Assembly (NCBI GenBank): GCA_963662715.1 | Contig: OY759724.1 | Span: forward strand, 210,001-242,000 | Direction of reading: 5' to 3' | Source: Candidatus Omnitrophota bacterium | GTDB taxonomy: Bacteria > Omnitrophota > Gorgyraeia > Zapsychrales > JANLHA01 | DNA: 32,000 nt | In this document: in pieces, positions 1 through 32,000 of the stretch | How positions within the stretch are numbered: position 1 is the first letter of the stretch | How the letters are laid out: every line of letters begins with the position of its first letter | Notes under the pieces: model-generated | What the model saw: the letters and a program-made list of their open reading frames with translations, nothing else | What the model was told of the DNA's origin: nothing | Databases searched by the model: none | Position numbers and translations under genes: made by a program

Positions 1-110
1 TAGTTCCGGCCTCTGTGTTTTTAATTTCCAAAACATTAAACGGACCCGGCTTCTACATTAATCCTGACGCGAACCGAAAAACAATCTTCTTTAAAAGTCA
101 TCTCGGACAA

Positions 111-2153
111 CTAACATCTTAACTGCCGCTCAGAATCCACGACATCCCGGTCGATCATGCGTATCAGTTTTGTGATATATTTCTTGGTTTCGTCTGATAA
201 CGGAGTTTCCTGCAGTTCCCGCAAGACCTGCAGAACCATCCGGAAATAACGGACGACCTCCCCTTCATCGGCATCCGAGGATTGCAGAATCTGATCAAAA
301 TCCTCGCCCCGGATCCACCCGTCCATCGCAGCAGCCAAATGAAAGCAACAGATTTTACTTAAGGGCCGGATATCAGATCTTTTTTCAATTTTATGAATCA
401 TCCTGACCGCCTCCGAAGTGATCTGTTCCAGGACTTTTATCTGTCCGCGCAGTTTGGGCTTCCGGGCGCCTTTACGCGGTTCATAAACAACAGCCGCGCA
501 AAGCACACCCAGTTCTAAAAGAGACAATTTATCAAAAATCCCCCAGGAAAACAGTTCGGATAATATCAGCTCGTACCCGTAGACCCGGCTGGCAAAGAAT
601 CCTTTCTCCGTCAAATTCTTTCCTTGAATATATTTCATGTCTTTCAATACTTTGACTTTCCTCTGCAAAAGACGAATGGCTTTGTTCCGGCTGTATTTCT
701 TCTCCTGATAATAATGCAGAGACTGCGGATAAATATCATATAAATTGTCCTGATACTGCTGGTACAGGTTCAGGATGGTGGCATAGGACAGATTAAACCT
801 GGAGAGGACCATCTCCGGCGTCTGATGAATGACATTGTACAAACTTTTGGAAGAAATCTTATGCGGATTGACCCGGCAAAAAACAAACCCTTCCTGGTCA
901 ATGGACCTCCTGCCCGCCCGCCCGGCCATCTGATAAAAATCCCTGGTCTTCATCGTGCTGAAGGAACGGCCGTAAAATTTTCTCAACTCGTCAAAAACAA
1001 CCGCTTTGGCCGGCATATTGATGCCCAGGGCGAAAGTTTCCGTCGTAAAAATGACCTTTATAAGCCGGCTGGTAAACAGACGCTCAACGACTTCCTTTAA
1101 CGTCGGCAGCATCCCCGCATGATGATAGGCGACGCCTCTTTCGACAAAAGGCAGTAAACGGGCCGCACTGGCTTCAGACGTCAAATCATAACGCTCGCAT
1201 AACTCTTCGTACATCGTGCGGACGGCCTTGCGCTCCTCAGGGGCAAGAAAGCTGAAATGCCGGATATCCTCCGCTAAATATTCTGTCCTTTTACGGCTGA
1301 AAACAAAATAAATGCAGGGCAGCATGCGGCATTTCTGCAAATATTTAAAAAGCGTCGATATGCGGTTGGGCCTTATGTCAACGGGAACGGCATCGAAACG
1401 AGCCGCAGGGGGCCGCATGTTTTTATAGCCTTTATGAACCAGGCTCCGGAAATCGCTATAAATTTCATTCTGACACTGATAATAAAAATGCAGCGGCACC
1501 GGCCGGTTCTGTTCCTGAATAATTTTTATAGGATTCTTATGCACAAATTCCAGCCATTTCCCAAGCTGTTCAATATTGGGAACCGTAGCGGAAAGCCCCA
1601 GGATGTTCATGTGATCGGGCAGCAGGATAAGAGCTTCCTCCCAGACGGTCCCGCGTTCAAAATCATCCAAATAATGGATTTCGTCAAAAATAATCCAGGA
1701 ATAATCCTGCAGGTCCTCCTTATCCTCAATAATCTTATTCCGGAATATCTCCGTGGTCATAATCAGAGCCGGAGCATGTGGATTGATGCTCACATCTCCG
1801 GTTAAAATTCCTACGGAGTCCGGGAAAATCGCCTGAAAATCGCGGTACTTCTGATTGGATAAAGCCTTGATAGGAGCGGTGTAAACAACCTTACGACCCT
1901 GCTGAAGGGATGTCAAAATGACATGTTCGGCGATAACTGTCTTCCCCGCCCCGGTCGGAGCCGAGACTAAGACAGAGTATCCCTCATCGATATAGGAAAT
2001 GGCCTCTTCTTGAAATTTATCATAATTCATAAAGCAGGTATATTTTATAATCTGATAGCATGACGGATAATCTTTGACAGGCAGACTCAAACACTCATCC
2101 AGGTCCCTTTCCGGAGGGACACGGCTTTCTGTTGGCGGGGAAATGAGGGACAC
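111..2153 (-). CDS. Ski2/HelY-like superfamily-2 DExH-box helicase
   Basis: 680-aa ORF with motif I SAPTGAGKT, motif II FDEIHY, motif III SAT, AYHHAGMLP, TETFALGINMPA and motif VI QMAGRAGRR, then a long helical C-terminal region as in Ski2-type helicases. Start is uncertain: the ORF opens with GTG at 2153, and an in-frame ATG at 2030 (MNYDKFQEEA...) is an alternative. Confidence 0.85.
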   Translation of the reverse strand: MSLISPPTESRVPPERDLDECLSLPVKDYPSCYQIIKYTCFMNYDKFQEEAISYIDEGYSVLVSAPTGAGKTVIAEHVILTSLQQGRKVVYTAPIKALSNQKYRDFQAIFPDSVGILTGDVSINPHAPALIMTTEIFRNKIIEDKEDLQDYSWIIFDEIHYLDDFERGTVWEEALILLPDHMNILGLSATVPNIEQLGKWLEFVHKNPIKIIQEQNRPVPLHFYYQCQNEIYSDFRSLVHKGYKNMRPPAARFDAVPVDIRPNRISTLFKYLQKCRMLPCIYFVFSRKRTEYLAEDIRHFSFLAPEERKAVRTMYEELCERYDLTSEASAARLLPFVERGVAYHHAGMLPTLKEVVERLFTSRLIKVIFTTETFALGINMPAKAVVFDELRKFYGRSFSTMKTRDFYQMAGRAGRRSIDQEGFVFCRVNPHKISSKSLYNVIHQTPEMVLSRFNLSYATILNLYQQYQDNLYDIYPQSLHYYQEKKYSRNKAIRLLQRKVKVLKDMKYIQGKNLTEKGFFASRVYGYELILSELFSWGIFDKLSLLELGVLCAAVVYEPRKGARKPKLRGQIKVLEQITSEAVRMIHKIEKRSDIRPLSKICCFHLAAAMDGWIRGEDFDQILQSSDADEGEVVRYFRMVLQVLRELQETPLSDETKKYITKLIRMIDRDVVDSERQLRC

Positions 2154-2165
2154 CCAAACGGCCCA

Positions 2166-2549
2166 TCAACAGCCCGATGACTTATGGGAAATCAAATCAT
2201 TGATCCGCGAGACCAGTTCGCTCATTTTAAACGGTTTGGTAAAATAATCATTGATGCCTTCCAGGGCCATGGCCTCCTGTTTTGTTTCATACGACGTGAG
2301 GATAATGATAGGGATCTCATTAATATCTCCCACCTTTTTATACTCTGCGATGAACTCAAAACCGTCCATGACCGGCATCTGAATGTCCAAGACAATAAGG
2401 TCCGGTTTTGCCTGCCAGTATTTTTTTATACCCTCTAGTCCATTGGAGGCGGTTTCCACCTTATAAGAATTATTTATAAGCACTTTCTCCAGCAAACGCC
2501 GGGTAACTTCATCATCATCAATAATAAGAATTTTTCTTTTCTCGAACAT
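2166..2549 (-). CDS. stand-alone CheY-like response regulator receiver protein
   Basis: 127-aa ORF ending 12 nt upstream of the helicase ORF. Receiver signature: acidic pocket IIDDDE, phospho-acceptor context LIVLDIQMPVMDGFEF, ILTSY, TKPF. No output domain. Confidence 0.85.
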   Translation of the reverse strand: MFEKRKILIIDDDEVTRRLLEKVLINNSYKVETASNGLEGIKKYWQAKPDLIVLDIQMPVMDGFEFIAEYKKVGDINEIPIIILTSYETKQEAMALEGINDYFTKPFKMSELVSRINDLISHKSSGC

Positions 2550-2640
2550 AGGACCCCGTATATCTTTTTAAATAACCGTTTTGACCAAAGCGCCATCCCG
2601 CGGGCTTTCCCTGACCAGAAATTTTTCGCTACAATGAAGT

Positions 2641-2649
2641 ATTATAACA
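2641..2649 (-). promoter_or_regulatory. candidate extended -10 promoter (TGTTATAAT) for receiver-helicase unit
   Basis: Minus strand reads TGTTATAAT (TGn + TATAAT) about 90 nt upstream of the receiver ATG. There is no convincing -35. Sequence-only prediction. Confidence 0.35.
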
Positions 2650-2967
2650 TCTGATCCTCCAGGCAAAAGAAAATTATCCAGCAATTATAAAAACGCCTCC
2701 TTGGACTTTGCCGGGAACAGGGCAAAGACCGGGCCGGAAGTCCTTTAAAGATCGCTGTTTCAAATAAAGGAATGCTGCGGAAGAAAAGATTTTGCACCTA
2801 GTGGATCGCCCACCGGCCAACAAACAAAGCCGTACAGCCGATAATACATGAACAATGTCTTTAGGGGGGGACTCCCGGCTATTTGGGAAGACAGACAGGC
2901 GGCACAAGCCCATCAACGGGGACACTTCTCCCAGAAACATATATATAACAAAAAGTTAGAGGGACCC

Positions 2968-3004
2968 GGTCCTCACTTGCGGTCCTCACTTGGGTCCTCA
3001 CTTG
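2968..3004 (-). repeat. three tandem copies of a 12-nt unit spanning the phoU stop codon; probable terminator element
   Basis: GGTCCTCACTTG occurs at 2968-2979, 2981-2992 and 2993-3004 (minus strand CAAGTGAGGACC). Copy 3 contains the phoU TGA. GAGGACC of each copy can pair with minus-strand GGTCCCTC (2959-2966), which is followed by TAACTTTTT on the minus strand. Confidence 0.8.
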
Positions 3005-3693
3005 CTTTCACCGTCCCCGTTCTGCAGGCGTTCCGGATGATGCCTGACAACTTTGGCATTGACGAGGTAAATCGTATCCTGGGCAATGGCTTTGGCCAGG
3101 TCACAAATCCTCTCTAAATCACGGGCGACAAGAAGCAGGGGCACGGCCCGCGGGCTGCAGGCGCCGTCTTTAACCATGTAATCATAAACAAGTTCGTTCA
3201 TAATCGCCGTCCGAAGCTGATTGGCTTCAACATCTTTTAAAATAACTTCCTTGGCCAAAGCCTCGTCACGGTTGACAAAAGCGTCAATCGTTGACTTGAT
3301 CATCCATTTGGCCGTATCCCCCAAAGCCGGCAAATCAATGAGCGGTTTAACATGGCCCAGCTTCTGTTCGACGATTTCAAGCACTCTTTGGCTGATATTG
3401 ACCGTCAAATCAGCCATACGCTCCACCTGCATCGTAAAACTCATGGCTGTTGTGATAAATCGCAAGTCCCTGGCCATAGGCTGGAACAAGGCTAATAAAT
3501 CTATAATTTCCTCTTCGATCTGGTTTTCAAGGTCATCAACGACTTTGTCATCCCGGATAATCTCTTCGGCCAGTTCACTGTTCAGCTGTTTTAAAGCTTC
3601 CATAGACTTATGAACCGCGGTCTCAGTCAAAGCCGCTATCTTCATCAAATTTGTATTTAATTTCTGCAACTCATCATCAAAATGTCTTTCCAT
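2998..3693 (-). CDS. phoU: phosphate signalling complex protein PhoU
   Basis: 231-aa all-helical ORF with two PhoU repeats. N-terminus MERHFDDELQKL... is typical of PhoU. Lies directly downstream of pstB (65-nt gap). Confidence 0.9.
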   Translation of the reverse strand: MERHFDDELQKLNTNLMKIAALTETAVHKSMEALKQLNSELAEEIIRDDKVVDDLENQIEEEIIDLLALFQPMARDLRFITTAMSFTMQVERMADLTVNISQRVLEIVEQKLGHVKPLIDLPALGDTAKWMIKSTIDAFVNRDEALAKEVILKDVEANQLRTAIMNELVYDYMVKDGACSPRAVPLLLVARDLERICDLAKAIAQDTIYLVNAKVVRHHPERLQNGDGESK

Positions 3694-3758
3694 GAAGCAC
3701 TCCTTTTCATCCTGTTACGGGACAGATATCCTCAGGCCAAGCAACAGGTCAGGCCGCA

Positions 3759-4517
3759 TTATCCGAAACGGCCTGTGATATATTCTTCCGTAATCTTTTT
3801 TTGAGGTTTTGTAAAAATATCCGTCGTCTTTCCGGTTTCAATCAGTTCCCCCTGCATTAAAAAAGCCGTGATGTCTGATATCCGGGCCGCCTGCTGCATA
3901 TTATGCGTCACGATAATGATCGTATACGTGTTTTTTAATTGTACTATAAGTTCCTCTAATTTTGAAGTGGCGATAGGGTCCAAAGCCGAAGCCGGCTCAT
4001 CCATCAAAAGGATCTGAGGTTCAATCGCCAGAGCGCGAGCCACACATAAACGCTGCTGCTGGCCGCCGGACAAGGCAAAAGCGTTGTCATTAAGCCTGTC
4101 CTTGACTTCTTCCCAAAGGGCCGCGTTTTTCAGGCTGATTTCAACTTTTTCCGCGAGGTAATTCTTATCCTTGATCCCGTTAATCCTCAGCCCGTAGGCC
4201 ACATTATTGAAAATGGATTTCGGAAACGGGTTCGGCTTCTGGAACACCATGCCGACATTCTTGCGCAAATCCACGACATCATAATCTTTGGCATAAATGT
4301 TCCTGCCGTCAATAAGCATTTCCCCCTCTGTCCGGGCCCCTCTTATGAGATCATTCATCCGGTTCATACAGCGTAAAAATGTTGATTTACCGCATCCCGA
4401 GGGCCCGATAATGCTTGTGACCTGTTTCTCAGAAAAGCTGATCGTAATGCTTTTCAAGCATAAAGATGAACCGTAGAAAAAATTGAAATTTTTAACTCTT
4501 ATTTTGTTTGGATTCAT
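3759..4517 (-). CDS. pstB: phosphate ABC transporter ATP-binding protein PstB
   Basis: Walker [10 protein letters not shown], signature LSGGQQQRL, Walker [13 protein letters not shown]-loop VTHNM. Starts 3 nt after the pstA stop. Confidence 0.95.
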
Positions 4518-4520
4518 AAA

Positions 4521-5375
4521 TCATTCCCTCTGCTGCTTTCTGAGTTTATACCGGATAAGAATGGCAGAAAAATTCATCATAAAGACTAAAACGATTAAAA
4601 CCAAAGCCGTGCCGTAAGCAATAGGACGCACCTTTTCAATGGCATGATGCTGGGTTGACATAATATATAGATGGTACGGCAAGGCCATAAACTGATCTTT
4701 AATGGATCGGGGCAGAATCGGGAGAAAAAAAGCTGCCCCCGTGAATAAAATAGGCGCCGTCTCCCCCGCGGCCCGGGCTAATCCCAGAATGGTTCCGGTC
4801 AACATCCCGGGGATAGCGTAAGGCAACACATTTGTCCAGATAGATTCCCATTTGGTGGCTCCTAAAGCCAGAGCGCCTTCCCGATAAGACTTGGGAACAC
4901 TCTTCAGAGCTTCTTCCGAAGCTGTTATCGTCCAGGGAAGCGTCATCAGCCCCAGAGTCATCCCGGCAGAAAGGATTCCCGTTCCCAAATGCATCATCTC
5001 AACGAACAAAGCCACTCCGAATAAACCATAGACAATGGATGGAACGCCGGATAAATTTCTTATACTCATTCGGATCAGCCGCGTCAGCTTGCTGTCACCG
5101 GCATATTCATTCAAATAAATGGCGCATCCCATGCCCAAAGGAACGGCAAAAACCGCCGTAATTAAGGTCACCCAGAATGTTCCGACAATGGCCGGGAAAA
5201 TGCCCCCTTCCGTCATCCCCTTCCGGGGAGCCTGGGTGAGGAATTCCCAGCTGATTTTCCCGATCCCCTTGGTAAAAATATCGTAAAAGATGACGATGAG
5301 GATAAAAGCGACAAAGAACATGCAAAATCGCAAAAAGAAAAAACCTAATATCTGCGTGACATTTTTTTTCTGCAT
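4521..5375 (-). CDS. pstA: phosphate ABC transporter permease PstA
   Basis: 284-aa six-TM permease with GGIFPAIVGTFW and LSGVPSIVYGLFG motifs typical of PstA. Position is between pstC and pstB. Confidence 0.9.
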   Translation of the reverse strand: MQKKNVTQILGFFFLRFCMFFVAFILIVIFYDIFTKGIGKISWEFLTQAPRKGMTEGGIFPAIVGTFWVTLITAVFAVPLGMGCAIYLNEYAGDSKLTRLIRMSIRNLSGVPSIVYGLFGVALFVEMMHLGTGILSAGMTLGLMTLPWTITASEEALKSVPKSYREGALALGATKWESIWTNVLPYAIPGMLTGTILGLARAAGETAPILFTGAAFFLPILPRSIKDQFMALPYHLYIMSTQHHAIEKVRPIAYGTALVLIVLVFMMNFSAILIRYKLRKQQRE

Positions 5376-5452
5376 AATTTTTCTGCTTTTTAAATACAGA
5401 TCTTTATAAATCCTCTACAGGATTTCTTGGCTAAATATCAAAATCAGACTCT

Positions 5453-6334
5453 CTACATTCTCACTTTTTGTTCGTAACGGTGTAATACAATATCAGCGAT
5501 CAGGTTAATGATAAAGGTTATAATAAACAACACTAAACCGATCGCAAATAAAGCATGATAATGGGTTGTAAAATAAGGGACCTCCCCTAATTCAATAGCA
5601 ATACTGGCTGTGAGCGTGCGGACGGAATCTGTAAATTTATGAGGGAACGCCGGCGCATTCCCCGTGGCCATGAGCACCGTCATGGTTTCTCCGATAGCTC
5701 GGCCCATCCCTAACATGCAGGCCGCCAGGATCCCGGAACTCGCAGCGGGAATTTTGACCCGGATTAAAGTTTGCCAGGGATTCCCGCCAAGAGCCAGCGA
5801 AGCCTCGGTATAAGATTTGGGTACACTGCCGAGGGCATCTTCCGTCAGACTGACAATCGTCGGCAAGGCCATGACCGCCAGCAGGATCGAGCCGTTAATG
5901 GCATTCAAACCATTGCTTAACCCCGCCGCCCTGGCGATCAGGGGCCCGACCATAACGATCCCTAAAAATCCTATAACAACGGAAGGAATCCCGGCCAAAA
6001 TTTCCACAATGGGTTTGGCTGTTTCCCTGACTCTATGGCTGGCGACATCGGATAAATAAGCAGCTGTTCCAATACCTAAAGGGATGGCTATCAACAAAGC
6101 CCCCAAAGTGACCATGAACGTACTCATGACCATGGAGAGGATTCCGTATTTCTCTTTCACATAGGATGTCGGATTCCACTCAGCCGTGAACAGGAACTCG
6201 GTTAGCTTAATGTCCTTAAACGCAGGAAGGCTGTTCGTCAGCAAAAGGATAAATATCCCGGCCAGCGAGATAACAACAATCATCCCGTTAACAAAGAACA
6301 GGCCCGCAATAATCTTTTCTTTATTTATTTTCAT
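5453..6334 (-). CDS. pstC: phosphate ABC transporter permease PstC
   Basis: 293-aa six-TM permease with EILAGIPSVVIGFLG and GRAIGETM motifs. Lies immediately downstream of pstS. Confidence 0.9.
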   Translation of the reverse strand: MKINKEKIIAGLFFVNGMIVVISLAGIFILLLTNSLPAFKDIKLTEFLFTAEWNPTSYVKEKYGILSMVMSTFMVTLGALLIAIPLGIGTAAYLSDVASHRVRETAKPIVEILAGIPSVVIGFLGIVMVGPLIARAAGLSNGLNAINGSILLAVMALPTIVSLTEDALGSVPKSYTEASLALGGNPWQTLIRVKIPAASSGILAACMLGMGRAIGETMTVLMATGNAPAFPHKFTDSVRTLTASIAIELGEVPYFTTHYHALFAIGLVLFIITFIINLIADIVLHRYEQKVRM

Positions 6335-6376
6335 GGAACAGCTGCTTATTCGATCAACAAAACTTCACCTCAGTTA

Positions 6377-7249
6377 TTAAAACCCCAGCTTTTTATTAAG
6401 CTCGGTATATTCGTCCGGGATCTGGAAAAACCCTTCTTCCTCAACGATGTTCTGCCCTTCCGCGCTTAACTCAAAAGCGATGAAGGCTCTGACATCTCCG
6501 GAGGGGGAACCGTTAACATACTGGTTTAACGGACGGGCAATGGGATACTTGCCGCTTTTCACATCATACTTATCCAGCGGGCTCGCATAGTCAGCGCCTG
6601 CCCGGGCAGCCACCTCAGCTACGGTTAATCCGGAAGCATCCTTGACATAGCCGACACCGACATAACCGATACCGGAAGAATCATTCTTGACCGCTTCCAC
6701 GATCTGGGCATTGCCGTTCATACGGTTCATTTTGGCAGAATAATCGCCTTTCAGAACTTGTTCCTGAAAGAAGACAAAAGTCCCGGAATTAGACTGGCGT
6801 CCGTAAAGAGTGATGGACGCATCCTTGCCTCCGAGCTCAGACCAGTTCGTAACTTCACCTCGGAATATTTTCCCTAGTTCATCAATGGTAAATTTTTTAA
6901 CCGTATTATCCGGATGCACAATGACGCTTAAGCCGTCCATGGCAATAACGACACGTTTGGCCGTTACCCCCCTTGAGGCGGCCTGATCAACCTCTTTGGC
7001 TTTCATCCCTCGGGAAGCATCGGCAATATCACACTTACCGTTAATTAAAGCTGAAATACCCGTCCCGGATCCGCCGCCCGTTACGGCGATAAATTTCCCC
7101 GGGTTCTTTTCCATATAAACTTCGGCCAAACGCTGCACTAAATTGATCAGGGTATCCGACCCCTTAATCTGCAGCATGTCGGCATAGCCTGTTTGTGTCC
7201 ACGCACACAGCAGCGCGAAACACAGGATGATGTTCACGATAAATTTCAT
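6377..7249 (-). CDS. pstS: phosphate ABC transporter substrate-binding protein PstS
   Basis: Signal peptide MKFIVNIILCFALLCAWTQTGYA, then the KGSDTL and TGGGSGTG loops characteristic of PstS-type phosphate-binding proteins. Confidence 0.9.
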   Translation of the reverse strand: MKFIVNIILCFALLCAWTQTGYADMLQIKGSDTLINLVQRLAEVYMEKNPGKFIAVTGGGSGTGISALINGKCDIADASRGMKAKEVDQAASRGVTAKRVVIAMDGLSVIVHPDNTVKKFTIDELGKIFRGEVTNWSELGGKDASITLYGRQSNSGTFVFFQEQVLKGDYSAKMNRMNGNAQIVEAVKNDSSGIGYVGVGYVKDASGLTVAEVAARAGADYASPLDKYDVKSGKYPIARPLNQYVNGSPSGDVRAFIAFELSAEGQNIVEEEGFFQIPDEYTELNKKLGF

Positions 7250-7293
7250 TGATTCTTTTCCTTCCTTAACAAAGTTAAATTAGATTCCGCCTG

Positions 7294-8568
7294 TTAGAAC
7301 TTGACGACCAGATCAACCTGCAGCAGATGATCTAAGTCTTCGGACCTTTTAATGCGGTCATTTTGATAATAATCTATCCCAAAAATAATATTCTTTTTAA
7401 GGGCATAGTTTAAAATGACTTCATGCGAGATCACGTCTGTTTCTCCGGACCGGCGGTCGGAATCCGGGAACGTGTCTAAAAACGCGTCTCTCTGTAGATT
7501 GACAAACTGATATTTCAACTGCCAGGTCCCTTGTTTTTTCACTTTCTGATGACCGAGCTTCATACCGAAAGCCCATCCGTGCCGCTGTTCAATGTTCCTG
7601 TCAATATTCACGATATAATCCGCGAAAAAGGCAATCCGGTCATCAATTTGCAAAGGCAATCCTCCGAACGCTTCACGGACACCGAACTCCGCAGAATATC
7701 CAAAAGAGTCATAATCATACTCAAGCGCCGTCGTCGCTCCCGTGTTCGTCTCGGCACTGTAATCTAATGTCCTGTTCTGAACATTATCGAAAGCATAATA
7801 GGTTGCCGCCAGTTTGGCATCCATTTTTTCTTCTTTATATTCCAGCCCCGCCTGAGTGTAATATAAAAACGGAGCCCCTTTATCACTGTGGCTGTTTTCA
7901 TCCATAACCCACACACCCGTGTTGAAAATATAATCCGTATTGTCAATGAGGGCCATGCCGGAATTATTCAGGATTTTGCCCTGCGCGTGCAAAGACCCGC
8001 CGGTAGGATTAATATCGCCGTCCCAAAGCATATCGGTCGGAGCCCAAAGATATTTCTTTCTCTCAAATTTTCCCGCTACGAGTTCCACGTCTTTGGCATA
8101 AGGCGGAACATAGTTCACATAAGCATAATCCAGACGCAAGTCACCGGTCTCAAAGGTGTTGCTAAAAGTCTGATTTGTGGAACGCGGATCCCCACCGCCA
8201 CTGGCAATACCAGCGCCGACATCCACATCTCCGGCTTTTGTCATGAGGCCCAAACGGTAACGGACACGTCCGCGCTCTTTCGCATCCGTATCCGACGCAT
8301 CGCGCTCATACTGATAACGAACCCGCAGGTCACCTTTTAACTTCATCTTTTGCACCCAGGACGGCAGGGTGGGGTGCGTTCCCTGAGAAATTTCTTCAGC
8401 GACCTGCTGTTTTGTTTCATCTTTGATAATTTGGGCCTCAAAAGGCGTTATGATATCTTTCTGAACAAGTGTTTCCAGAAGCACATCAATCTCGCCGGCA
8501 AAGGAAGCCGAAAGAAGCACCCCTCCGAGTATTAAACCTGTTAATCCTAAAACGACTAACTTTTTCAT
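7294..8568 (-). CDS. putative outer-membrane porin (phosphate-porin-like by context)
   Basis: Signal peptide MKKLVVLGLTGLILGGVLLSASFA, an N-terminal helical segment, then an alternating beta-strand pattern and a C-terminal ...VDLVVKF typical of beta-barrels. Sits between the Pho-box promoter and pstS. The ORF track opens at GTG 8583; I prefer ATG 8568, which has AAAGGAG 5 nt upstream. Confidence 0.6.
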   Translation of the reverse strand: MKKLVVLGLTGLILGGVLLSASFAGEIDVLLETLVQKDIITPFEAQIIKDETKQQVAEEISQGTHPTLPSWVQKMKLKGDLRVRYQYERDASDTDAKERGRVRYRLGLMTKAGDVDVGAGIASGGGDPRSTNQTFSNTFETGDLRLDYAYVNYVPPYAKDVELVAGKFERKKYLWAPTDMLWDGDINPTGGSLHAQGKILNNSGMALIDNTDYIFNTGVWVMDENSHSDKGAPFLYYTQAGLEYKEEKMDAKLAATYYAFDNVQNRTLDYSAETNTGATTALEYDYDSFGYSAEFGVREAFGGLPLQIDDRIAFFADYIVNIDRNIEQRHGWAFGMKLGHQKVKKQGTWQLKYQFVNLQRDAFLDTFPDSDRRSGETDVISHEVILNYALKKNIIFGIDYYQNDRIKRSEDLDHLLQVDLVVKF

Positions 8569-8587
8569 TTTTTCTCCTTTCACCCAT

Positions 8588-8788
8588 TTAAGAAAAAGAT
8601 CCCAACGATTTCCTGATGGTGCGAATTCTGAATTCAGACATTTTAAGCGAATCTTTTAAATAACTGTCTTCAAAATTGTTGTTATGTTCCAAAGAATTCA
8701 ACAAATTCTGCAGACAGATAATTTCTCTTTGTATACTGCGAACGGTGTAGTCAAGATGCAGGCATGAAATGTTTTGACTTGAAACCAT
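8588..8788 (-). CDS. hypothetical 66-aa protein, first cistron of the porin-pst operon
   Basis: ATG at 8788 is preceded by GGAGGTGA with a 3-nt spacer (minus strand AAAGGAGGTGAATCATG; 5 nt from the GGAGG core). Stop lies 4 nt before the porin ORF. Predicted helical, with no family recognised. Confidence 0.45.
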   Translation of the reverse strand: MVSSQNISCLHLDYTVRSIQREIICLQNLLNSLEHNNNFEDSYLKDSLKMSEFRIRTIRKSLGSFS

Positions 8789-8820
8789 GATTCACCTCCT
8801 TTCTGTTCTTTAGAATTAAT

Positions 8821-8872
8821 CTTATATGCCGCTTGTGAGGAACAAATGAAGGGAATGTGAAAATCATGTAAA
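8821..8872 (-). promoter_or_regulatory. Pho-box array plus -10 element (PhoB-dependent promoter of small ORF-porin-pstSCAB-phoU)
   Basis: Minus strand reads TTTACA(8872-8867)-N5-TTCACA(8861-8856)-N5-TTCATT(8850-8845)-N5-CTCACA(8839-8834), an exact 11-bp phasing. Then 7 nt, then TATAAG (8826-8821). The array replaces a -35 element, as at PhoB/PhoP-activated promoters. Confidence 0.6.
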
Positions 8873-9031
8873 ACAGGGAATTATTCTTGAAAAAAATGAA
8901 ATTACCTGGGGGAATTTGTCTGTTTTTCTTTAAACTGGGTAAAATCCAGCCTGAAAAGGCTTTTCACAGACGCTAACGACAGAAGTGTTTTGATAAGATA
9001 AGTAACCCAGAAAGGGGGTCGGGACAGATTT

Positions 9032-10801
9032 TCAAGTCTTGGGAAGTGAAAAACTAAAAGTCGACCCGGCCCCCAAAGAACTCTCGGCAGAGACTTGGCC
9101 TCCCTGAGCCTGAACAATATGCTTGACAATAGAGAGCCCCAAACCTGTTCCTCCAAGCTTGCGGGAACGGGCCTTGTCTACCCGGTAGAAGCGCTCAAAG
9201 ACCCGAGGCAGCTCATTAGGACTTATTCCTATACCGGAATCTTTAATAAAAAACACGCAACACTCTTCATTTTCTTTAGCGGAAATTTCCACCCAGCCGT
9301 CCTCCCTGTTGTATTTTATGGCATTCTCTATCAAATTAAAAAATACTTGGGCAAAATACGTCCTGTCTGTCTTCATCTTTGGGAAAGAAGGGAGGATATT
9401 ATTGGTGATTCGAATATTCCGCTGTTCCGCAAGCGGGCCCAGGCTCTCAATTGTCTTTTCAACGATGGCGTAAACATCACAGATTTCCTGATGAAATGTC
9501 AATTTCCCCGACTCTATCCTTGCCAAATCCAATAAATCCGAAATGAGTTGCGCCAGCCTTCCGGCATTGGAATAAATGATTTTTATAAAATCCAAAGCGT
9601 TCTCCCGGTCATCGATGGCTCCGTCTATCAATGTTTCGGCATAACCTTTGATGCTAGCGATCGGGGTGCGCAGCTCATGTGAAACATTGGCGACAAATTC
9701 CTGCCGGATTTTTTCCAGCTTTCTCAAATCCGTAATATCATGAAAAACAAGCACCGCCCCTTCAATTTGCTTATCCCGTACAACCGGGGTAGCGTGAACT
9801 AAAAGCCTCTTCTCTTCTTCGAGGAAAACGGAAATTTCCTGTGTTACAAAACCACTGTGCAGGTTCAGGATCTGGTCGGTGATATGCTGAATCTCAATAT
9901 TCCGAATGACCTCCAGAGGCTTTTTCCCCCGCGGATCCCCCTCCAGGGAAAAAACATCCCTTAAAGGATCGTTAATTAATAAAATACATCCTTTAACATC
10001 AATAACGATCACGCCTTCGAACATACTCAAAAGCACGGCTTCCAGCCGCGACTTGTGCGCCACAACTTCCTCCATACGGGAGGAAATCTGCTCTGACATA
10101 TAGTTGATAAGCCGGGCTAAATCTCCAATCTCATCCGACGAATCGATAAGGACCCGCCTTGATAAATCACCGAAAGCAATGGAACGGGCGACATCAGAGA
10201 CTTCCTTCAAGGGTCTGGAGATAAAGACAGAGGCGGCATATCCTATCAGGAATGCAAAAATAAGGGCCAAAAACAGTCCCAGCAGTAAAAATTTTCTCAA
10301 AGTGTGGGAAATAAGCTGCATTTCAGAAAGAGGCAAAGCTAAACGAAGCACCCCCTTCTCTCCCTTGAAAGAGAACGGATATCCGATATAAAGCATTTGT
10401 TTCTGCAGGGTCGTACTGAAGCGCAGACTCTCTCCAATCCCTCCTCTGAGGGCAGCCTGAACCTCAGGCCGGAAAAGATGATTTTCAATATGCGCAAGAT
10501 CGGCGGCCGCGACATCGGAATCCCCCCAGAGGGTTCCGTCAGGAGCAATGATCGTAACTCTCAGTCCTAAGTCCTGGCCGATGGTGTCCGCCAACTGATC
10601 ATAACCTTCCCTGGAAACAGCCGGCAGACGGCTTTCTAAATATGTGAGACTCAAAGCCGCCTTGCTGATCAAATCGGCCTTAAGACGCTGGTAGGCATAC
10701 TGGGTCAATTTCGTATTAAGAAAAAAATACAAACCGACCAGAACAATGATGACAATCAGCGTGAAAATTATGGTGATTTTATGATGTCGATGGGCTTTCA
10801 T
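9032..10801 (-). CDS. phoR: PhoR-like phosphate-regulon sensor histidine kinase
   Basis: TM helix, about 135 aa of extracytoplasmic region, second TM, HAMP, PAS, H-box SHELRTP, and ATPase boxes NAIKYN, DSGIGI, GGTGLGLSIV. Overlaps the phoB stop by 4 nt (ATGA). Confidence 0.85.
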   Translation of the reverse strand: MKAHRHHKITIIFTLIVIIVLVGLYFFLNTKLTQYAYQRLKADLISKAALSLTYLESRLPAVSREGYDQLADTIGQDLGLRVTIIAPDGTLWGDSDVAAADLAHIENHLFRPEVQAALRGGIGESLRFSTTLQKQMLYIGYPFSFKGEKGVLRLALPLSEMQLISHTLRKFLLLGLFLALIFAFLIGYAASVFISRPLKEVSDVARSIAFGDLSRRVLIDSSDEIGDLARLINYMSEQISSRMEEVVAHKSRLEAVLLSMFEGVIVIDVKGCILLINDPLRDVFSLEGDPRGKKPLEVIRNIEIQHITDQILNLHSGFVTQEISVFLEEEKRLLVHATPVVRDKQIEGAVLVFHDITDLRKLEKIRQEFVANVSHELRTPIASIKGYAETLIDGAIDDRENALDFIKIIYSNAGRLAQLISDLLDLARIESGKLTFHQEICDVYAIVEKTIESLGPLAEQRNIRITNNILPSFPKMKTDRTYFAQVFFNLIENAIKYNREDGWVEISAKENEECCVFFIKDSGIGISPNELPRVFERFYRVDKARSRKLGGTGLGLSIVKHIVQAQGGQVSAESSLGAGSTFSFSLPKT

Positions 10802-11490
10802 GTATCATCTCTCAAACAATACCCGACACCGCGGATAGTTTCAATGAGATGTCCTGCAGATCCGAGTTTTTGACGGAGGCATTTGATATGAGTATCTACA
10901 GTACGGGTTGTGACTTCTGTATTCATCTCCCACACTTCACTTAACAGTTTTTCCCGCGACTGCACCCGCCCTCTCGTCCGCATCAGGTAAACGAGCAGAT
11001 TAAATTCCATAGACGTAAGGACGACGATATTTCCTTTAACAAGAACCCTGTGCCTCGGGATATCGATCACCATGTCGTCCAGTTCCAGGACGGCTTTCTT
11101 TTCCGAATGATCAACGGGATTTCTTTTCAAAACATTTTTGATCCTCAATATCAATTCCCGCACGCTAAAAGGCTTCACGACGTAATCATCCGCCCCCAAC
11201 TCCAACCCCACAACCCGGTCCACTTCTTCTCCCCTCGCCGTCAAAATAATAATAGGGATGGTTGACAGAAGAGCATCGGCCTTGATCGTCCGGCAGGTGT
11301 CAAATCCGTCCATTTTCGGAAGCATGATGTCGAGGATGATCAGATCGATTTCCTCATTATTCAAAGTCTCCAAGGCTTCCTCGCCGGTGATGACGACTGA
11401 GCACTTATACCCGGCCTTCTGCAGATTGTATTTTAAAAGCTTGGAAATATGAAGATCATCTTCAACGACTAAAACGTGTTCGATAGGCAT
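10798..11490 (-). CDS. phoB: PhoB-like OmpR-family response regulator
   Basis: Receiver domain (VVEDD, LIILDIMLPKMDGF, VKPF) plus winged helix (LTSMEFNLLVYLM, VDTHIKCLRQKL, IETIRGVGY). The ORF track opens at 11574, but ATG 11490 has AAAGGAG 8 nt upstream and gives the canonical N-terminus MPIEHVLVVEDD. Confidence 0.9.
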   Translation of the reverse strand: MPIEHVLVVEDDLHISKLLKYNLQKAGYKCSVVITGEEALETLNNEEIDLIILDIMLPKMDGFDTCRTIKADALLSTIPIIILTARGEEVDRVVGLELGADDYVVKPFSVRELILRIKNVLKRNPVDHSEKKAVLELDDMVIDIPRHRVLVKGNIVVLTSMEFNLLVYLMRTRGRVQSREKLLSEVWEMNTEVTTRTVDTHIKCLRQKLGSAGHLIETIRGVGYCLRDDT

Positions 11491-11680
11491 ATATCGCGCT
11501 CCTTTGGAATCTGAAATTGCTATAATCTTAACACAGATTTCAAAAGGGATGCAATAGCTGGGAATGAAGTTCACAAAAATATCACAAACGGAGCTCTTGC
11601 GAATATTTTGTTATCCACAGGGCAAAAACTTCTCACAAATCTATTAAAAAAATATTTCACGAAAATATTTATATATTTAT

Positions 11681-11711
11681 TAAAAAGAAAAAAGTGTCCT
11701 TCCGGACACTT
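11681..11711 (-). terminator. intrinsic terminator downstream of the DUF2934 gene
   Basis: 8-bp stem AAGTGTCC (11692-11699) / GGACACTT (11704-11711) with a 4-nt loop. On the minus strand it is followed by TTTTTTCTTTTT. Confidence 0.7.
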
Positions 11712-11805
11712 TGCTGAAGACATCCCTTCTGACGACACGATAAATGAGGGCAGGATTTTCAGAATAATAGAACTCCCGGTGAAACAGGACCGCGGTTTAT
11801 GACAT

Positions 11806-12009
11806 TTATCCCAGAAGAATCTTTTCCGCCTCAAGCCAGTCGGCCAAATCACTTCCGTGAGTCCCTCCGCGCTGCTCAAACAATTCATAAGCTTTCTTTT
11901 GAATATCCAGGGCATCAACTGACGCCAACTTTTTTCTGGATCGAATTTGAGCCGTGTCTTTTGATGCTTTTGTTTTTTTTGTTGATTTTCTTTTTACCGC
12001 AGTAGCCAT
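11806..12009 (-). CDS. DUF2934-like small basic protein
   Basis: 67-aa ORF with AAAGGAG 8 nt upstream of the ATG. Lys-rich N-terminus, then AYELFEQRGGTHGSDLADWLEAE, which matches the conserved AYxLWExRGxxHGxDxxDWxxAE core of DUF2934. Confidence 0.7.
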   Translation of the reverse strand: MATAVKRKSTKKTKASKDTAQIRSRKKLASVDALDIQKKAYELFEQRGGTHGSDLADWLEAEKILLG

Positions 12010-12155
12010 TGAAAATGCTCCTTTCTTATAATAGACAAGCTGTCGACGGGACAGCTGGCCAAATTCAGGTTCAACTTCTGCTTGCGTGTTGATTCTCTCG
12101 CTTCGTTTCGGTCTTTTCTCTTGTCATCTCTACACACAACACATGAAGCAGACTC

Positions 12156-12184
12156 ATCTTATGTAAGATAGCGGGATTTGTCAA
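12156..12184 (-). promoter_or_regulatory. sigma70-type promoter TTGACA-N17-TAAGAT
   Basis: Minus strand TTGACA (12184-12179), 17-nt spacer, TAAGAT (12161-12156), about 145 nt upstream of the DUF2934 ATG. Confidence 0.5.
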
Positions 12185-12264
12185 CAAAATTCCATACCCC
12201 GCTTGCAAGCGATGAACAAACAAAAACGCAAGCCCTGAATTCAAGAGCACGGGCAAAGGGATAC

Positions 12265-12822
12265 TTATCTAAAACAGTTCTTAACAGCCGGGCGGCTGAA
12301 ATAATACAACAGGGAAACGGCCAATACGACATCTAATAACACATAAAAAACATATCCTGTCCAGGGGTTAATAACGCTCCCCCCGGGCATATGTTGCTCG
12401 GTAAGCTCCGCCAAACGGATGAAGGCGAATATAGAATGTTTCCAGGGGAATCCGAACAATAAAGCCAGGCCCAGGATCAGCATTCCACGCCGGGCCCATG
12501 TTTTCATCTGCAACAGAGCGACACAGGCATAAATAACAATTCCTCTTGAGCATAGCGAAAGAACATACCGGGAGAGAACGGCAGGAAAAGAAAGGTGCTG
12601 AAACATAAAATAATAATAAGAGAAGTCTCTCGCCCCAAGAATCTGATCGACGCATAAAGAGAGCAGCAAAACGCCAAAAAACACAACTCCTCTAGGCCTT
12701 GGTGTTTTTAAATTTCTCTTTAATATACGGGCGAGTCCATAACTGCCGGAAACGATAAGAAAAAATGTCAGGCCCCTATCAAGAAGAATATATGCGGCTG
12801 AAGCGTCTTGATTCATAAGCAA
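12265..12822 (-). CDS. hypothetical polytopic membrane protein
   Basis: 185-aa ORF with about 5 hydrophobic helices, 47 nt downstream of the ABC-2-like permease. The ORF opens with TTG at 12822, and ATG at 12816 is equally possible. No family recognised. Confidence 0.55.
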   Translation of the reverse strand: MLMNQDASAAYILLDRGLTFFLIVSGSYGLARILKRNLKTPRPRGVVFFGVLLLSLCVDQILGARDFSYYYFMFQHLSFPAVLSRYVLSLCSRGIVIYACVALLQMKTWARRGMLILGLALLFGFPWKHSIFAFIRLAELTEQHMPGGSVINPWTGYVFYVLLDVVLAVSLLYYFSRPAVKNCFR

Positions 12823-12869
12823 AAAGCCTTTCTTTTATCCTGTTGTTCAAAATCACTTTTGGGATATTC

Positions 12870-14474
12870 TTATTCGATATTACGAAACGGCAGATAATTG
12901 TCTTCGAGGACGACACTGCTTTTTATTTTTTGCCGTTCCTGACCGGCGCAAATACCGGCAAACACAGTCAAAATAATATTGATAGAAAGCAGTTCCAGTA
13001 AATAAGGCGTCTCGGCTGAGTCGCGGAAAACAGTCATGAATTTTGCAAGCCCGAAAAACGGAGACGGGGCGATCCCGTATTTCAAGAATAACGATGTCTC
13101 CGGCCAGACGGGCATGGAGGAGATATAGCCAAAAAGAGGGATAAAAACCCAAAGGACCAACAAAACCACCAGCATGATGATCCGGCTTCTGTGATGCCGG
13201 CTTAAATTAAAATACTCAAGGATCTGCCCGAAAAACCAGGGATATGTCAAAACAAATAACCCGATGATGAAGCACGTCCATAACGGGGACTGGGATACGA
13301 CGCCGTAAAGGATAACGGCCAAAATCACAATAACAGAATAACAAATCAACCAGGCAAAATTACTGCTGTGATCATGGCTATACCCCGAGGAATTTTGTCC
13401 CAGTTTCCTGACTCTCTTCCAGCCTTTCATGAACAGCAGGTAGCTCGGGGTGGCCATGTACACGCCGGCATACCCGAGAAATATTAACAGATAAACAAGA
13501 ATTCCGAGCGACAAGTCTCTTTCCACTGAAAATGGATCCCCCCCCGGGCCATTGAAGAATGTACTTCCGCCGTGAAAGACCGCAACGACAACAATTAACA
13601 ATAATAATTCCGGCTTGCTCAAAAGGGGGTGTTCCGGTTTTGTTATTCTCCTTTGCACCATACGGAACAGGAATATGATAAATGGTGTCTGTATCAAAAA
13701 CTGGAGAAACGGCGGAGGGATGTGCACACCAAAAAACATGTTCACATGCTCAGCCGGGCCGGTGAAGAACACCTCGCCCTGACTGACACTTTCCAGCATC
13801 AGGGAAAGATGCGCATAAGCCGGGAACCATGTTAAATGGTATGTGTAACATCCTTCCAGGGCAAGAAGCAAATGGCTTAAAAAGTACAATATGACAACGA
13901 AAACAAAAGCATTGGCGGCTTTACGTTTAGGATGATTCATCAGTCCGGCTAAAACTCCGAACAGGTTGTAGAGAAATGCGCAGCAGCCAAGGGCAAGATG
14001 AAAAGAGACCAAAACTAAAAGGGCTCGGAAAAAATCCGGAAAAATCCCGGCACTGAAAATCATAACGCAAAGTTGCAGGATAAAAATACAGCCGAATAGC
14101 ACCCACTCAACGGAGACGGCTCCCAGGCAAAGGCCCAAAACCTGGTGACCGGAAGGCGTCGGGGAAACACGGTGAAAATCCAGGGTCCCGCCGGAGACCT
14201 CCCGGGAGGCCATGGAGTAAGCTGACATGGTTCCGAAAAACAGCAGGATATAACCTTCCAGAACGCAGAGGGCAAAAATAAAAAAGGCTTGCCAGGGCCC
14301 CTTCCCTTTCAAGAATTCTTGTTGAGGTGTGGCCTCGATGAAATAGACATAGCAAAAGATCAGGCCTATGATCAGCAGAACAACAATGGCCCGGGAAAAA
14401 ATCTCCGATGGACGAAAACGCTCCCGCCAATTGGCAATAAACAAAGGATTATTGGCGAGGTCCCAGAATGTCAT
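12870..14474 (-). CDS. ABC-2-family-like transporter permease, double length
   Basis: 534-aa ORF with 12 or more hydrophobic helices. Start overlaps the upstream ABC ATPase stop by 4 nt. The N-terminal NPLFIANWRERFR and SREVSGGTLDFHRVSP segments resemble the N-terminal and ExxGTLE-type motifs of ABC-2 permeases. The C-terminal half has no recognisable counterpart. Confidence 0.7.
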   Translation of the reverse strand: MTFWDLANNPLFIANWRERFRPSEIFSRAIVVLLIIGLIFCYVYFIEATPQQEFLKGKGPWQAFFIFALCVLEGYILLFFGTMSAYSMASREVSGGTLDFHRVSPTPSGHQVLGLCLGAVSVEWVLFGCIFILQLCVMIFSAGIFPDFFRALLVLVSFHLALGCCAFLYNLFGVLAGLMNHPKRKAANAFVFVVILYFLSHLLLALEGCYTYHLTWFPAYAHLSLMLESVSQGEVFFTGPAEHVNMFFGVHIPPPFLQFLIQTPFIIFLFRMVQRRITKPEHPLLSKPELLLLIVVVAVFHGGSTFFNGPGGDPFSVERDLSLGILVYLLIFLGYAGVYMATPSYLLFMKGWKRVRKLGQNSSGYSHDHSSNFAWLICYSVIVILAVILYGVVSQSPLWTCFIIGLFVLTYPWFFGQILEYFNLSRHHRSRIIMLVVLLVLWVFIPLFGYISSMPVWPETSLFLKYGIAPSPFFGLAKFMTVFRDSAETPYLLELLSINIILTVFAGICAGQERQKIKSSVVLEDNYLPFRNIE

Positions 14475-15412
14475 GCGACCTCCTTCATGCCCATCTTAAA
14501 GAAAAGATCCTCAACATTGTCCTCTTTACACTGGAACCCGCAGACAGGAATCTTCCGCAGGACAAGCTGGGCCAAAATAAGGCTGGCGTCAGCCGGGCAG
14601 CCGGAAAAATCAGCAAGGAGGCCGCCCTCTTTCCTTTCCTCCACATGCTCCACGCATGAAAAGCCATGCAGCACACTCTTGGCTTCTTGAATCATTTCCT
14701 CCCGCACTTCCGACAAAAAGACAATTAAGCGGCCTTTCGACTGCACGTGTCTGCGGATGTCTTCCACACTCCCCGATACCAGCAACTTCCCCTGCTGCAT
14801 AATGCCTACGGCATTACAAAAATCGCTTAACTCAGATAAAATATGGCTGGAAATAATTACGGCCTTGTTGGCGGAGGCGACGTCTTTCAGGACATCGCGC
14901 ATATCTTTGCGTGCGATAGGATCCAACCCGCTGGCAGGTTCATCGAGGAGGAGGACATCCGGGTCAGGGATGAGGGTTTTGGCCAAAACAAGACGTTGCC
15001 TCATCCCCCGGGATAAATCCCGGATGAAGGCATGGTGTTTCGACTCGAGATTCACCCGGGCGACCCAGGATCTAATTTTTTTTGCCCGTTCTCCCGAAGG
15101 GATATTATAGGCGGCGGCAAAAACGTCCAGATACTCCCACACTTTAAGATGTTCGTATACGGGAGGGAAATCCGGCATGTACCCCACTCTATTTAAAGCT
15201 TTCTGCCGCTCCAGCTCAAGGTCATAACCCAGAACTTTTATGTCCCCGTAAGTCGGTTCTATAATCCCGGCAAGAGCTTTGATCGTTGATGTCTTGCCGG
15301 CCCCGTTAGGCCCGACTAATCCAAAAATCTGACCGGCGCTGACATCCAGGTCCAAATCATGAACCGCATTTGTGTTTTCATAATCTACGCGAAGTGAATT
15401 GACTTTTATCAT
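14471..15412 (-). CDS. ABC transporter ATP-binding protein (ABC-2/CcmA-type) with about 90-aa C-terminal extension
   Basis: Walker A GPNGAGKTS, signature LSRGMRQRL, Walker B LLLDEPASGLD, H-loop SSHIL. Confidence 0.9.
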   Translation of the reverse strand: MIKVNSLRVDYENTNAVHDLDLDVSAGQIFGLVGPNGAGKTSTIKALAGIIEPTYGDIKVLGYDLELERQKALNRVGYMPDFPPVYEHLKVWEYLDVFAAAYNIPSGERAKKIRSWVARVNLESKHHAFIRDLSRGMRQRLVLAKTLIPDPDVLLLDEPASGLDPIARKDMRDVLKDVASANKAVIISSHILSELSDFCNAVGIMQQGKLLVSGSVEDIRRHVQSKGRLIVFLSEVREEMIQEAKSVLHGFSCVEHVEERKEGGLLADFSGCPADASLILAQLVLRKIPVCGFQCKEDNVEDLFFKMGMKEVA

Positions 15413-15504
15413 AAACGGATATTAAAAATGCCGGGAAAGCCATTTATTTTACAAAGCCGTGAGACCGAATGATTTTGCCGCACATGCCCGCAGGGCCGAC
15501 AGCT

Positions 15505-15921
15505 TTACTGAAACCACAACCCGGTCACAACAATTTTGTCGCCTCTCTCGGAAAGAACAAGCTTAATCAGCATGTCTTCCGAGGTCCCGTCAAATGTCCC
15601 CTTCCATAAACCGACAGTCATTTCCCCTTTATTTAAAAATCCCAGATATTCCCTGGCGACACATATCCCCATGGCGTCTTTGATCTGTCTGGTGGTCAAC
15701 AAAAATTTATCCTCGGGAATCGCTTCTTTAAGGAATTCGTCAAAATCCCTGGCGTATTTTTGATAATCATCTTCAGCAAATCCTTCAAGAATATTTTCGA
15801 GGACCGCTTCCGCCTTAGACTGCACTTGTTCATTGGTTTCTCCGACAATCCCGGCAGACACCGGCCCGACCATAATACAACTGAGGAATAAAAAAAATAT
15901 TATGAAATATCTTTTAACCAT
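15505..15921 (-). CDS. secreted DUF3887-like protein
   Basis: 138-aa ORF with signal peptide MVKRYFIIFFLFLSCIMVGPVSA. The mature part (DDYQKYARDFDEFLKEAIPEDKF...) resembles DUF3887 small secreted proteins. Family call is from memory of the motif only. Confidence 0.55.
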   Translation of the reverse strand: MVKRYFIIFFLFLSCIMVGPVSAGIVGETNEQVQSKAEAVLENILEGFAEDDYQKYARDFDEFLKEAIPEDKFLLTTRQIKDAMGICVAREYLGFLNKGEMTVGLWKGTFDGTSEDMLIKLVLSERGDKIVVTGLWFQ

Positions 15922-16071
15922 AAACCACCCCTTCTTAAGTATTTTAGCATACAGTTTCTCTCTCGTTGCGCAACGGTTGATTTAAATGTAACATACTCGC
16001 TTGCTGGTGGCTATTATAAAACCCTTATATTTTTGTAAGGGGGCGCGACAAAACCCCAACCGGTTGAATTC

Positions 16072-16743
16072 CTACAACCCTTCGGAAATTTTTTTCAACA
16101 GTGTGTGTTCCAGGTCATCAAAAGATCCGGGTAAGATATCTCCGTCCTGGGGATAATACGATGCCGCCAACAACTGTCTTTTGAACGACTCATCAATCAT
16201 TCTTAAGGGGAAAAGCTTTTTCCCGTAACAATAAATATCAAAATAAACCACTTGCTGCGCCGGATTGACGATTTCTATGAGTTCAAAATCCGTATTAGGG
16301 AATTTGCTGTTAGAATAATATTCCTGTCCGCCGATAAAAAAAATCTTGTCCTTCTCAACCTCAAAGAAGTATTCGGCCCCCTCATCTTCCAGTTCAGGGA
16401 ACCCGACCATTCGTTCACTCCGGCAATGGGTCACTCTGACTTTTCCGGCCCCCAAGGCAGCCTGCAATTCCAGGATCCGGTTGATATTATCTTTAACATT
16501 ACGGAAATACACCCATAAAAATATTCCGATATAAAGCCCTACCACGGCAAAAGCTAAATAACCTAATCCCGGATCGTGCTGCGCTTGGCGTAAAGCCAGC
16601 ATCGTCCCCCCCACAAGGCCGAACAACACCAAGATAAGGGTCAGACGGAAATAACGGTCCTTCTGCTTTAACAGGTAACTCATTTCCTTGTTAAGCACTT
16701 CCCGCTCTTTAATATCCAGGTCTCTTGAAAAGCAATGTAGCAT
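16072..16743 (-). CDS. hypothetical membrane protein (2 TM plus cytoplasmic domain)
   Basis: 223-aa ORF with two hydrophobic helices (LTLILVLFGLVGGTMLAL, LAFAVVGLYIGIFLWVYF) followed by a soluble domain of about 140 aa. No family recognised and no clear RBS. Confidence 0.55.
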   Translation of the reverse strand: MLHCFSRDLDIKEREVLNKEMSYLLKQKDRYFRLTLILVLFGLVGGTMLALRQAQHDPGLGYLAFAVVGLYIGIFLWVYFRNVKDNINRILELQAALGAGKVRVTHCRSERMVGFPELEDEGAEYFFEVEKDKIFFIGGQEYYSNSKFPNTDFELIEIVNPAQQVVYFDIYCYGKKLFPLRMIDESFKRQLLAASYYPQDGDILPGSFDDLEHTLLKKISEGL

Positions 16744-17227
16744 CTCTATATTTTTGTTAACAAATCTTTTGATTATTTCTCGACGCTTATATAAAAATCC
16801 TGAATGCCGATACGATGCGTTTTTTATCTAAAACGACTGAACCGGTTCGTCTCCCGGGCCTAAACTCCCGGGCCGGCCCAAAGGCACAATTGTCCATGAA
16901 TAAGATACATTCTTTGCTCGACAGGGTTTTCCGGAGCGAAGTCGGAAAGGATATCTGTTTCTTGAGGGAAAATGATGCGTAAGATTTCATGGCATATTTG
17001 TGTCATATCTGTTATGACAGCCTTCATTTATTGTATCTCCTTTATGGACAAAAACAAGCACAATATAAAATCCGCCTTATCTGAATTCTTTCGTGGCCTC
17101 TGTTGTCCCCCGTGCCGCACAAACAGCACGCCACAGGGCTCCCGTCCCCGGGTCTTCCCCGACAAATGCCGAGAAAAACAGGATGGACGGAAGAATCCCG
17201 CTTTTTCCAGTCAAAGATTATGAATTA

Positions 17228-18595
17228 TTACTTTCCCGCAGAAGAGGCATAAAGGAAAAGGGCTTTTCTCTGTGAAGAATCTTTGTATCGTGATACGGCT
17301 TGCGGGGAAGGAAGTTGAATGCTTTTGATATTCTTGCTTTTCAGATATTCTCTGGCGGCCTTATTTAATATCAGTTTCTTGTCTTGATACCCTATGATAA
17401 GCAACTGCGGGTTTTTCTTGCAGATCTTCCGGAGCAACGTCAAATTCATTCTATGGGATAACACTTTCTCATCCGAAGAAAGGCTGTTCTTAACTTTTTT
17501 GACCTTGCCGTCCGTCCGGATATAGACACTGCCCGGATAGGACTGCTGATGAATGATTATGCCGTTATCTGCCGCTAACTGAATATCCATGGCCTTGTCA
17601 CGGACGTCCGGGAGGGGACCTTTCTCATCCTGCTGCAATAAGGCCACGGCTCCCAAAATAACGGCAAAATCCCCTAACTGTGAAGGGACGATCCGGCAAT
17701 GGTCAACGCCTTTAAAAAAGGGATCTGCCGCGGAAACGCGCTTGACCTTCGGAAGCATATATTTGCCGCAGGCCTCTATCAACCCTCCGCCGAAGACGAT
17801 CATCTCGGGATTAAAAATATGGCGTAACGAAATACACGCTTTCCCCAAAACGACACAGACCTCATCAAGAATACGAAGGACATCCGGGTCCTTCCGCTTA
17901 ATAGCCTCAGCAATAACCGAACTTTTAACGAGGCCTTTTTTTTCTTTGACTAAACTCTTAATACCAGACTTCTTCTTTTTTCTAACAACGCTCCAGATCT
18001 CCCTTTCAATGGCCCGCCGGCTGGCTAAAGCTTCCAAAGAACCGTAAATGCCGGCGTTTTCCTTTCTGCTGTTATAGTCTAGAATCATATGCCCCAGTTC
18101 CCCTGCCGCCCCCTGTGCGCCGGAAACGAGTCTGCCGTCTATGATAATGGCTCCGCCGACACCGGTTCCGGGGAAAAGCCCCAGCACATGCCGCACATCC
18201 TTAGCAACCCCTAACCATTTTTCTCCCAGCAGGCCTAGGTTAACATCATTCTCCAAAATAACCTTAACACCAAAGTCCTTCTTCAGCTTTCTGCCCAGAG
18301 GGAAGCGGCTTAAATTCGTATTCGGAGTAACAAGAACTTCCGTATGATCCGGTTTGACGATTCCGGGTATCCCGACCCCTATACCGACAAAGCGGGCCTC
18401 CGGGACAGGCGACGCCTTCATCAATTCCCGGATCAAGGTCTTTATGGCCTGATATATTTGGGGGGACGTTGCATTTTGCGGAGTCTGGATCTTTTTCCGG
18501 CAGAGCAATTGCCCTTCCTGGGTGACCAGTCCCGCGGATATTTTCGTGCCGCCGATATCCACGCCTATATATACTGACTCTTTCATCACTGACAT
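17228..18595 (-). CDS. ROK-family sugar kinase fused to a C-terminal Mth938-like (DUF498) domain
   Basis: N-terminal GVDIGGTK, ENDVNLGLLGE and GTGVGGAIIIDGRLVSGAQGAAGELGHM are ROK/ASKHA motifs. Residues from about 335 to 455 (YPGSVYIRTDGKV...SHRMNLTLL...PQLLIIGYQDKKL...IQLPSPQAVSRYKD...ALFLYASS) follow the Mth938/DUF498 pattern. Start could be ATG 18586 instead of 18595. Confidence 0.85.
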   Translation of the reverse strand: MSVMKESVYIGVDIGGTKISAGLVTQEGQLLCRKKIQTPQNATSPQIYQAIKTLIRELMKASPVPEARFVGIGVGIPGIVKPDHTEVLVTPNTNLSRFPLGRKLKKDFGVKVILENDVNLGLLGEKWLGVAKDVRHVLGLFPGTGVGGAIIIDGRLVSGAQGAAGELGHMILDYNSRKENAGIYGSLEALASRRAIEREIWSVVRKKKKSGIKSLVKEKKGLVKSSVIAEAIKRKDPDVLRILDEVCVVLGKACISLRHIFNPEMIVFGGGLIEACGKYMLPKVKRVSAADPFFKGVDHCRIVPSQLGDFAVILGAVALLQQDEKGPLPDVRDKAMDIQLAADNGIIIHQQSYPGSVYIRTDGKVKKVKNSLSSDEKVLSHRMNLTLLRKICKKNPQLLIIGYQDKKLILNKAAREYLKSKNIKSIQLPSPQAVSRYKDSSQRKALFLYASSAGK

Positions 18596-18599
18596 CCTA

Positions 18600-19943
18600 T
18601 TAGACTGTTTCTTCTTCGGTTATCTTTAATTGTAATTCTTTTTGGAAAACTAATCTAAACAAATCGGATTTTTTTTCCACCCGTGCCTTTTCCCACTCGG
18701 AGAAATCATCTGCCCTTATCTCAAGAACAACCTGTCTTTTATCCACCCTTGCCCGCAAAGCTTTGACCGAATTCACGTGACGGCTGTCAAACCCGTCGGC
18801 CAATCTGAGAAGGGAAGCCAGTTTCTTCAGTTCCTCCTTCTTCCCGTCAGACAAATCCGAATAATATTTATGGGTGTTTTTCGGCAGAGCCCTTCTATGG
18901 TACCGTGCAACCAGCGCCACAATGACTTTCTCATCATAACTCAAAGGTAAATTGTAGGATTTCAGAATCATATCCCTGGACGTTTTATGATGACGGATCC
19001 GCCCTTTGATCCAGCCGATATCATGCAACAGGGAAGCCGACTGCAACAACAGGCGATGTCTGGGGGACAGCTGATGGAGGTCCGCCAGTCCGTCAAACAG
19101 CTGCAGCGTCAGTTGGGTCACCTGATGAGAATGCTCCTTTTCATATTCACACGATCTGGCCAGTTTTAAAACCTCCTGGATAACATCTTTTTCACTGGCC
19201 TGCCTCCAGACCTGGCGATTGATCTCATCTAGACTTTGACCTGTCTCAATGGAACGGATAATATCTTTAGGGAACTTTTTCTGCGTCATGGCCCGGATAA
19301 CGCTCTTAAGAGGATAGGAAATACGTCTGTTGCTGACACTGATCTTACGCCCGTCAATATCCATGACAACATATGAAGCGCGCGGGTCTCCGTCAAAAGG
19401 ACGTCCGACACTTCCTGGATTAACGAACCAGACATTCTTGATCTTTTTCAAAAAAAATTTGTGGGTGTGCCCGCATAAAATCAGGTCGGCATGACTTGTC
19501 TGCGCGAGCTGTTCAAATCTCTTCACTGGAGTATTGTCCTGCAAAGGTTCATCCATAGACTCCGGACTCCCGTGGGTCAATAAAATGTTCAACCCTTCTC
19601 TGGTGCATCGGACAGAACACGGCAAGTTCTGCAGATAATTCCGGGCTGGTTTTGACAGCTGTCGATACGTCCACTTGAATGAAAAATATTTTGACGGGGT
19701 CTTGCTGTTTTTCCATTTTCGCTGTTTTTGGGGGAATCTCAGGACATTCAGGTCGTAATTTCCGGCAATGCTGACCTGAGCTTGTTTCCGAATGACCTGA
19801 ATAACCTTCTGGGGCGCAGGTCCGTAGCCGACATAGTCGCCCAAAAACCATATCTCTTGAACGGACTGCGAACGGATATCACGCAGGACAGCCATTAAGG
19901 CTGGTAAATTGGCATGGGCATCAGCTAAAACGGCGACCTTCAT
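18600..19943 (-). CDS. metallophosphoesterase (YfcE/Metallophos_2-like) fused to a Ppx/GppA-type C-terminal HD module
   Basis: N-terminal half has DAHAN, GDYVGYG, GNYD, LTHGSP, CGHTH and NPGSVGRP (calcineurin-like phosphoesterase metal ligands). The C-terminal half is collinear with the C-terminus of the ppx product in this window (LHDIGW..HHKTS..VARYHRRALPKNTH..LASLLRLADGFD versus LHEIGM..HHKHS..VARYHRGAVPQKTH..LSSIIRLANALD). Confidence 0.8.
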   Translation of the reverse strand: MKVAVLADAHANLPALMAVLRDIRSQSVQEIWFLGDYVGYGPAPQKVIQVIRKQAQVSIAGNYDLNVLRFPQKQRKWKNSKTPSKYFSFKWTYRQLSKPARNYLQNLPCSVRCTREGLNILLTHGSPESMDEPLQDNTPVKRFEQLAQTSHADLILCGHTHKFFLKKIKNVWFVNPGSVGRPFDGDPRASYVVMDIDGRKISVSNRRISYPLKSVIRAMTQKKFPKDIIRSIETGQSLDEINRQVWRQASEKDVIQEVLKLARSCEYEKEHSHQVTQLTLQLFDGLADLHQLSPRHRLLLQSASLLHDIGWIKGRIRHHKTSRDMILKSYNLPLSYDEKVIVALVARYHRRALPKNTHKYYSDLSDGKKEELKKLASLLRLADGFDSRHVNSVKALRARVDKRQVVLEIRADDFSEWEKARVEKKSDLFRLVFQKELQLKITEEETV

Positions 19944-20848
19944 AATCCCCCGAACCAGGCATAGACATATTCACACATATTCTCAAAAGTGCGTTGCTCT
20001 TTCGCCTGTTGCCATCTTTCAAAAAATTGAATATATACGGTTTCTTTTTCCTTTTGAAGATACCCTTTGAGGAGTTTCCACAAATTTCGGGCAGCCTTTC
20101 CTTTCCCCGGGCTCCTTTGCTCCAAAATCATTATCTCTCGCAACCAAAGATCATAGTCATGAAAAACCCCCAATTGTCTGTGAAAAGTCAGCACGCTGTC
20201 GCTAAAGACATCCAACCCCTCATCGTACAGCAAAGATAATCCTTCCAGCGTATATCTCAGGTGCTTGGCGGCAATACGCATGTTGTGCAGGTCGTTGACC
20301 TTTTCCGGATATTGGGCGATGCCGTCAAATTCAACTAAACCAACGGCTCTTTTTTTGATTTTCTTATAAGCAAGCTTATAAATATCCGTTTCGCCCAAGT
20401 CCCTCACTCCGTCCCTGCTGTAATTCTCTATGTCCCGCCAAACCCGTTTGAGCTTTTTCTTGGCCAGCGCGTCGCCCATCCGGCGCTGCAACCGCTTTTT
20501 TTTATCATTTAATACAAACAAGGCCTCTTCCAGTATTTCCAGTTGTTCTTTCCTGTCGGTTCTTGTCCGGTACCCGTCCAAAAAAATAACAAACACATCC
20601 AAATCCCGGCCGGCAGACGTCGCTCCGGCGAGTTTACGCAGCTGATCATTCCAGGCCTCCCGCCGTTTGCGGGGGAAGACGTCCTTCCATATCCACAGGG
20701 CATTTCGCAGCCGTCTGATATTAACGCGCAGTTGATGCAGCGATTCGACATCCCCTGCCTCAACCCCCGGGATGGCCTTCTCAATCCTTTTGACATGCTT
20801 CAAAAGGCATTGCTCCGTTAATTGTCGTGTTAATGTTTTATCCTTCAT
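19940..20848 (-). CDS. CHAD domain-containing protein
   Basis: 302-aa helical ORF with the two CHAD signature helices LHQLRVNIRRLRNAL and LHNMRIAAKHLRYTLE. Overlaps ppk1 by 11 nt and the downstream gene by 4 nt. Confidence 0.75.
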   Translation of the reverse strand: MKDKTLTRQLTEQCLLKHVKRIEKAIPGVEAGDVESLHQLRVNIRRLRNALWIWKDVFPRKRREAWNDQLRKLAGATSAGRDLDVFVIFLDGYRTRTDRKEQLEILEEALFVLNDKKKRLQRRMGDALAKKKLKRVWRDIENYSRDGVRDLGETDIYKLAYKKIKKRAVGLVEFDGIAQYPEKVNDLHNMRIAAKHLRYTLEGLSLLYDEGLDVFSDSVLTFHRQLGVFHDYDLWLREIMILEQRSPGKGKAARNLWKLLKGYLQKEKETVYIQFFERWQQAKEQRTFENMCEYVYAWFGGL

Positions 20849-22871
20849 AATGTTTGATCATTTCATGCTGAATATCTTTATCATCTTCTTTGCCTTTGAG
20901 TTTTTCGTATTTCCCGTCAGGACAAAGGCGCCAGGACTTCTTGTGGTCTTTCCAATAGAGCTCCAGCAGGGACTTTAAATGCTCTTTGATATCTTCCTTG
21001 TATATTTCAAACAACAGCTCAACGCGCCCGTCAAAGTTTCTTCTCATCCAATCAGCCGATGATAAGAAAATCCGGGCATTATCATTGTTGTTGAACAAAA
21101 ACATCCTCGTGTGCTCCAGAAAACGGCCGACGGTACTTTTAACCTCAATATTATCACTGAGCCCCTGAACTTCCGGGATTAAACAACAGATGCCTCTCAC
21201 GATGAGCTTCACCTTAACGCCTGCCTTTGACGCGGAATACAGTTTTTCAATAATACGGGGATCTTCCAGCGAATTCATTTTGGCCAGGATCAGGCCGTTT
21301 TTATTTTTCTTCTGAAATTTCATCTCCCGTTCAATGAGAGAAAACAAATATTCGCGCAGGTCATTGGGGGCAGAAATGATCCGCTCCCATCCTGTCGGCA
21401 TGGAATAGCCGGTAATAACATTAAAAATTTCCGACACATCCCTGGCAAAGTCATCATTGGCGGTAAAATAGCCGATATCCGTATAAATTCTCGCAGTTTT
21501 CTCGTTATAATTTCCCGTAGAAAGATGCACATATCTTTGAATCTGTGCGTTCTCTTCCCGGACGATCAACGCCATCTTGGAATGAACCTTATATCCGGGG
21601 ATACCGTAAATGACATGGCACCCGGCTTCTTCCAGCTCCCGGCTCCATTTGATATTGCTCTCTTCGTCAAATCTGGCCTTAATTTCCACAAGAATCGTCA
21701 CCTGTTTTCGGTTCGCAGCCGCCTCTTTAAGGGCATCAATAATCGCCGAATCATTATTCGTGCGATACAGCGTCATTTTGATCGCCAGGACATGCGGATC
21801 TTTCGCGGCTGTGCGGATAAGGTCCACTGTGGGGTAAAAAGACTGAAACGGGAGATGCGTTATAAAATCGCCCTCTTTCATTCTTTCAAAAATATTCTCA
21901 TACTCAATCTTTCCGGGTAAATATCCCGGGAAACAAAACTCCGGCCGGTCAACCTGCCTGATCAGATCAAACAGCAGCGTCAAGTCCAGATCGTTATCAA
22001 GGAACAACACATCTTCCTTGGGAAACTCCAGGCCTTCCGAAAGCATCGCCAACACACTGGCATTGGCGACCTGTTCGGCCTGAACGCTGACAACATGAGC
22101 CACCTTTCTCTTTTTGACCTCTCCTTCAATGGTCTTAAGAAGATTGGGAGAGAACTCTTCGTCCACATCCAGCTCACTGTCCCGCATGACCCGGAACAGG
22201 AAAAAATTCTTAATCTTATATCCTTTAAAAAAAGACCCGAGATGCTGCCGGATAATGTTATCCACCAGAAAAAACACGTAATCCTTCTTGCCCGACGGCA
22301 ACCGGATAACCCGCGGGACATTCTGCGGAACCGGAACGATCGCCAGATGTTCGCTCCCTTTCTGTTTGAGGCCGACCGCAAAAGCCATGGTCTTTGAAGG
22401 CAGAATCGGGAAAGGGTGTCCGGGGTCTACGGCTAAAGGGGTGATAATAGGGTAAAGGATCGTTTGGAAATATTCCTCAATAAACCTTTTTTGTTCTTTG
22501 TTCAAATCCTTATACTGCTTGACATATATCCGGTTCTTTTCCAGTTCCGGGGAAAACACCTTTTGATATATTTCATAAGATTTTTTAATAAGGTTCGTGG
22601 AGACCCTCTTTGTCTCATGCAGGACATCAACGGAATAATGCCCGAAAGCATCAACCTGGTTTACCTGAGCGCTTATCAAATTCTGCAGACCGGCGATACG
22701 CACCATAAAAAATTCGTCAAAATTATTGGCAAAAATCGCCAGAAATTTTATGCGCTCCAGCAGAGGATGCGACGGGTCCAGACATTCCTCCAGAACCCGG
22801 GCGTTGAACTGCAGCCAGCTTAAATCCCGGGGAATAAACCGGCTGTCCTCACGTATTTCTAAATGGGTCAT
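20838..22871 (-). CDS. ppk1: polyphosphate kinase 1
   Basis: 677-aa ORF with N-terminal FIPRDLSWLQFNARVLEE...FLAIFANNFDEFFMVRIA, and PLD-like C-terminal repeats YKVHSKMALIV and GRFLEHTRMFLF, all characteristic of PPK1. Confidence 0.95.
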   Translation of the reverse strand: MTHLEIREDSRFIPRDLSWLQFNARVLEECLDPSHPLLERIKFLAIFANNFDEFFMVRIAGLQNLISAQVNQVDAFGHYSVDVLHETKRVSTNLIKKSYEIYQKVFSPELEKNRIYVKQYKDLNKEQKRFIEEYFQTILYPIITPLAVDPGHPFPILPSKTMAFAVGLKQKGSEHLAIVPVPQNVPRVIRLPSGKKDYVFFLVDNIIRQHLGSFFKGYKIKNFFLFRVMRDSELDVDEEFSPNLLKTIEGEVKKRKVAHVVSVQAEQVANASVLAMLSEGLEFPKEDVLFLDNDLDLTLLFDLIRQVDRPEFCFPGYLPGKIEYENIFERMKEGDFITHLPFQSFYPTVDLIRTAAKDPHVLAIKMTLYRTNNDSAIIDALKEAAANRKQVTILVEIKARFDEESNIKWSRELEEAGCHVIYGIPGYKVHSKMALIVREENAQIQRYVHLSTGNYNEKTARIYTDIGYFTANDDFARDVSEIFNVITGYSMPTGWERIISAPNDLREYLFSLIEREMKFQKKNKNGLILAKMNSLEDPRIIEKLYSASKAGVKVKLIVRGICCLIPEVQGLSDNIEVKSTVGRFLEHTRMFLFNNNDNARIFLSSADWMRRNFDGRVELLFEIYKEDIKEHLKSLLELYWKDHKKSWRLCPDGKYEKLKGKEDDKDIQHEMIKHYEG

Positions 22872-22873
22872 GG

Positions 22874-24415
22874 TTAAACAGGCTTTCTGATAACAAGTTT
22901 AATATCATTCCCGGAAAGCTCCTCAAAGAGCCGCTTCCGTTCGTTAAAATAGACGTTTTCCAGCGTCATCCCTTCATTCGTATAGGCGATCAGGGTAATG
23001 TCCCCTTTAGCGTTCCTTTTAAAATCGACTTTCTTTATCTTTTGCTTTTCCGAGCCATCCAGCGCATTGGCCAGCCTTATGATAGAGCTCAGCTTTTGAA
23101 CGACGAGCTGTTCTTCATTAGGAAGGCTGCCGTAAAGAACGTGCGTTTTCTGCGGGACAGCCCCCCGATGATAGCGTGCCACACAGGCAATGCATTTGAT
23201 CTCATGCGCGGTCAGCCGAAAAAGGCTCAAAGCGTTGATGATATACTCACTGTGTTTATGATGCCCCCGCGGATTGATGAGCATTCCTATTTCATGCAAA
23301 TACGCGGCCAACCTCAAGTACAATAAATGCCGGTCCTCTAACCCCAGCGCCGCCCCGACGTGGTTAAAAATCTCTTCAGACAAATAGGAGATATATTTCG
23401 CGTGTTTCAAATCCGAATTATACTTGCGGCACAAAAATTTTGCCACCGAAACAAGCTGATTCTCCCGGTGGTATTTCTGGTCCAATTCAAGCCCCAGGAT
23501 CGTATGCGCCAACAGGGCCTCCGAAAGGGATGTTTCGAGGATATAAATAGACCGCTTGGAGGTCAACTTGAAAAGCTTGTGCAGAATCACAGCATACCCG
23601 TCCAGAGAACTGGCCGTATCCGTGGAAATATTGTACTTCTGGGCCAAGTCATCCAGGTTCCCGCTCGTGACAAGGGAAAGGAATTCTTTGGACTCCCTGA
23701 ACTGCAGCTGAAAAAAATTGCTGCCCAGCTTCTTATGCGAAAGGATATTATGAAGAGCCACGGAATAGCTTTCATCGACCAGGATCACATCATCTATGTG
23801 GATATGGAAAAAAAACTTTTTGATGTTGAGAAGCTCATGTTCGACATACTCTTCCAGGGCCTCGTAAGTTTGCTTCTGGCTTCCGTCAATTCTGTTTTTA
23901 AATTTTTTCAATCTCAACGTTCCTATCGGAAGGCCTTGAGTGACCAGAGCAAAACCTTTCTCCAGCATCGACAAATCCAGGCTCCCCGCCCCCAGTTCGG
24001 CAATGATAAGATTTTTTTCATTGATCGGATAGGACTTCTTAAGCCGGTAAGACAGGTACGCATCAATATAATAAACGACATCACCGACATTTAAAACTTC
24101 AATGTCCAGCCCGGTCCTCCTTCGGATGGTATCCAGGAAAATGTCTTTATTTTCCGCCTCCCTTACCGCAGTCGTTGCGATGACCTTGATATCCGTCACC
24201 CGGTAATCAGAAATAACTTTCTTATACTGATTTAAGACATGAATACTCTGATTGACGATATCCTGAGTAATACGCCCCTGATAAAAAGTGCTTATTCCAA
24301 AACCGATGATATTCTTCAACGACTCTAGAATCTTGAATTCCTCTCCGCTCTTTTCCCCAATAATAAGTTTGGTGGAATTCGATCCGATGTCAATAACAGC
24401 TGCTCTCATAATCAT
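22874..24415 (-). CDS. ppx: Ppx/GppA-family exopolyphosphatase
   Basis: ASKHA motifs AVIDIGSNSTKLII and ELGAGSLDLS, plus a C-terminal HD module (LHEIGM, HHKHS, ARYHR). Stop is 2 nt before the ppk1 ATG. Start may be the third codon (ATG 24409), which has better GAGGA spacing. Confidence 0.9.
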   Translation of the reverse strand: MIMRAAVIDIGSNSTKLIIGEKSGEEFKILESLKNIIGFGISTFYQGRITQDIVNQSIHVLNQYKKVISDYRVTDIKVIATTAVREAENKDIFLDTIRRRTGLDIEVLNVGDVVYYIDAYLSYRLKKSYPINEKNLIIAELGAGSLDLSMLEKGFALVTQGLPIGTLRLKKFKNRIDGSQKQTYEALEEYVEHELLNIKKFFFHIHIDDVILVDESYSVALHNILSHKKLGSNFFQLQFRESKEFLSLVTSGNLDDLAQKYNISTDTASSLDGYAVILHKLFKLTSKRSIYILETSLSEALLAHTILGLELDQKYHRENQLVSVAKFLCRKYNSDLKHAKYISYLSEEIFNHVGAALGLEDRHLLYLRLAAYLHEIGMLINPRGHHKHSEYIINALSLFRLTAHEIKCIACVARYHRGAVPQKTHVLYGSLPNEEQLVVQKLSSIIRLANALDGSEKQKIKKVDFKRNAKGDITLIAYTNEGMTLENVYFNERKRLFEELSGNDIKLVIRKPV

Positions 24416-24780
24416 TTGTCCTCAATTGTTCAATTTGATTGTTCCGGCCCCGGAGCACAGCATCATGGATGTTTTAAAACGCCGAAATATTTATTATGCG
24501 GTTCCGGGAGGGAAAAATCAAACAAATTCTCACAGCCCGGACAACGCGACCAATAACACCCCGTCCAAACGGTCATCTGCACGGCCGGACGGGTGACGCC
24601 ACAGCGAAAACATCGGGACAACAATACGGCCGGGTATCGAAGACGGGTATAATGGGATTTTTATAATAGTAACACAAAATGATCAATATAATAAACTCAT
24701 TATTACTCAACCGCCCGCTTTTATGAAGATCAGCAAAATTAAAGCATCGGGCAGGGGGATATCACGCGATTATCTCTGAA

Positions 24781-24832
24781 TAATATAGGTATGACATGAA
24801 GGGAAAGTGAAGCCCAAGAAAAAAGTGTGTGA
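24781..24832 (-). promoter_or_regulatory. second Pho-box array plus -10 element, upstream of the ppx-ppk1 operon
   Basis: Minus strand reads TTCACA(24832-24827)-N5-TTTTCT(24821-24816)-N5-TTCACT(24810-24805)-N5-TTCATG(24799-24794), then 7 nt, then TATATT (24786-24781). The 11-bp phasing and 7-nt distance to the -10 match the pst promoter. The core TTCACTTTCCCTTCATG matches TTCACATTCCCTTCATT there at 15 of 17 positions. Confidence 0.5.
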
Positions 24833-24963
24833 ATTCTTGTTAAAACACCCTGTCAACGAAGATAAGGCCGGGAGAGATCGCAATTACAAGGCTCGGAAGG
24901 ATTAAACGCGGAATTTCAAGGCCCCGGGATTGAACAGGATAAATTCGGGGTGGCAGAAGGTTC

Positions 24964-25698
24964 CTACTGGCGTTTCCTGATACAATTCCTTCCGGCCCGT
25001 TTGGCATCATACAAGGCTTCATCGGTAAGTTTAAGCAGTTTATTGACAGTCTCAACGTTGCCCTCATTAGAAGAGATGCCGAAACTGGCCGTGACTTTGA
25101 TCTTTTTCTCTTTATAGTAAAACTGCGTCTTCTCGATAATAGTTTTTAATTTATTGGCGAGGATTTCCGCGTTATTCATATTCGTATGCATACACACAAC
25201 GAGAAACTCTTCTCCGCCGAAACGTCCGAAATAGTCCGTTCTCCGGATATTATTTAAGATTTTCCAGGAAAAGTTCTGCAGGACATAATCACCGGCGTCA
25301 TGCCCGTATTTATCATTAATCTTTTTAAAATGGTCCAGATCAATCAAGATCACGGAAAAGGGGAATTTATACCTCTGCCCCGACAAAAAGGCGCTCTCGA
25401 GGAGCTCTATGATATATCTTCGATTAAATATTTCCGTCAAAAAATCCGTGCGGCTCGCTTTCTCCAGGAGGTCTTTTGTTATGTTTAATTCATCAATTAA
25501 ATTCAGCAAGTAAATCGTGATCACCGGCGTTAAGACAATCGGGGCCATAATGGAAATATAGATAGCCCCTCTAAATCCGATTGTGTCGAGTCTGAAAATA
25601 ATAAAGATAAACGTCGTGAGCAACACGGAAATCAGGACGCAAATGATCGTAATAAGAATGGATTTGAGCAAAGTAACTTTTGTGCGCTTGAAAAGCAT
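24964..25698 (-). CDS. membrane-anchored GGDEF diguanylate cyclase
   Basis: Two to three N-terminal TM helices, then a GGDEF domain with active-site GGEEF and an RxxD I-site (RRTD) five residues upstream. Confidence 0.9.
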   Translation of the reverse strand: MLFKRTKVTLLKSILITIICVLISVLLTTFIFIIFRLDTIGFRGAIYISIMAPIVLTPVITIYLLNLIDELNITKDLLEKASRTDFLTEIFNRRYIIELLESAFLSGQRYKFPFSVILIDLDHFKKINDKYGHDAGDYVLQNFSWKILNNIRRTDYFGRFGGEEFLVVCMHTNMNNAEILANKLKTIIEKTQFYYKEKKIKVTASFGISSNEGNVETVNKLLKLTDEALYDAKRAGRNCIRKRQ

Positions 25699-25888
25699 GG
25701 GATGGCTCCTCGGGAAACAAAAACAGGGAGATCAGAATTTATCCAGCAAAACACCTAAGCAAAATAAAATATAATTAAATAGTAGTACGTTATCTTCAAA
25801 AAGTCTATGACCTTGTGATCTTTCTTTATCATGGCAGGGAAAATACCGTGGGGACAAAATCAGGGATGGGTCATTCGCGACGGAAGGG

Positions 25889-26149
25889 CTATGATACCGT
25901 TCTGGCACCTTTTAGCACTTGGGGCGGCAATTTAGAAGGCGCCGGCACAATTTCAATCGTCCGGATATTGGCAATCGGGATAAAAACCAATTTGCGGTCC
26001 ACTTCTAAACGCATAATATTGTTATCTATGACATTATGAATTTGGTTGGCAACGGAAAGAGTGTCGTCTAGCGGGGCATCAAACTGGAAACTCATGGAAG
26101 ATCCGTCCATGAAATGGATAAAACAGGTTTCTTTTTTCGGCTCTGGCAT
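25889..26149 (-). CDS. hypothetical 86-aa protein
   Basis: ATG preceded by AAGGAG with a 5-nt spacer. Beta-rich composition, no family recognised. Lies 190 nt upstream of the GGDEF gene. Confidence 0.55.
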   Translation of the reverse strand: MPEPKKETCFIHFMDGSSMSFQFDAPLDDTLSVANQIHNVIDNNIMRLEVDRKLVFIPIANIRTIEIVPAPSKLPPQVLKGARTVS

Positions 26150-26240
26150 AAAATCTCCTTATCTGTCTTATTGAAGAATCACCCCTTTTATTTGTTATTA
26201 TTTATTCAGCCACGGCACGCTCTTTCCGGGCTGTGCTTTT

Positions 26241-26269
26241 ATTATACTCCCGGGAAGTCCTCTCTTGAA
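26241..26269 (-). promoter_or_regulatory. sigma70-type promoter TTCAAG-N17-TATAAT
   Basis: Minus strand TTCAAG (26269-26264), 17-nt spacer, TATAAT (26246-26241), about 90 nt upstream of the 86-aa ORF. Confidence 0.4.
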
Positions 26270-26336
26270 GAATTTTATTCTTCCTCAATATATTTCATAT
26301 GATAAGGGGCCGGAACCAAGCGAACCCGGCAACGGT

Positions 26337-28802
26337 TTATTGCAGTCCCTGCACCAGACAACGGTAGGAAAAAAGGGCCAGGATATAAATTCCTGCGGCC
26401 AATATCAATATGGCATTAAACCCCAGGAATTGAGCGATAAGAATCGCCAGCATCGAAGCAAAGACGCTGAACCCGCTATTAATCCCCCAGGCCCATGGGA
26501 TCGCTTCCTCCACCTTTCGCCCTATCAAATGCAGTCCCAGGGGGAAATACAGCCCCAGGAGAAAGCCCAGCGGCAGCAGGAAGACACCGACAATCCCCAC
26601 CCGCACCAAAAAGGCCAGACCAAGCGCCTGCTCAGTTAACGAGGGGCCGATAGTCATGAGAAAGACGAGATAGCCGACAAGCAGGGCTGTGGCCGTATAA
26701 ATCAGTTTCAAGTGGCTCTTAAAAATCTTCTCCAATACAGGCAACGCATAACTCCCGATACCCGCCGATATAAGCAACATGGCCAGGATAATGCTGATAG
26801 AATAAATCGGGCTGCCCAACAACAAAACGAACTTCTGCATCATGGGGATCTCAATAAACATAAATCCCCACCCCAGGCAGGCAAAGTAGGAAATAAACGG
26901 CAGGATGCTCGCGGAAGGCAGGGCCCGGATGTTGGTTCTTTTAAAAAGCCACAACGGCCATAAAATAAAGAGCAAAATAAAGACAAGGGCCTGAAGCAAC
27001 ACAATGATCTGCGTCATAAACATGATGGATCCCAAATGGTGATGGTGCGAAACTTTAAAAGGGTTGAACGAATTCAGTTTGTAATATTTATAAAAGAACG
27101 GGGCATCATCGGTCACAACAGAAATATCATAGGGATAGTTTTTTCGCCATTTGGCTAAACGGTCATTTTGAAAGTCCCGGGCATACTGGCTGAAATAATT
27201 GACGGGGTGTTTGTTGATTTTTGTCCAAATATCCCCGGGATAAACGGGGACCGTCCGGTGCTTCCTGAAATAATCAAAAACTTTTGCGGTTTCCGCCGCT
27301 GTGAAAGGGGTCTTCTTAATTAAGATAATCGACCACCAGGTCACATGATCCCCGATAATAATATGCTCCCAGGGCCTGGCGGCACCGGTTTCCTTTAAAG
27401 CGTCAAGGGCGATAGCATAGAGACGCAAGGTCTCCCGGGGCTGCTCCGGGAACAGCCAGCGGTTAAAATTAACGACGCCGTCGTCTTTAATAACGCGCAA
27501 ATAATCCAGGAGGGCATTCTTCGTATAAAGGTAACTTTCGGCATAGGCATACGCTCCGGAGGTTAACCCCGAAAACGTATCAACCCCGTTCAAAACAATC
27601 AAATCAAAAGAATCCGGGGGCAAATTCTTCACGAGATGACGGCCGTCCACGTTGAAAACTTTTGTCTGGTCCAGAGTATAAACGCCTCCCGAGTATTCAT
27701 ACATCCTTCCTCCGGGAGACAGGGCCTGCACAATGGCAGGATTAATTTCCGCACCAAGAATTGTCCCGGCTCCGTGACTCTTCGCCATGAAAATATCCCG
27801 CCCTCCGCCGGTGCCGATGATAACGACATCCGGACGATCAAAAAGCACATAGGGCACTTCCATGCCCTGGCTGAACAATCTGAGCTTTGACCGGTGTTCG
27901 GCCAGGCCTTCCGGAGAGAGGCGGTAAATAGGCGCGCCGGCCAAATAATTCGTTGTTATGTAGGAAAATTCCGGCCGGGGGATGACATTGATTTCAAAGG
28001 TGCCTATCGATGTTGAGGACAACAGTTCCTGAGCCTGCGGATCAACCATCCTGAAGATATCGGTCCGGCCCAAAGGATGCCATTGCGACAAAAGACGTTC
28101 GTACTGATGCGGCTTATAGGCTCCCGGGATCCATTCCCACCCTTTATTCTTGTCGATCGTATAATCGTCTGTTTCCGGGACCGTCATAAAAATAAAAGGG
28201 ATGGCCACCAGAAAAATGACAGCCAGTATGATTCTTTTCCTCGGGATCAGGGTCCAGAAAGCCAAAAATAGACACACCCAGCAGAGCAACAGCAGCGAAT
28301 GTGTCACCTGAAAGGAATTGATCAGGAAAAAAAACATGAAGGCCCCGGTCCCGGCCCCCAGCAGATCAAAAAAATACAATCTTGACGACCGCGTGGCGTG
28401 AAACGTAAACACATAAACGATGAGGAATCCTATCAGGGTAAAAGGAACGGCAAACAACGTGTAGGCCCATAACAAAACGGACATCGAAGAGAAACTCACC
28501 AATATCTGAGCAACGTCGTCCACGCAAATCGGAAGATATCCGATCCCCACAGTACAAATATAACCGTAGCAGGCCATCTTGATAAGAGCATAGCCGATAA
28601 CCTTATCCGGCTTAAGTCTGGAAAGATAATCTTTGAGGATAAAAACGATATTAGCCCCTATCCCGTAACCCAGGATAGCAAACGGGATGACAATATAGAC
28701 CACATGGTTCCAGGTCTTGAGGCTGAGAATCCTGGTTAGAAAAAGTTCCAGATTGATCGCGTAAAACGAGACAAAACAGATAATGAAATAGAGTTTAAAC
28801 AC
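26337..28802 (-). CDS. polytopic membrane protein with central spermidine-synthase-like (class I methyltransferase-fold) domain
   Basis: 821-aa ORF (GTG start) with about 7 TM helices, then VVIIGTGGGRDIFMAKSHGAGTILGAEINPAIV and FDLIVLNGVD...LRVIKDDGVVNF (SpeE-like nucleotide-binding and acidic-loop motifs), then a soluble region and about 6 more TM helices. Confidence 0.8.
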   Translation of the reverse strand: MFKLYFIICFVSFYAINLELFLTRILSLKTWNHVVYIVIPFAILGYGIGANIVFILKDYLSRLKPDKVIGYALIKMACYGYICTVGIGYLPICVDDVAQILVSFSSMSVLLWAYTLFAVPFTLIGFLIVYVFTFHATRSSRLYFFDLLGAGTGAFMFFFLINSFQVTHSLLLLCWVCLFLAFWTLIPRKRIILAVIFLVAIPFIFMTVPETDDYTIDKNKGWEWIPGAYKPHQYERLLSQWHPLGRTDIFRMVDPQAQELLSSTSIGTFEINVIPRPEFSYITTNYLAGAPIYRLSPEGLAEHRSKLRLFSQGMEVPYVLFDRPDVVIIGTGGGRDIFMAKSHGAGTILGAEINPAIVQALSPGGRMYEYSGGVYTLDQTKVFNVDGRHLVKNLPPDSFDLIVLNGVDTFSGLTSGAYAYAESYLYTKNALLDYLRVIKDDGVVNFNRWLFPEQPRETLRLYAIALDALKETGAARPWEHIIIGDHVTWWSIILIKKTPFTAAETAKVFDYFRKHRTVPVYPGDIWTKINKHPVNYFSQYARDFQNDRLAKWRKNYPYDISVVTDDAPFFYKYYKLNSFNPFKVSHHHHLGSIMFMTQIIVLLQALVFILLFILWPLWLFKRTNIRALPSASILPFISYFACLGWGFMFIEIPMMQKFVLLLGSPIYSISIILAMLLISAGIGSYALPVLEKIFKSHLKLIYTATALLVGYLVFLMTIGPSLTEQALGLAFLVRVGIVGVFLLPLGFLLGLYFPLGLHLIGRKVEEAIPWAWGINSGFSVFASMLAILIAQFLGFNAILILAAGIYILALFSYRCLVQGLQ

Positions 28803-28914
28803 GAATCCAGTCTCTTGTGGTGATGCATCCTGAACAAACGAATACGGCCCTGAGGAGAGCTTATTCTAATAAGGAGCTTGGCCGGCTTCGGCTTTTTGAT
28901 CTCGATTTTAATTC

Positions 28915-29523
28915 TTAATAAACCGCCTCATACCCTTCCGGGGCAAGGCTCCATTTTTCCTGATAAACATGAAGTTTTTTCGTTGCTTTATTATCCCTCA
29001 CCAACGGTTGCCCTTCATGAGCCCAAAGGAGAATACCGCCAATCAAATTGTAAGCCTTATATCCTTCTTTCATCAGTTTCTTTGTATATCGTCCGCTGCG
29101 GCTGCCGATGGTACAATAATTGATAATAACATAACCCAAGTACTTGTCTTTGTCTTGTTCAAAATCCTTTTGTGTTACGGCAAAAGGGATCTGGGAAACA
29201 TCCTGTTCCTTTTGAGTCCGGACATCCACTAAAATGGTTTTTTTATTCTTGAGGGATTTCAGGGCCTCTGCCACCGTAACTTCCTTGGCGTTTTGGAACT
29301 GCAACCTTTTGTAGCCGGCATACAAGTCGGCAATCTCGGCTCTGCGTATTTCGTTGGGTGTGCGGGTCTCCTCTTTTTCATAAAAATAATAGGGATATCC
29401 GGCGGCCGGGATCCCCAGCATGACCCACACAGATATCAAAAGGCATCGCAGCCAGAATAATTTAAAAGATGAAAAGGCTCCCCCCTGCTGCTGTTTTCCT
29501 GAAATATTTTTTTCCATGAACAT
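28915..29523 (-). CDS. membrane-anchored rhodanese-domain protein
   Basis: 202-aa ORF with an N-terminal hydrophobic helix (LFWLRCLLISVWVMLGIPAAG). The rhodanese fold carries the active-site loop YCTIGSRSG (Cys-x-x-G-x-R-S). Confidence 0.75.
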   Translation of the reverse strand: MFMEKNISGKQQQGGAFSSFKLFWLRCLLISVWVMLGIPAAGYPYYFYEKEETRTPNEIRRAEIADLYAGYKRLQFQNAKEVTVAEALKSLKNKKTILVDVRTQKEQDVSQIPFAVTQKDFEQDKDKYLGYVIINYCTIGSRSGRYTKKLMKEGYKAYNLIGGILLWAHEGQPLVRDNKATKKLHVYQEKWSLAPEGYEAVY

Positions 29524-29764
29524 TCTCCTTAAATTATACTCAAAAAAGCTTCGCGACCTTTAACGTTGCCCCTTAAATAAACGAAGAACCCTTGGAGTCA
29601 TTCAAAGCGCCAGAACTTTCTTAAGCATTTCCCAACCAGGCATTCTTCCCGGTAAGCCAGTATAAACTTTAGAAAAATTATACCAATAAAATGCCGATTT
29701 TAAAATAGACGCTATCAGACAAATACTCTTATCCTTTTACGGAAAAGGCTTTACATAAAATTTT

Positions 29765-30136
29765 TTAGTGGCAATGACGCTGCCGGCAGGCATTTTCCAC
29801 TGTCATTTCCGCTAATTGCCCCGCGAGCCACAATTCAGACACGTCCTTGACGGTCCTGTCCAAGGAGTCGACCTTATAGACCTTTATTCCTGCTTCATTA
29901 AACTTCTGAACCGCCCGCATCCCCATGCCGGCGCAGACAACCCCGTCAATTTTCTTGTCCTGCAACTGCCCCATAGGCTGGCACGTACCGTGCTCGTGGC
30001 CGGAATCTGAATTCTGCACAACCTCGGATAAACGGGTATCGGTATCATAAATCAGGAATAACGGTGCGCTCCCAAAATGGGCAAAAATCTTGGATTTTAA
30101 ATTTTCATTCTCTGTGACAGGGATAGCCATTCTCAT
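29765..30136 (-). CDS. NifB/NifX/NafY-like dinitrogenase FeMo-cofactor-biosynthesis-domain protein
   Basis: 123-aa ORF with HFGSAPLFLIYD and VVCAGMGMRAVQKFNEAGIKVY motifs typical of this small cofactor-binding domain. Starts 21 nt after the DUF134 stop. Confidence 0.8.
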   Translation of the reverse strand: MRMAIPVTENENLKSKIFAHFGSAPLFLIYDTDTRLSEVVQNSDSGHEHGTCQPMGQLQDKKIDGVVCAGMGMRAVQKFNEAGIKVYKVDSLDRTVKDVSELWLAGQLAEMTVENACRQRHCH

Positions 30137-30157
30137 AATATTCTTCTCTCCTTTGAA

Positions 30158-30469
30158 TCATGACATTCTGACATGCATGACGGTATCGTTATTCCTGGAT
30201 TTGATTCTTAGAGCCTTCCCGTTCAAAAGCGCATCAGCAATCTTCTTATGAGCTGTCTTAAGAATGTTGCCGAACGTCTGCCGGGAAATATCCATGCTTT
30301 TGGCCGCATCTTCCTGATAAAGCTCTCCCAGATCAGCAAGCCGTAAAGCTTCCAGTTCATCCATGGTCAGGCAGACTTCTTCCATCTGAGCCACAGGAAT
30401 GCCTCTTGGTTTGAAATAAGTGGCTCCCGGATGACAGCACACTTTTCTTGATTTAAACGGCCTGGTCAC
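30158..30469 (-). CDS. DUF134 (UPF0251) putative DNA-binding protein
   Basis: 103-aa ORF (GTG start) with RPFKSRKVCCHPGATYFKPRGIP...LTMDELEALRLADL...ISRQTFGNILKTAHKKIADALLNGKALRI, the canonical DUF134 pattern with a sigma-70 region-4-like HTH. Confidence 0.8.
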   Translation of the reverse strand: MTRPFKSRKVCCHPGATYFKPRGIPVAQMEEVCLTMDELEALRLADLGELYQEDAAKSMDISRQTFGNILKTAHKKIADALLNGKALRIKSRNNDTVMHVRMS

Positions 30470-30481
30470 TCACGCCCTCTG

Positions 30482-30526
30482 TTATTAGCATATGCCAATA
30501 ATATCCCATTTAACGCACTCTGTCAA
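30482..30526 (-). promoter_or_regulatory. sigma70-type promoter TTGACA-N17-TATTAT with overlapping 20-bp palindromic operator
   Basis: Minus strand TTGACA (30526-30521), 17-nt spacer, TATTAT (30503-30498). The near-perfect palindrome TTATTAGCATATGCCAATAA (30482-30501, 9 of 10 arm positions pair) overlaps the -10 and the predicted start site. Confidence 0.55.
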
Positions 30527-30568
30527 CAGAAGGCCCAACATCCCTGAAGAACGGGATCAAAAAAGAAT

Positions 30569-31210
30569 TTAATCTTTCTGCCGGGAAGGCCCCTGCAGCT
30601 TCTTTTTCAAACTCTCAAGACGCAGCTGCTGTGCCGGCTTCAATCGGCGGCTCTGCAGCATAAAATCAATCATAACCAACTGATACTCCTTATCAATAAC
30701 ATGATAGTCCTGCTCAACGAGCAGAGATATAATGCTGTCAATATCCTCCCCGCGTCTTTTCGGGATTCCTAATAATGGCGGCAGATGATGAAAAGAAGAG
30801 AACCTCAGGAAGAAAACTTCCAGGTCGACCTCCGGTTTTTGGACAGCCTTATCAAGATATTTCAGGCAGTCTGTCAATCCGGCAAGTTTCTTCTGCGGAT
30901 TAAAAGCGAATTTAGCCTGCAGCCCCCGCAATGTTCCGTAATAAGCCAGAACAATAGCCGGGTATTCTTCCGGCTCCCCCGGGAATCTTTTCTGAATATA
31001 CGCCATCAATTCATCCGTCATCATTGAATTCTCTAAGGCTTGCGAGAGTTGTTCTTTTAAATAAAGCCGCGCTTCCCGGATATCGGCGGACACGGCCCCT
31101 TCCTGCCGGGGAAGCTGTCGGGGGCTGACCGTAGCCGCTGAAGACCTCACGACAAGCAAACTCAATATCCCGATCAACCATACCTTGATCTGCCCGTCAT
31201 ATCTTTTCAT
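30569..31210 (-). CDS. hypothetical secreted helical protein
   Basis: 213-aa ORF with an N-terminal signal-like helix (VWLIGILSLLVVRSSAA). The rest is predicted helical. No family recognised. Confidence 0.55.
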   Translation of the reverse strand: MKRYDGQIKVWLIGILSLLVVRSSAATVSPRQLPRQEGAVSADIREARLYLKEQLSQALENSMMTDELMAYIQKRFPGEPEEYPAIVLAYYGTLRGLQAKFAFNPQKKLAGLTDCLKYLDKAVQKPEVDLEVFFLRFSSFHHLPPLLGIPKRRGEDIDSIISLLVEQDYHVIDKEYQLVMIDFMLQSRRLKPAQQLRLESLKKKLQGPSRQKD

Positions 31211-31259
31211 AAATGTCCGGTGTCTTCCCTAAAAAACATATATTACGGGCCGGCATGTT

Positions 31260-31349
31260 CAAAACTGAGCCCGACAAAAAATCCCGGCTCAGGGCCCATC
31301 TTCCTCTGTTTTGCAAAACGCCGCAACTTTGCTCAAAAGTTACGGCGTT
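31260..31349 (-). terminator. two tandem hairpins downstream of the 139-aa membrane gene; the second is terminator-like
   Basis: Hairpin A: 13-nt arms at 31317-31329 / 31337-31349, 12 of 13 paired, 7-nt loop. Hairpin B: CTGAGCC 31265-31271 / GGCTCAG 31286-31292, followed on the minus strand by TTTT. Confidence 0.45.
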
Positions 31350-31384
31350 AAAATATCAAATTCCTTCGGCATTCCGGCTGTCAG

Positions 31385-31804
31385 CTATGATGATTCTCCT
31401 TTCGGACGCAGAAGAAACAAAACCAAAGCGACGATGAAAACAAAGATACCGTTCTGCCATATCCTGGCATAAGGGACATTGAAGGCCTGATGAATAGCAG
31501 GAGCAAAGGCGAATCTCTGCAGACTACGCAATAAAAGCCACAGGATATTTCCGTAGATAATCACCTTGTATTTAACCGGGTCTTTATACGCAAAATACGC
31601 CATAAAGGCAATCGCCATAAGGTAACACCCCATCATCTGCAGGATATAATATGTCTGGGGGCTGGCCTGGGTCAGCGTTGCCCCATACAAAGCAGCCCCG
31701 ACTTTCACCGCCAAAGGGCCGGAAATAAAGCAGATGAGGCCTAAGGCCATATTAACAACAAAGACCCATCCCAACATGAACCGAAGGACAAGATGTTGTT
31801 TCAT
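31385..31804 (-). CDS. hypothetical 4-TM membrane protein
   Basis: 139-aa ORF with four hydrophobic helices. AAAGGAGGGG ends 3 nt upstream of the ATG. No family recognised. Confidence 0.6.
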   Translation of the reverse strand: MKQHLVLRFMLGWVFVVNMALGLICFISGPLAVKVGAALYGATLTQASPQTYYILQMMGCYLMAIAFMAYFAYKDPVKYKVIIYGNILWLLLRSLQRFAFAPAIHQAFNVPYARIWQNGIFVFIVALVLFLLRPKGESS

Positions 31805-31864
31805 GATCCCCTCCTTTTTAATAGGGCATTTTGATAGATATACACTTATTATGACCTAAAAAAT

Positions 31865-32000
31865 ATTATTTTAAATAAAAACCCGAAAATTCTCTGACAA
31901 GATCTTCAAAAGGCACTAAAGCGGCTGTTTTAATGTCTCCTAATTTCTGACCTTGCCCCTGACAAAAACGCAGATATTTCTCCTGAATACGTTCTTCCGG
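31865..32000 (-). CDS. 3-prime end of an ORF truncated by the window edge
   Basis: Open minus-strand frame from the edge to TAA at 31865-31867 (...GEKYLRFCQGQGQKLGDIKTAALVPFEDLVREFSGFYLK*). Too short to identify. Confidence 0.25.

Follow-up and report, generated by a model that had tools for sequence, protein, structure and literature searches.

Most documented cases of direct sugar phosphorylation from polyphosphate (polyP) belong to a single compact ROK clade, PPGK; the PPGK/PPGMK set considered here comprised Arthrobacter 1WOQ, M. tuberculosis PPGK, Anabaena All1371 and Methylomonas polyP-Glk. ROK glucokinases are ubiquitous, and substrate specificity in ROK proteins is difficult to infer from sequence; the ATP-dependent ROK glucokinases used for comparison were those of Enterococcus faecalis (2QM1), Streptomyces griseus (GlkA, 3VGK) and the Bacillus subtilis GlcK type. 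The reaction of polyphosphate kinase 1 (PPK1) is reversible, which is established biochemistry. The Mth938/DUF498 fold (structure 2001) includes human AAMDC, and NDUFAF3 is counted among the proteins with this domain; to our knowledge the fold has no established biochemical function in any organism. The zinc motif CXCGXXGCXE is missing from the known polyP-glucokinases (PMC6406325). CHAD proteins sit at polyP granules, according to the passage of PMC9239181 that cites Tumlirsch & Jendrossek 2017 and Lorenzo-Orts 2019.

The window, the whole 32,000 bp stretch of Candidatus Omnitrophota DNA that was analysed, encodes a ROK kinase with a C-terminal Mth938/DUF498-like domain. Its gene is the last of five same-strand genes in the order ppx-ppk1-CHAD-(metallophosphoesterase/HD)-ROK. 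The features are as follows:

22874–24415, minus strand: Ppx/GppA exopolyphosphatase, operon gene 1 (Pfam)
20838–22871, minus strand: polyphosphate kinase 1, operon gene 2 (all four PPK1 domains)
19940–20848, minus strand: CHAD-domain protein (polyP-granule-associated module), operon gene 3 (net charge +16)
18600–19943, minus strand: Metallophos_2 (YfcE-like phosphoesterase) plus Ppx-GppA domain III/HD (MPE/HD), operon gene 4 (447 aa, net charge +26)
17228–18595, minus strand: ROK–Mth938/DUF498 kinase gene (ORF of 455 aa, ATG start)
17630–18571, minus strand: ROK sugar-kinase domain (residues 9–322, Pfam PF00480)
18032–18103, minus strand: ExGH and degenerate zinc loop (residues 165–188, GELGHMILDYNSRKENAGIYGSLE)
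17252–17584, minus strand: Mth938/DUF498-like domain (residues 338–448, PF04430 and fold)

From ppx to the ROK gene, the first junction is a gap of 2 nt, the next two are overlaps of 11 and 4 nt, and the last is a gap of 4 nt. The first-pass annotation had described the kinase gene as the last cistron of a ppx-ppk1-CHAD operon; its position was right, but the Metallophos_2 and HD gene at 18600–19943 had been overlooked. The kinase ORF was real, and the segment quoted from it, GELGH-MILDYNSRKENAGIYGSLEALAS, was found at residues 165–192. A possible alternative start is M4 (nt 18586), with AGGA 8 nt upstream. The 484-nt spacer downstream of the kinase gene contains a 55-aa ORF on the minus strand (17027–16860) with a strong Shine-Dalgarno sequence; when its conservation was checked across loci, it was conserved in none. 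Rfam and tRNA scans over the window gave no matches. Genes resembling phoBR, and pstSCAB-phoU, also lie in the window.

Domain architecture of the kinase

Pfam PF00480 (ROK) matched residues 9–322 of the kinase with E=2.1e-60 and 205 bits (cut-off 22.9), in line with the ROK assignment originally made from the sequence. The catalytic residues were intact. The motifs that define ROK membership, DxGxT (D13-G15-T17), N116-D117 and E166-G168-H169, were all present, the first as DxGGT followed by K18 and the second within ENDVN, which holds the catalytic Asp; GTGxGG (143–148), E188 and GGG (269–271) were also found. By analogy with other ROK kinases, E166, H169 and E188 are putative sugar ligands. 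All of these motif residues were invariant among 73 fused relatives except K18, which was at least 90% conserved. The AlphaFold2 model of the protein had a pLDDT of 88.6, and no DNA-binding domain was found in it. TIGR00744 (ROK_glcA_fam) was the top NCBIfam match and aligned end to end (residues 10–321 to 1–309 of 318) despite a score of 174.5 bits, below the cut-off of 260; the kinase is glucokinase-like, its membership of TIGR00744 not being certified.

The C-terminal domain matched PF04430 at residues 341–438 of the full-length protein (E=1.4e-7, 31.9 bits, just below the 33-bit cut-off), and the isolated C-terminal 123 aa scored 35.2 bits, above the cut-off, which upheld the earlier claim of an Mth938/DUF498 domain. 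The same profile was matched by 27 of 27 aligned C-terminal domains of relatives (best E=2.5e-16). A boundary near residue 335 (nt 17593) had been proposed; the AlphaFold2 model agreed, with a linker at 326–337 and the domain at 338–448. The isolated domain was modelled with a pLDDT of 88.1, and the top nine matches of a Foldseek search of the PDB were all Mth938-like (TM 0.66–0.78). Profile-profile comparison of the fused domain with free-standing relatives gave a probability of 100% (E=2.7e-41). Motifs kept in the fused domain were YIRxDGKxKK, CKKxP and A..Y...RKA. GTSH and a C-terminal HVTC, both found in the majority of DUF498 relatives that are free-standing or CHAD-fused, were absent from the window protein and from 89 of 101 fused proteins. 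The conserved tail residues C392, R360 and D362 were considered as a Cys-phosphatase-like site, but the helix-loop-strand order was wrong and Foldseek matches of the tail to PFA-DSP/PRL phosphatases were weak (probability at most 0.5, 46 columns), and this reading was rejected.

Both domains were basic. The ROK domain had a pI of about 9.6 across the kinase family, compared to 5.2 for actinobacterial and firmicute glucokinases. The tail domain in the window carried a net charge of +15 over 123 aa; fused DUF498 domains had a median pI of 10.0 and a net charge of +13, whereas free-standing relatives had values of 8.5 and +2. The CHAD and MPE/HD proteins of the operon were basic too, but PPK1 and the downstream neighbours were not. 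PolyP-linked ROKs of the planctomycete type were not basic (pI about 6.2).

The ROK–DUF498 fusion was present in 72 of the best 120 homologues. It was found in Omnitrophota, Planctomycetota, Elusimicrobiota and 'Aureabacteria', is common in the first two, and its source labels were 'ROK family protein' or 'glucokinase' only. The fusion is thus far from rare. The earlier supposition that it was undescribed stands: the literature searched contained neither a description nor a characterisation of it, nothing relevant on a ROK–ppk1 link and no report of an Mth938 domain on a characterised PPGK. A contig search with a profile of the full-length family alignment, which followed generic ROK patterns, returned mostly unrelated ROK glucokinases, and these were used as an outgroup. 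At least eight close relatives were among the matches listed: fused L001, L002 and L005–L007, unfused L003 and L004, and L008, which is related to the L006/L007 type but truncated.

The zinc loop and the relation to PPGK

Where other ROK kinases carry CxCGxxGCxE, the kinase reads ENAGIYGSLE, without a cysteine. In an alignment with 2QM1 (..dctcgkrgcle..) and 3VGK (..lcgcgsqgcwe..), both ATP-glucokinases, E179, A181 and S186 fall at the first, second and third cysteines respectively, which bears out the reported absence of zinc cysteines; H169 and E188 were retained. The zinc loop was at full length, with the G182/G185/E188 scaffold kept and the ligands substituted, and this region of the model had a pLDDT of about 93–95.

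The first-pass annotation had named loss of the cysteine motif as a trait of polyphosphate glucokinases, which agrees with PMC6406325. The absence is common to the kinase and PPGK but is not specific; the ROK structure 3R8E likewise lacks a cysteine where it aligns with this site. At least three separate losses of the zinc cysteines were found within the polyP-linked ROK clade, and relatives that keep CxCGNxGCLE lie in the same polyP operons (L001, L002, L004, L005 and L088). P0040 is another Cys-bearing relative. As these Cys-bearing relatives share the polyP setting, the cysteine motif does not predict a polyP link. Cysteine loss is not informative on this point, since close relatives adjoin ppx/ppk1 whether or not they have the cysteines or the extra domain.

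Three comparisons served to place the kinase relative to PPGK: the NCBIfam model of that family, a ranking of PDB sequences and a ranking by fold. NF045942 (polyphosphate--glucose phosphotransferase) gave a score of 58.5 bits (cut-off 250) and aligned only residues 10–181 of the kinase to 3–165 of 242. The polyP/ATP glucomannokinase 1WOQ matched only residues 5–179 by sequence and was rank 50 in the fold search. Detectable PPGK homology therefore stopped near residue 180, just past GH, and covered the N-terminal half only. The best sequence and fold matches were the ATP-dependent ROK glucokinases 2QM1 and 3VGK. On these comparisons the kinase is not a member of the known PPGK family and is closest to ATP-dependent ROK glucokinases; the view of its cysteine loss as a PPGK-like mark is not supported. 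All nucleotide-binding motifs of ATP-dependent ROK kinases were kept; nothing in the sequence therefore demands polyP.

PolyP genes around the kinase family and its C-terminal domain

The same operon, or a directly adjacent convergent one, was found in L001, L002, L003, L004 and L005; the neighbourhoods of L002–L005 and L088 were convergent and not co-transcribed. The order PPX-PPK1-CHAD-MPE/HD-ROK was found at P0030 and P0027 and PPX-PPK1-CHAD-ROK at P0054 and P0043, while P0078 was convergent to the polyP genes. PPK1 was encoded at 11 of 13 informative close-family loci, whereas only 1 of the 50 ROK loci in the outgroup had it (Fisher p=1.5e-9, without phylogenetic correction). ROKs that are more distant, from Pirellulaceae, Fibrobacterota and Kiritimatiellia, also adjoined PPX and PPK1 co-directionally, with PPK1 at 8 of 15 loci. 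Conservation of the family's polyP neighbourhood extends over at least four phyla and persists through changes of gene order.

A profile of the C-terminal domain detected four CHAD+DUF498 fusions (P0157, P0164, P0176 and P0193). P0121 is a free-standing DUF498 gene, 49% identical to a fused domain and convergent to PPX-PPK1-HD; a split ROK/DUF498 gene pair was ruled out here, as no ROK is encoded upstream of it. This DUF498 branch occurs in three forms: ROK-fused in ppx-ppk1-CHAD operons, CHAD-fused, and free-standing beside ppx-ppk1. The CHAD–DUF498 fusions and the free gene beside ppx-ppk1-HD are the strongest new evidence, and they bear on the C-terminal domain. PPK2 or CHAD was nearby in 3 of 80 near-identical soil loci with a free-standing DUF498, so the polyP link is not general to the DUF498 family, and P0123, also free-standing, had unrelated neighbours and no polyP genes nearby. 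That this one branch is a module of the polyP system is a tentative proposal.

Candidate function and comparison with known systems

The most likely function is that of a hexose kinase dedicated to polyP turnover, in which the basic Mth938-like tail would serve for targeting or binding. The gene would be co-transcribed with those for PPX, PPK1, the CHAD granule protein and the phosphoesterase/HD protein, and its product, a predicted-active glucokinase-type ROK hexose kinase, would be a dedicated part of the polyP module. The kinase may act at or near polyP, such that stored phosphoryl groups reach glucose and form glucose-6-phosphate. PolyP as the direct donor, alone or with ATP, would be the single most likely route, and its direct use would represent functional convergence with PPGK from outside that family. 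The tail may dock or bind a ligand and so keep the kinase attached to polyP or to the granule machinery of CHAD and PPK1. We infer glucose as the substrate, polyP as the donor and docking as the role of the tail, and give this explanation as a whole a probability of roughly 0.45.

The tight operon, conserved neighbourhood, CHAD fusions, basic charge and invariant residues count for it, as do the repeated cysteine losses and the absence of the zinc motif from characterised polyP-glucokinases. The similarity to ATP-glucokinases, the failed PPGK model and the intact nucleotide motifs count against it, as do the polyP context of Cys-bearing relatives, the planctomycete-type ROKs that are not basic, the convergent neighbourhoods and the free-standing DUF498 genes that are mostly not polyP-linked. 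We know of no polyP-binding signature suitable for scoring. The candidate polyP role is strengthened by the gene context and the CHAD-DUF498 fusions, not by the zinc-motif argument.

It is also conceivable, if somewhat doubtful, that the protein is an ATP/NTP-only glucokinase fed locally by PPK1 in reverse (polyP + ADP -> ATP). The C-terminal domain and CHAD would then hold the enzymes on the granule and polyP would never enter the kinase active site, the net chemistry (polyP -> glucose-6-P) being unchanged. The closest sequence and fold matches, the complete set of ATP-type motifs and the position outside the PPGK family all fit this arrangement, as do the reversibility of PPK1 and its almost constant presence as the neighbour. 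It leaves unexplained, however, the strongly basic kinase domain of the family and the repeated loss of the zinc site, as in true PPGKs, and one relative (P0051) lies two genes away from a PPK2 and not beside PPK1.

An ordinary housekeeping ATP-glucokinase, with a polyP adjacency that has no mechanistic meaning and a tail for oligomerisation or stability, for example, is improbable. The ubiquity of ROK glucokinases would suit it, and P0117, a close unfused relative, had no polyP genes within 10 kb, while most sampled free-standing DUF498 genes lay away from polyP genes; but the neighbourhood is conserved in at least four phyla in both co-directional and convergent form, and the DUF498 branch in question also occurs in independent fusions with CHAD and as a free gene beside PPX-PPK1-HD. 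Similarly unlikely is a ROK domain for a non-glucose substrate, be it a different hexose, an amino sugar or a sugar acid, or one that is mainly a sugar sensor: the sub-cut-off TIGR00744 score, the poor predictability of ROK specificity and a sugar pocket that zinc-site loss could reshape would allow it, but TIGR00744 is still the best family and aligned end to end, the phosphate motifs do not vary, nor do N116, D117, E166, H169 and E188, and a DNA-binding domain is absent.

The kinase, as a conserved member of a polyP gene cluster, suggests how some uncultured bacteria could draw on stored polyP to activate sugar. A second polyP-wired kinase lineage, ranging over Omnitrophota, Planctomycetota, Elusimicrobiota and related groups, would widen the view of how such bacteria use polyP to store energy and phosphate, and could add new ATP-free kinases to the PPGKs that cell-free biomanufacturing already uses. 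If the DUF498 branch binds polyP or a partner in the polyP machinery, the fold would gain a testable biochemical role, and a second, independently evolved bacterial route from polyP to glucose, distinct from PPGK, would be defined; the three-way association of this one branch with polyP genes is a concrete and cheap experimental entry to a fold without a function.

Compared to ATP-dependent ROK glucokinases, the kinase has the same fold (TM 0.86–0.89, normalised to target), about 30% identity with end-to-end alignment, the phosphate-1, phosphate-2 and adenosine motifs, the catalytic Asp and the ExGH/E sugar ligands. Unlike them, it has E179, A181 and S186 for the three zinc cysteines, a basic kinase domain (pI 9.6 versus about 5.2), an extra 120-aa Mth938-like domain and a place inside a polyP operon. 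Like PPGK, it is a ROK-superfamily hexokinase without CXCGXXGCXE that is linked to polyP metabolism, with a similar net reaction proposed. PPGKs are short (1WOQ has 267 aa), and the kinase differs from them in keeping the zinc loop and the following helices, the ligands alone being changed. Its tail shares its fold and PF04430 match with Mth938 (1IHN), PH1505 (2CYJ), XCC1710 (2GM2) and human AAMDC (2AB1), but is kinase-fused and very basic, and is devoid of the GTSH and HVTC conserved in the nearest free-standing and CHAD-fused DUF498 domains. With its ppx, ppk1 and CHAD genes the window operon resembles classical ppk-ppx operons and systems with CHAD 'phosin' proteins, and differs from the classical operons in adding a sugar kinase and a phosphoesterase/HD protein; compared to classical CHAD proteins, some relatives join CHAD straight to the same DUF498 branch.

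Organisation of the polyphosphate operon and its ROK kinase gene

The gene encoding the ROK kinase with a C-terminal Mth938/DUF498 domain was found to be the fifth of five tightly packed genes on the minus strand, the other four being assigned by Pfam:

22874-24415 (-): PPX
20838-22871 (-): PPK1
19940-20848 (-): CHAD protein
18600-19943 (-): Metallophos_2 (YfcE-like) phosphoesterase with Ppx-GppA domain III/HD (MPE/HD)
17228-18595 (-): ROK-DUF498 kinase, 455 amino acids

PPX and PPK1 are separated by 2 nt; PPK1 overlaps CHAD by 11 nt, CHAD overlaps MPE/HD by 4 nt, and another 4 nt separate MPE/HD from ROK. A spacer of 484 nt follows the ROK gene, which is therefore the last cistron. The first-pass annotation, which had the gene ending a ppx-ppk1-CHAD operon, was right about this position but did not mention the MPE/HD gene. 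The MPE/HD protein is a candidate additional polyphosphate (polyP)- or nucleotide-phosphate hydrolase; its gene is kept between CHAD and ROK in related loci L001, L002, L004, L005 and L081-L084, and L088 and L091 encode the HD part alone (about 190-200 aa). The spacer (16744-17227) is G+C-rich in one stretch and holds a 55-aa ORF (17027-16860, minus strand) with AAGGAGA ahead of it; the spacer matched no Rfam family, and conservation of the ORF was found in none of the related loci. Directly upstream of the operon, on the same strand and after a gap of about 550 nt, is a GGDEF diguanylate cyclase gene (24964-25698, -).

About 5.6 kb downstream of the kinase gene, the minus strand carries a phosphate-regulon-like cluster (2998-11574, -):

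10798-11574 (-): OmpR-type response regulator
9032-10801 (-): HAMP/PAS histidine kinase
7294-8583 (-): Porin_5 porin
3759-7249 (-): PstS/PstC/PstA/PstB-like ABC transporter genes
2998-3693 (-): PhoU

Counting the polyP operon, phosphate uptake, sensing and storage thus take up some 22 kb of the window. Minus-strand ORFs at 26337-28802 (821 aa), 12870-14474 (534 aa) and 16072-16743 (223 aa) had no Pfam match, and the latter two, which the NCBIfam scan covered, had no NCBIfam match either. The stop of an ABC ATPase gene (14471-15412) lies within the 534-aa ORF, whose product may be the permease partner of that ATPase.

In the kinase, residues 9-322 matched the Pfam ROK family (E=2.1e-60). Across 73 relatives there was no variation in DxGGT, the catalytic Asp, GTGxGG, GGG or the presumed sugar ligands (ExGH and E, assigned by analogy with ROK kinases); because these catalytic, phosphate and sugar motifs are conserved, the kinase is almost certainly active. 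Residues 165-169 are GELGH, followed by MILDYNSRKENAGIYGSLEALAS. When the protein was aligned with the ATP-glucokinases 2QM1 and 3VGK, E179, A181 and S186 fell at the positions of the three zinc cysteines, in agreement with the loss of these cysteines noted earlier. The annotated ATG, at 18595, is 4 nt past the upstream stop codon and without a clear Shine-Dalgarno sequence (18584-18599, -). A second in-frame ATG (M4, nt 18586) has AGGA 8 nt upstream and fits the homologue N-termini (MKK..Y.G.D) better, so the true start may be M4.

Conservation of the polyP gene neighbourhood

Gene context was the key result of the analysis. An identical PPX-PPK1-CHAD-MPE/HD-ROK order was found at L001, where the kinase is fused to DUF498 and retains the zinc motif CxCGxxGCxE (Cys+), and at the loci of P0030 and P0027, which are fused and Cys-less. 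The order PPX-PPK1-CHAD-ROK was found at the loci of P0054 (Cys-less, unfused) and P0043 (Cys-less, fused), and the ROK gene was convergent with the polyP operon at L002, L003, L004, L005 and the P0078 locus, all Cys+. In an Elusimicrobia MAG (L087, 7119-11338) the fused Cys+ kinase P0051 is two genes from PPK2, which, with a B12-binding radical-SAM gene, precedes it in place of PPX-PPK1-CHAD; the polyP link persists here with a different polyP kinase family. P0117 alone had no polyP gene within 10 kb. PPK1 was beside the kinase in 11/13 informative close-family loci compared to 1/50 outgroup ROK loci (actinobacterial, firmicute and others; Fisher p=1.5e-9, indicative only because the loci are phylogenetically non-independent).

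Distant ROKs of Pirellulaceae, Fibrobacterota and Kiritimatiellia also adjoin PPX and PPK1, co-directionally and in the order ROK-PPX-PPK1; PPK1 was present in 8/15 distant loci, and Cys+ and Cys-less forms alike were beside PPX/PPK1. As kinases of both cysteine types, fused and unfused, occur beside polyP genes, the polyP link is a property of a broad ROK clade, independent of cysteine loss and of DUF498 fusion. 

Unfused ROKs directly beside PPX and/or PPK1 were seen at L011, L015, L025, L029, L047 and L064 (also L013, L021 and L038), in Pirellulaceae, other Planctomycetota, Fibrobacterota, Kiritimatiellia and an Erysipelotrichaceae MAG. Most of these loci have ROK-PPX-PPK1 on one strand, and zinc-cysteine loss occurred independently in several of the kinases, GPLDGAGNPGTLE being one example. 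The literature searched yielded no account of this broader link.

The Mth938/DUF498 domain and its distribution

DUF498/Mth938 (PF04430) matched residues 341-438 of the full-length protein (E=1.4e-7) at 31.9 bits, just below the 33-bit cut-off, and the last 123 residues by themselves scored 35.2 bits. All 27 of 27 aligned C-terminal domains of relatives matched PF04430 (best E=2.5e-16). A confident AlphaFold2 model of the whole protein, built with 73 relatives (pLDDT 88.6, pTM 0.80), has a disordered linker (residues 326-337) and a separate alpha/beta domain (338-448). When this domain was modelled by itself (pLDDT 88.1), its nine top PDB matches were all Mth938-like (TM 0.66-0.78) and included 1IHN, 2CYJ, 2FI9, 2GM2, human AAMDC 2AB1, 3CPK, 2K2E and 2FVT. 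The fusion read from the sequence at first pass was thereby upheld, as was its apparent novelty: the literature searched yielded no paper on an Mth938-kinase fusion or its characterisation, on ROK kinases within ppk1/ppx operons, or on DUF498 having a polyP role. One preprint names 'DUF498-like', only among possible ligand-binding domains.

The nearest proteins (≤52% identical) belong to MAGs of Omnitrophota, Elusimicrobiota and 'Aureabacteria', with no label beyond 'ROK family protein' or 'glucokinase'; the fusion also occurs in Planctomycetota (L002, L005-L007). It is thus no isolated oddity, being common within a small number of uncultured phyla. All four combinations of fused or unfused with Cys+ or Cys-less were seen, and CxCGNxGCLE was kept in 55/101 fused proteins and gone in 46/101. 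A neighbour-joining tree was built from 219 ROK domains; its leaf order alone, read without support values, suggests that the fusion is older than cysteine loss, that Cys-less proteins of the window type form a crown group with fused and unfused members, and that the cysteines were lost at least two further times, one loss falling in the P0043/P0039/P0122 group and one or several in planctomycete-type ROKs. The zinc site may have been remodelled in a third way in three proteins with EIGHIISQIPCENWRNNITTAKHKQRTKSS... after ExGH instead of the zinc loop; polyP genes were not found in their available flanks:

L006, 6365-7852: fused ROK-DUF498 of Planctomycetaceae
L007, 172-1689: fused ROK-DUF498 of Planctomycetaceae
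L008, 2951-4051: truncated Thermogutta relative, no C-terminal-domain match

A search of 1.84 billion representative proteins with a fused-domain profile returned only 813 at E≤1e-3. Of the best 150, 147 were newly listed and comprised 48 ROK fusions, 84 short proteins (free-standing DUF498 or fragments) and 15 of neither kind, including four CHAD+DUF498 fusions (P0157, P0164, P0176 and P0193; Pfam CHAD E down to 2e-48). PMC9239181, with reference to Tumlirsch & Jendrossek 2017 and Lorenzo-Orts 2019, places CHAD proteins at polyP granules. The best free-standing relative, P0121 (49% identity to a fused domain), is encoded convergently to a PPX-PPK1-HD operon, and no ROK sequence was present upstream of it. 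Free-standing and CHAD-fused members share the pattern FG..DG..KRKKKLSK..YGTSH...GxGQxG...TPxA..N...HVTC, whereas 89/101 kinase-fused domains, the window's included, have lost both GTSH and HVTC and retain YIRADGKxKK, CKKxP and A..YN..RKA. Profile alignment of the two groups (hhalign probability 100%, E=2.7e-41) puts their homology beyond doubt.

The kinase-fused domains stand out as basic: median pI and net charge were 10.0 and +13 for fused domains compared to 8.5 and +2 for free-standing ones. In the window, net charges were +15 for the kinase domain, +15 for the tail, +16 for CHAD, +26 for the 447-aa MPE/HD protein and -3 for PPK1; the two proteins downstream of the ROK gene are not basic. 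The polyP link is not general to DUF498: in a free-standing subgroup PPK2 or CHAD was nearby in only 3/80 soil loci, and the neighbours of free-standing P0123 are unrelated to polyP. The most interesting by-product of this work is that one Mth938 branch is associated with polyP. At L093 (8001-10763) the 622-aa CHAD-DUF498 protein P0176 is encoded convergently to a PfkB-family gene, a second, unrelated sugar-kinase family adjoining this DUF498 branch.

Phosphoryl donor and relation to polyP glucokinases

The conserved placement of the kinase speaks for a function linked to polyP turnover; the protein combines a ROK hexokinase with a new accessory domain, and its conserved genomic role is also new. 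We favour, at a probability of about 45%, a kinase that would take phosphoryl groups directly from polyP, alone or with ATP as second donor, convergently with the polyP glucokinases (PPGKs). A somewhat less probable account has the kinase use ATP alone, supplied by PPK1 working in reverse at the same granule; it shares the neighbourhood evidence and agrees with the best solved structures by sequence, the ATP-dependent 2QM1 (1.9e-38) and 3VGK. Under direct donation and PPK1 feeding alike, the most plausible role of the basic Mth938-like tail would be to dock the enzyme on polyP or on the CHAD/PPK1 machinery. A housekeeping glucokinase not actually coupled to polyP sits poorly with the conserved placement and is improbable, and another substrate or a sensor role is equally so.

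Cysteine loss had been taken at first pass as PPGK-like. The premise was correct, since published polyP-glucokinases lack CXCGXXGCXE (PMC6406325), but the feature is not diagnostic, and the likeness failed at family level. The NCBIfam polyphosphate--glucose phosphotransferase model scored 58.5 bits (cut-off 250) and aligned residues 10-181 alone; the best NCBIfam family, ROK glucokinase TIGR00744, aligned end to end at 174.5 bits, under its cut-off of 260. The polyP/ATP glucomannokinase 1WOQ matched by sequence over the N-terminal half only and ranked 50th by fold, with 2QM1 and 3VGK at the top. By sequence and model, the kinase is not a PPGK family member. We know of no sequence signature that tells polyP-using from ATP-using ROK kinases.

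Compared to free-standing DUF498 relatives, the window's domain is kinase-fused and without GTSH and HVTC. Compared to PPGKs, the zinc loop is full length with its ligands substituted, and detectable homology is confined to the N-terminal half, ending near residue 180, just after GH. Compared to the ATP-glucokinases 2QM1 and 3VGK, the zinc cysteines are replaced and H169 and E188 are retained.

Follow-up and report, generated by a model that had tools for sequence, protein, structure and literature searches.

Five open reading frames on the minus strand, from 24415 to 17228, form one tight cluster in the window, as the whole 32,000-nucleotide stretch analysed here is called. From the ORF listing and Pfam they encode Ppx, Ppk1, a CHAD protein, an MPP::HD fusion and a ROK::Mth938 fusion (genes 1 to 5, Table 1), and the five domain assignments of an earlier note on this DNA were all borne out. 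Gene 1 matches Ppx-GppA (PF02541, E = 3.6e-24) and Ppx-GppA_III (PF21447, E = 4.9e-23) and stays below threshold on TIGR03706 (127 bits, cut-off 307). Gene 2 has all four PPK1 Pfam domains and scores 815 bits on TIGR03705 (cut-off 466), and gene 3 carries a CHAD match with E = 4.4e-34. The junctions are, exactly as the note had read them, a gap of 2 nt (22873-22872), an overlap of 11 nt (20848-20838), an overlap of 4 nt (19943-19940) and a gap of 4 nt (18599-18596). No excess of terminators splits the cluster, which contains 10 terminator-like matches against 10.9 expected from shuffled sequence, and the five genes are probably read as a single transcript. Gene 1 has a GAGGA Shine-Dalgarno sequence ahead of its start; an obvious one is absent upstream of the starts of three of the five genes, which fits translational coupling without proving it. 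In total net positive charge the last three proteins exceed all others of the window (CHAD, +16; MPP::HD, +26; ROK::Mth938, +31).

Table 1. Features of the operon and of the presumed regulatory loci (all positions refer to the window)
Feature	Coordinates	Strand	Basis
Gene 1, ppx: exopolyphosphatase, Ppx/GppA family, 513 aa, ASKHA domains I-II and domain III	22874..24415	-	Pfam
Gene 2, ppk1: polyphosphate kinase 1, 677 aa	20838..22871	-	Pfam, TIGR03705
Gene 3: stand-alone CHAD protein, 302 aa	19940..20848	-	Pfam PF05235
Gene 4, whole ORF: MPP::HD, 447 aa	18600..19943	-	ORF listing
Gene 4, N-terminal SapH/ApaH-like metallophosphoesterase domain, residues ~1-235	19239..19943	-	Pfam, AlphaFold2, Foldseek
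Gene 4, C-terminal module, homologue of exopolyphosphatase domains III-IV, residues ~250-447	18600..19196	-	Profile, Foldseek
Gene 5, whole ORF: ROK::Mth938, 455 aa	17228..18595	-	ORF listing
Gene 5, ROK sugar-kinase domain, residues ~1-325	17621..18595	-	Pfam PF00480
Gene 5, C-terminal Mth938/DUF498-like domain, residues ~335-455, strongly basic	17228..17593	-	Pfam PF04430
Pho-box-like direct-repeat array, ~11-nt spacing, upstream of ppx	24795..24843	-	Sequence read
Candidate -10 element TATATT	24782..24787	-	Promoter scan (TTCACT-18-TATATT)
Second, weaker sigma-70-like candidate TTGATT-17-CATAAT, ~75 nt upstream of ppx start	24493..24521	-	9/12 consensus matches
Matching array TTTACA-N5-TTCACA-N5-TTCATT-N5-CTCACA, then TATAAG, upstream of porin-pstSCAB-phoU	8835..8872	-	Sequence
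PhoB-like response regulator (true start probably further downstream)	11574..10798	-	Pfam Response_reg, Trans_reg_C
PhoR-like histidine kinase	10801..9032	-	Pfam HAMP-PAS-HisKA-HATPase_c

Domain composition of genes 4 and 5

Pfam divides the gene 4 protein into Metallophos_2 (residues 1-197, E = 1.5e-28) and HD/Ppx-GppA_III (residues 258-409), and the AlphaFold2 model of the protein has a pLDDT of 93. With the N-terminal domain, Foldseek retrieves 3rqz and the SapH structures 3qfm/3qfn (target-normalised TM-scores 0.79-0.86). The metal and catalytic motifs (D8, H10, D36, N62, H124, H159, H161) are invariant in 26 homologues, and a helical cap is inserted at about residues 62-106. Fold, metal motifs and cap match those of SapH (S. 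pneumoniae Spr1479), the ApaH/PrpE-type Ap4A hydrolases and YfcE, enzymes characterized by Mn2+-dependent cleavage of phosphoanhydride or phosphodiester bonds; the only subfamily-level name that NCBIfam gives is 'YfcE family phosphodiesterase'. Unlike gene 4, they consist of one domain and have nucleotides as substrates, and none is known to be linked to CHAD, ppk1 or ppx, or to carry a PPX C-terminal module.

The C-terminal part of gene 4 had been described as an HD domain. It does give an HD-type match, but it is not a generic HD domain: its approximately 190 residues are homologous to domains III-IV of PPX (E. coli, 1u6z; D. radiodurans, 8jgo). The profile of this module matches residues 338-519 of 8jgo with E = 1e-31, compared to E = 5e-11 for GppA; Foldseek aligns it with 3rf0, a C-terminal fragment of Y. 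pestis PPX (target-normalised TM-scores 0.72-0.77), and it is 32% identical to residues 328-461 of the window's own Ppx. In E. coli PPX, domains III-IV have been implicated in long-chain polyP binding and in processivity. By contrast with PPX, gene 4 has no actin-like domains I-II and carries the two-metal metallophosphoesterase in their place. Its H..HD..D tetrad is intact and nearly strictly conserved in the family: H271, H307, D308 and D383 are kept in 62-64 of about 64 scored MPP::HD genes, compared to 31/45 for D308 and 12/44 for D383 in PPX genes. Since many of the PPX proteins at the same loci (31/45) also retain the HD dyad, the intact site does not prove the existence of a second catalytic centre in gene 4.

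The ROK match of gene 5 (residues 9-322, E = 2e-60) comes with complete catalytic, sugar and ATP motifs; D13, G15, T17, K18, N116, D117, G143-G145, E166, H169, E188 and G269-G271 are invariant among 26 homologues. The zinc cysteines are gone, ENAGIYGS standing in place of CxCGxxGC. The ROK fold, the missing zinc-cysteine motif and the tie to polyP recall the polyphosphate glucokinases (PPGK/PPGMK; PDB 1woq) of Actinobacteria and cyanobacteria. Gene 5 is nevertheless nearer to ATP-glucokinases: the best PDB matches of its kinase domain are the ATP-dependent glucokinases 2qm1 and 3vgk, and it scores 58.5 bits on the polyphosphate-glucokinase model NF045942 (cut-off 250). The NCBIfam ROK models are sub-threshold throughout, TIGR00744 included. 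The kinase part is moreover about 70 residues longer than a PPGK and is followed by an Mth938 domain that PPGKs do not have. The earlier note had seen in gene 5 a polyP-consuming kinase, a reading that can only be inferred.

The Mth938/DUF498 match (residues 341-438) reaches 31.9 bits in the full protein and 35.3 bits with the isolated domain, for a cut-off of 33. PF04430 matches 20/20 members of the gene 5 family, and the profile of the domain matches 2ab1, 2cyj and 1ihn. Family-wide, the domain has a mean net charge of +12.7 and a mean pI of 9.9, and the kinase domain, +15 in the window's protein, is basic in most homologues. The known members of this domain family (MTH938, 1ihn; PH1505, 2cyj; human AAMDC, 2ab1; NDUFAF3) are small and stand alone, in contrast to the kinase-fused, highly basic copy found here within polyP operons; none of them is known to have an established biochemical ligand. 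As the note had claimed, genes 4 and 5 are fusions with no characterised relative in NCBIfam, and no description of either fusion family was found in the searchable literature.

Conservation of the gene order and of the linkage to polyphosphate genes

The identical five-gene order, whose recurrence the note had wanted counted, is present in four further contigs of Omnitrophota-like genomes (L080, L081/L082, L164 and L168), with protein identities to the window operon of about 33-80% and, in L081 and L164, flanking genes unlike those of the window. Because of this recurrence, the arrangement exceeds chance. Variants are numerous as well: ppx-ppk1-CHAD-ROK::Mth938 in L167 and L170, ppx-ppk1-ROK::Mth938 in L166 and L169, and, in L002, L006, L054, L083, L084 and L165, a ROK gene convergent to the cluster, the Mth938 fusion being present where scored.

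The gene 4 family comprises 3,758 representatives (50%-identity clusters, E <= 1e-30). The surroundings of its members were counted at 59 homologous loci from bacteria and archaea that have 4 kb or more of sequence to either side. In 55 of them at least one of CHAD, ppk1 and ppx lies within 10 kb: 45 have ppk1, 31 have all three, and in 46 the gene immediately upstream, on the same strand, encodes CHAD. Among the taxa represented are Planctomycetota, Chloroflexota, Synergistota, Omnitrophota, Bathyarchaeia, Methanomassiliicoccales and ANME-1. Their length and the position of the match suggest that about 33 of the 150 top representatives are CHAD::MPP::HD fusions and about 7 more CHAD::MPP fusions; of the seven checked with Pfam, five were confirmed as the former and two as the latter. 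CHAD domains bind polyP, as shown by experiment, and are found in polyP gene clusters (PMC6537752). YgiF, a CYTH/TTM::CHAD triphosphatase, and stand-alone CHAD proteins similarly combine this module with a phosphohydrolase (PMC6537752), a triphosphate-tunnel domain being fused to CHAD in YgiF as MPP::HD is in the relatives of gene 4. The partner here is, however, a calcineurin-like metallophosphoesterase with a PPX C-module instead of a triphosphate tunnel metalloenzyme, and in the window CHAD and MPP::HD are separate genes.

For gene 5, all eight context look-ups anchored on ROK::Mth938 fusions placed ppk1/ppx or PPK2 next to the fusion, compared to 3 of 71 generic ROK loci. Four more distant fusions (L086, L088, L089 and L090; flanks of 3-10 kb to either side) had no polyP genes nearby.

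The promoter region

Upstream of ppx, the repeat array consists of the half-sites TTAACA (24843), TTCACA (24833), a degenerate TTTCTT, TTCACT (24811) and TTCATG (24800), the first of which (24843-24838) lies just beyond position 24832, where the note had ended the region. TATATT begins 13 nt downstream of the first base of the last half-site, and the array is a candidate to take the place of the -35 element. From the position of this -10 element, the transcript would have a 5' leader about 360 nt long. The leader matches no Rfam family and is unconserved in relatives outside the array, the sole block that stays conserved when the leaders of the window and L080 are aligned. L080, the closest relative, has TTTACA-N5-TTTACG-N5-TTCACC-N5-TTCACG aligned with the window array; in L081 and L164 the repeats upstream of ppx are less regular.

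A similar array precedes the porin-pstSCAB-phoU genes (named via Pfam). The 16-mer TTCAC[AT]TTCCCTTCAT is common to the two promoters, exactly, and occurs at no other site in the 32 kb; the three-half-site pattern, which was derived from these same two promoters, has 3 matches in the window, all within them, against 0.12 expected. The geometry, which the note had called the same, is not quite identical, since the pst promoter has one extra half-site between the 16-mer and the -10 element. Upstream of phoB, the window and L080 share a similar, conserved pair of half-sites on the opposite strand, TTCAC[AC]-N5-ATCACA; the PhoB-like and PhoR-like genes are syntenic in L080. phoB, phoR and pstSCAB-phoU all lie inside the window, and PhoB and PhoR are presumably the regulators that act on the arrays. 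Repeat unit and 11-nt spacing match the PhoB/PhoP boxes of the E. coli and B. subtilis consensus; no Pho-box consensus is known for this phylum. Pho-regulated ppk promoters are known from several bacteria. The array and TATATT are present as the note had described, but they are not the only promoter signal: because the second sigma-70-like site lies nearer the ppx start, the Pho-box promoter is one candidate among others.

A polyphosphate turnover operon and its alternatives

Is the locus an ordinary ppx-ppk pair with unrelated neighbours and nothing further? Operons of ppk and ppx, like neighbouring CHAD genes, are long-known objects (PMC6537752, with reference to Iyer and Aravind 2002 and Akiyama et al. 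1993). In E. coli and Klebsiella, PPK1 and a Ppx/GppA exopolyphosphatase are likewise adjacent and apparently co-transcribed. The window operon, from an uncultured Omnitrophota-like bacterium, differs by having ppx first and three extra genes in the same tight unit. This reading is contradicted by the conservation data and is very improbable: genes 4 and 5 are tied to polyP genes in numerous phyla, among archaea as well as bacteria, and in many different arrangements, gene 4 additionally occurs fused to CHAD, and the taxon range disfavours a sampling artefact from one clade. The note's "undescribed system" thus holds for genes 4 and 5, the accessory enzymes, and for the way they are linked, the ppx-ppk1-CHAD core being a cluster of an already known kind. 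Gene 4 itself could hydrolyse nucleotide polyphosphates (Ap4A, adenosine tetra-/pentaphosphate, (p)ppGpp) rather than polyP, its targets being PPK side products or PPX-regulating alarmones and its role proof-reading or regulatory. The nearest structure with a known activity is indeed SapH, which hydrolyses Ap4A asymmetrically and is also a phosphodiesterase (target-normalised TM-scores 0.83-0.86), the solved structures most closely related to the N-domain belong to enzymes with nucleotide substrates (Ap4A, ATP), ApaH-type Ap4A hydrolases match the gene 4 profile, and the C-module is shared with GppA-type pppGpp hydrolases (6pc0, 6pbz). I nevertheless regard this possibility as unlikely in view of the polyP-binding CHAD module, encoded directly upstream in 46 of the 59 loci and apparently fused in about 40 of the 150 top representatives (seven of them confirmed by Pfam), the preference of the C-module for an authentic exopolyphosphatase over GppA, and the strongly positive charge of the protein.

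Somewhat less unlikely, though still doubtful, is that gene 5 encodes an ordinary ATP-dependent glucokinase that came into the operon either accidentally or to be co-expressed and makes no direct use of polyP, its Mth938 domain serving oligomerisation or an unrelated regulation. While the top sequence and structure matches, the complete ATP-binding motifs, the failed polyphosphate-glucokinase model and the four distant fusions speak in its favour, the anchored look-ups and the rarity of polyP linkage at generic ROK loci argue against it, as do the uniformly very basic tail and the basic kinase domain. Moreover, the linkage survives rearrangement (same strand or convergent, with or without CHAD and MPP::HD), which favours function over inheritance alone. 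Comparable doubt attaches to the view that the repeats are no Pho box, transcription being constitutive from the nearer sigma-70-like promoter or governed by another OmpR-family regulator. The unusually long leader with no recognised RNA element, the irregular repeats of L081 and L164 and the post hoc, partly circular motif statistics are consistent with it; the exact 16-mer confined to the ppx and pst promoters, the conserved array and phoB pair, and the resemblance to PhoB/PhoP boxes point to Pho control instead.

The overall interpretation of the earlier note is thus supported, and I consider it fairly likely that the five genes together make up a single operon for polyP turnover in an Omnitrophota-like diderm. 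Ppk1 would make polyP from ATP or regenerate ATP from polyP, and Ppx would take terminal phosphates off the polymer. The CHAD protein, paired with the gene 4 protein, would bind the polymer or the granule surface. Gene 4 would be a PPX in which a two-metal phosphoanhydride hydrolase of the SapH/ApaH type has taken over from the sugar-kinase-like (ASKHA) catalytic half, and the PPX C-terminal module and CHAD would keep it on polyP. Its metallophosphoesterase domain, and possibly also the intact HD site, would cleave the chain, making it a second polyphosphatase of different mechanism that possibly cuts internally. The metallophosphoesterase fold can hydrolyse polyP, internal bonds included, as in the yeast endopolyphosphatases Ppn1 and Ppn2; the likeness is drawn at the level of the superfamily, and Ppn1 and Ppn2, enzymes of the eukaryotic vacuole, have neither PPX-C nor CHAD as a partner. 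Gene 5 would encode a working hexose kinase, glucokinase being the likeliest activity, which its basic tail tethers to polyP; glucose would then be phosphorylated at the cost of the polyP store, either from polyP directly or from ATP made locally by Ppk1. Transcription would probably depend, at least in part, on the binding of the PhoB-like regulator, encoded 13 kb away, to the 11-nt-periodic array.

Microbial polyP breakdown is currently ascribed to kinases and PPX only, and an archaeon has a Mn2+/Co2+-dependent polyP-degrading activity whose enzyme is unidentified (PMC13318637). Judging from sequence and gene context, gene 4 represents a widespread family that looks like a new polyphosphate hydrolase, and gene 5 a widespread family that looks like a polyphosphate-linked sugar kinase.

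Organization and recurrence of the operon

Five minus-strand open reading frames, together spanning 24415..17228, make up the operon (see the table). Genes 1 and 2 are 2 nt apart, genes 2 and 3 overlap by 11 nt, genes 3 and 4 by 4 nt, and 4 nt separate genes 4 and 5 (range -11 to +4 nt). An earlier note made from the sequence alone had read these junctions in exactly this way, and the domain contents which that note had assigned to all five products are borne out by Pfam and NCBIfam. The note had named internal terminators that split the cluster as a refutation; terminator-like hairpins within the operon are not above background, 10 having been found against 10.9 expected in shuffled sequence. 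Among the five genes, only ppx and gene 4 carry a recognisable Shine-Dalgarno sequence, which fits translational coupling. Judged by strand, junctions, terminator background and recurring order, the five genes qualify as a putative single transcription unit. The gene for a GGDEF protein, the upstream neighbour of the operon, was rejected as a member since the promoter array stands between it and the operon and since two other genes separate it from ppx in the homologous contig L080. Downstream, no canonical terminator was seen in the 484-nt gap that follows gene 5; an 83-aa frame inside this gap runs towards gene 5 from the opposite strand.

Positions of the operon genes and of other features discussed in the text
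Sequence	Feature	Position	Strand	Length	Domains or remarks
Window	Gene 1 (ppx)	22874..24415	-	513 aa	Ppx/GppA + domain III (Pfam)
Window	Gene 2 (ppk1)	20838..22871	-	677 aa	PPK1 (Pfam, NCBIfam)
Window	Gene 3 (CHAD)	19940..20848	-	302 aa	CHAD (Pfam)
Window	Gene 4 (MPP::HD)	18600..19943	-	447 aa	Metallophos_2 + HD/Ppx-GppA_III (Pfam)
Window	Gene 5 (ROK::Mth938)	17228..18595	-	455 aa	ROK + DUF498/Mth938 (Pfam)
Window	Frame converging on the operon	16972-17223	+	83 aa	No Pfam match
Window	Frame	26337-28802	-	821 aa	No Pfam match at E <= 0.01, no NCBIfam match
Window	Frame overlapping ABC ATPase gene end	12870-14474	-	534 aa	No Pfam match at E <= 0.01, no NCBIfam match
Window	Frame	16072-16743	-	223 aa	No Pfam match at E <= 0.01, no NCBIfam match
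Window	Frame	12265-12822	-	185 aa	No Pfam match at E <= 0.01
Window	Frame between pst promoter and porin gene	8588-8788	-	66 codons	Strong Shine-Dalgarno sequence
Window	Half-sites upstream of phoB	~11568-11590	-		TTCACA-N5-ATCACA
L080	Half-sites upstream of phoB	~18830-18860			TTCACC-N5-ATCACA
L163	PPK2	5119-6603		494 aa	Two-domain PPK2
L168	PPK2	10844-11671
L165	Stand-alone PPX-C/HD protein	9591-10169		192 aa	After CHAD, in place of gene 4

The first three genes are of familiar types, ppk-ppx operons and Pho-regulated ppk genes being known kinds. Gene 2 has the complete four-domain PPK1 architecture (PF13089, PF02503, PF17941, PF13090) and scores 815.2 bits on TIGR03705, whose cut-off is 465.85. 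Gene 1 matches PF02541 (ASKHA domains I-II, 86.1 bits) and PF21447 (domain III, 82.3 bits) at cut-offs of ~27 and lies below the curated 'exopolyphosphatase only' model TIGR03706 (127.3 bits, cut-off 307), so that its PPX-versus-GppA specificity is not settled by sequence. Gene 3 scores 118.9 bits on PF05235 against a gathering score of 25.6. CHAD domains are demonstrated polyphosphate (polyP)-binding modules known from polyP gene clusters (PMC6537752), the binding having been shown there for other CHAD proteins.

Recurrence of the five-gene order, a check that the earlier note had proposed, was found in four further contigs: the co-linear arrangement ppx-ppk1-CHAD-MPP::HD-ROK, the last product having ~450 aa, is also present in full in L080, L081/L082, L164 and L168 (GCA_034376285.1). 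The proteins of L080, an ENA contig of 592 kb, are 45-80% identical to those of the window and its flanks are syntenic, including an ABC transporter and phoBR; those of L081/L082, from the Omnitrophica MAG GCA_020632495.1, are 33-60% identical and the flanks are quite different. The ROK fusion stays the last gene in operon variants missing one or both middle genes, namely ppx-ppk1-CHAD-ROK::Mth938 in L167 and L170, and ppx-ppk1-ROK::Mth938 in L166 and L169. In six other loci (L002, L006, L054, L083, L084, L165), the ROK gene adjoins the polyP cluster in convergent orientation. A PPK2 gene lies two genes from ROK::Mth938 in L163, an Elusimicrobia genome, and another lies close to it in L168, an Omnitrophota genome, so that both polyP kinase families are associated with the fusion.

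The window also encodes a phoB/phoR-like pair and a porin-pstSCAB-phoU operon (Pfam), and the presence of a porin implies that the host organism, whose closest named relatives are Omnitrophota MAGs, has an outer membrane. Four other minus-strand frames stand without Pfam match in the table. One of them, the 534-aa frame, may be an unrecognised permease partner, since it overlaps the end of an ABC ATPase gene and the two genes keep their synteny in L080.

Repeat arrays upstream of ppx and of the pst operon

The sequence upstream of ppx reads TTAACA-N4-TTCACA-(degenerate repeat)-TTCACT-N5-TTCATG, followed after 7 nt by TATATT, and that upstream of the porin-pst operon TTTACA-N5-TTCACA-N5-TTCATT-N5-CTCACA, followed after 7 nt by TATAAG. 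In both promoters, four to five direct repeats spaced at ~11 bp stand in place of a -35 element and end 13 nt before the start of the -10 element. The 16-mer TTCAC[AT]TTCCCTTCAT is common to the two promoters and occurs nowhere else in the window. The repeats, the shared 16-mer and the same distance to the -10 start support the earlier reading of a Pho-box array that resembles the pst promoter. A three-repeat pattern occurs three times where 0.12 would be expected, each time in one of the two promoters, in a test that is partly circular because the pattern was derived from both sites. Support independent of the window-derived pattern comes from L080, where TTTACA-N5-TTTACG-N5-TTCACC-N5-TTCACG precedes TATAAT upstream of ppx and aligns with the array of the window; the remainder of the L080 leader shows no alignment. 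The repeat unit and its 11-nt period match PhoB and PhoP boxes.

The predicted Pho-box promoter would leave a leader of ~360 nt before ppx. A conserved leader RNA was considered and dropped, since an Rfam search gave no RNA family in the operon and long leader and since an alignment of four orthologous operon leaders displays conservation at the repeat array only. The leader that separates the porin gene from the pst Pho-box promoter contains a 66-codon frame with a strong Shine-Dalgarno sequence (AAGGAGGTG). Opposite-strand half-sites are present upstream of phoB, and the conservation of this pair in the window and L080 suggests that phoBR may be autoregulated. The half-sites overlap the called GTG of the 258-aa phoB frame and the PhoB of L080 has 229 aa, so that the true phoB start is probably further downstream.

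A metallophosphoesterase joined to the C-terminal half of an exopolyphosphatase

The product of gene 4 consists of two parts, each with separate Foldseek matches to a confident AlphaFold2 model (mean pLDDT 93). Its N-terminal domain contains the motif set DxH, GD, GNH(D/E), H, GHxH of calcineurin-like metallophosphoesterases of the YfcE/SapH type, in residues D8, H10, G35-D36, G61-N62 (GNYD), H124 and H159/H161, which are invariant in a 26-sequence alignment; it scores 68.3 bits on TIGR00040 (against 56.25), and its fold matches the Sphaerobacter metallophosphoesterase 3rqz and SapH (3qfm/3qfn, target-normalised TM-scores 0.83-0.86). The C-terminal domain matches the C-terminal parts of exopolyphosphatases (3rf0, 1u6z, 2flo, 8jgo), with target-normalised TM-scores of 0.72-0.77 for 3rf0; a profile search finds residues 338-519 of the Deinococcus radiodurans PPX 8jgo at E = 1e-31, and BLASTP gives 32% identity to the window's own Ppx (E = 1e-14). 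The most fitting description of gene 4 is hence that of a PPX in which a two-metal phosphoanhydride/phosphodiester hydrolase has taken the place of the actin-like catalytic half.

The C-terminal half scores 28.7 bits on the HD model PF01966 (cut-off 22), and its H...HD...D tetrad (H271, H307-D308, D383) is likewise invariant in the 26 sequences. The tetrad is kept in 62-64 of the ~64 MPP::HD genes scored in the loci compared, whereas PPX genes from these loci have it in relaxed form, D308 being present in 31/45 and D383 in 12/44. This near-strict conservation hints at a functional metal site in the MPP::HD family. An intact HD as the feature separating gene 4 from PPX holds only in part, because many PPX in these loci keep it.

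The family is large, with 3,758 representative proteins at E <= 1e-30 in an exhaustive profile search. Taking one genome per species, at least 579 loci were found, the best 79 of which were examined; these come from Planctomycetota, Chloroflexota, Omnitrophota, Synergistota, Deltaproteobacteria, Bathyarchaeia, Methanomassiliicoccales, Methanophagales/ANME-1 and others. Among the 59 loci that have at least 4 kb on both sides, 55 have CHAD, ppk1 or ppx within 10 kb, and all three are found within that distance in 31; CHAD is directly upstream on the same strand in 46, while ppk1 and full-length ppx lie within 10 kb in 45 and 35 loci, respectively. The order is ppk1-CHAD-MPP::HD-ppx in archaea and Synergistota, CHAD-MPP::HD-ppx-ppk1 in Planctomycetota and ppx-ppk1-CHAD-MPP::HD in the window, and many Anaerolineae have ppk1-MPP::HD without CHAD. 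That the linkage to polyP genes survives rearrangement indicates function, not shared ancestry alone.

The association with CHAD also extends to covalent fusion. About 33 of the top 150 of the 3,758 representatives have 710-810 aa with a match starting near residue 320, and the extra N-terminal part is CHAD according to Pfam in P0252, P0256, P0261, P0281 and P0299; ~7 more of the top 150 appear to be CHAD::MPP proteins without the HD part (P0341 and P0348 checked by Pfam). Other arrangements were also seen. A stand-alone PPX-C/HD protein takes the place of gene 4 in L165, and in L070, L073 and L077 the MPP segment is directly preceded by a PPX-C-like segment, as a reversed domain order or as split genes. 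Two tandem CHAD-MPP::HD pairs within ~6 kb, the first of them inside a ppk1-CHAD-MPP::HD-ppx cluster, occur in L028, L035, L039, L056 and L062, which are Bathyarchaeia and one Limnocylindrales-labelled MAG. In P0358, the same type of MPP is fused to a SAM hydroxide adenosyltransferase (SAM_HAT_N/C), not to PPX-C.

The ROK::Mth938 protein and the proposed function of the module

Gene 5 scores 205 bits on the ROK model PF00480, and all ATP, catalytic and sugar-binding motifs are present in its ROK part, with D13, G15 and T17 (the DxGxT ATP motif), D117, and E166, G168 and H169 (ExGH) invariant in the family alignment. A role as a ROK repressor was rejected since the protein lacks an N-terminal DNA-binding domain and retains every kinase motif. 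The protein stays below both the ROK glucokinase model TIGR00744 (174.5 bits vs 260.35) and the polyphosphate-glucokinase model NF045942 (58.5 bits vs 250, with only residues 10-181 aligned). In place of the ROK zinc motif GHx(9-11)CxCGxxG(C/H)xE, gene 5 has GHMILDYNSRKENAGIYGSLE, CxCGxxGC having become ENAGIYGS in a subclade characterized by S/E-x-A-G-x-Y-G-T/S. The zinc cysteines are retained in more distant ROK::Mth938 fusions such as P0160, P0166 and P0171, so that the zinc site has been cleanly lost within a single group of orthologues.

The last 120 residues form a genuine Mth938/DUF498 domain. Isolated, this domain scores 35.3 bits on PF04430 (cut-off 33), the full-length protein falling just under the cut-off with 31.9 bits; the model matches 20/20 family members, and the solved members 2ab1, 2cyj and 1ihn are hit by the profile at E = 7e-8 to 3e-7. 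The assignment rests on these profile searches, the fold search with the full-length model being dominated by the ROK domain. Across the family, the Mth938 domain is strongly basic throughout (mean net charge +12.7, mean pI 9.9), and the largest total net positive charges among all window proteins are those of ROK::Mth938 (+31), MPP::HD (+26) and CHAD (+16), which fits proteins sitting on a polyanion.

PolyP genes adjoin ROK::Mth938 in all eight look-ups anchored on such proteins from long contigs (8/8). A metagenome scan with generic ROK motifs gave true fusions at 9 of 80 loci, and at the other 71, which served as background control, polyP genes were found only three times (L097-L099). Four more distant fusions with 33-43% identity (L086, L088, L089, L090) have no polyP neighbour within the available flank. 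The link is hence strong but not universal.

I consider it quite probable that the operon is one polyP module, in which Ppk1 would synthesize the polymer, Ppx would degrade it end-wise, CHAD would bind the granule, gene 4 would be a second hydrolase partnered by CHAD, and gene 5 would act as a hexokinase tethered to polyP. The parts of this reading are not equally secure. Pho control, predicted from the repeat arrays, is moderately favoured; the main rival is a non-Pho promoter, and a weaker sigma-70-like site does lie nearer the ppx start codon than the array. That polyP is the substrate of gene 4 has, in my estimate, an even chance. The main rival is a nucleotide-polyphosphate substrate, and the N-terminal domain is similar in fold to SapH, a streptococcal asymmetric Ap4A hydrolase and phosphodiesterase. 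The strongest available argument for an enzyme acting on or at polyP is the covalent CHAD fusion, which carries weight because CHAD domains bind polyP and sit in polyP clusters (PMC6537752). That gene 4 would cut endo rather than exo is only a guess. Endo-cleavage of polyP has precedents in yeast Ppn1 and Ppn2. As for gene 5, the main rival is an ordinary ATP-glucokinase, the ROK part being closest in sequence and fold to the ATP-glucokinases 2qm1 and 3vgk; what supports polyP as the phosphoryl donor is genomic linkage only, and direct use of polyP is possible but rather doubtful. It is unlikely, though worth stating, that both proposals hold jointly, MPP::PPX-C with CHAD forming a second prokaryotic polyphosphatase class and ROK::Mth938 a second lineage of polyP-driven glucokinases. 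The former would then share no mechanism with PPX and might be an endopolyphosphatase, and the latter would be an independent lineage with the Mth938 fold as its polyP-binding module.

The earlier note had seen here a candidate for an undescribed system, a term that applies to the two accessory enzyme families and their linkage; I rate the locus as a classical polyP operon to which two uncharacterised enzyme families with a strong link to this context have been added. For the last two cistrons, which the note could match to no characterised enzyme, the source databases likewise give homologues generic names only ('YfcE family phosphodiesterase', 'putative phosphoesterase', 'ROK family protein', 'glucokinase'), and a full-text literature search of incomplete coverage yielded no description of the MPP::HD-CHAD link, of ROK::Mth938 or of Omnitrophota polyP operons. 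The MPP::PPX-C family, which is almost always paired with CHAD, ppk1 and ppx, and ROK::Mth938 as the terminal gene of ppx-ppk1 operons, are apparently undescribed. Bacterial and archaeal polyP breakdown is ascribed almost entirely to PPX and to kinases that work in reverse. Microbial polyP catabolism is considered to be limited to kinases and exopolyphosphatases, and an archaeon has a Mn2+/Co2+-dependent polyP-degrading activity whose enzyme is unidentified, according to a 2026 paper (PMC13318637).

Together with the nearby phoBR and pst genes, the operon gives an initial glimpse of what may be a Pho regulon with its Pho box in Omnitrophota-like bacteria. The linkage of MPP::HD to polyP genes, including covalent CHAD fusions, is about as strong as comparative genomics gives and makes this family, whose only annotation is 'YfcE family phosphodiesterase', a candidate new polyphosphatase open to direct test; both enzyme hypotheses are within direct reach of standard enzyme assays. 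MPP::PPX-C is widespread in anaerobic bacteria and archaea and, if the first hypothesis is true, could be a candidate for the archaeal Mn2+/Co2+-dependent polyP-degrading activities. Through ROK::Mth938, uncultured anaerobes may be able to feed stored polyP into glycolysis, and the fusion gives a first lead on what the Mth938 fold does; if the second hypothesis is true, it would provide the first biochemical function for this fold, which is common to human AAMDC and NDUFAF3.

Follow-up and report, generated by a model that had tools for sequence, protein, structure and literature searches.

What does a protein do that carries a calcineurin-like metallophosphoesterase (MPE) at its N-terminus and a tail of exopolyphosphatase (PPX) type at its C-terminus, and whose gene lies in an operon for polyphosphate (polyP) metabolism? 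The window analyzed here, 32,000 nucleotides from a Candidatus Omnitrophota bacterium, encodes such a protein, which we call the MPE-HD protein (Table 1). The gene order is ppx, ppk1, CHAD gene, MPE-HD gene, ROK gene. The genes are tightly packed, with overlaps or gaps of 2-11 nt: ppx and ppk1 are 2 nt apart, ppk1 and the CHAD gene overlap by 11 nt, the TGA stop of the CHAD gene shares the letters ATGA with the ATG of the MPE-HD gene, and the ROK gene starts 4 nt past the MPE-HD stop. A first reading of the locus from its sequence only had placed Ppx two genes upstream; it is the third gene upstream, with ppk1 and the CHAD gene in between. The window Ppx scores below the cut-offs of the NCBIfam exopolyphosphatase models. 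Just 4 of 74 related loci have the ROK gene as a neighbor, and its product stays below the NCBIfam cut-offs for glucokinase and polyP-glucokinase. Its assignment as a polyphosphate glucokinase is unsupported (58 bits, cut-off 250).

Table 1. Features of the operon and modules of the MPE-HD protein (window coordinates).
Feature	Positions	Strand	Remarks
ppx, long-form exopolyphosphatase (ASKHA catalytic half and domains III/IV), operon gene 1	22874..24415	-	Pfam Ppx-GppA E=3.6e-24, Ppx-GppA_III E=4.9e-23
ppk1, polyphosphate kinase 1	20838..22871	-	4/4 PPK1 Pfam domains, E=1e-73 to 1e-32
CHAD-domain protein, polyP-binding "phosin" type	19940..20848	-	302 aa; Pfam CHAD E=4.4e-34
MPE-HD gene, fusion of MPE and Ppx-III/IV-like module	18600..19943	-	447 aa, ATG start, TAA stop
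Calcineurin-like MPE module, SapH/3rqz type, with helical cap and C-terminal helices	19209..19943	-	residues 1-245
HD-fold helical domain, PPX/GppA domain III homologue	18780..19208	-	residues 246-388; Ppx-GppA_III 44.4 bits, HD 28.7 bits
Small alpha/beta domain, PPX domain IV equivalent	18603..18779	-	residues 389-447; hhalign, AF2, Foldseek
ROK-family sugar kinase with C-terminal DUF498, last operon gene	17228..18595	-	ROK E=2e-60; DUF498 E=1.4e-7, under its cut-off

Our data suggest that the protein is a polyP-directed MPE, probably endo-acting, that complements PPX. We give this reading, in which the polyP substrate, the endo mode and the roles of the modules are inferred, a probability of roughly 0.55.

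Residues 1-245 form a complete calcineurin-like MPE. Pfam Metallophos_2 (PF12850) covers residues 1-197 (E=1.5e-28, 100.2 bits, cut-off 27), and Metallophos (PF00149) matches as well (E=8.8e-15, 56.1 bits, cut-off 21.5). All five motifs of the phosphoesterase ligand set are found where the sequence-only reading had located them, namely LADAHAN (D8, H10), LGDYVGYG (D36), GNYD (N62), THGSP (H124) and CGHTHK (H159, H161), and the seven residues given in brackets are invariant among 30 homologues with 41-66% identity. Three basic residues of the head, K81, K85 and R181, are also family-invariant. In motif III, a tyrosine (present in at least 90% of the members) takes the place of the usual non-ligand histidine of GNH(D/E). 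Among PDB sequences, the head matches 3rqz of Sphaerobacter thermophilus (E=8e-24) and 3qfm (E=7e-17), SapH/Spr1479 of Streptococcus pneumoniae, an enzyme that cleaves nucleotide phosphoanhydride chains. A Foldseek search with an AF2 model of the protein (pLDDT 93.5, pTM 0.75) retrieved, for the head, 3rqz, 3qfm, 1nnw and 2gju with TM-scores (by target) of 0.79-0.85, indicating the MPE beta-sandwich fold. The N-terminal 200 residues pass the threshold of the YfcE subfamily model TIGR00040 (68.3 bits, cut-off 56.25), whereas the YfcE equivalog NF006988 scores 55.2 bits against a cut-off of 117. YfcE differs from the protein in having a single domain of about 180 aa, and the name is silent on the C-terminal half and the polyP context.

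Homology to domains III and IV of long-form PPX/GppA (E. coli 1u6z/2flo; Deinococcus radiodurans DrPPX, 8jgo) extends over the C-terminal 200 residues. Pfam Ppx-GppA_III (PF21447) matches residues 258-409 (E=2.1e-11, 44.4 bits, cut-off 27.3), and the HD model (PF01966) reaches 28.7 bits (cut-off 22). The collinearity with the HD region of the window Ppx that had been claimed from sequence is confirmed by both of the comparisons then proposed. BLASTP aligns residues 261-394 with Ppx residues 328-461, gapless over 134 residues, at 32% identity (E=1e-14), and this alignment contains all of the shared blocks that had been listed (LH[DE]IG, HHK.S, VARYHR..P..TH and L.S..RLA[DN]). In a profile-profile comparison with hhalign, 51 such modules match 40 PPX C-terminal halves with a probability of 100% (E=6e-58), in columns that run to residue ~443. 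As the match spans 194 of 202 columns, the homology takes in domain IV besides domain III. The module also aligns with DrPPX 8jgo (E=1e-16), up to chain residue 518. In the AF2 model, the domain IV region folds into strands (393-400, 404-411, 436-443) and helices (416-433). The structural comparison with E. coli PPX domains III-IV that had likewise been proposed shows a matching fold: for the C-terminal half, Foldseek finds 1u6z and 2flo, as well as the PPX C-terminal fragment 3rf0 (201-205 columns), and the fold agreement with PPX/GppA extends over about 200-218 aligned columns. The protein also shares with these enzymes its place in a ppx-ppk operon. Unlike them, it has no ASKHA half: Pfam Ppx-GppA (PF02541; ASKHA domains I-II), present in the neighboring Ppx, has no match in the protein, and the NCBIfam PPX and GppA equivalogs score only 24-26 bits against cut-offs of 624-864.

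A binuclear MPE is found where PPX/GppA has its ASKHA half, so that the sequence-only reading, which saw the one replaced by the other, was right about the architecture. As an account of evolutionary history it does not hold. The identity between the C-terminal module and the PPX tail of the same locus averages 29% and never exceeds 34%, as against about 40% within its own kind, and in a neighbor-joining tree 69 of 71 modules without an attached ASKHA domain fall into one clade that contains no PPX. Moreover, the module is also encoded by a separate gene of ~205 aa beside an MPE gene of ~245 aa, or is fused to CHAD without an MPE. The C-terminal module is thus an old clade of its own, separate from PPX/GppA, and not a recent copy of the neighboring Ppx; identity levels and tree topology rule out a recent domain swap or duplication from that gene. 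The term "domain swap" therefore describes the architecture only, and a fusion of two old partners fits the identity levels, the PPX-free clade and the stand-alone modules better.

MPE-HD proteins are a widespread bacterial and archaeal family, almost always encoded beside polyphosphate genes. Homologues number in the thousands, in Omnitrophota, Planctomycetota, Chloroflexota, Synergistota, Desulfobacterota, Bathyarchaeia and methanogen lineages, and their annotations are all generic, for example "YfcE family phosphodiesterase" or "CHAD domain-containing protein". A scan of genome contigs with the window protein alone returned no relatives, whereas a scan with an alignment of homologues found them. 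For gene context, we used 74 loci of GTDB species representatives, anchored on an MPE or an HD module, from Planctomycetota, Omnitrophota, Chloroflexota, Synergistota, Desulfobacterota, Bathyarchaeia, Methanomassiliicoccales and ANME-1. In 70 of them, PPK1, PPX or CHAD is at most five genes away or fused (CHAD in 59, PPK1 in 49, PPX in 40). CHAD fusion is found in many archaea, and single CHAD-MPE-HD proteins have ~760-830 aa. CHAD-MPE and CHAD-HD fusions occur as well, a CYTH-CHAD-HD arrangement was seen in one CYTH-CHAD-Ppx_III protein (P0326), and one protein of 1301 aa combines CHAD, MPE, HD and PPX. Split MPE and HD genes exist in either order. Cultured carriers of related architectures include Methanocalculus taiwanensis, with CHAD-MPE (P0302), and Thermanaerothrix daxensis, with CHAD plus the HD module (L077). 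The tie to polyP that the sequence-only reading proposed is thus backed at the level of gene context and fusion, by the operon, the 70 of 74 loci and the archaeal CHAD fusions. Our literature search found no paper on the MPE-HD family itself.

Together, these data suggest a model for the division of labor within the protein. The N-terminal binuclear-metal head would be the catalytic part and cleave P-O-P bonds of inorganic polyP, most likely inside the chain, as an endopolyphosphatase. The C-terminal module would tether the enzyme to a polyP chain or granule; its HD-type pocket, which is invariant, and its conserved basic residues may hold a metal-phosphate unit. The CHAD protein, a separate gene product here and fused in archaea, would serve as a second polyP anchor. 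Working with the co-encoded PPK1 and PPX, the enzyme would make internal cuts that provide new ends for PPX or for reverse PPK1, and that control polyP chain length. Because the canonical exo-enzyme is usually co-encoded, a complementary rather than a redundant activity is to be expected. The internal phosphates of polyP are diester-like, and the closest characterized relatives of the head are phosphodiesterases (according to the PDB titles of SapH 3qfm and MJ0936 and the NCBIfam name of the YfcE family); on the strength of this family knowledge, we count the two together in favor of an endo mode.

Several points speak against parts of this model. The nearest characterized MPE, SapH, acts on nucleotides and not on inorganic polyP. 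The tyrosine of GNYD in place of the usual histidine also counts against it, but SapH, with a tryptophan there, is active. The role of PPX domains III and IV in polyP binding, on which the substrate-capture step draws, goes back to older E. coli work. A PPX structure shows that the C-terminal half influences the N-terminal cleft, and nothing beyond (PMC11234463).

Known systems provide precedents for the proposed activity and for the proposed anchoring. Yeast Ppn1 and Ppn2 are polyP hydrolases of the metallophosphatase superfamily that cut mostly within the chain and require Zn or Mn/Mg: Ppn2 is exclusively an endopolyphosphatase, and Ppn1 is a Mn/Mg-dependent endo/exo enzyme (PMC7381174). They differ from the protein in being eukaryotic and vacuolar, and likeness at the sequence level is limited to shared superfamily motifs. 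Ppn2 is set apart by description, as it is assigned to the PPP superfamily (PMC7381174) and the head studied here to the Metallophos_2/YfcE group. That CHAD binds polyP is established by experiment, and substrate recruitment has been proposed as its role in fused polyP enzymes (PMC6537752). As quoted in PMC4641920, the original CHAD paper (Iyer & Aravind 2002) placed the domain in "bacterial metallophosphoesterases". CYTH(TTM)-CHAD proteins such as E. coli YgiF likewise combine a metal-dependent phosphohydrolase head with a polyP-binding module in the company of polyP genes (PMC6537752, PMC4641920); CHAD is an operon partner of the MPE-HD protein and a fusion partner in archaea. In contrast to the MPE sandwich, the YgiF head is a triphosphate tunnel, the enzyme acts on short chains (tripolyphosphate), and it has no Ppx III/IV module.

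An alternative that we consider rather unlikely, although it survives best among those weighed, is that the protein is a SapH-like hydrolase of nucleotide oligophosphates (Ap4A, Ap4/p4A, p4G, ATP or similar). It would clear nucleoside oligophosphates that polyP kinases form on the side or that signal polyP status, and the Ppx-type tail and CHAD would only bring it to granules or allow it to respond to polyP. SapH is the best characterized relative of the head (E=7e-17, TM-score 0.83-0.85) and is an asymmetric Ap4A hydrolase/phosphodiesterase. SapH and 3rqz share with the protein the MPE subfamily fold, including cap and C-terminal helices (TM-scores 0.79-0.85, E=1e-15 to 1e-16), and identical metal ligands, and annotation pipelines call the protein a YfcE family phosphodiesterase. 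However, both relatives are single-domain proteins of ~245-270 aa without a Ppx-type tail, with 23-29% identity to the MPE-HD protein (only 23-25% for SapH). Their motif III residue is different (W in SapH and H in 3rqz, against Y), and the invariant K81, K85 and R181 correspond to T, Q and Q, none of them basic, in SapH, with R181 replaced by Q in 3rqz too. A weak match to the symmetrical Ap4A hydrolase ApaH (NF001204, E=4e-6) is confined to residues 2-85 and reaches 26.4 bits, where the cut-off is 176. The protein showed neither a nucleotide-binding domain or motif nor similarity to (p)ppGpp hydrolase domains. Finally, fusion to two polyP modules, and once to a complete PPX, goes beyond what mere localization needs.

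The conservation of the C-terminal module raises the question of whether the MPE is the only active site. Among the 30 homologues, H271, H307, D308, H318, H319, K320, R347, Y348, H349, R350, R380, D383 and D386 are invariant, a set that includes the HD ligand pattern (H271, H307-D308, H318/H319, H349 and D383/D386), and the HD-superfamily positions hardly vary among 50 fused and 20 stand-alone modules. Such a strictly conserved set could mean that the HD-fold module is itself a metal-dependent phosphohydrolase, which would alter the division of labor: the HD site might cleave polyP while the MPE trims short products such as P3, PPi and end-capped fragments, or each site might do the work of the other. 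The score with the HD model, above its cut-off, fits this idea, and the module is found without an MPE, alone or fused to CHAD, beside ppk1 and ppx, which suggests a function of its own. Nevertheless, genuine PPX tails, for which we know of no reported catalytic role, keep most of the same residues: in 39 tails from related loci, H271, H307 and H349 are present in all, H318 in nearly all, and D308 in 30. The intact HD dyad is consequently not a clean mark that separates the fusions from PPX tails. The only systematic differences between module and tails are D383 (E in most PPX), W311 and K425, HD and D383 being kept more strictly in the module than in PPX/GppA. The window Ppx has LHEIG and RLAN in domain III, and thus HE and N where the MPE-HD protein has HD and D; HE or degenerate versions are also found in DrPPX, KpPPX and H. 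pylori PPX/GppA. What is conserved may thus be a site that binds phosphate or metal-polyP without hydrolyzing it, and we regard a second catalytic site as doubtful. A stronger version of the endopolyphosphatase reading would have both the MPE and the HD sites catalytic, acting sequentially on the same chain.

Very improbable, in our view, is a protein phosphatase or regulator of the polyP machinery that acts on the phospho-histidine intermediate of PPK1 or on polyphosphorylated proteins of the granule surface. The MPE superfamily includes protein phosphatases, and ppk1 is adjacent in 49 of the 74 loci, but sequence and fold place the head in the Metallophos_2/YfcE/SapH group, which offers no precedents for this activity, and not with the PPP phosphatases; the fusions to a complete PPX and to CHAD indicate a polymer as substrate. 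A non-catalytic scaffold that uses the MPE fold for binding only, as in Vps29, has in its favor that Vps29 proteins are among the weaker fold matches; it can practically be dismissed, since active enzymes are the best matches and since invariance of seven metal and catalytic residues across phyla is unexpected for a structural role.

The polyP-directed MPE, if it exists as proposed, bears on a gap in prokaryotic polyP metabolism. Turnover is currently explained by PPK1 and PPK2 together with the exo-acting PPX/GppA. An old report describes endopolyphosphatase activity in archaeal extracts, and our literature search found no gene assigned to it. Strong endopolyphosphatase activity has been noted from archaea to mammals, unlike in bacteria (PMC12210182), and a Mn/Co-dependent polyP-degrading activity of Haloferax volcanii is without an assigned gene (PMC13318637). 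The combination of MPE, PPX-type tail and CHAD, the conservation across phyla and the setting in ppk1/ppx clusters make the MPE-HD family a good candidate for the missing prokaryotic polyphosphate-cutting enzyme, and for a new class of polyphosphatases. The narrower proposal that the family is the missing prokaryotic endopolyphosphatase, docked on granules and cutting polyP internally, is tentative. If true, it would supply a gene for the activity in archaeal extracts and overturn the view that bacteria have exo-acting PPX only. Confirmation would alter models of how polyP granules are mobilized in anaerobes such as Omnitrophota, Planctomycetota, Anaerolineae, Bathyarchaeia and methanogens, would explain what thousands of proteins currently labeled as YfcE family phosphodiesterases or CHAD domain-containing proteins do, and would offer a handle on the actual role of PPX domains III and IV.

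The 447-residue protein encoded by the fourth gene of the polyphosphate (polyP) operon in the window, our target, carries a calcineurin-like metallophosphoesterase (MPE) head on a Ppx-type C-terminal module, the HD module. Pfam assigns residues 1-197 to Metallophos_2 (E=1.5e-28) and residues 258-409 to Ppx-GppA_III (44.4 bits against a cut-off of 27.3), and the protein also passes the general HD model (28.7 bits against 22). The MPE ligands claimed by a sequence-only reading of the window are all found (D8/H10, D36, N62, H124, H159/H161). The collinearity of the tail with the operon's own Ppx, proposed in the same reading, is borne out by BLASTP (32% identity over 134 ungapped residues, E=1e-14), in an alignment that contains every shared block it had quoted, and by HHalign, where profiles from related loci (51 target-type modules and 40 PPX tails) matched with a probability of 100% and E=6e-58. 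Because 194 of the 202 columns align, PPX domain IV is homologous too, besides domain III. Foldseek searches of the PDB split an AlphaFold2 model of the target (from a 30-sequence alignment; mean pLDDT 93.5, pTM 0.75) cleanly into two halves. The N half resembles a Sphaerobacter MPE (3rqz), the pneumococcal Ap4A hydrolase/phosphodiesterase SapH (3qfm) and Pyrococcus proteins (1nnw, 2gju), with target-normalised TM-scores of 0.79-0.85. The C half resembles PPX C-terminal domains (3rf0 at 0.72-0.77), and its match to E. coli PPX extends over about 218 columns. Neither sequence nor Foldseek searches of the PDB returned a solved chain that matches both halves.

All defining features of the MPE superfamily are present. 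Within NCBIfam, the target passes the loose YfcE subfamily model and fails the YfcE equivalog model. Its tail has both the HD profile and the HD ligand pattern. Although it carries PPX domains III/IV, the target lacks the ASKHA domain (the PPX catalytic half) that defines PPX/GppA and so does not belong to that group.

The operon is tightly packed: the CHAD stop codon and the target ATG overlap (ATGA), GGGGGA precedes this ATG, and the ROK start codon lies four bases past the target's TAA stop. Ppx is located three genes upstream of the target, not two as originally stated. The ROK+DUF498 protein scores below the NCBIfam cut-offs for glucokinase and polyphosphate glucokinase; such a fusion also adjoins the target homologue, on the opposite strand, in two related loci, one from Omnitrophota and one from Planctomycetales (L006 and L053). 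About 6 kb downstream of the operon lies a second phosphate-related cluster on the same strand (2998-11574), and the whole region is therefore given over to phosphate economy. Elsewhere in the window, two large ORFs are unmatched in Pfam at E<=1e-5. The first encodes 821 residues and lies upstream of a GGDEF gene; the second encodes a multi-pass membrane protein of 534 residues and overlaps the end of an ABC ATPase gene by four bases.

Features of the window, with window-relative coordinates
Feature	Position	Strand	Context
821-aa protein	26337-28802	-	
GGDEF gene	24964-25698		
Ppx	22874-24415	-	operon
Ppk1	20838-22871	-	operon
CHAD-domain protein	19940-20848	-	operon
Target, MPE + Ppx-III/IV-type tail	18600-19943	-	operon, fourth gene
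ROK-family kinase + C-terminal DUF498 (Mth938-like) domain	17228-18595	-	operon, gene after target
ABC ATPase gene	14471-15412		
534-aa membrane protein	12870-14474	-	
OmpR-type response regulator	10798-11574	-	pho/pst-like cluster
HAMP/HisKA histidine kinase	9032-10801	-	pho/pst-like cluster
Porin_5 porin	7294-8583	-	pho/pst-like cluster
PstS-like binding protein	6377-7249	-	pho/pst-like cluster
Permease	5453-6334	-	pho/pst-like cluster
Permease	4521-5375	-	pho/pst-like cluster
ABC ATPase	3759-4517	-	pho/pst-like cluster
PhoU	2998-3693	-	pho/pst-like cluster

The architecture is widespread. Of 8000 candidates scored in a search of 5.8 billion proteins, at least 3191 matched at E<=1e-5. The top 120 of these 3191 all share the architecture; apart from one partial protein they are 436-489 residues long, and where a source is named it is Omnitrophota, Elusimicrobia, Planctomycetota or Anaerolineae. 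Their only labels are "YfcE family phosphodiesterase", "metallophosphoesterase family protein", "putative phosphoesterase" and "hypothetical protein". Scanning all 1.84 billion cluster representatives with HMMER yielded 3712 clusters at E<=1e-30, and at least 579 stretches were confirmed among the 600 candidates listed from GTDB species representatives. The 79 loci kept from the latter scan include bacteria (Planctomycetota, Omnitrophota, Chloroflexota, Synergistota, Desulfobacterota) and archaea (Bathyarchaeia, Methanomassiliicoccales, Methanolliviera, ANME-1, Methanoculleus). Across 30 aligned members with 41-66% identity to the window protein, D8, H10, D36, N62, H124, H159 and H161 of the MPE half and H271, H307-D308, H318-H319-K320, R347-Y348-H349-R350, R380, D383 and D386 of the C half are conserved without exception.

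When ORFs were called in the 79 loci and searched with the window's proteins, 74 loci had an anchor (an MPE or HD-module gene), and in 70 of these PPK1, PPX or CHAD was fused to it or within five genes. CHAD was found in 59, PPK1 in 49 and PPX in 40, which are underestimates, since many contigs are short and the CHAD query was a single sequence. By our estimate, a gene present once among the few thousand of a genome would be adjacent by chance in well under 1% of cases. The window-type MPE-HD protein is the sole anchor in 24 loci. Elsewhere the parts are combined differently: as a CHAD-MPE-HD protein of about 760-830 residues in Bathyarchaeia, Methanomassiliicoccales and Methanolliviera (confirmed by Pfam on four examples, and also a second length class in the HMMER cluster scan), as CHAD-MPE (e.g., in Methanocalculus taiwanensis), or as split genes, CHAD / MPE / HD in Anaerolineae and PPK1 / HD / MPE / CHAD with overlapping frames in Smithella-like Desulfobacterota. 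A Bathyarchaeota MAG (L027, 8987-12892, plus strand) has one ORF of 1301 residues with CHAD, MPE, Ppx_III/HD, ASKHA Ppx-GppA and a second Ppx_III; this single instance could be a real mega-fusion or reflect a stop codon lost in assembly. The fusion pattern is a classic Rosetta-stone signal, and judging from it, MPE head, Ppx-type tail, CHAD and PPX probably share one object of action. The CHAD module has been shown experimentally to bind polyP (PMC6537752).

The architecture had been interpreted as a domain swap in which an MPE replaced the ASKHA half of Ppx. Three findings speak against this origin. The module is only 29% identical on average (34% at most) to the PPX tail of the same locus, compared with about 40% within its class; 69 of 71 modules without an attached ASKHA domain form one clade free of PPX tails in a neighbor-joining tree; and the module occurs without any MPE (L007, L009, L018, L060, L073, L077, L079; proteins P0315, P0326). 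It is then a stand-alone gene for about 205-235 residues beside CHAD, as in the cultured Thermanaerothrix daxensis, or part of a fusion (CHAD-Ppx_III in Methanoregula, and a CYTH-CHAD-Ppx_III protein), which suggests an independent function. The stand-alone module and the MPE fusion are both present in some loci of Pirellulales and Sedimentisphaerales. The data thus point to an old, separate lineage for the III/IV module of the fusion. D383 (Glu in most PPX), W311 and K425 distinguish fusions from PPX systematically. An intact HD dyad was rejected as a clean marker: HD is kept in 30 of the 39 PPX tails from related loci, most of which have E at the second site, and the other histidines are kept in nearly all 39. 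HE stands at this position in DrPPX, KpPPX and the operon's Ppx, and the H. pylori PPX/GppA has a degenerate version. Domain III of the operon's Ppx (residues ~370-450) reads LHEIG and RLAN, and its HD pocket is therefore more degenerate than that of the target.

On the most economical reading, the target would be a hydrolase directed at polyP, with its chemistry at the binuclear MPE centre and with the III/IV module and CHAD holding the polyP chain or granule. We favor internal cleavage by the head, since its nearest characterised relatives (SapH, YfcE-type) hydrolyse phosphodiesters or phosphoanhydride chains, since internal polyP phosphates are diester-like, and since the canonical exo-enzyme, usually encoded alongside and once fused, argues for a complementary role. 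There is also a precedent in yeast, where Ppn2, of the metallophosphatase superfamily, is an exclusive endopolyphosphatase and Ppn1 an endo/exo enzyme (PMC7381174). A SapH-like nucleotide-oligophosphate hydrolase that is docked on polyP is unlikely but not implausible: the head has the SapH fold, but SapH is not basic at the positions of the family-invariant K81, K85 and R181 (cap and active-site loop), which would suit a polyanionic substrate. Slightly less probable again is a second catalytic site in the HD pocket, in addition to the MPE centre. That the target is a protein phosphatase acting on PPK1, its frequent neighbor, seems highly improbable, and a scaffold is very unlikely, because the metal ligands are invariant in the family.

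Our literature search found no paper characterising the MPE + Ppx-III/IV family. Parts of the association are already visible in databases and earlier comparative work: the target architecture is implicit in precomputed Pfam annotations, and the CHAD-MPE association was noticed computationally two decades ago, as related in Martinez et al. Three points appear to be new: the recognition that MPE, CHAD and the Ppx-III/IV tail make up a conserved triad, how broadly this triad is linked to ppk1 and ppx, and the specific functional prediction. The target belongs to a large polyP-associated family, and the prediction of its function is sharp and cheap to test. The prediction touches an old gap, endopolyphosphatase activity in prokaryotes, which a recent paper describes as absent from bacteria and present in archaea (PMC12210182). 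Haloferax volcanii, which is without PPX, has a Mn2+/Co2+-dependent polyP-degrading activity (PMC13318637), a metal preference that would suit a metallophosphoesterase.

Follow-up and report, generated by a model that had tools for sequence, protein, structure and literature searches.

Results

Organization of the polyphosphate operon and of the region upstream from it

The window (the whole stretch of DNA analyzed, 32,000 nucleotides from a Candidatus Omnitrophota bacterium) contains a tightly packed cluster of five genes, with gaps or overlaps of no more than 11 nt, located about 16 kb from the pst/phoBR region. The cluster and its leader are as follows:

24416..24779, minus strand, leader of about 360 nt, from the predicted Pho promoter to the ppx start codon
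22874..24415, minus strand, ppx, Ppx/GppA exopolyphosphatase with an HD-type domain III (the database copy begins at 24409; 511 aa)
20838..22871, minus strand, ppk1, polyphosphate kinase 1 (four Pfam PPK domains; TIGR03705 815 bits, cut-off 466)
19940..20848, minus strand, CHAD-domain protein (11-nt overlap with ppk1)
18600..19943, minus strand, metallophosphoesterase fused to an HD / Ppx-domain-III region (4-nt overlap with the CHAD gene)
17228..18595, minus strand, sugar kinase of the ROK family carrying DUF498 at its C terminus; the operon ends with this gene

Two of the products are unusual fusions: that of a YfcE-type metallophosphoesterase with the HD / Ppx-domain-III region (447 aa) and that of the ROK and DUF498 domains (455 aa). 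A polyphosphate-glucokinase role for the ROK protein found no support in its NF045942 score (58 bits, against a cut-off of 250).

A gap of 548 bp separates the GGDEF gene (stop at 24964) from ppx. It contains an array of hexamers, listed here from the most distal to the most proximal element:

24839..24844, minus strand, optional fifth hexamer TTTAAC, weaker, in phase, 11 bp upstream of unit 1
24828..24833, minus strand, putative Pho-box unit 1, TTCACA (about -60 to -55, with the -10 at 24785-24780)
24817..24822, minus strand, putative Pho-box unit 2, TTTTCT, weak
24806..24811, minus strand, putative Pho-box unit 3, TTCACT
24795..24800, minus strand, putative Pho-box unit 4, TTCATG, at about -27 to -22, where a -35 element would otherwise stand
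24780..24787, minus strand, ppx -10 region TATATTAT, directly preceding the leader

The four units, beginning at 24833, 24822, 24811 and 24800 on the minus strand, display exact 11-bp phasing. The hexamers and their spacing had already been described in a reading of the letters made without database searches (hereafter referred to as the sequence-only reading), and both stand; the start positions given there (24832, 24821, 24810 and 24799) were each 1 nt too low. One weak unit per array, such as TTTTCT, is also usual in related genomes, and the four-unit score beginning at TTTAAC (24844) was 16-21 bits (scoring matrix described below). There are two options for the -10 element: TATATT (24787-24782), with a gap of 7 nt (tcatacc), or TATTAT (24785-24780), with a gap of 9 nt. 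The former had been reported at this distance from the last hexamer and is indeed present; the related promoters favour the 9-nt gap. The sequence-only reading also named ppx and ppk1 as the target genes. Both are included, but the promoter heads a five-gene operon and its reach is thus wider than these two genes.

The pst operon, its promoter and the phoBR-like pair

The phosphate-uptake genes and a regulatory gene pair lying immediately upstream of them were identified with Pfam and NCBIfam, together with the promoter elements and hexamers listed below:

11570..11586, plus strand (opposite to phoB), hexamer pair TTCACA-AAAAT-ATCACA upstream of phoB
10798-11478, minus strand, phoB-like response regulator (ATG at 11478)
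9032-10801, minus strand, phoR/pnpS-like histidine kinase (the pair, 9032..11478, is immediately upstream of pst)
8834..8872, minus strand, pst Pho-box array with 11-bp phasing: TTTACA (8872), TTCACA (8861), TTCATT (8850) and CTCACA (8839)
8819..8826, minus strand, pst -10 region TATAAGAT
2998..8788, minus strand, pst operon: small ORF (8588-8788), Porin_5 porin (7294-8568), pstS (6377-7249), pstC, pstA, pstB and phoU (2998-3693)

The best NCBIfam match of the response regulator was TIGR02154 PhoB (234 bits, below the 296-bit cut-off), and the CreB, RpaB and MtrA models were also matched. Its best match among solved structures was RegX3, the mycobacterial phosphate regulator (1.9e-52). The histidine kinase passed the PnpS cut-off (412 vs 400).

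The pst -10 may be TATAAG (8826-8821), 7 nt (agcggca) from the last hexamer, or TAAGAT (8824-8819), 9 nt from it. The hexamer CACAAG stands 7 nt past TTCATT in this promoter, and the fourth unit is CTCACA at 8839. With CTCACA as the fourth unit, the claim that the pst and ppx promoters have the same layout, including the 7-nt gap, is correct. The two promoters also share a core, as previously stated: on recomputation, the 17-mers TTCACTTTCCCTTCATG and TTCACATTCCCTTCATT were again identical at 15/17 positions. This core corresponds to units 3-4 of the ppx array and to units 2-3 of the pst array; counted from the -10, the positions of the two similar 17-mers thus differ by one 11-bp unit. The match between the two arrays suggests that the genes for phosphate uptake and for polyphosphate metabolism are probably switched on together.

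The pst Pho promoter is followed first by a small ORF (62-72 aa) with a strong ribosome-binding site, which precedes the porin gene. Copies are present in the window (8588-8788, minus strand) and in four of the junctions described below (L082, 6780-6980; L084, 3783-3980; L085, 3761-3979; L086, 3394-3582), with 20-80% identity to the window copy and a common C-terminal motif, ...IR.IRK.... No Pfam family was found for this ORF, which may be a hitherto uncharacterised Pho-regulon gene. A second small gene, encoding a lysine-rich protein, lies upstream of phoB (11808-12009, minus strand). Its counterpart in L082 is annotated DUF2934, and in that genome a DAGK_cat lipid-kinase gene, absent from the window, is located between the DUF2934 gene and phoB.

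Definition of a putative Pho box in other Omnitrophota

The phoBR-pst junctions of five other Omnitrophota genomes (L082-L086) were collected via porin homologues. Four phased TTCACA-like hexamers were found in each of L082, L083, L084, L085 and L086, past phoR and ahead of the first pst-operon gene, so that the same junction, from phoBR to the porin-pstSCAB-phoU operon, bears an array in six Omnitrophota genomes, including the window. The -10 of these five promoters, 9 nt past the array, was TATTAT, TATAAC, TATAAT, TATACT or TAAAAT. In all 11 promoters compared, the last hexamer was followed, after 7-9 nt (most commonly 9 nt), by a TATAAT-like hexamer, and in none of them, ppx and pst included, was a TTGACA-like -35 found.

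A matrix was built from the 20 hexamers of these five pst promoters, with none from the window, and was summed over four units at 11-bp spacing. The counts (T15 T17 C17 A19 C14 A10, each of 20) correspond to the consensus TTCACA. The phoB and pstS sites of the relatives were left out of matrix training. In a leave-one-out analysis, the top matches lay upstream of the pst operon, phoB, pstS or the porin, all of them Pho genes. Scores of 24.3 (L085) and 17.0 bits (L086) were obtained upstream of phoB, and of 21.8 and 21.4 (L086), 15.9 (L085) and 13.0 bits (L083) upstream of pstS or the porin. This family of arrays is the first comparative definition of a predicted Pho box for Omnitrophota.

Direct four-unit arrays are present upstream of phoB in L085 and L086, whereas the window has only the pair of hexamers in the opposite orientation, an arrangement that speaks somewhat against the PhoB reading. 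This pair is kept in L082 (about 4090-4110), where the closest relative's copy reads GTTCACCAAAATATCACA, and it lies upstream of a promoter-like region, TTGCAT-18-TGtTAAGAT. Extra GTCACA-rich arrays resembling Pho boxes were observed between the porin and pstS in L083 (5249), L085 (5250) and L086 (5241), and another such array lies just upstream of the porin in L086 (3761), which implies internal Pho promoters within the pst clusters of these relatives. The porin-pstS gap of the window is only 44 bp long and has no array.

These comparisons bear on the identity of the protein bound and on its effect. The hexamers could be the site of a different OmpR-family regulator, given that a design of 11-bp direct repeats is common to the sites of this family and that the response regulator scores below the PhoB cut-off and matches CreB, RpaB and MtrA too; nevertheless, six genomes have the motif directly between phoBR and pst, and it is also found upstream of phoB and pstS. 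Alternatively, PhoB could repress the ppx promoter, because induction of polyphosphate synthesis during starvation looks paradoxical, but the -10 geometry equals that of pst, the archetypal activated target, there is no separate -35 to occlude, and Pho-dependent induction of ppk is on record for other bacteria (PMC4415409). We consider this pair of explanations decidedly unlikely, and activation by PhoB remains the preferred reading of the array.

Rarity of the array

Of the 64,000 positions scored with the foreign-trained matrix, the pst array of the window came first (24.7 bits) and the ppx array second (21.8 bits); the site that followed in the ranking was unrelated and had 12.3 bits. The maximum scores of 100 Markov-simulated 32-kb windows had a mean of 13.0 ± 2.6 (sd), with a top value of 20.5. 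The ppx array thus exceeds all 100 null maxima, as does the pst array, in agreement with the earlier statement that their recurrence is unlikely to be due to chance. As to the background frequency raised in the sequence-only reading, none of the 100 simulated windows reached 21.8 bits, and equally good arrays were thus not frequent in simulated sequence; for the source genome itself, the scan covered the 32 kb of the window. The simpler pattern TTCAY-N6-TTCAY has two sites in the window, those of the ppx and pst arrays only, with 0.43 expected.

In the 81 related ppx loci, a score of at least 20 bits was attained at only 5 of 1.5 million positions. Four of these five are promoter-like; one is the ppx promoter of L081, and at least three others are promoters of L055 with TATACT at a 9-nt gap.

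Conservation of the array upstream of ppx

A protein search recovered a 100% identical copy of Ppx (P0001) on a 3.36-Mb contig. Nearly all relatives of Ppx belonged to MAGs of Candidatus Omnitrophota, and the best match among species representatives was only 58% identical. The closest relative, with a Ppx 73% identical, is represented by the 592-kb contig ERZ21869602:ctg94587l (L081, L082), which shows synteny with the window. In L081, ppx is preceded by an array composed of TTTACA, TTTACG, TTCACC and TTCACG at 11-bp phasing, with TATAAT 8 nt past the last hexamer. The array begins 294 nt upstream of ppx, directly past a terminator hairpin, and has a score of 25.2 bits, the best of the 1.5 million positions. 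In the pairwise alignment of L081 with the window, the columns of the array match, whereas the leader can hardly be aligned at all and another gene lies upstream. An array aligned amid diverged surroundings constitutes a phylogenetic footprint. The Pho-box reading of the ppx array is therefore supported by the presence of the array at pst, phoB and pstS in the relatives and at ppx in L081.

The exact pattern TTCAY-N6-TTCAY was not found upstream of ppx in 80 Omnitrophota loci. The matrix scan of four phased units recovered three loci missed by the exact-pattern search: L081; L055, where a 20.1-bit array, followed by TATACT after a gap of 9 nt, separates phoR from a ppx paralogue; and L015, where the array is weaker (17.2 bits) and lies 101 nt ahead of ppx. 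The same scan yielded no array at most of the approximately 70 other Omnitrophota ppx loci. Most Omnitrophota ppx promoters look constitutive, with an extended -10 (TGnTATACT), and the link with Pho therefore appears to be lineage-specific and patchy in the phylum.

This patchiness is one of the arguments for considering the ppx array to be a functionless chance resemblance, together with the A+T-rich, T-rich nature of the intergenic DNA and the poor quality of one of the four units. Set against these points, the score of the array is higher than any of the null window maxima, its orientation, phasing and distance to the -10 are all correct, an equivalent array is found in L081 within otherwise diverged sequence, and only five of the 1.5 million related-locus positions, four of them promoter-like, reach 20 bits. 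A chance origin thus seems extremely improbable.

The gene neighbourhood was also compared. The cluster ppx-ppk1(-CHAD-phosphoesterase/HD)-ROK is conserved across Omnitrophota. In L001 (4089-8572) and L075 (549-8568), ppx-ppk1 directly follows pstB-phoU on the same strand, and in L042 (3931-6530), ppx-ppk1 is divergent from pstS. These arrangements indicate that the link between polyphosphate and phosphate uptake recurs, by different means. In L055, the region downstream of ppk1 (5650-8028) contains two divergent Pho-like promoters, at 6063 (minus strand) and 6083 (plus strand), with scores of 20-21 bits and TATACT at a 9-nt gap in both. The sequence flanked by these promoters is nearly devoid of ORFs of 60 aa or more, with a 62-aa ORF (5762-5950) alone on the minus side.

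The ppx leader and a possible second promoter

The ppx ATG lies about 365 nt from the promoter of the array. A sigma-70-like match, TTGATT-17-CATAAT (24521-24493), is present in the leader, about 80 nt upstream of the ATG. Given this distance and the nearer sigma-70-like match, the Pho promoter may be one of two. The leader gave no Rfam match at the gathering threshold or at E ≤ 1, its folding was no better than that of shuffled sequences (z = +0.83), and it displayed no conservation with L081, no convincing or conserved ORF and no terminator-like site. A riboswitch, an attenuator and a small gene were all considered for the leader and rejected on the basis of these Rfam, folding, conservation and ORF results. 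The leader contains a GC-rich hairpin (cacccgtcc...ggacggggtg; 24555-24600, minus strand) with no T-run or Rfam match, and the ppx leader of L081 carries a GC-rich segment of different sequence at a comparable position.

The array might then bind PhoB but act as an auxiliary distal promoter, or drive a separate short leader transcript, with basal expression of ppx-ppk1 from 24521-24493. The length of the leader, the sigma-70-like match close to the ATG and the location of the ppx promoter 50-70 nt from the ATG in most relatives are all consistent with such an arrangement. However, L081 retains the array with a leader of about 240 nt and no intervening gene, and the leader of the window has no conserved ORF, Rfam family, terminator-like site or unusual structure, such that we consider an auxiliary role unlikely. 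It would in any case be compatible with the main reading, that of a Pho promoter driving the operon, because the operon would remain part of the Pho regulon even with two promoters.

Discussion

The array upstream of ppx is probably a tandem Pho box forming a PhoB-activated promoter with no -35, driving the ppx-ppk1-CHAD-phosphoesterase/HD-ROK operon. We infer PhoB as the binding protein, activation as the effect and the position of the transcription start from sequence comparison. In the mechanism that we propose, scarcity of phosphate would lead the PhoR-type kinase (9032-10801) to phosphorylate the PhoB-type regulator (10798-11478), two dimers of which would bind the four units head-to-tail, from about -60 to -22. 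The promoter-proximal unit would substitute for the -35 and recruit RNA polymerase to the -10 at 24787-24780. Transcription would begin near 24773 and proceed through the leader of about 360 nt into the five-gene operon (24415 down to 17228). The same regulator would drive the pst operon via the array of like geometry at 8872-8819.

The Omnitrophota arrays can be compared with known Pho boxes. The distance from the E. coli Pho box to the -10 was reportedly found to be 10 bp by Makino et al. in 1988. For a 7-nt unit defined as two bases followed by TTCAC, the 9-nt gap after the hexamer likewise corresponds to 10 bp to the -10. For B. subtilis, Liu and Hulett are said to have described, in 1998, a PhoP core binding region of four TT(A/T/C)ACA repeats, at roughly -60 to -20. 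This PhoP hexamer, TT(A/T/C)ACA, is also matched by the Omnitrophota core. The TTCACA core resembles the Gram-positive/actinobacterial type, consistent with RegX3 being the nearest solved relative of the regulator.

PHO boxes consist of 11-nt direct-repeat units with a species-specific consensus (CTGTCAT for E. coli, GTTCACC for S. coelicolor; PMC4415409). The Omnitrophota arrays share with the E. coli PhoB promoters their 11-bp direct repeats, to which regulators of the OmpR/PhoB family bind head-to-tail in E. coli (PMC4415409), the abutment of the array on the -10 with no -35, and the tandem boxes at pst. They differ in belonging to an uncultured Omnitrophota lineage and in having a TTCACA-like core, rather than CTGTCAT: the 20 hexamers of the relatives yielded TTCACA and did not match the E. 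coli core. The sequence TTCAC(A/C) matches the GTTCACC of the Streptomyces PhoP units (PMC4415409, PMC2275107). Unlike the Gram-positive PHO boxes, those predicted for Omnitrophota belong to another phylum and have a spacer of exactly 5 nt.

PpK is induced under the Pho regulon in most bacteria (PMC4415409, citing Ghorbel et al. 2006, Streptomyces lividans). As in S. lividans, the gene for polyphosphate kinase is preceded by a PHO box, a predicted one in this case, and would therefore be induced along with phosphate uptake. The Omnitrophota unit differs from that of S. lividans in being a five-gene operon with ppx in first position and additional CHAD, phosphoesterase/HD fusion and ROK genes, and in that the link is provided by a four-unit array in some genomes and by fusion to pst-phoU in others. 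In the collection of papers searched, none links Omnitrophota, polyphosphate and Pho regulation. As Pho control of ppk/ppx is established in other bacteria, the gain is incremental: the wiring is already known elsewhere, and what is new is its Omnitrophota instance and the comparative definition of the Pho box, a useful, unsurprising addition.

It is possible, if somewhat doubtful, that the five-gene polyphosphate module came under Pho control recently and on separate occasions in different lineages of Omnitrophota, either by the de novo gain of a four-unit box (the window lineage, L081, L015 and L055) or by fusion to pst-phoU (L001 and L075). If true, Omnitrophota would be a natural case of regulon rewiring and would provide the first defined Pho box (TTCACA × 4, 11-bp period, with the -10 nine nt downstream) in a phylum without pure cultures, a box that would be usable to predict the whole phosphate-starvation regulon of the phylum.

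The arrays provide a testable sequence-level definition of the phosphate-starvation operator for Omnitrophota, a widespread group known almost only from metagenomes, and the matrix is applicable to the mapping of Pho regulons across Omnitrophota MAGs. For the window lineage, they predict that the genes for polyphosphate turnover would answer the same signal as high-affinity phosphate uptake.
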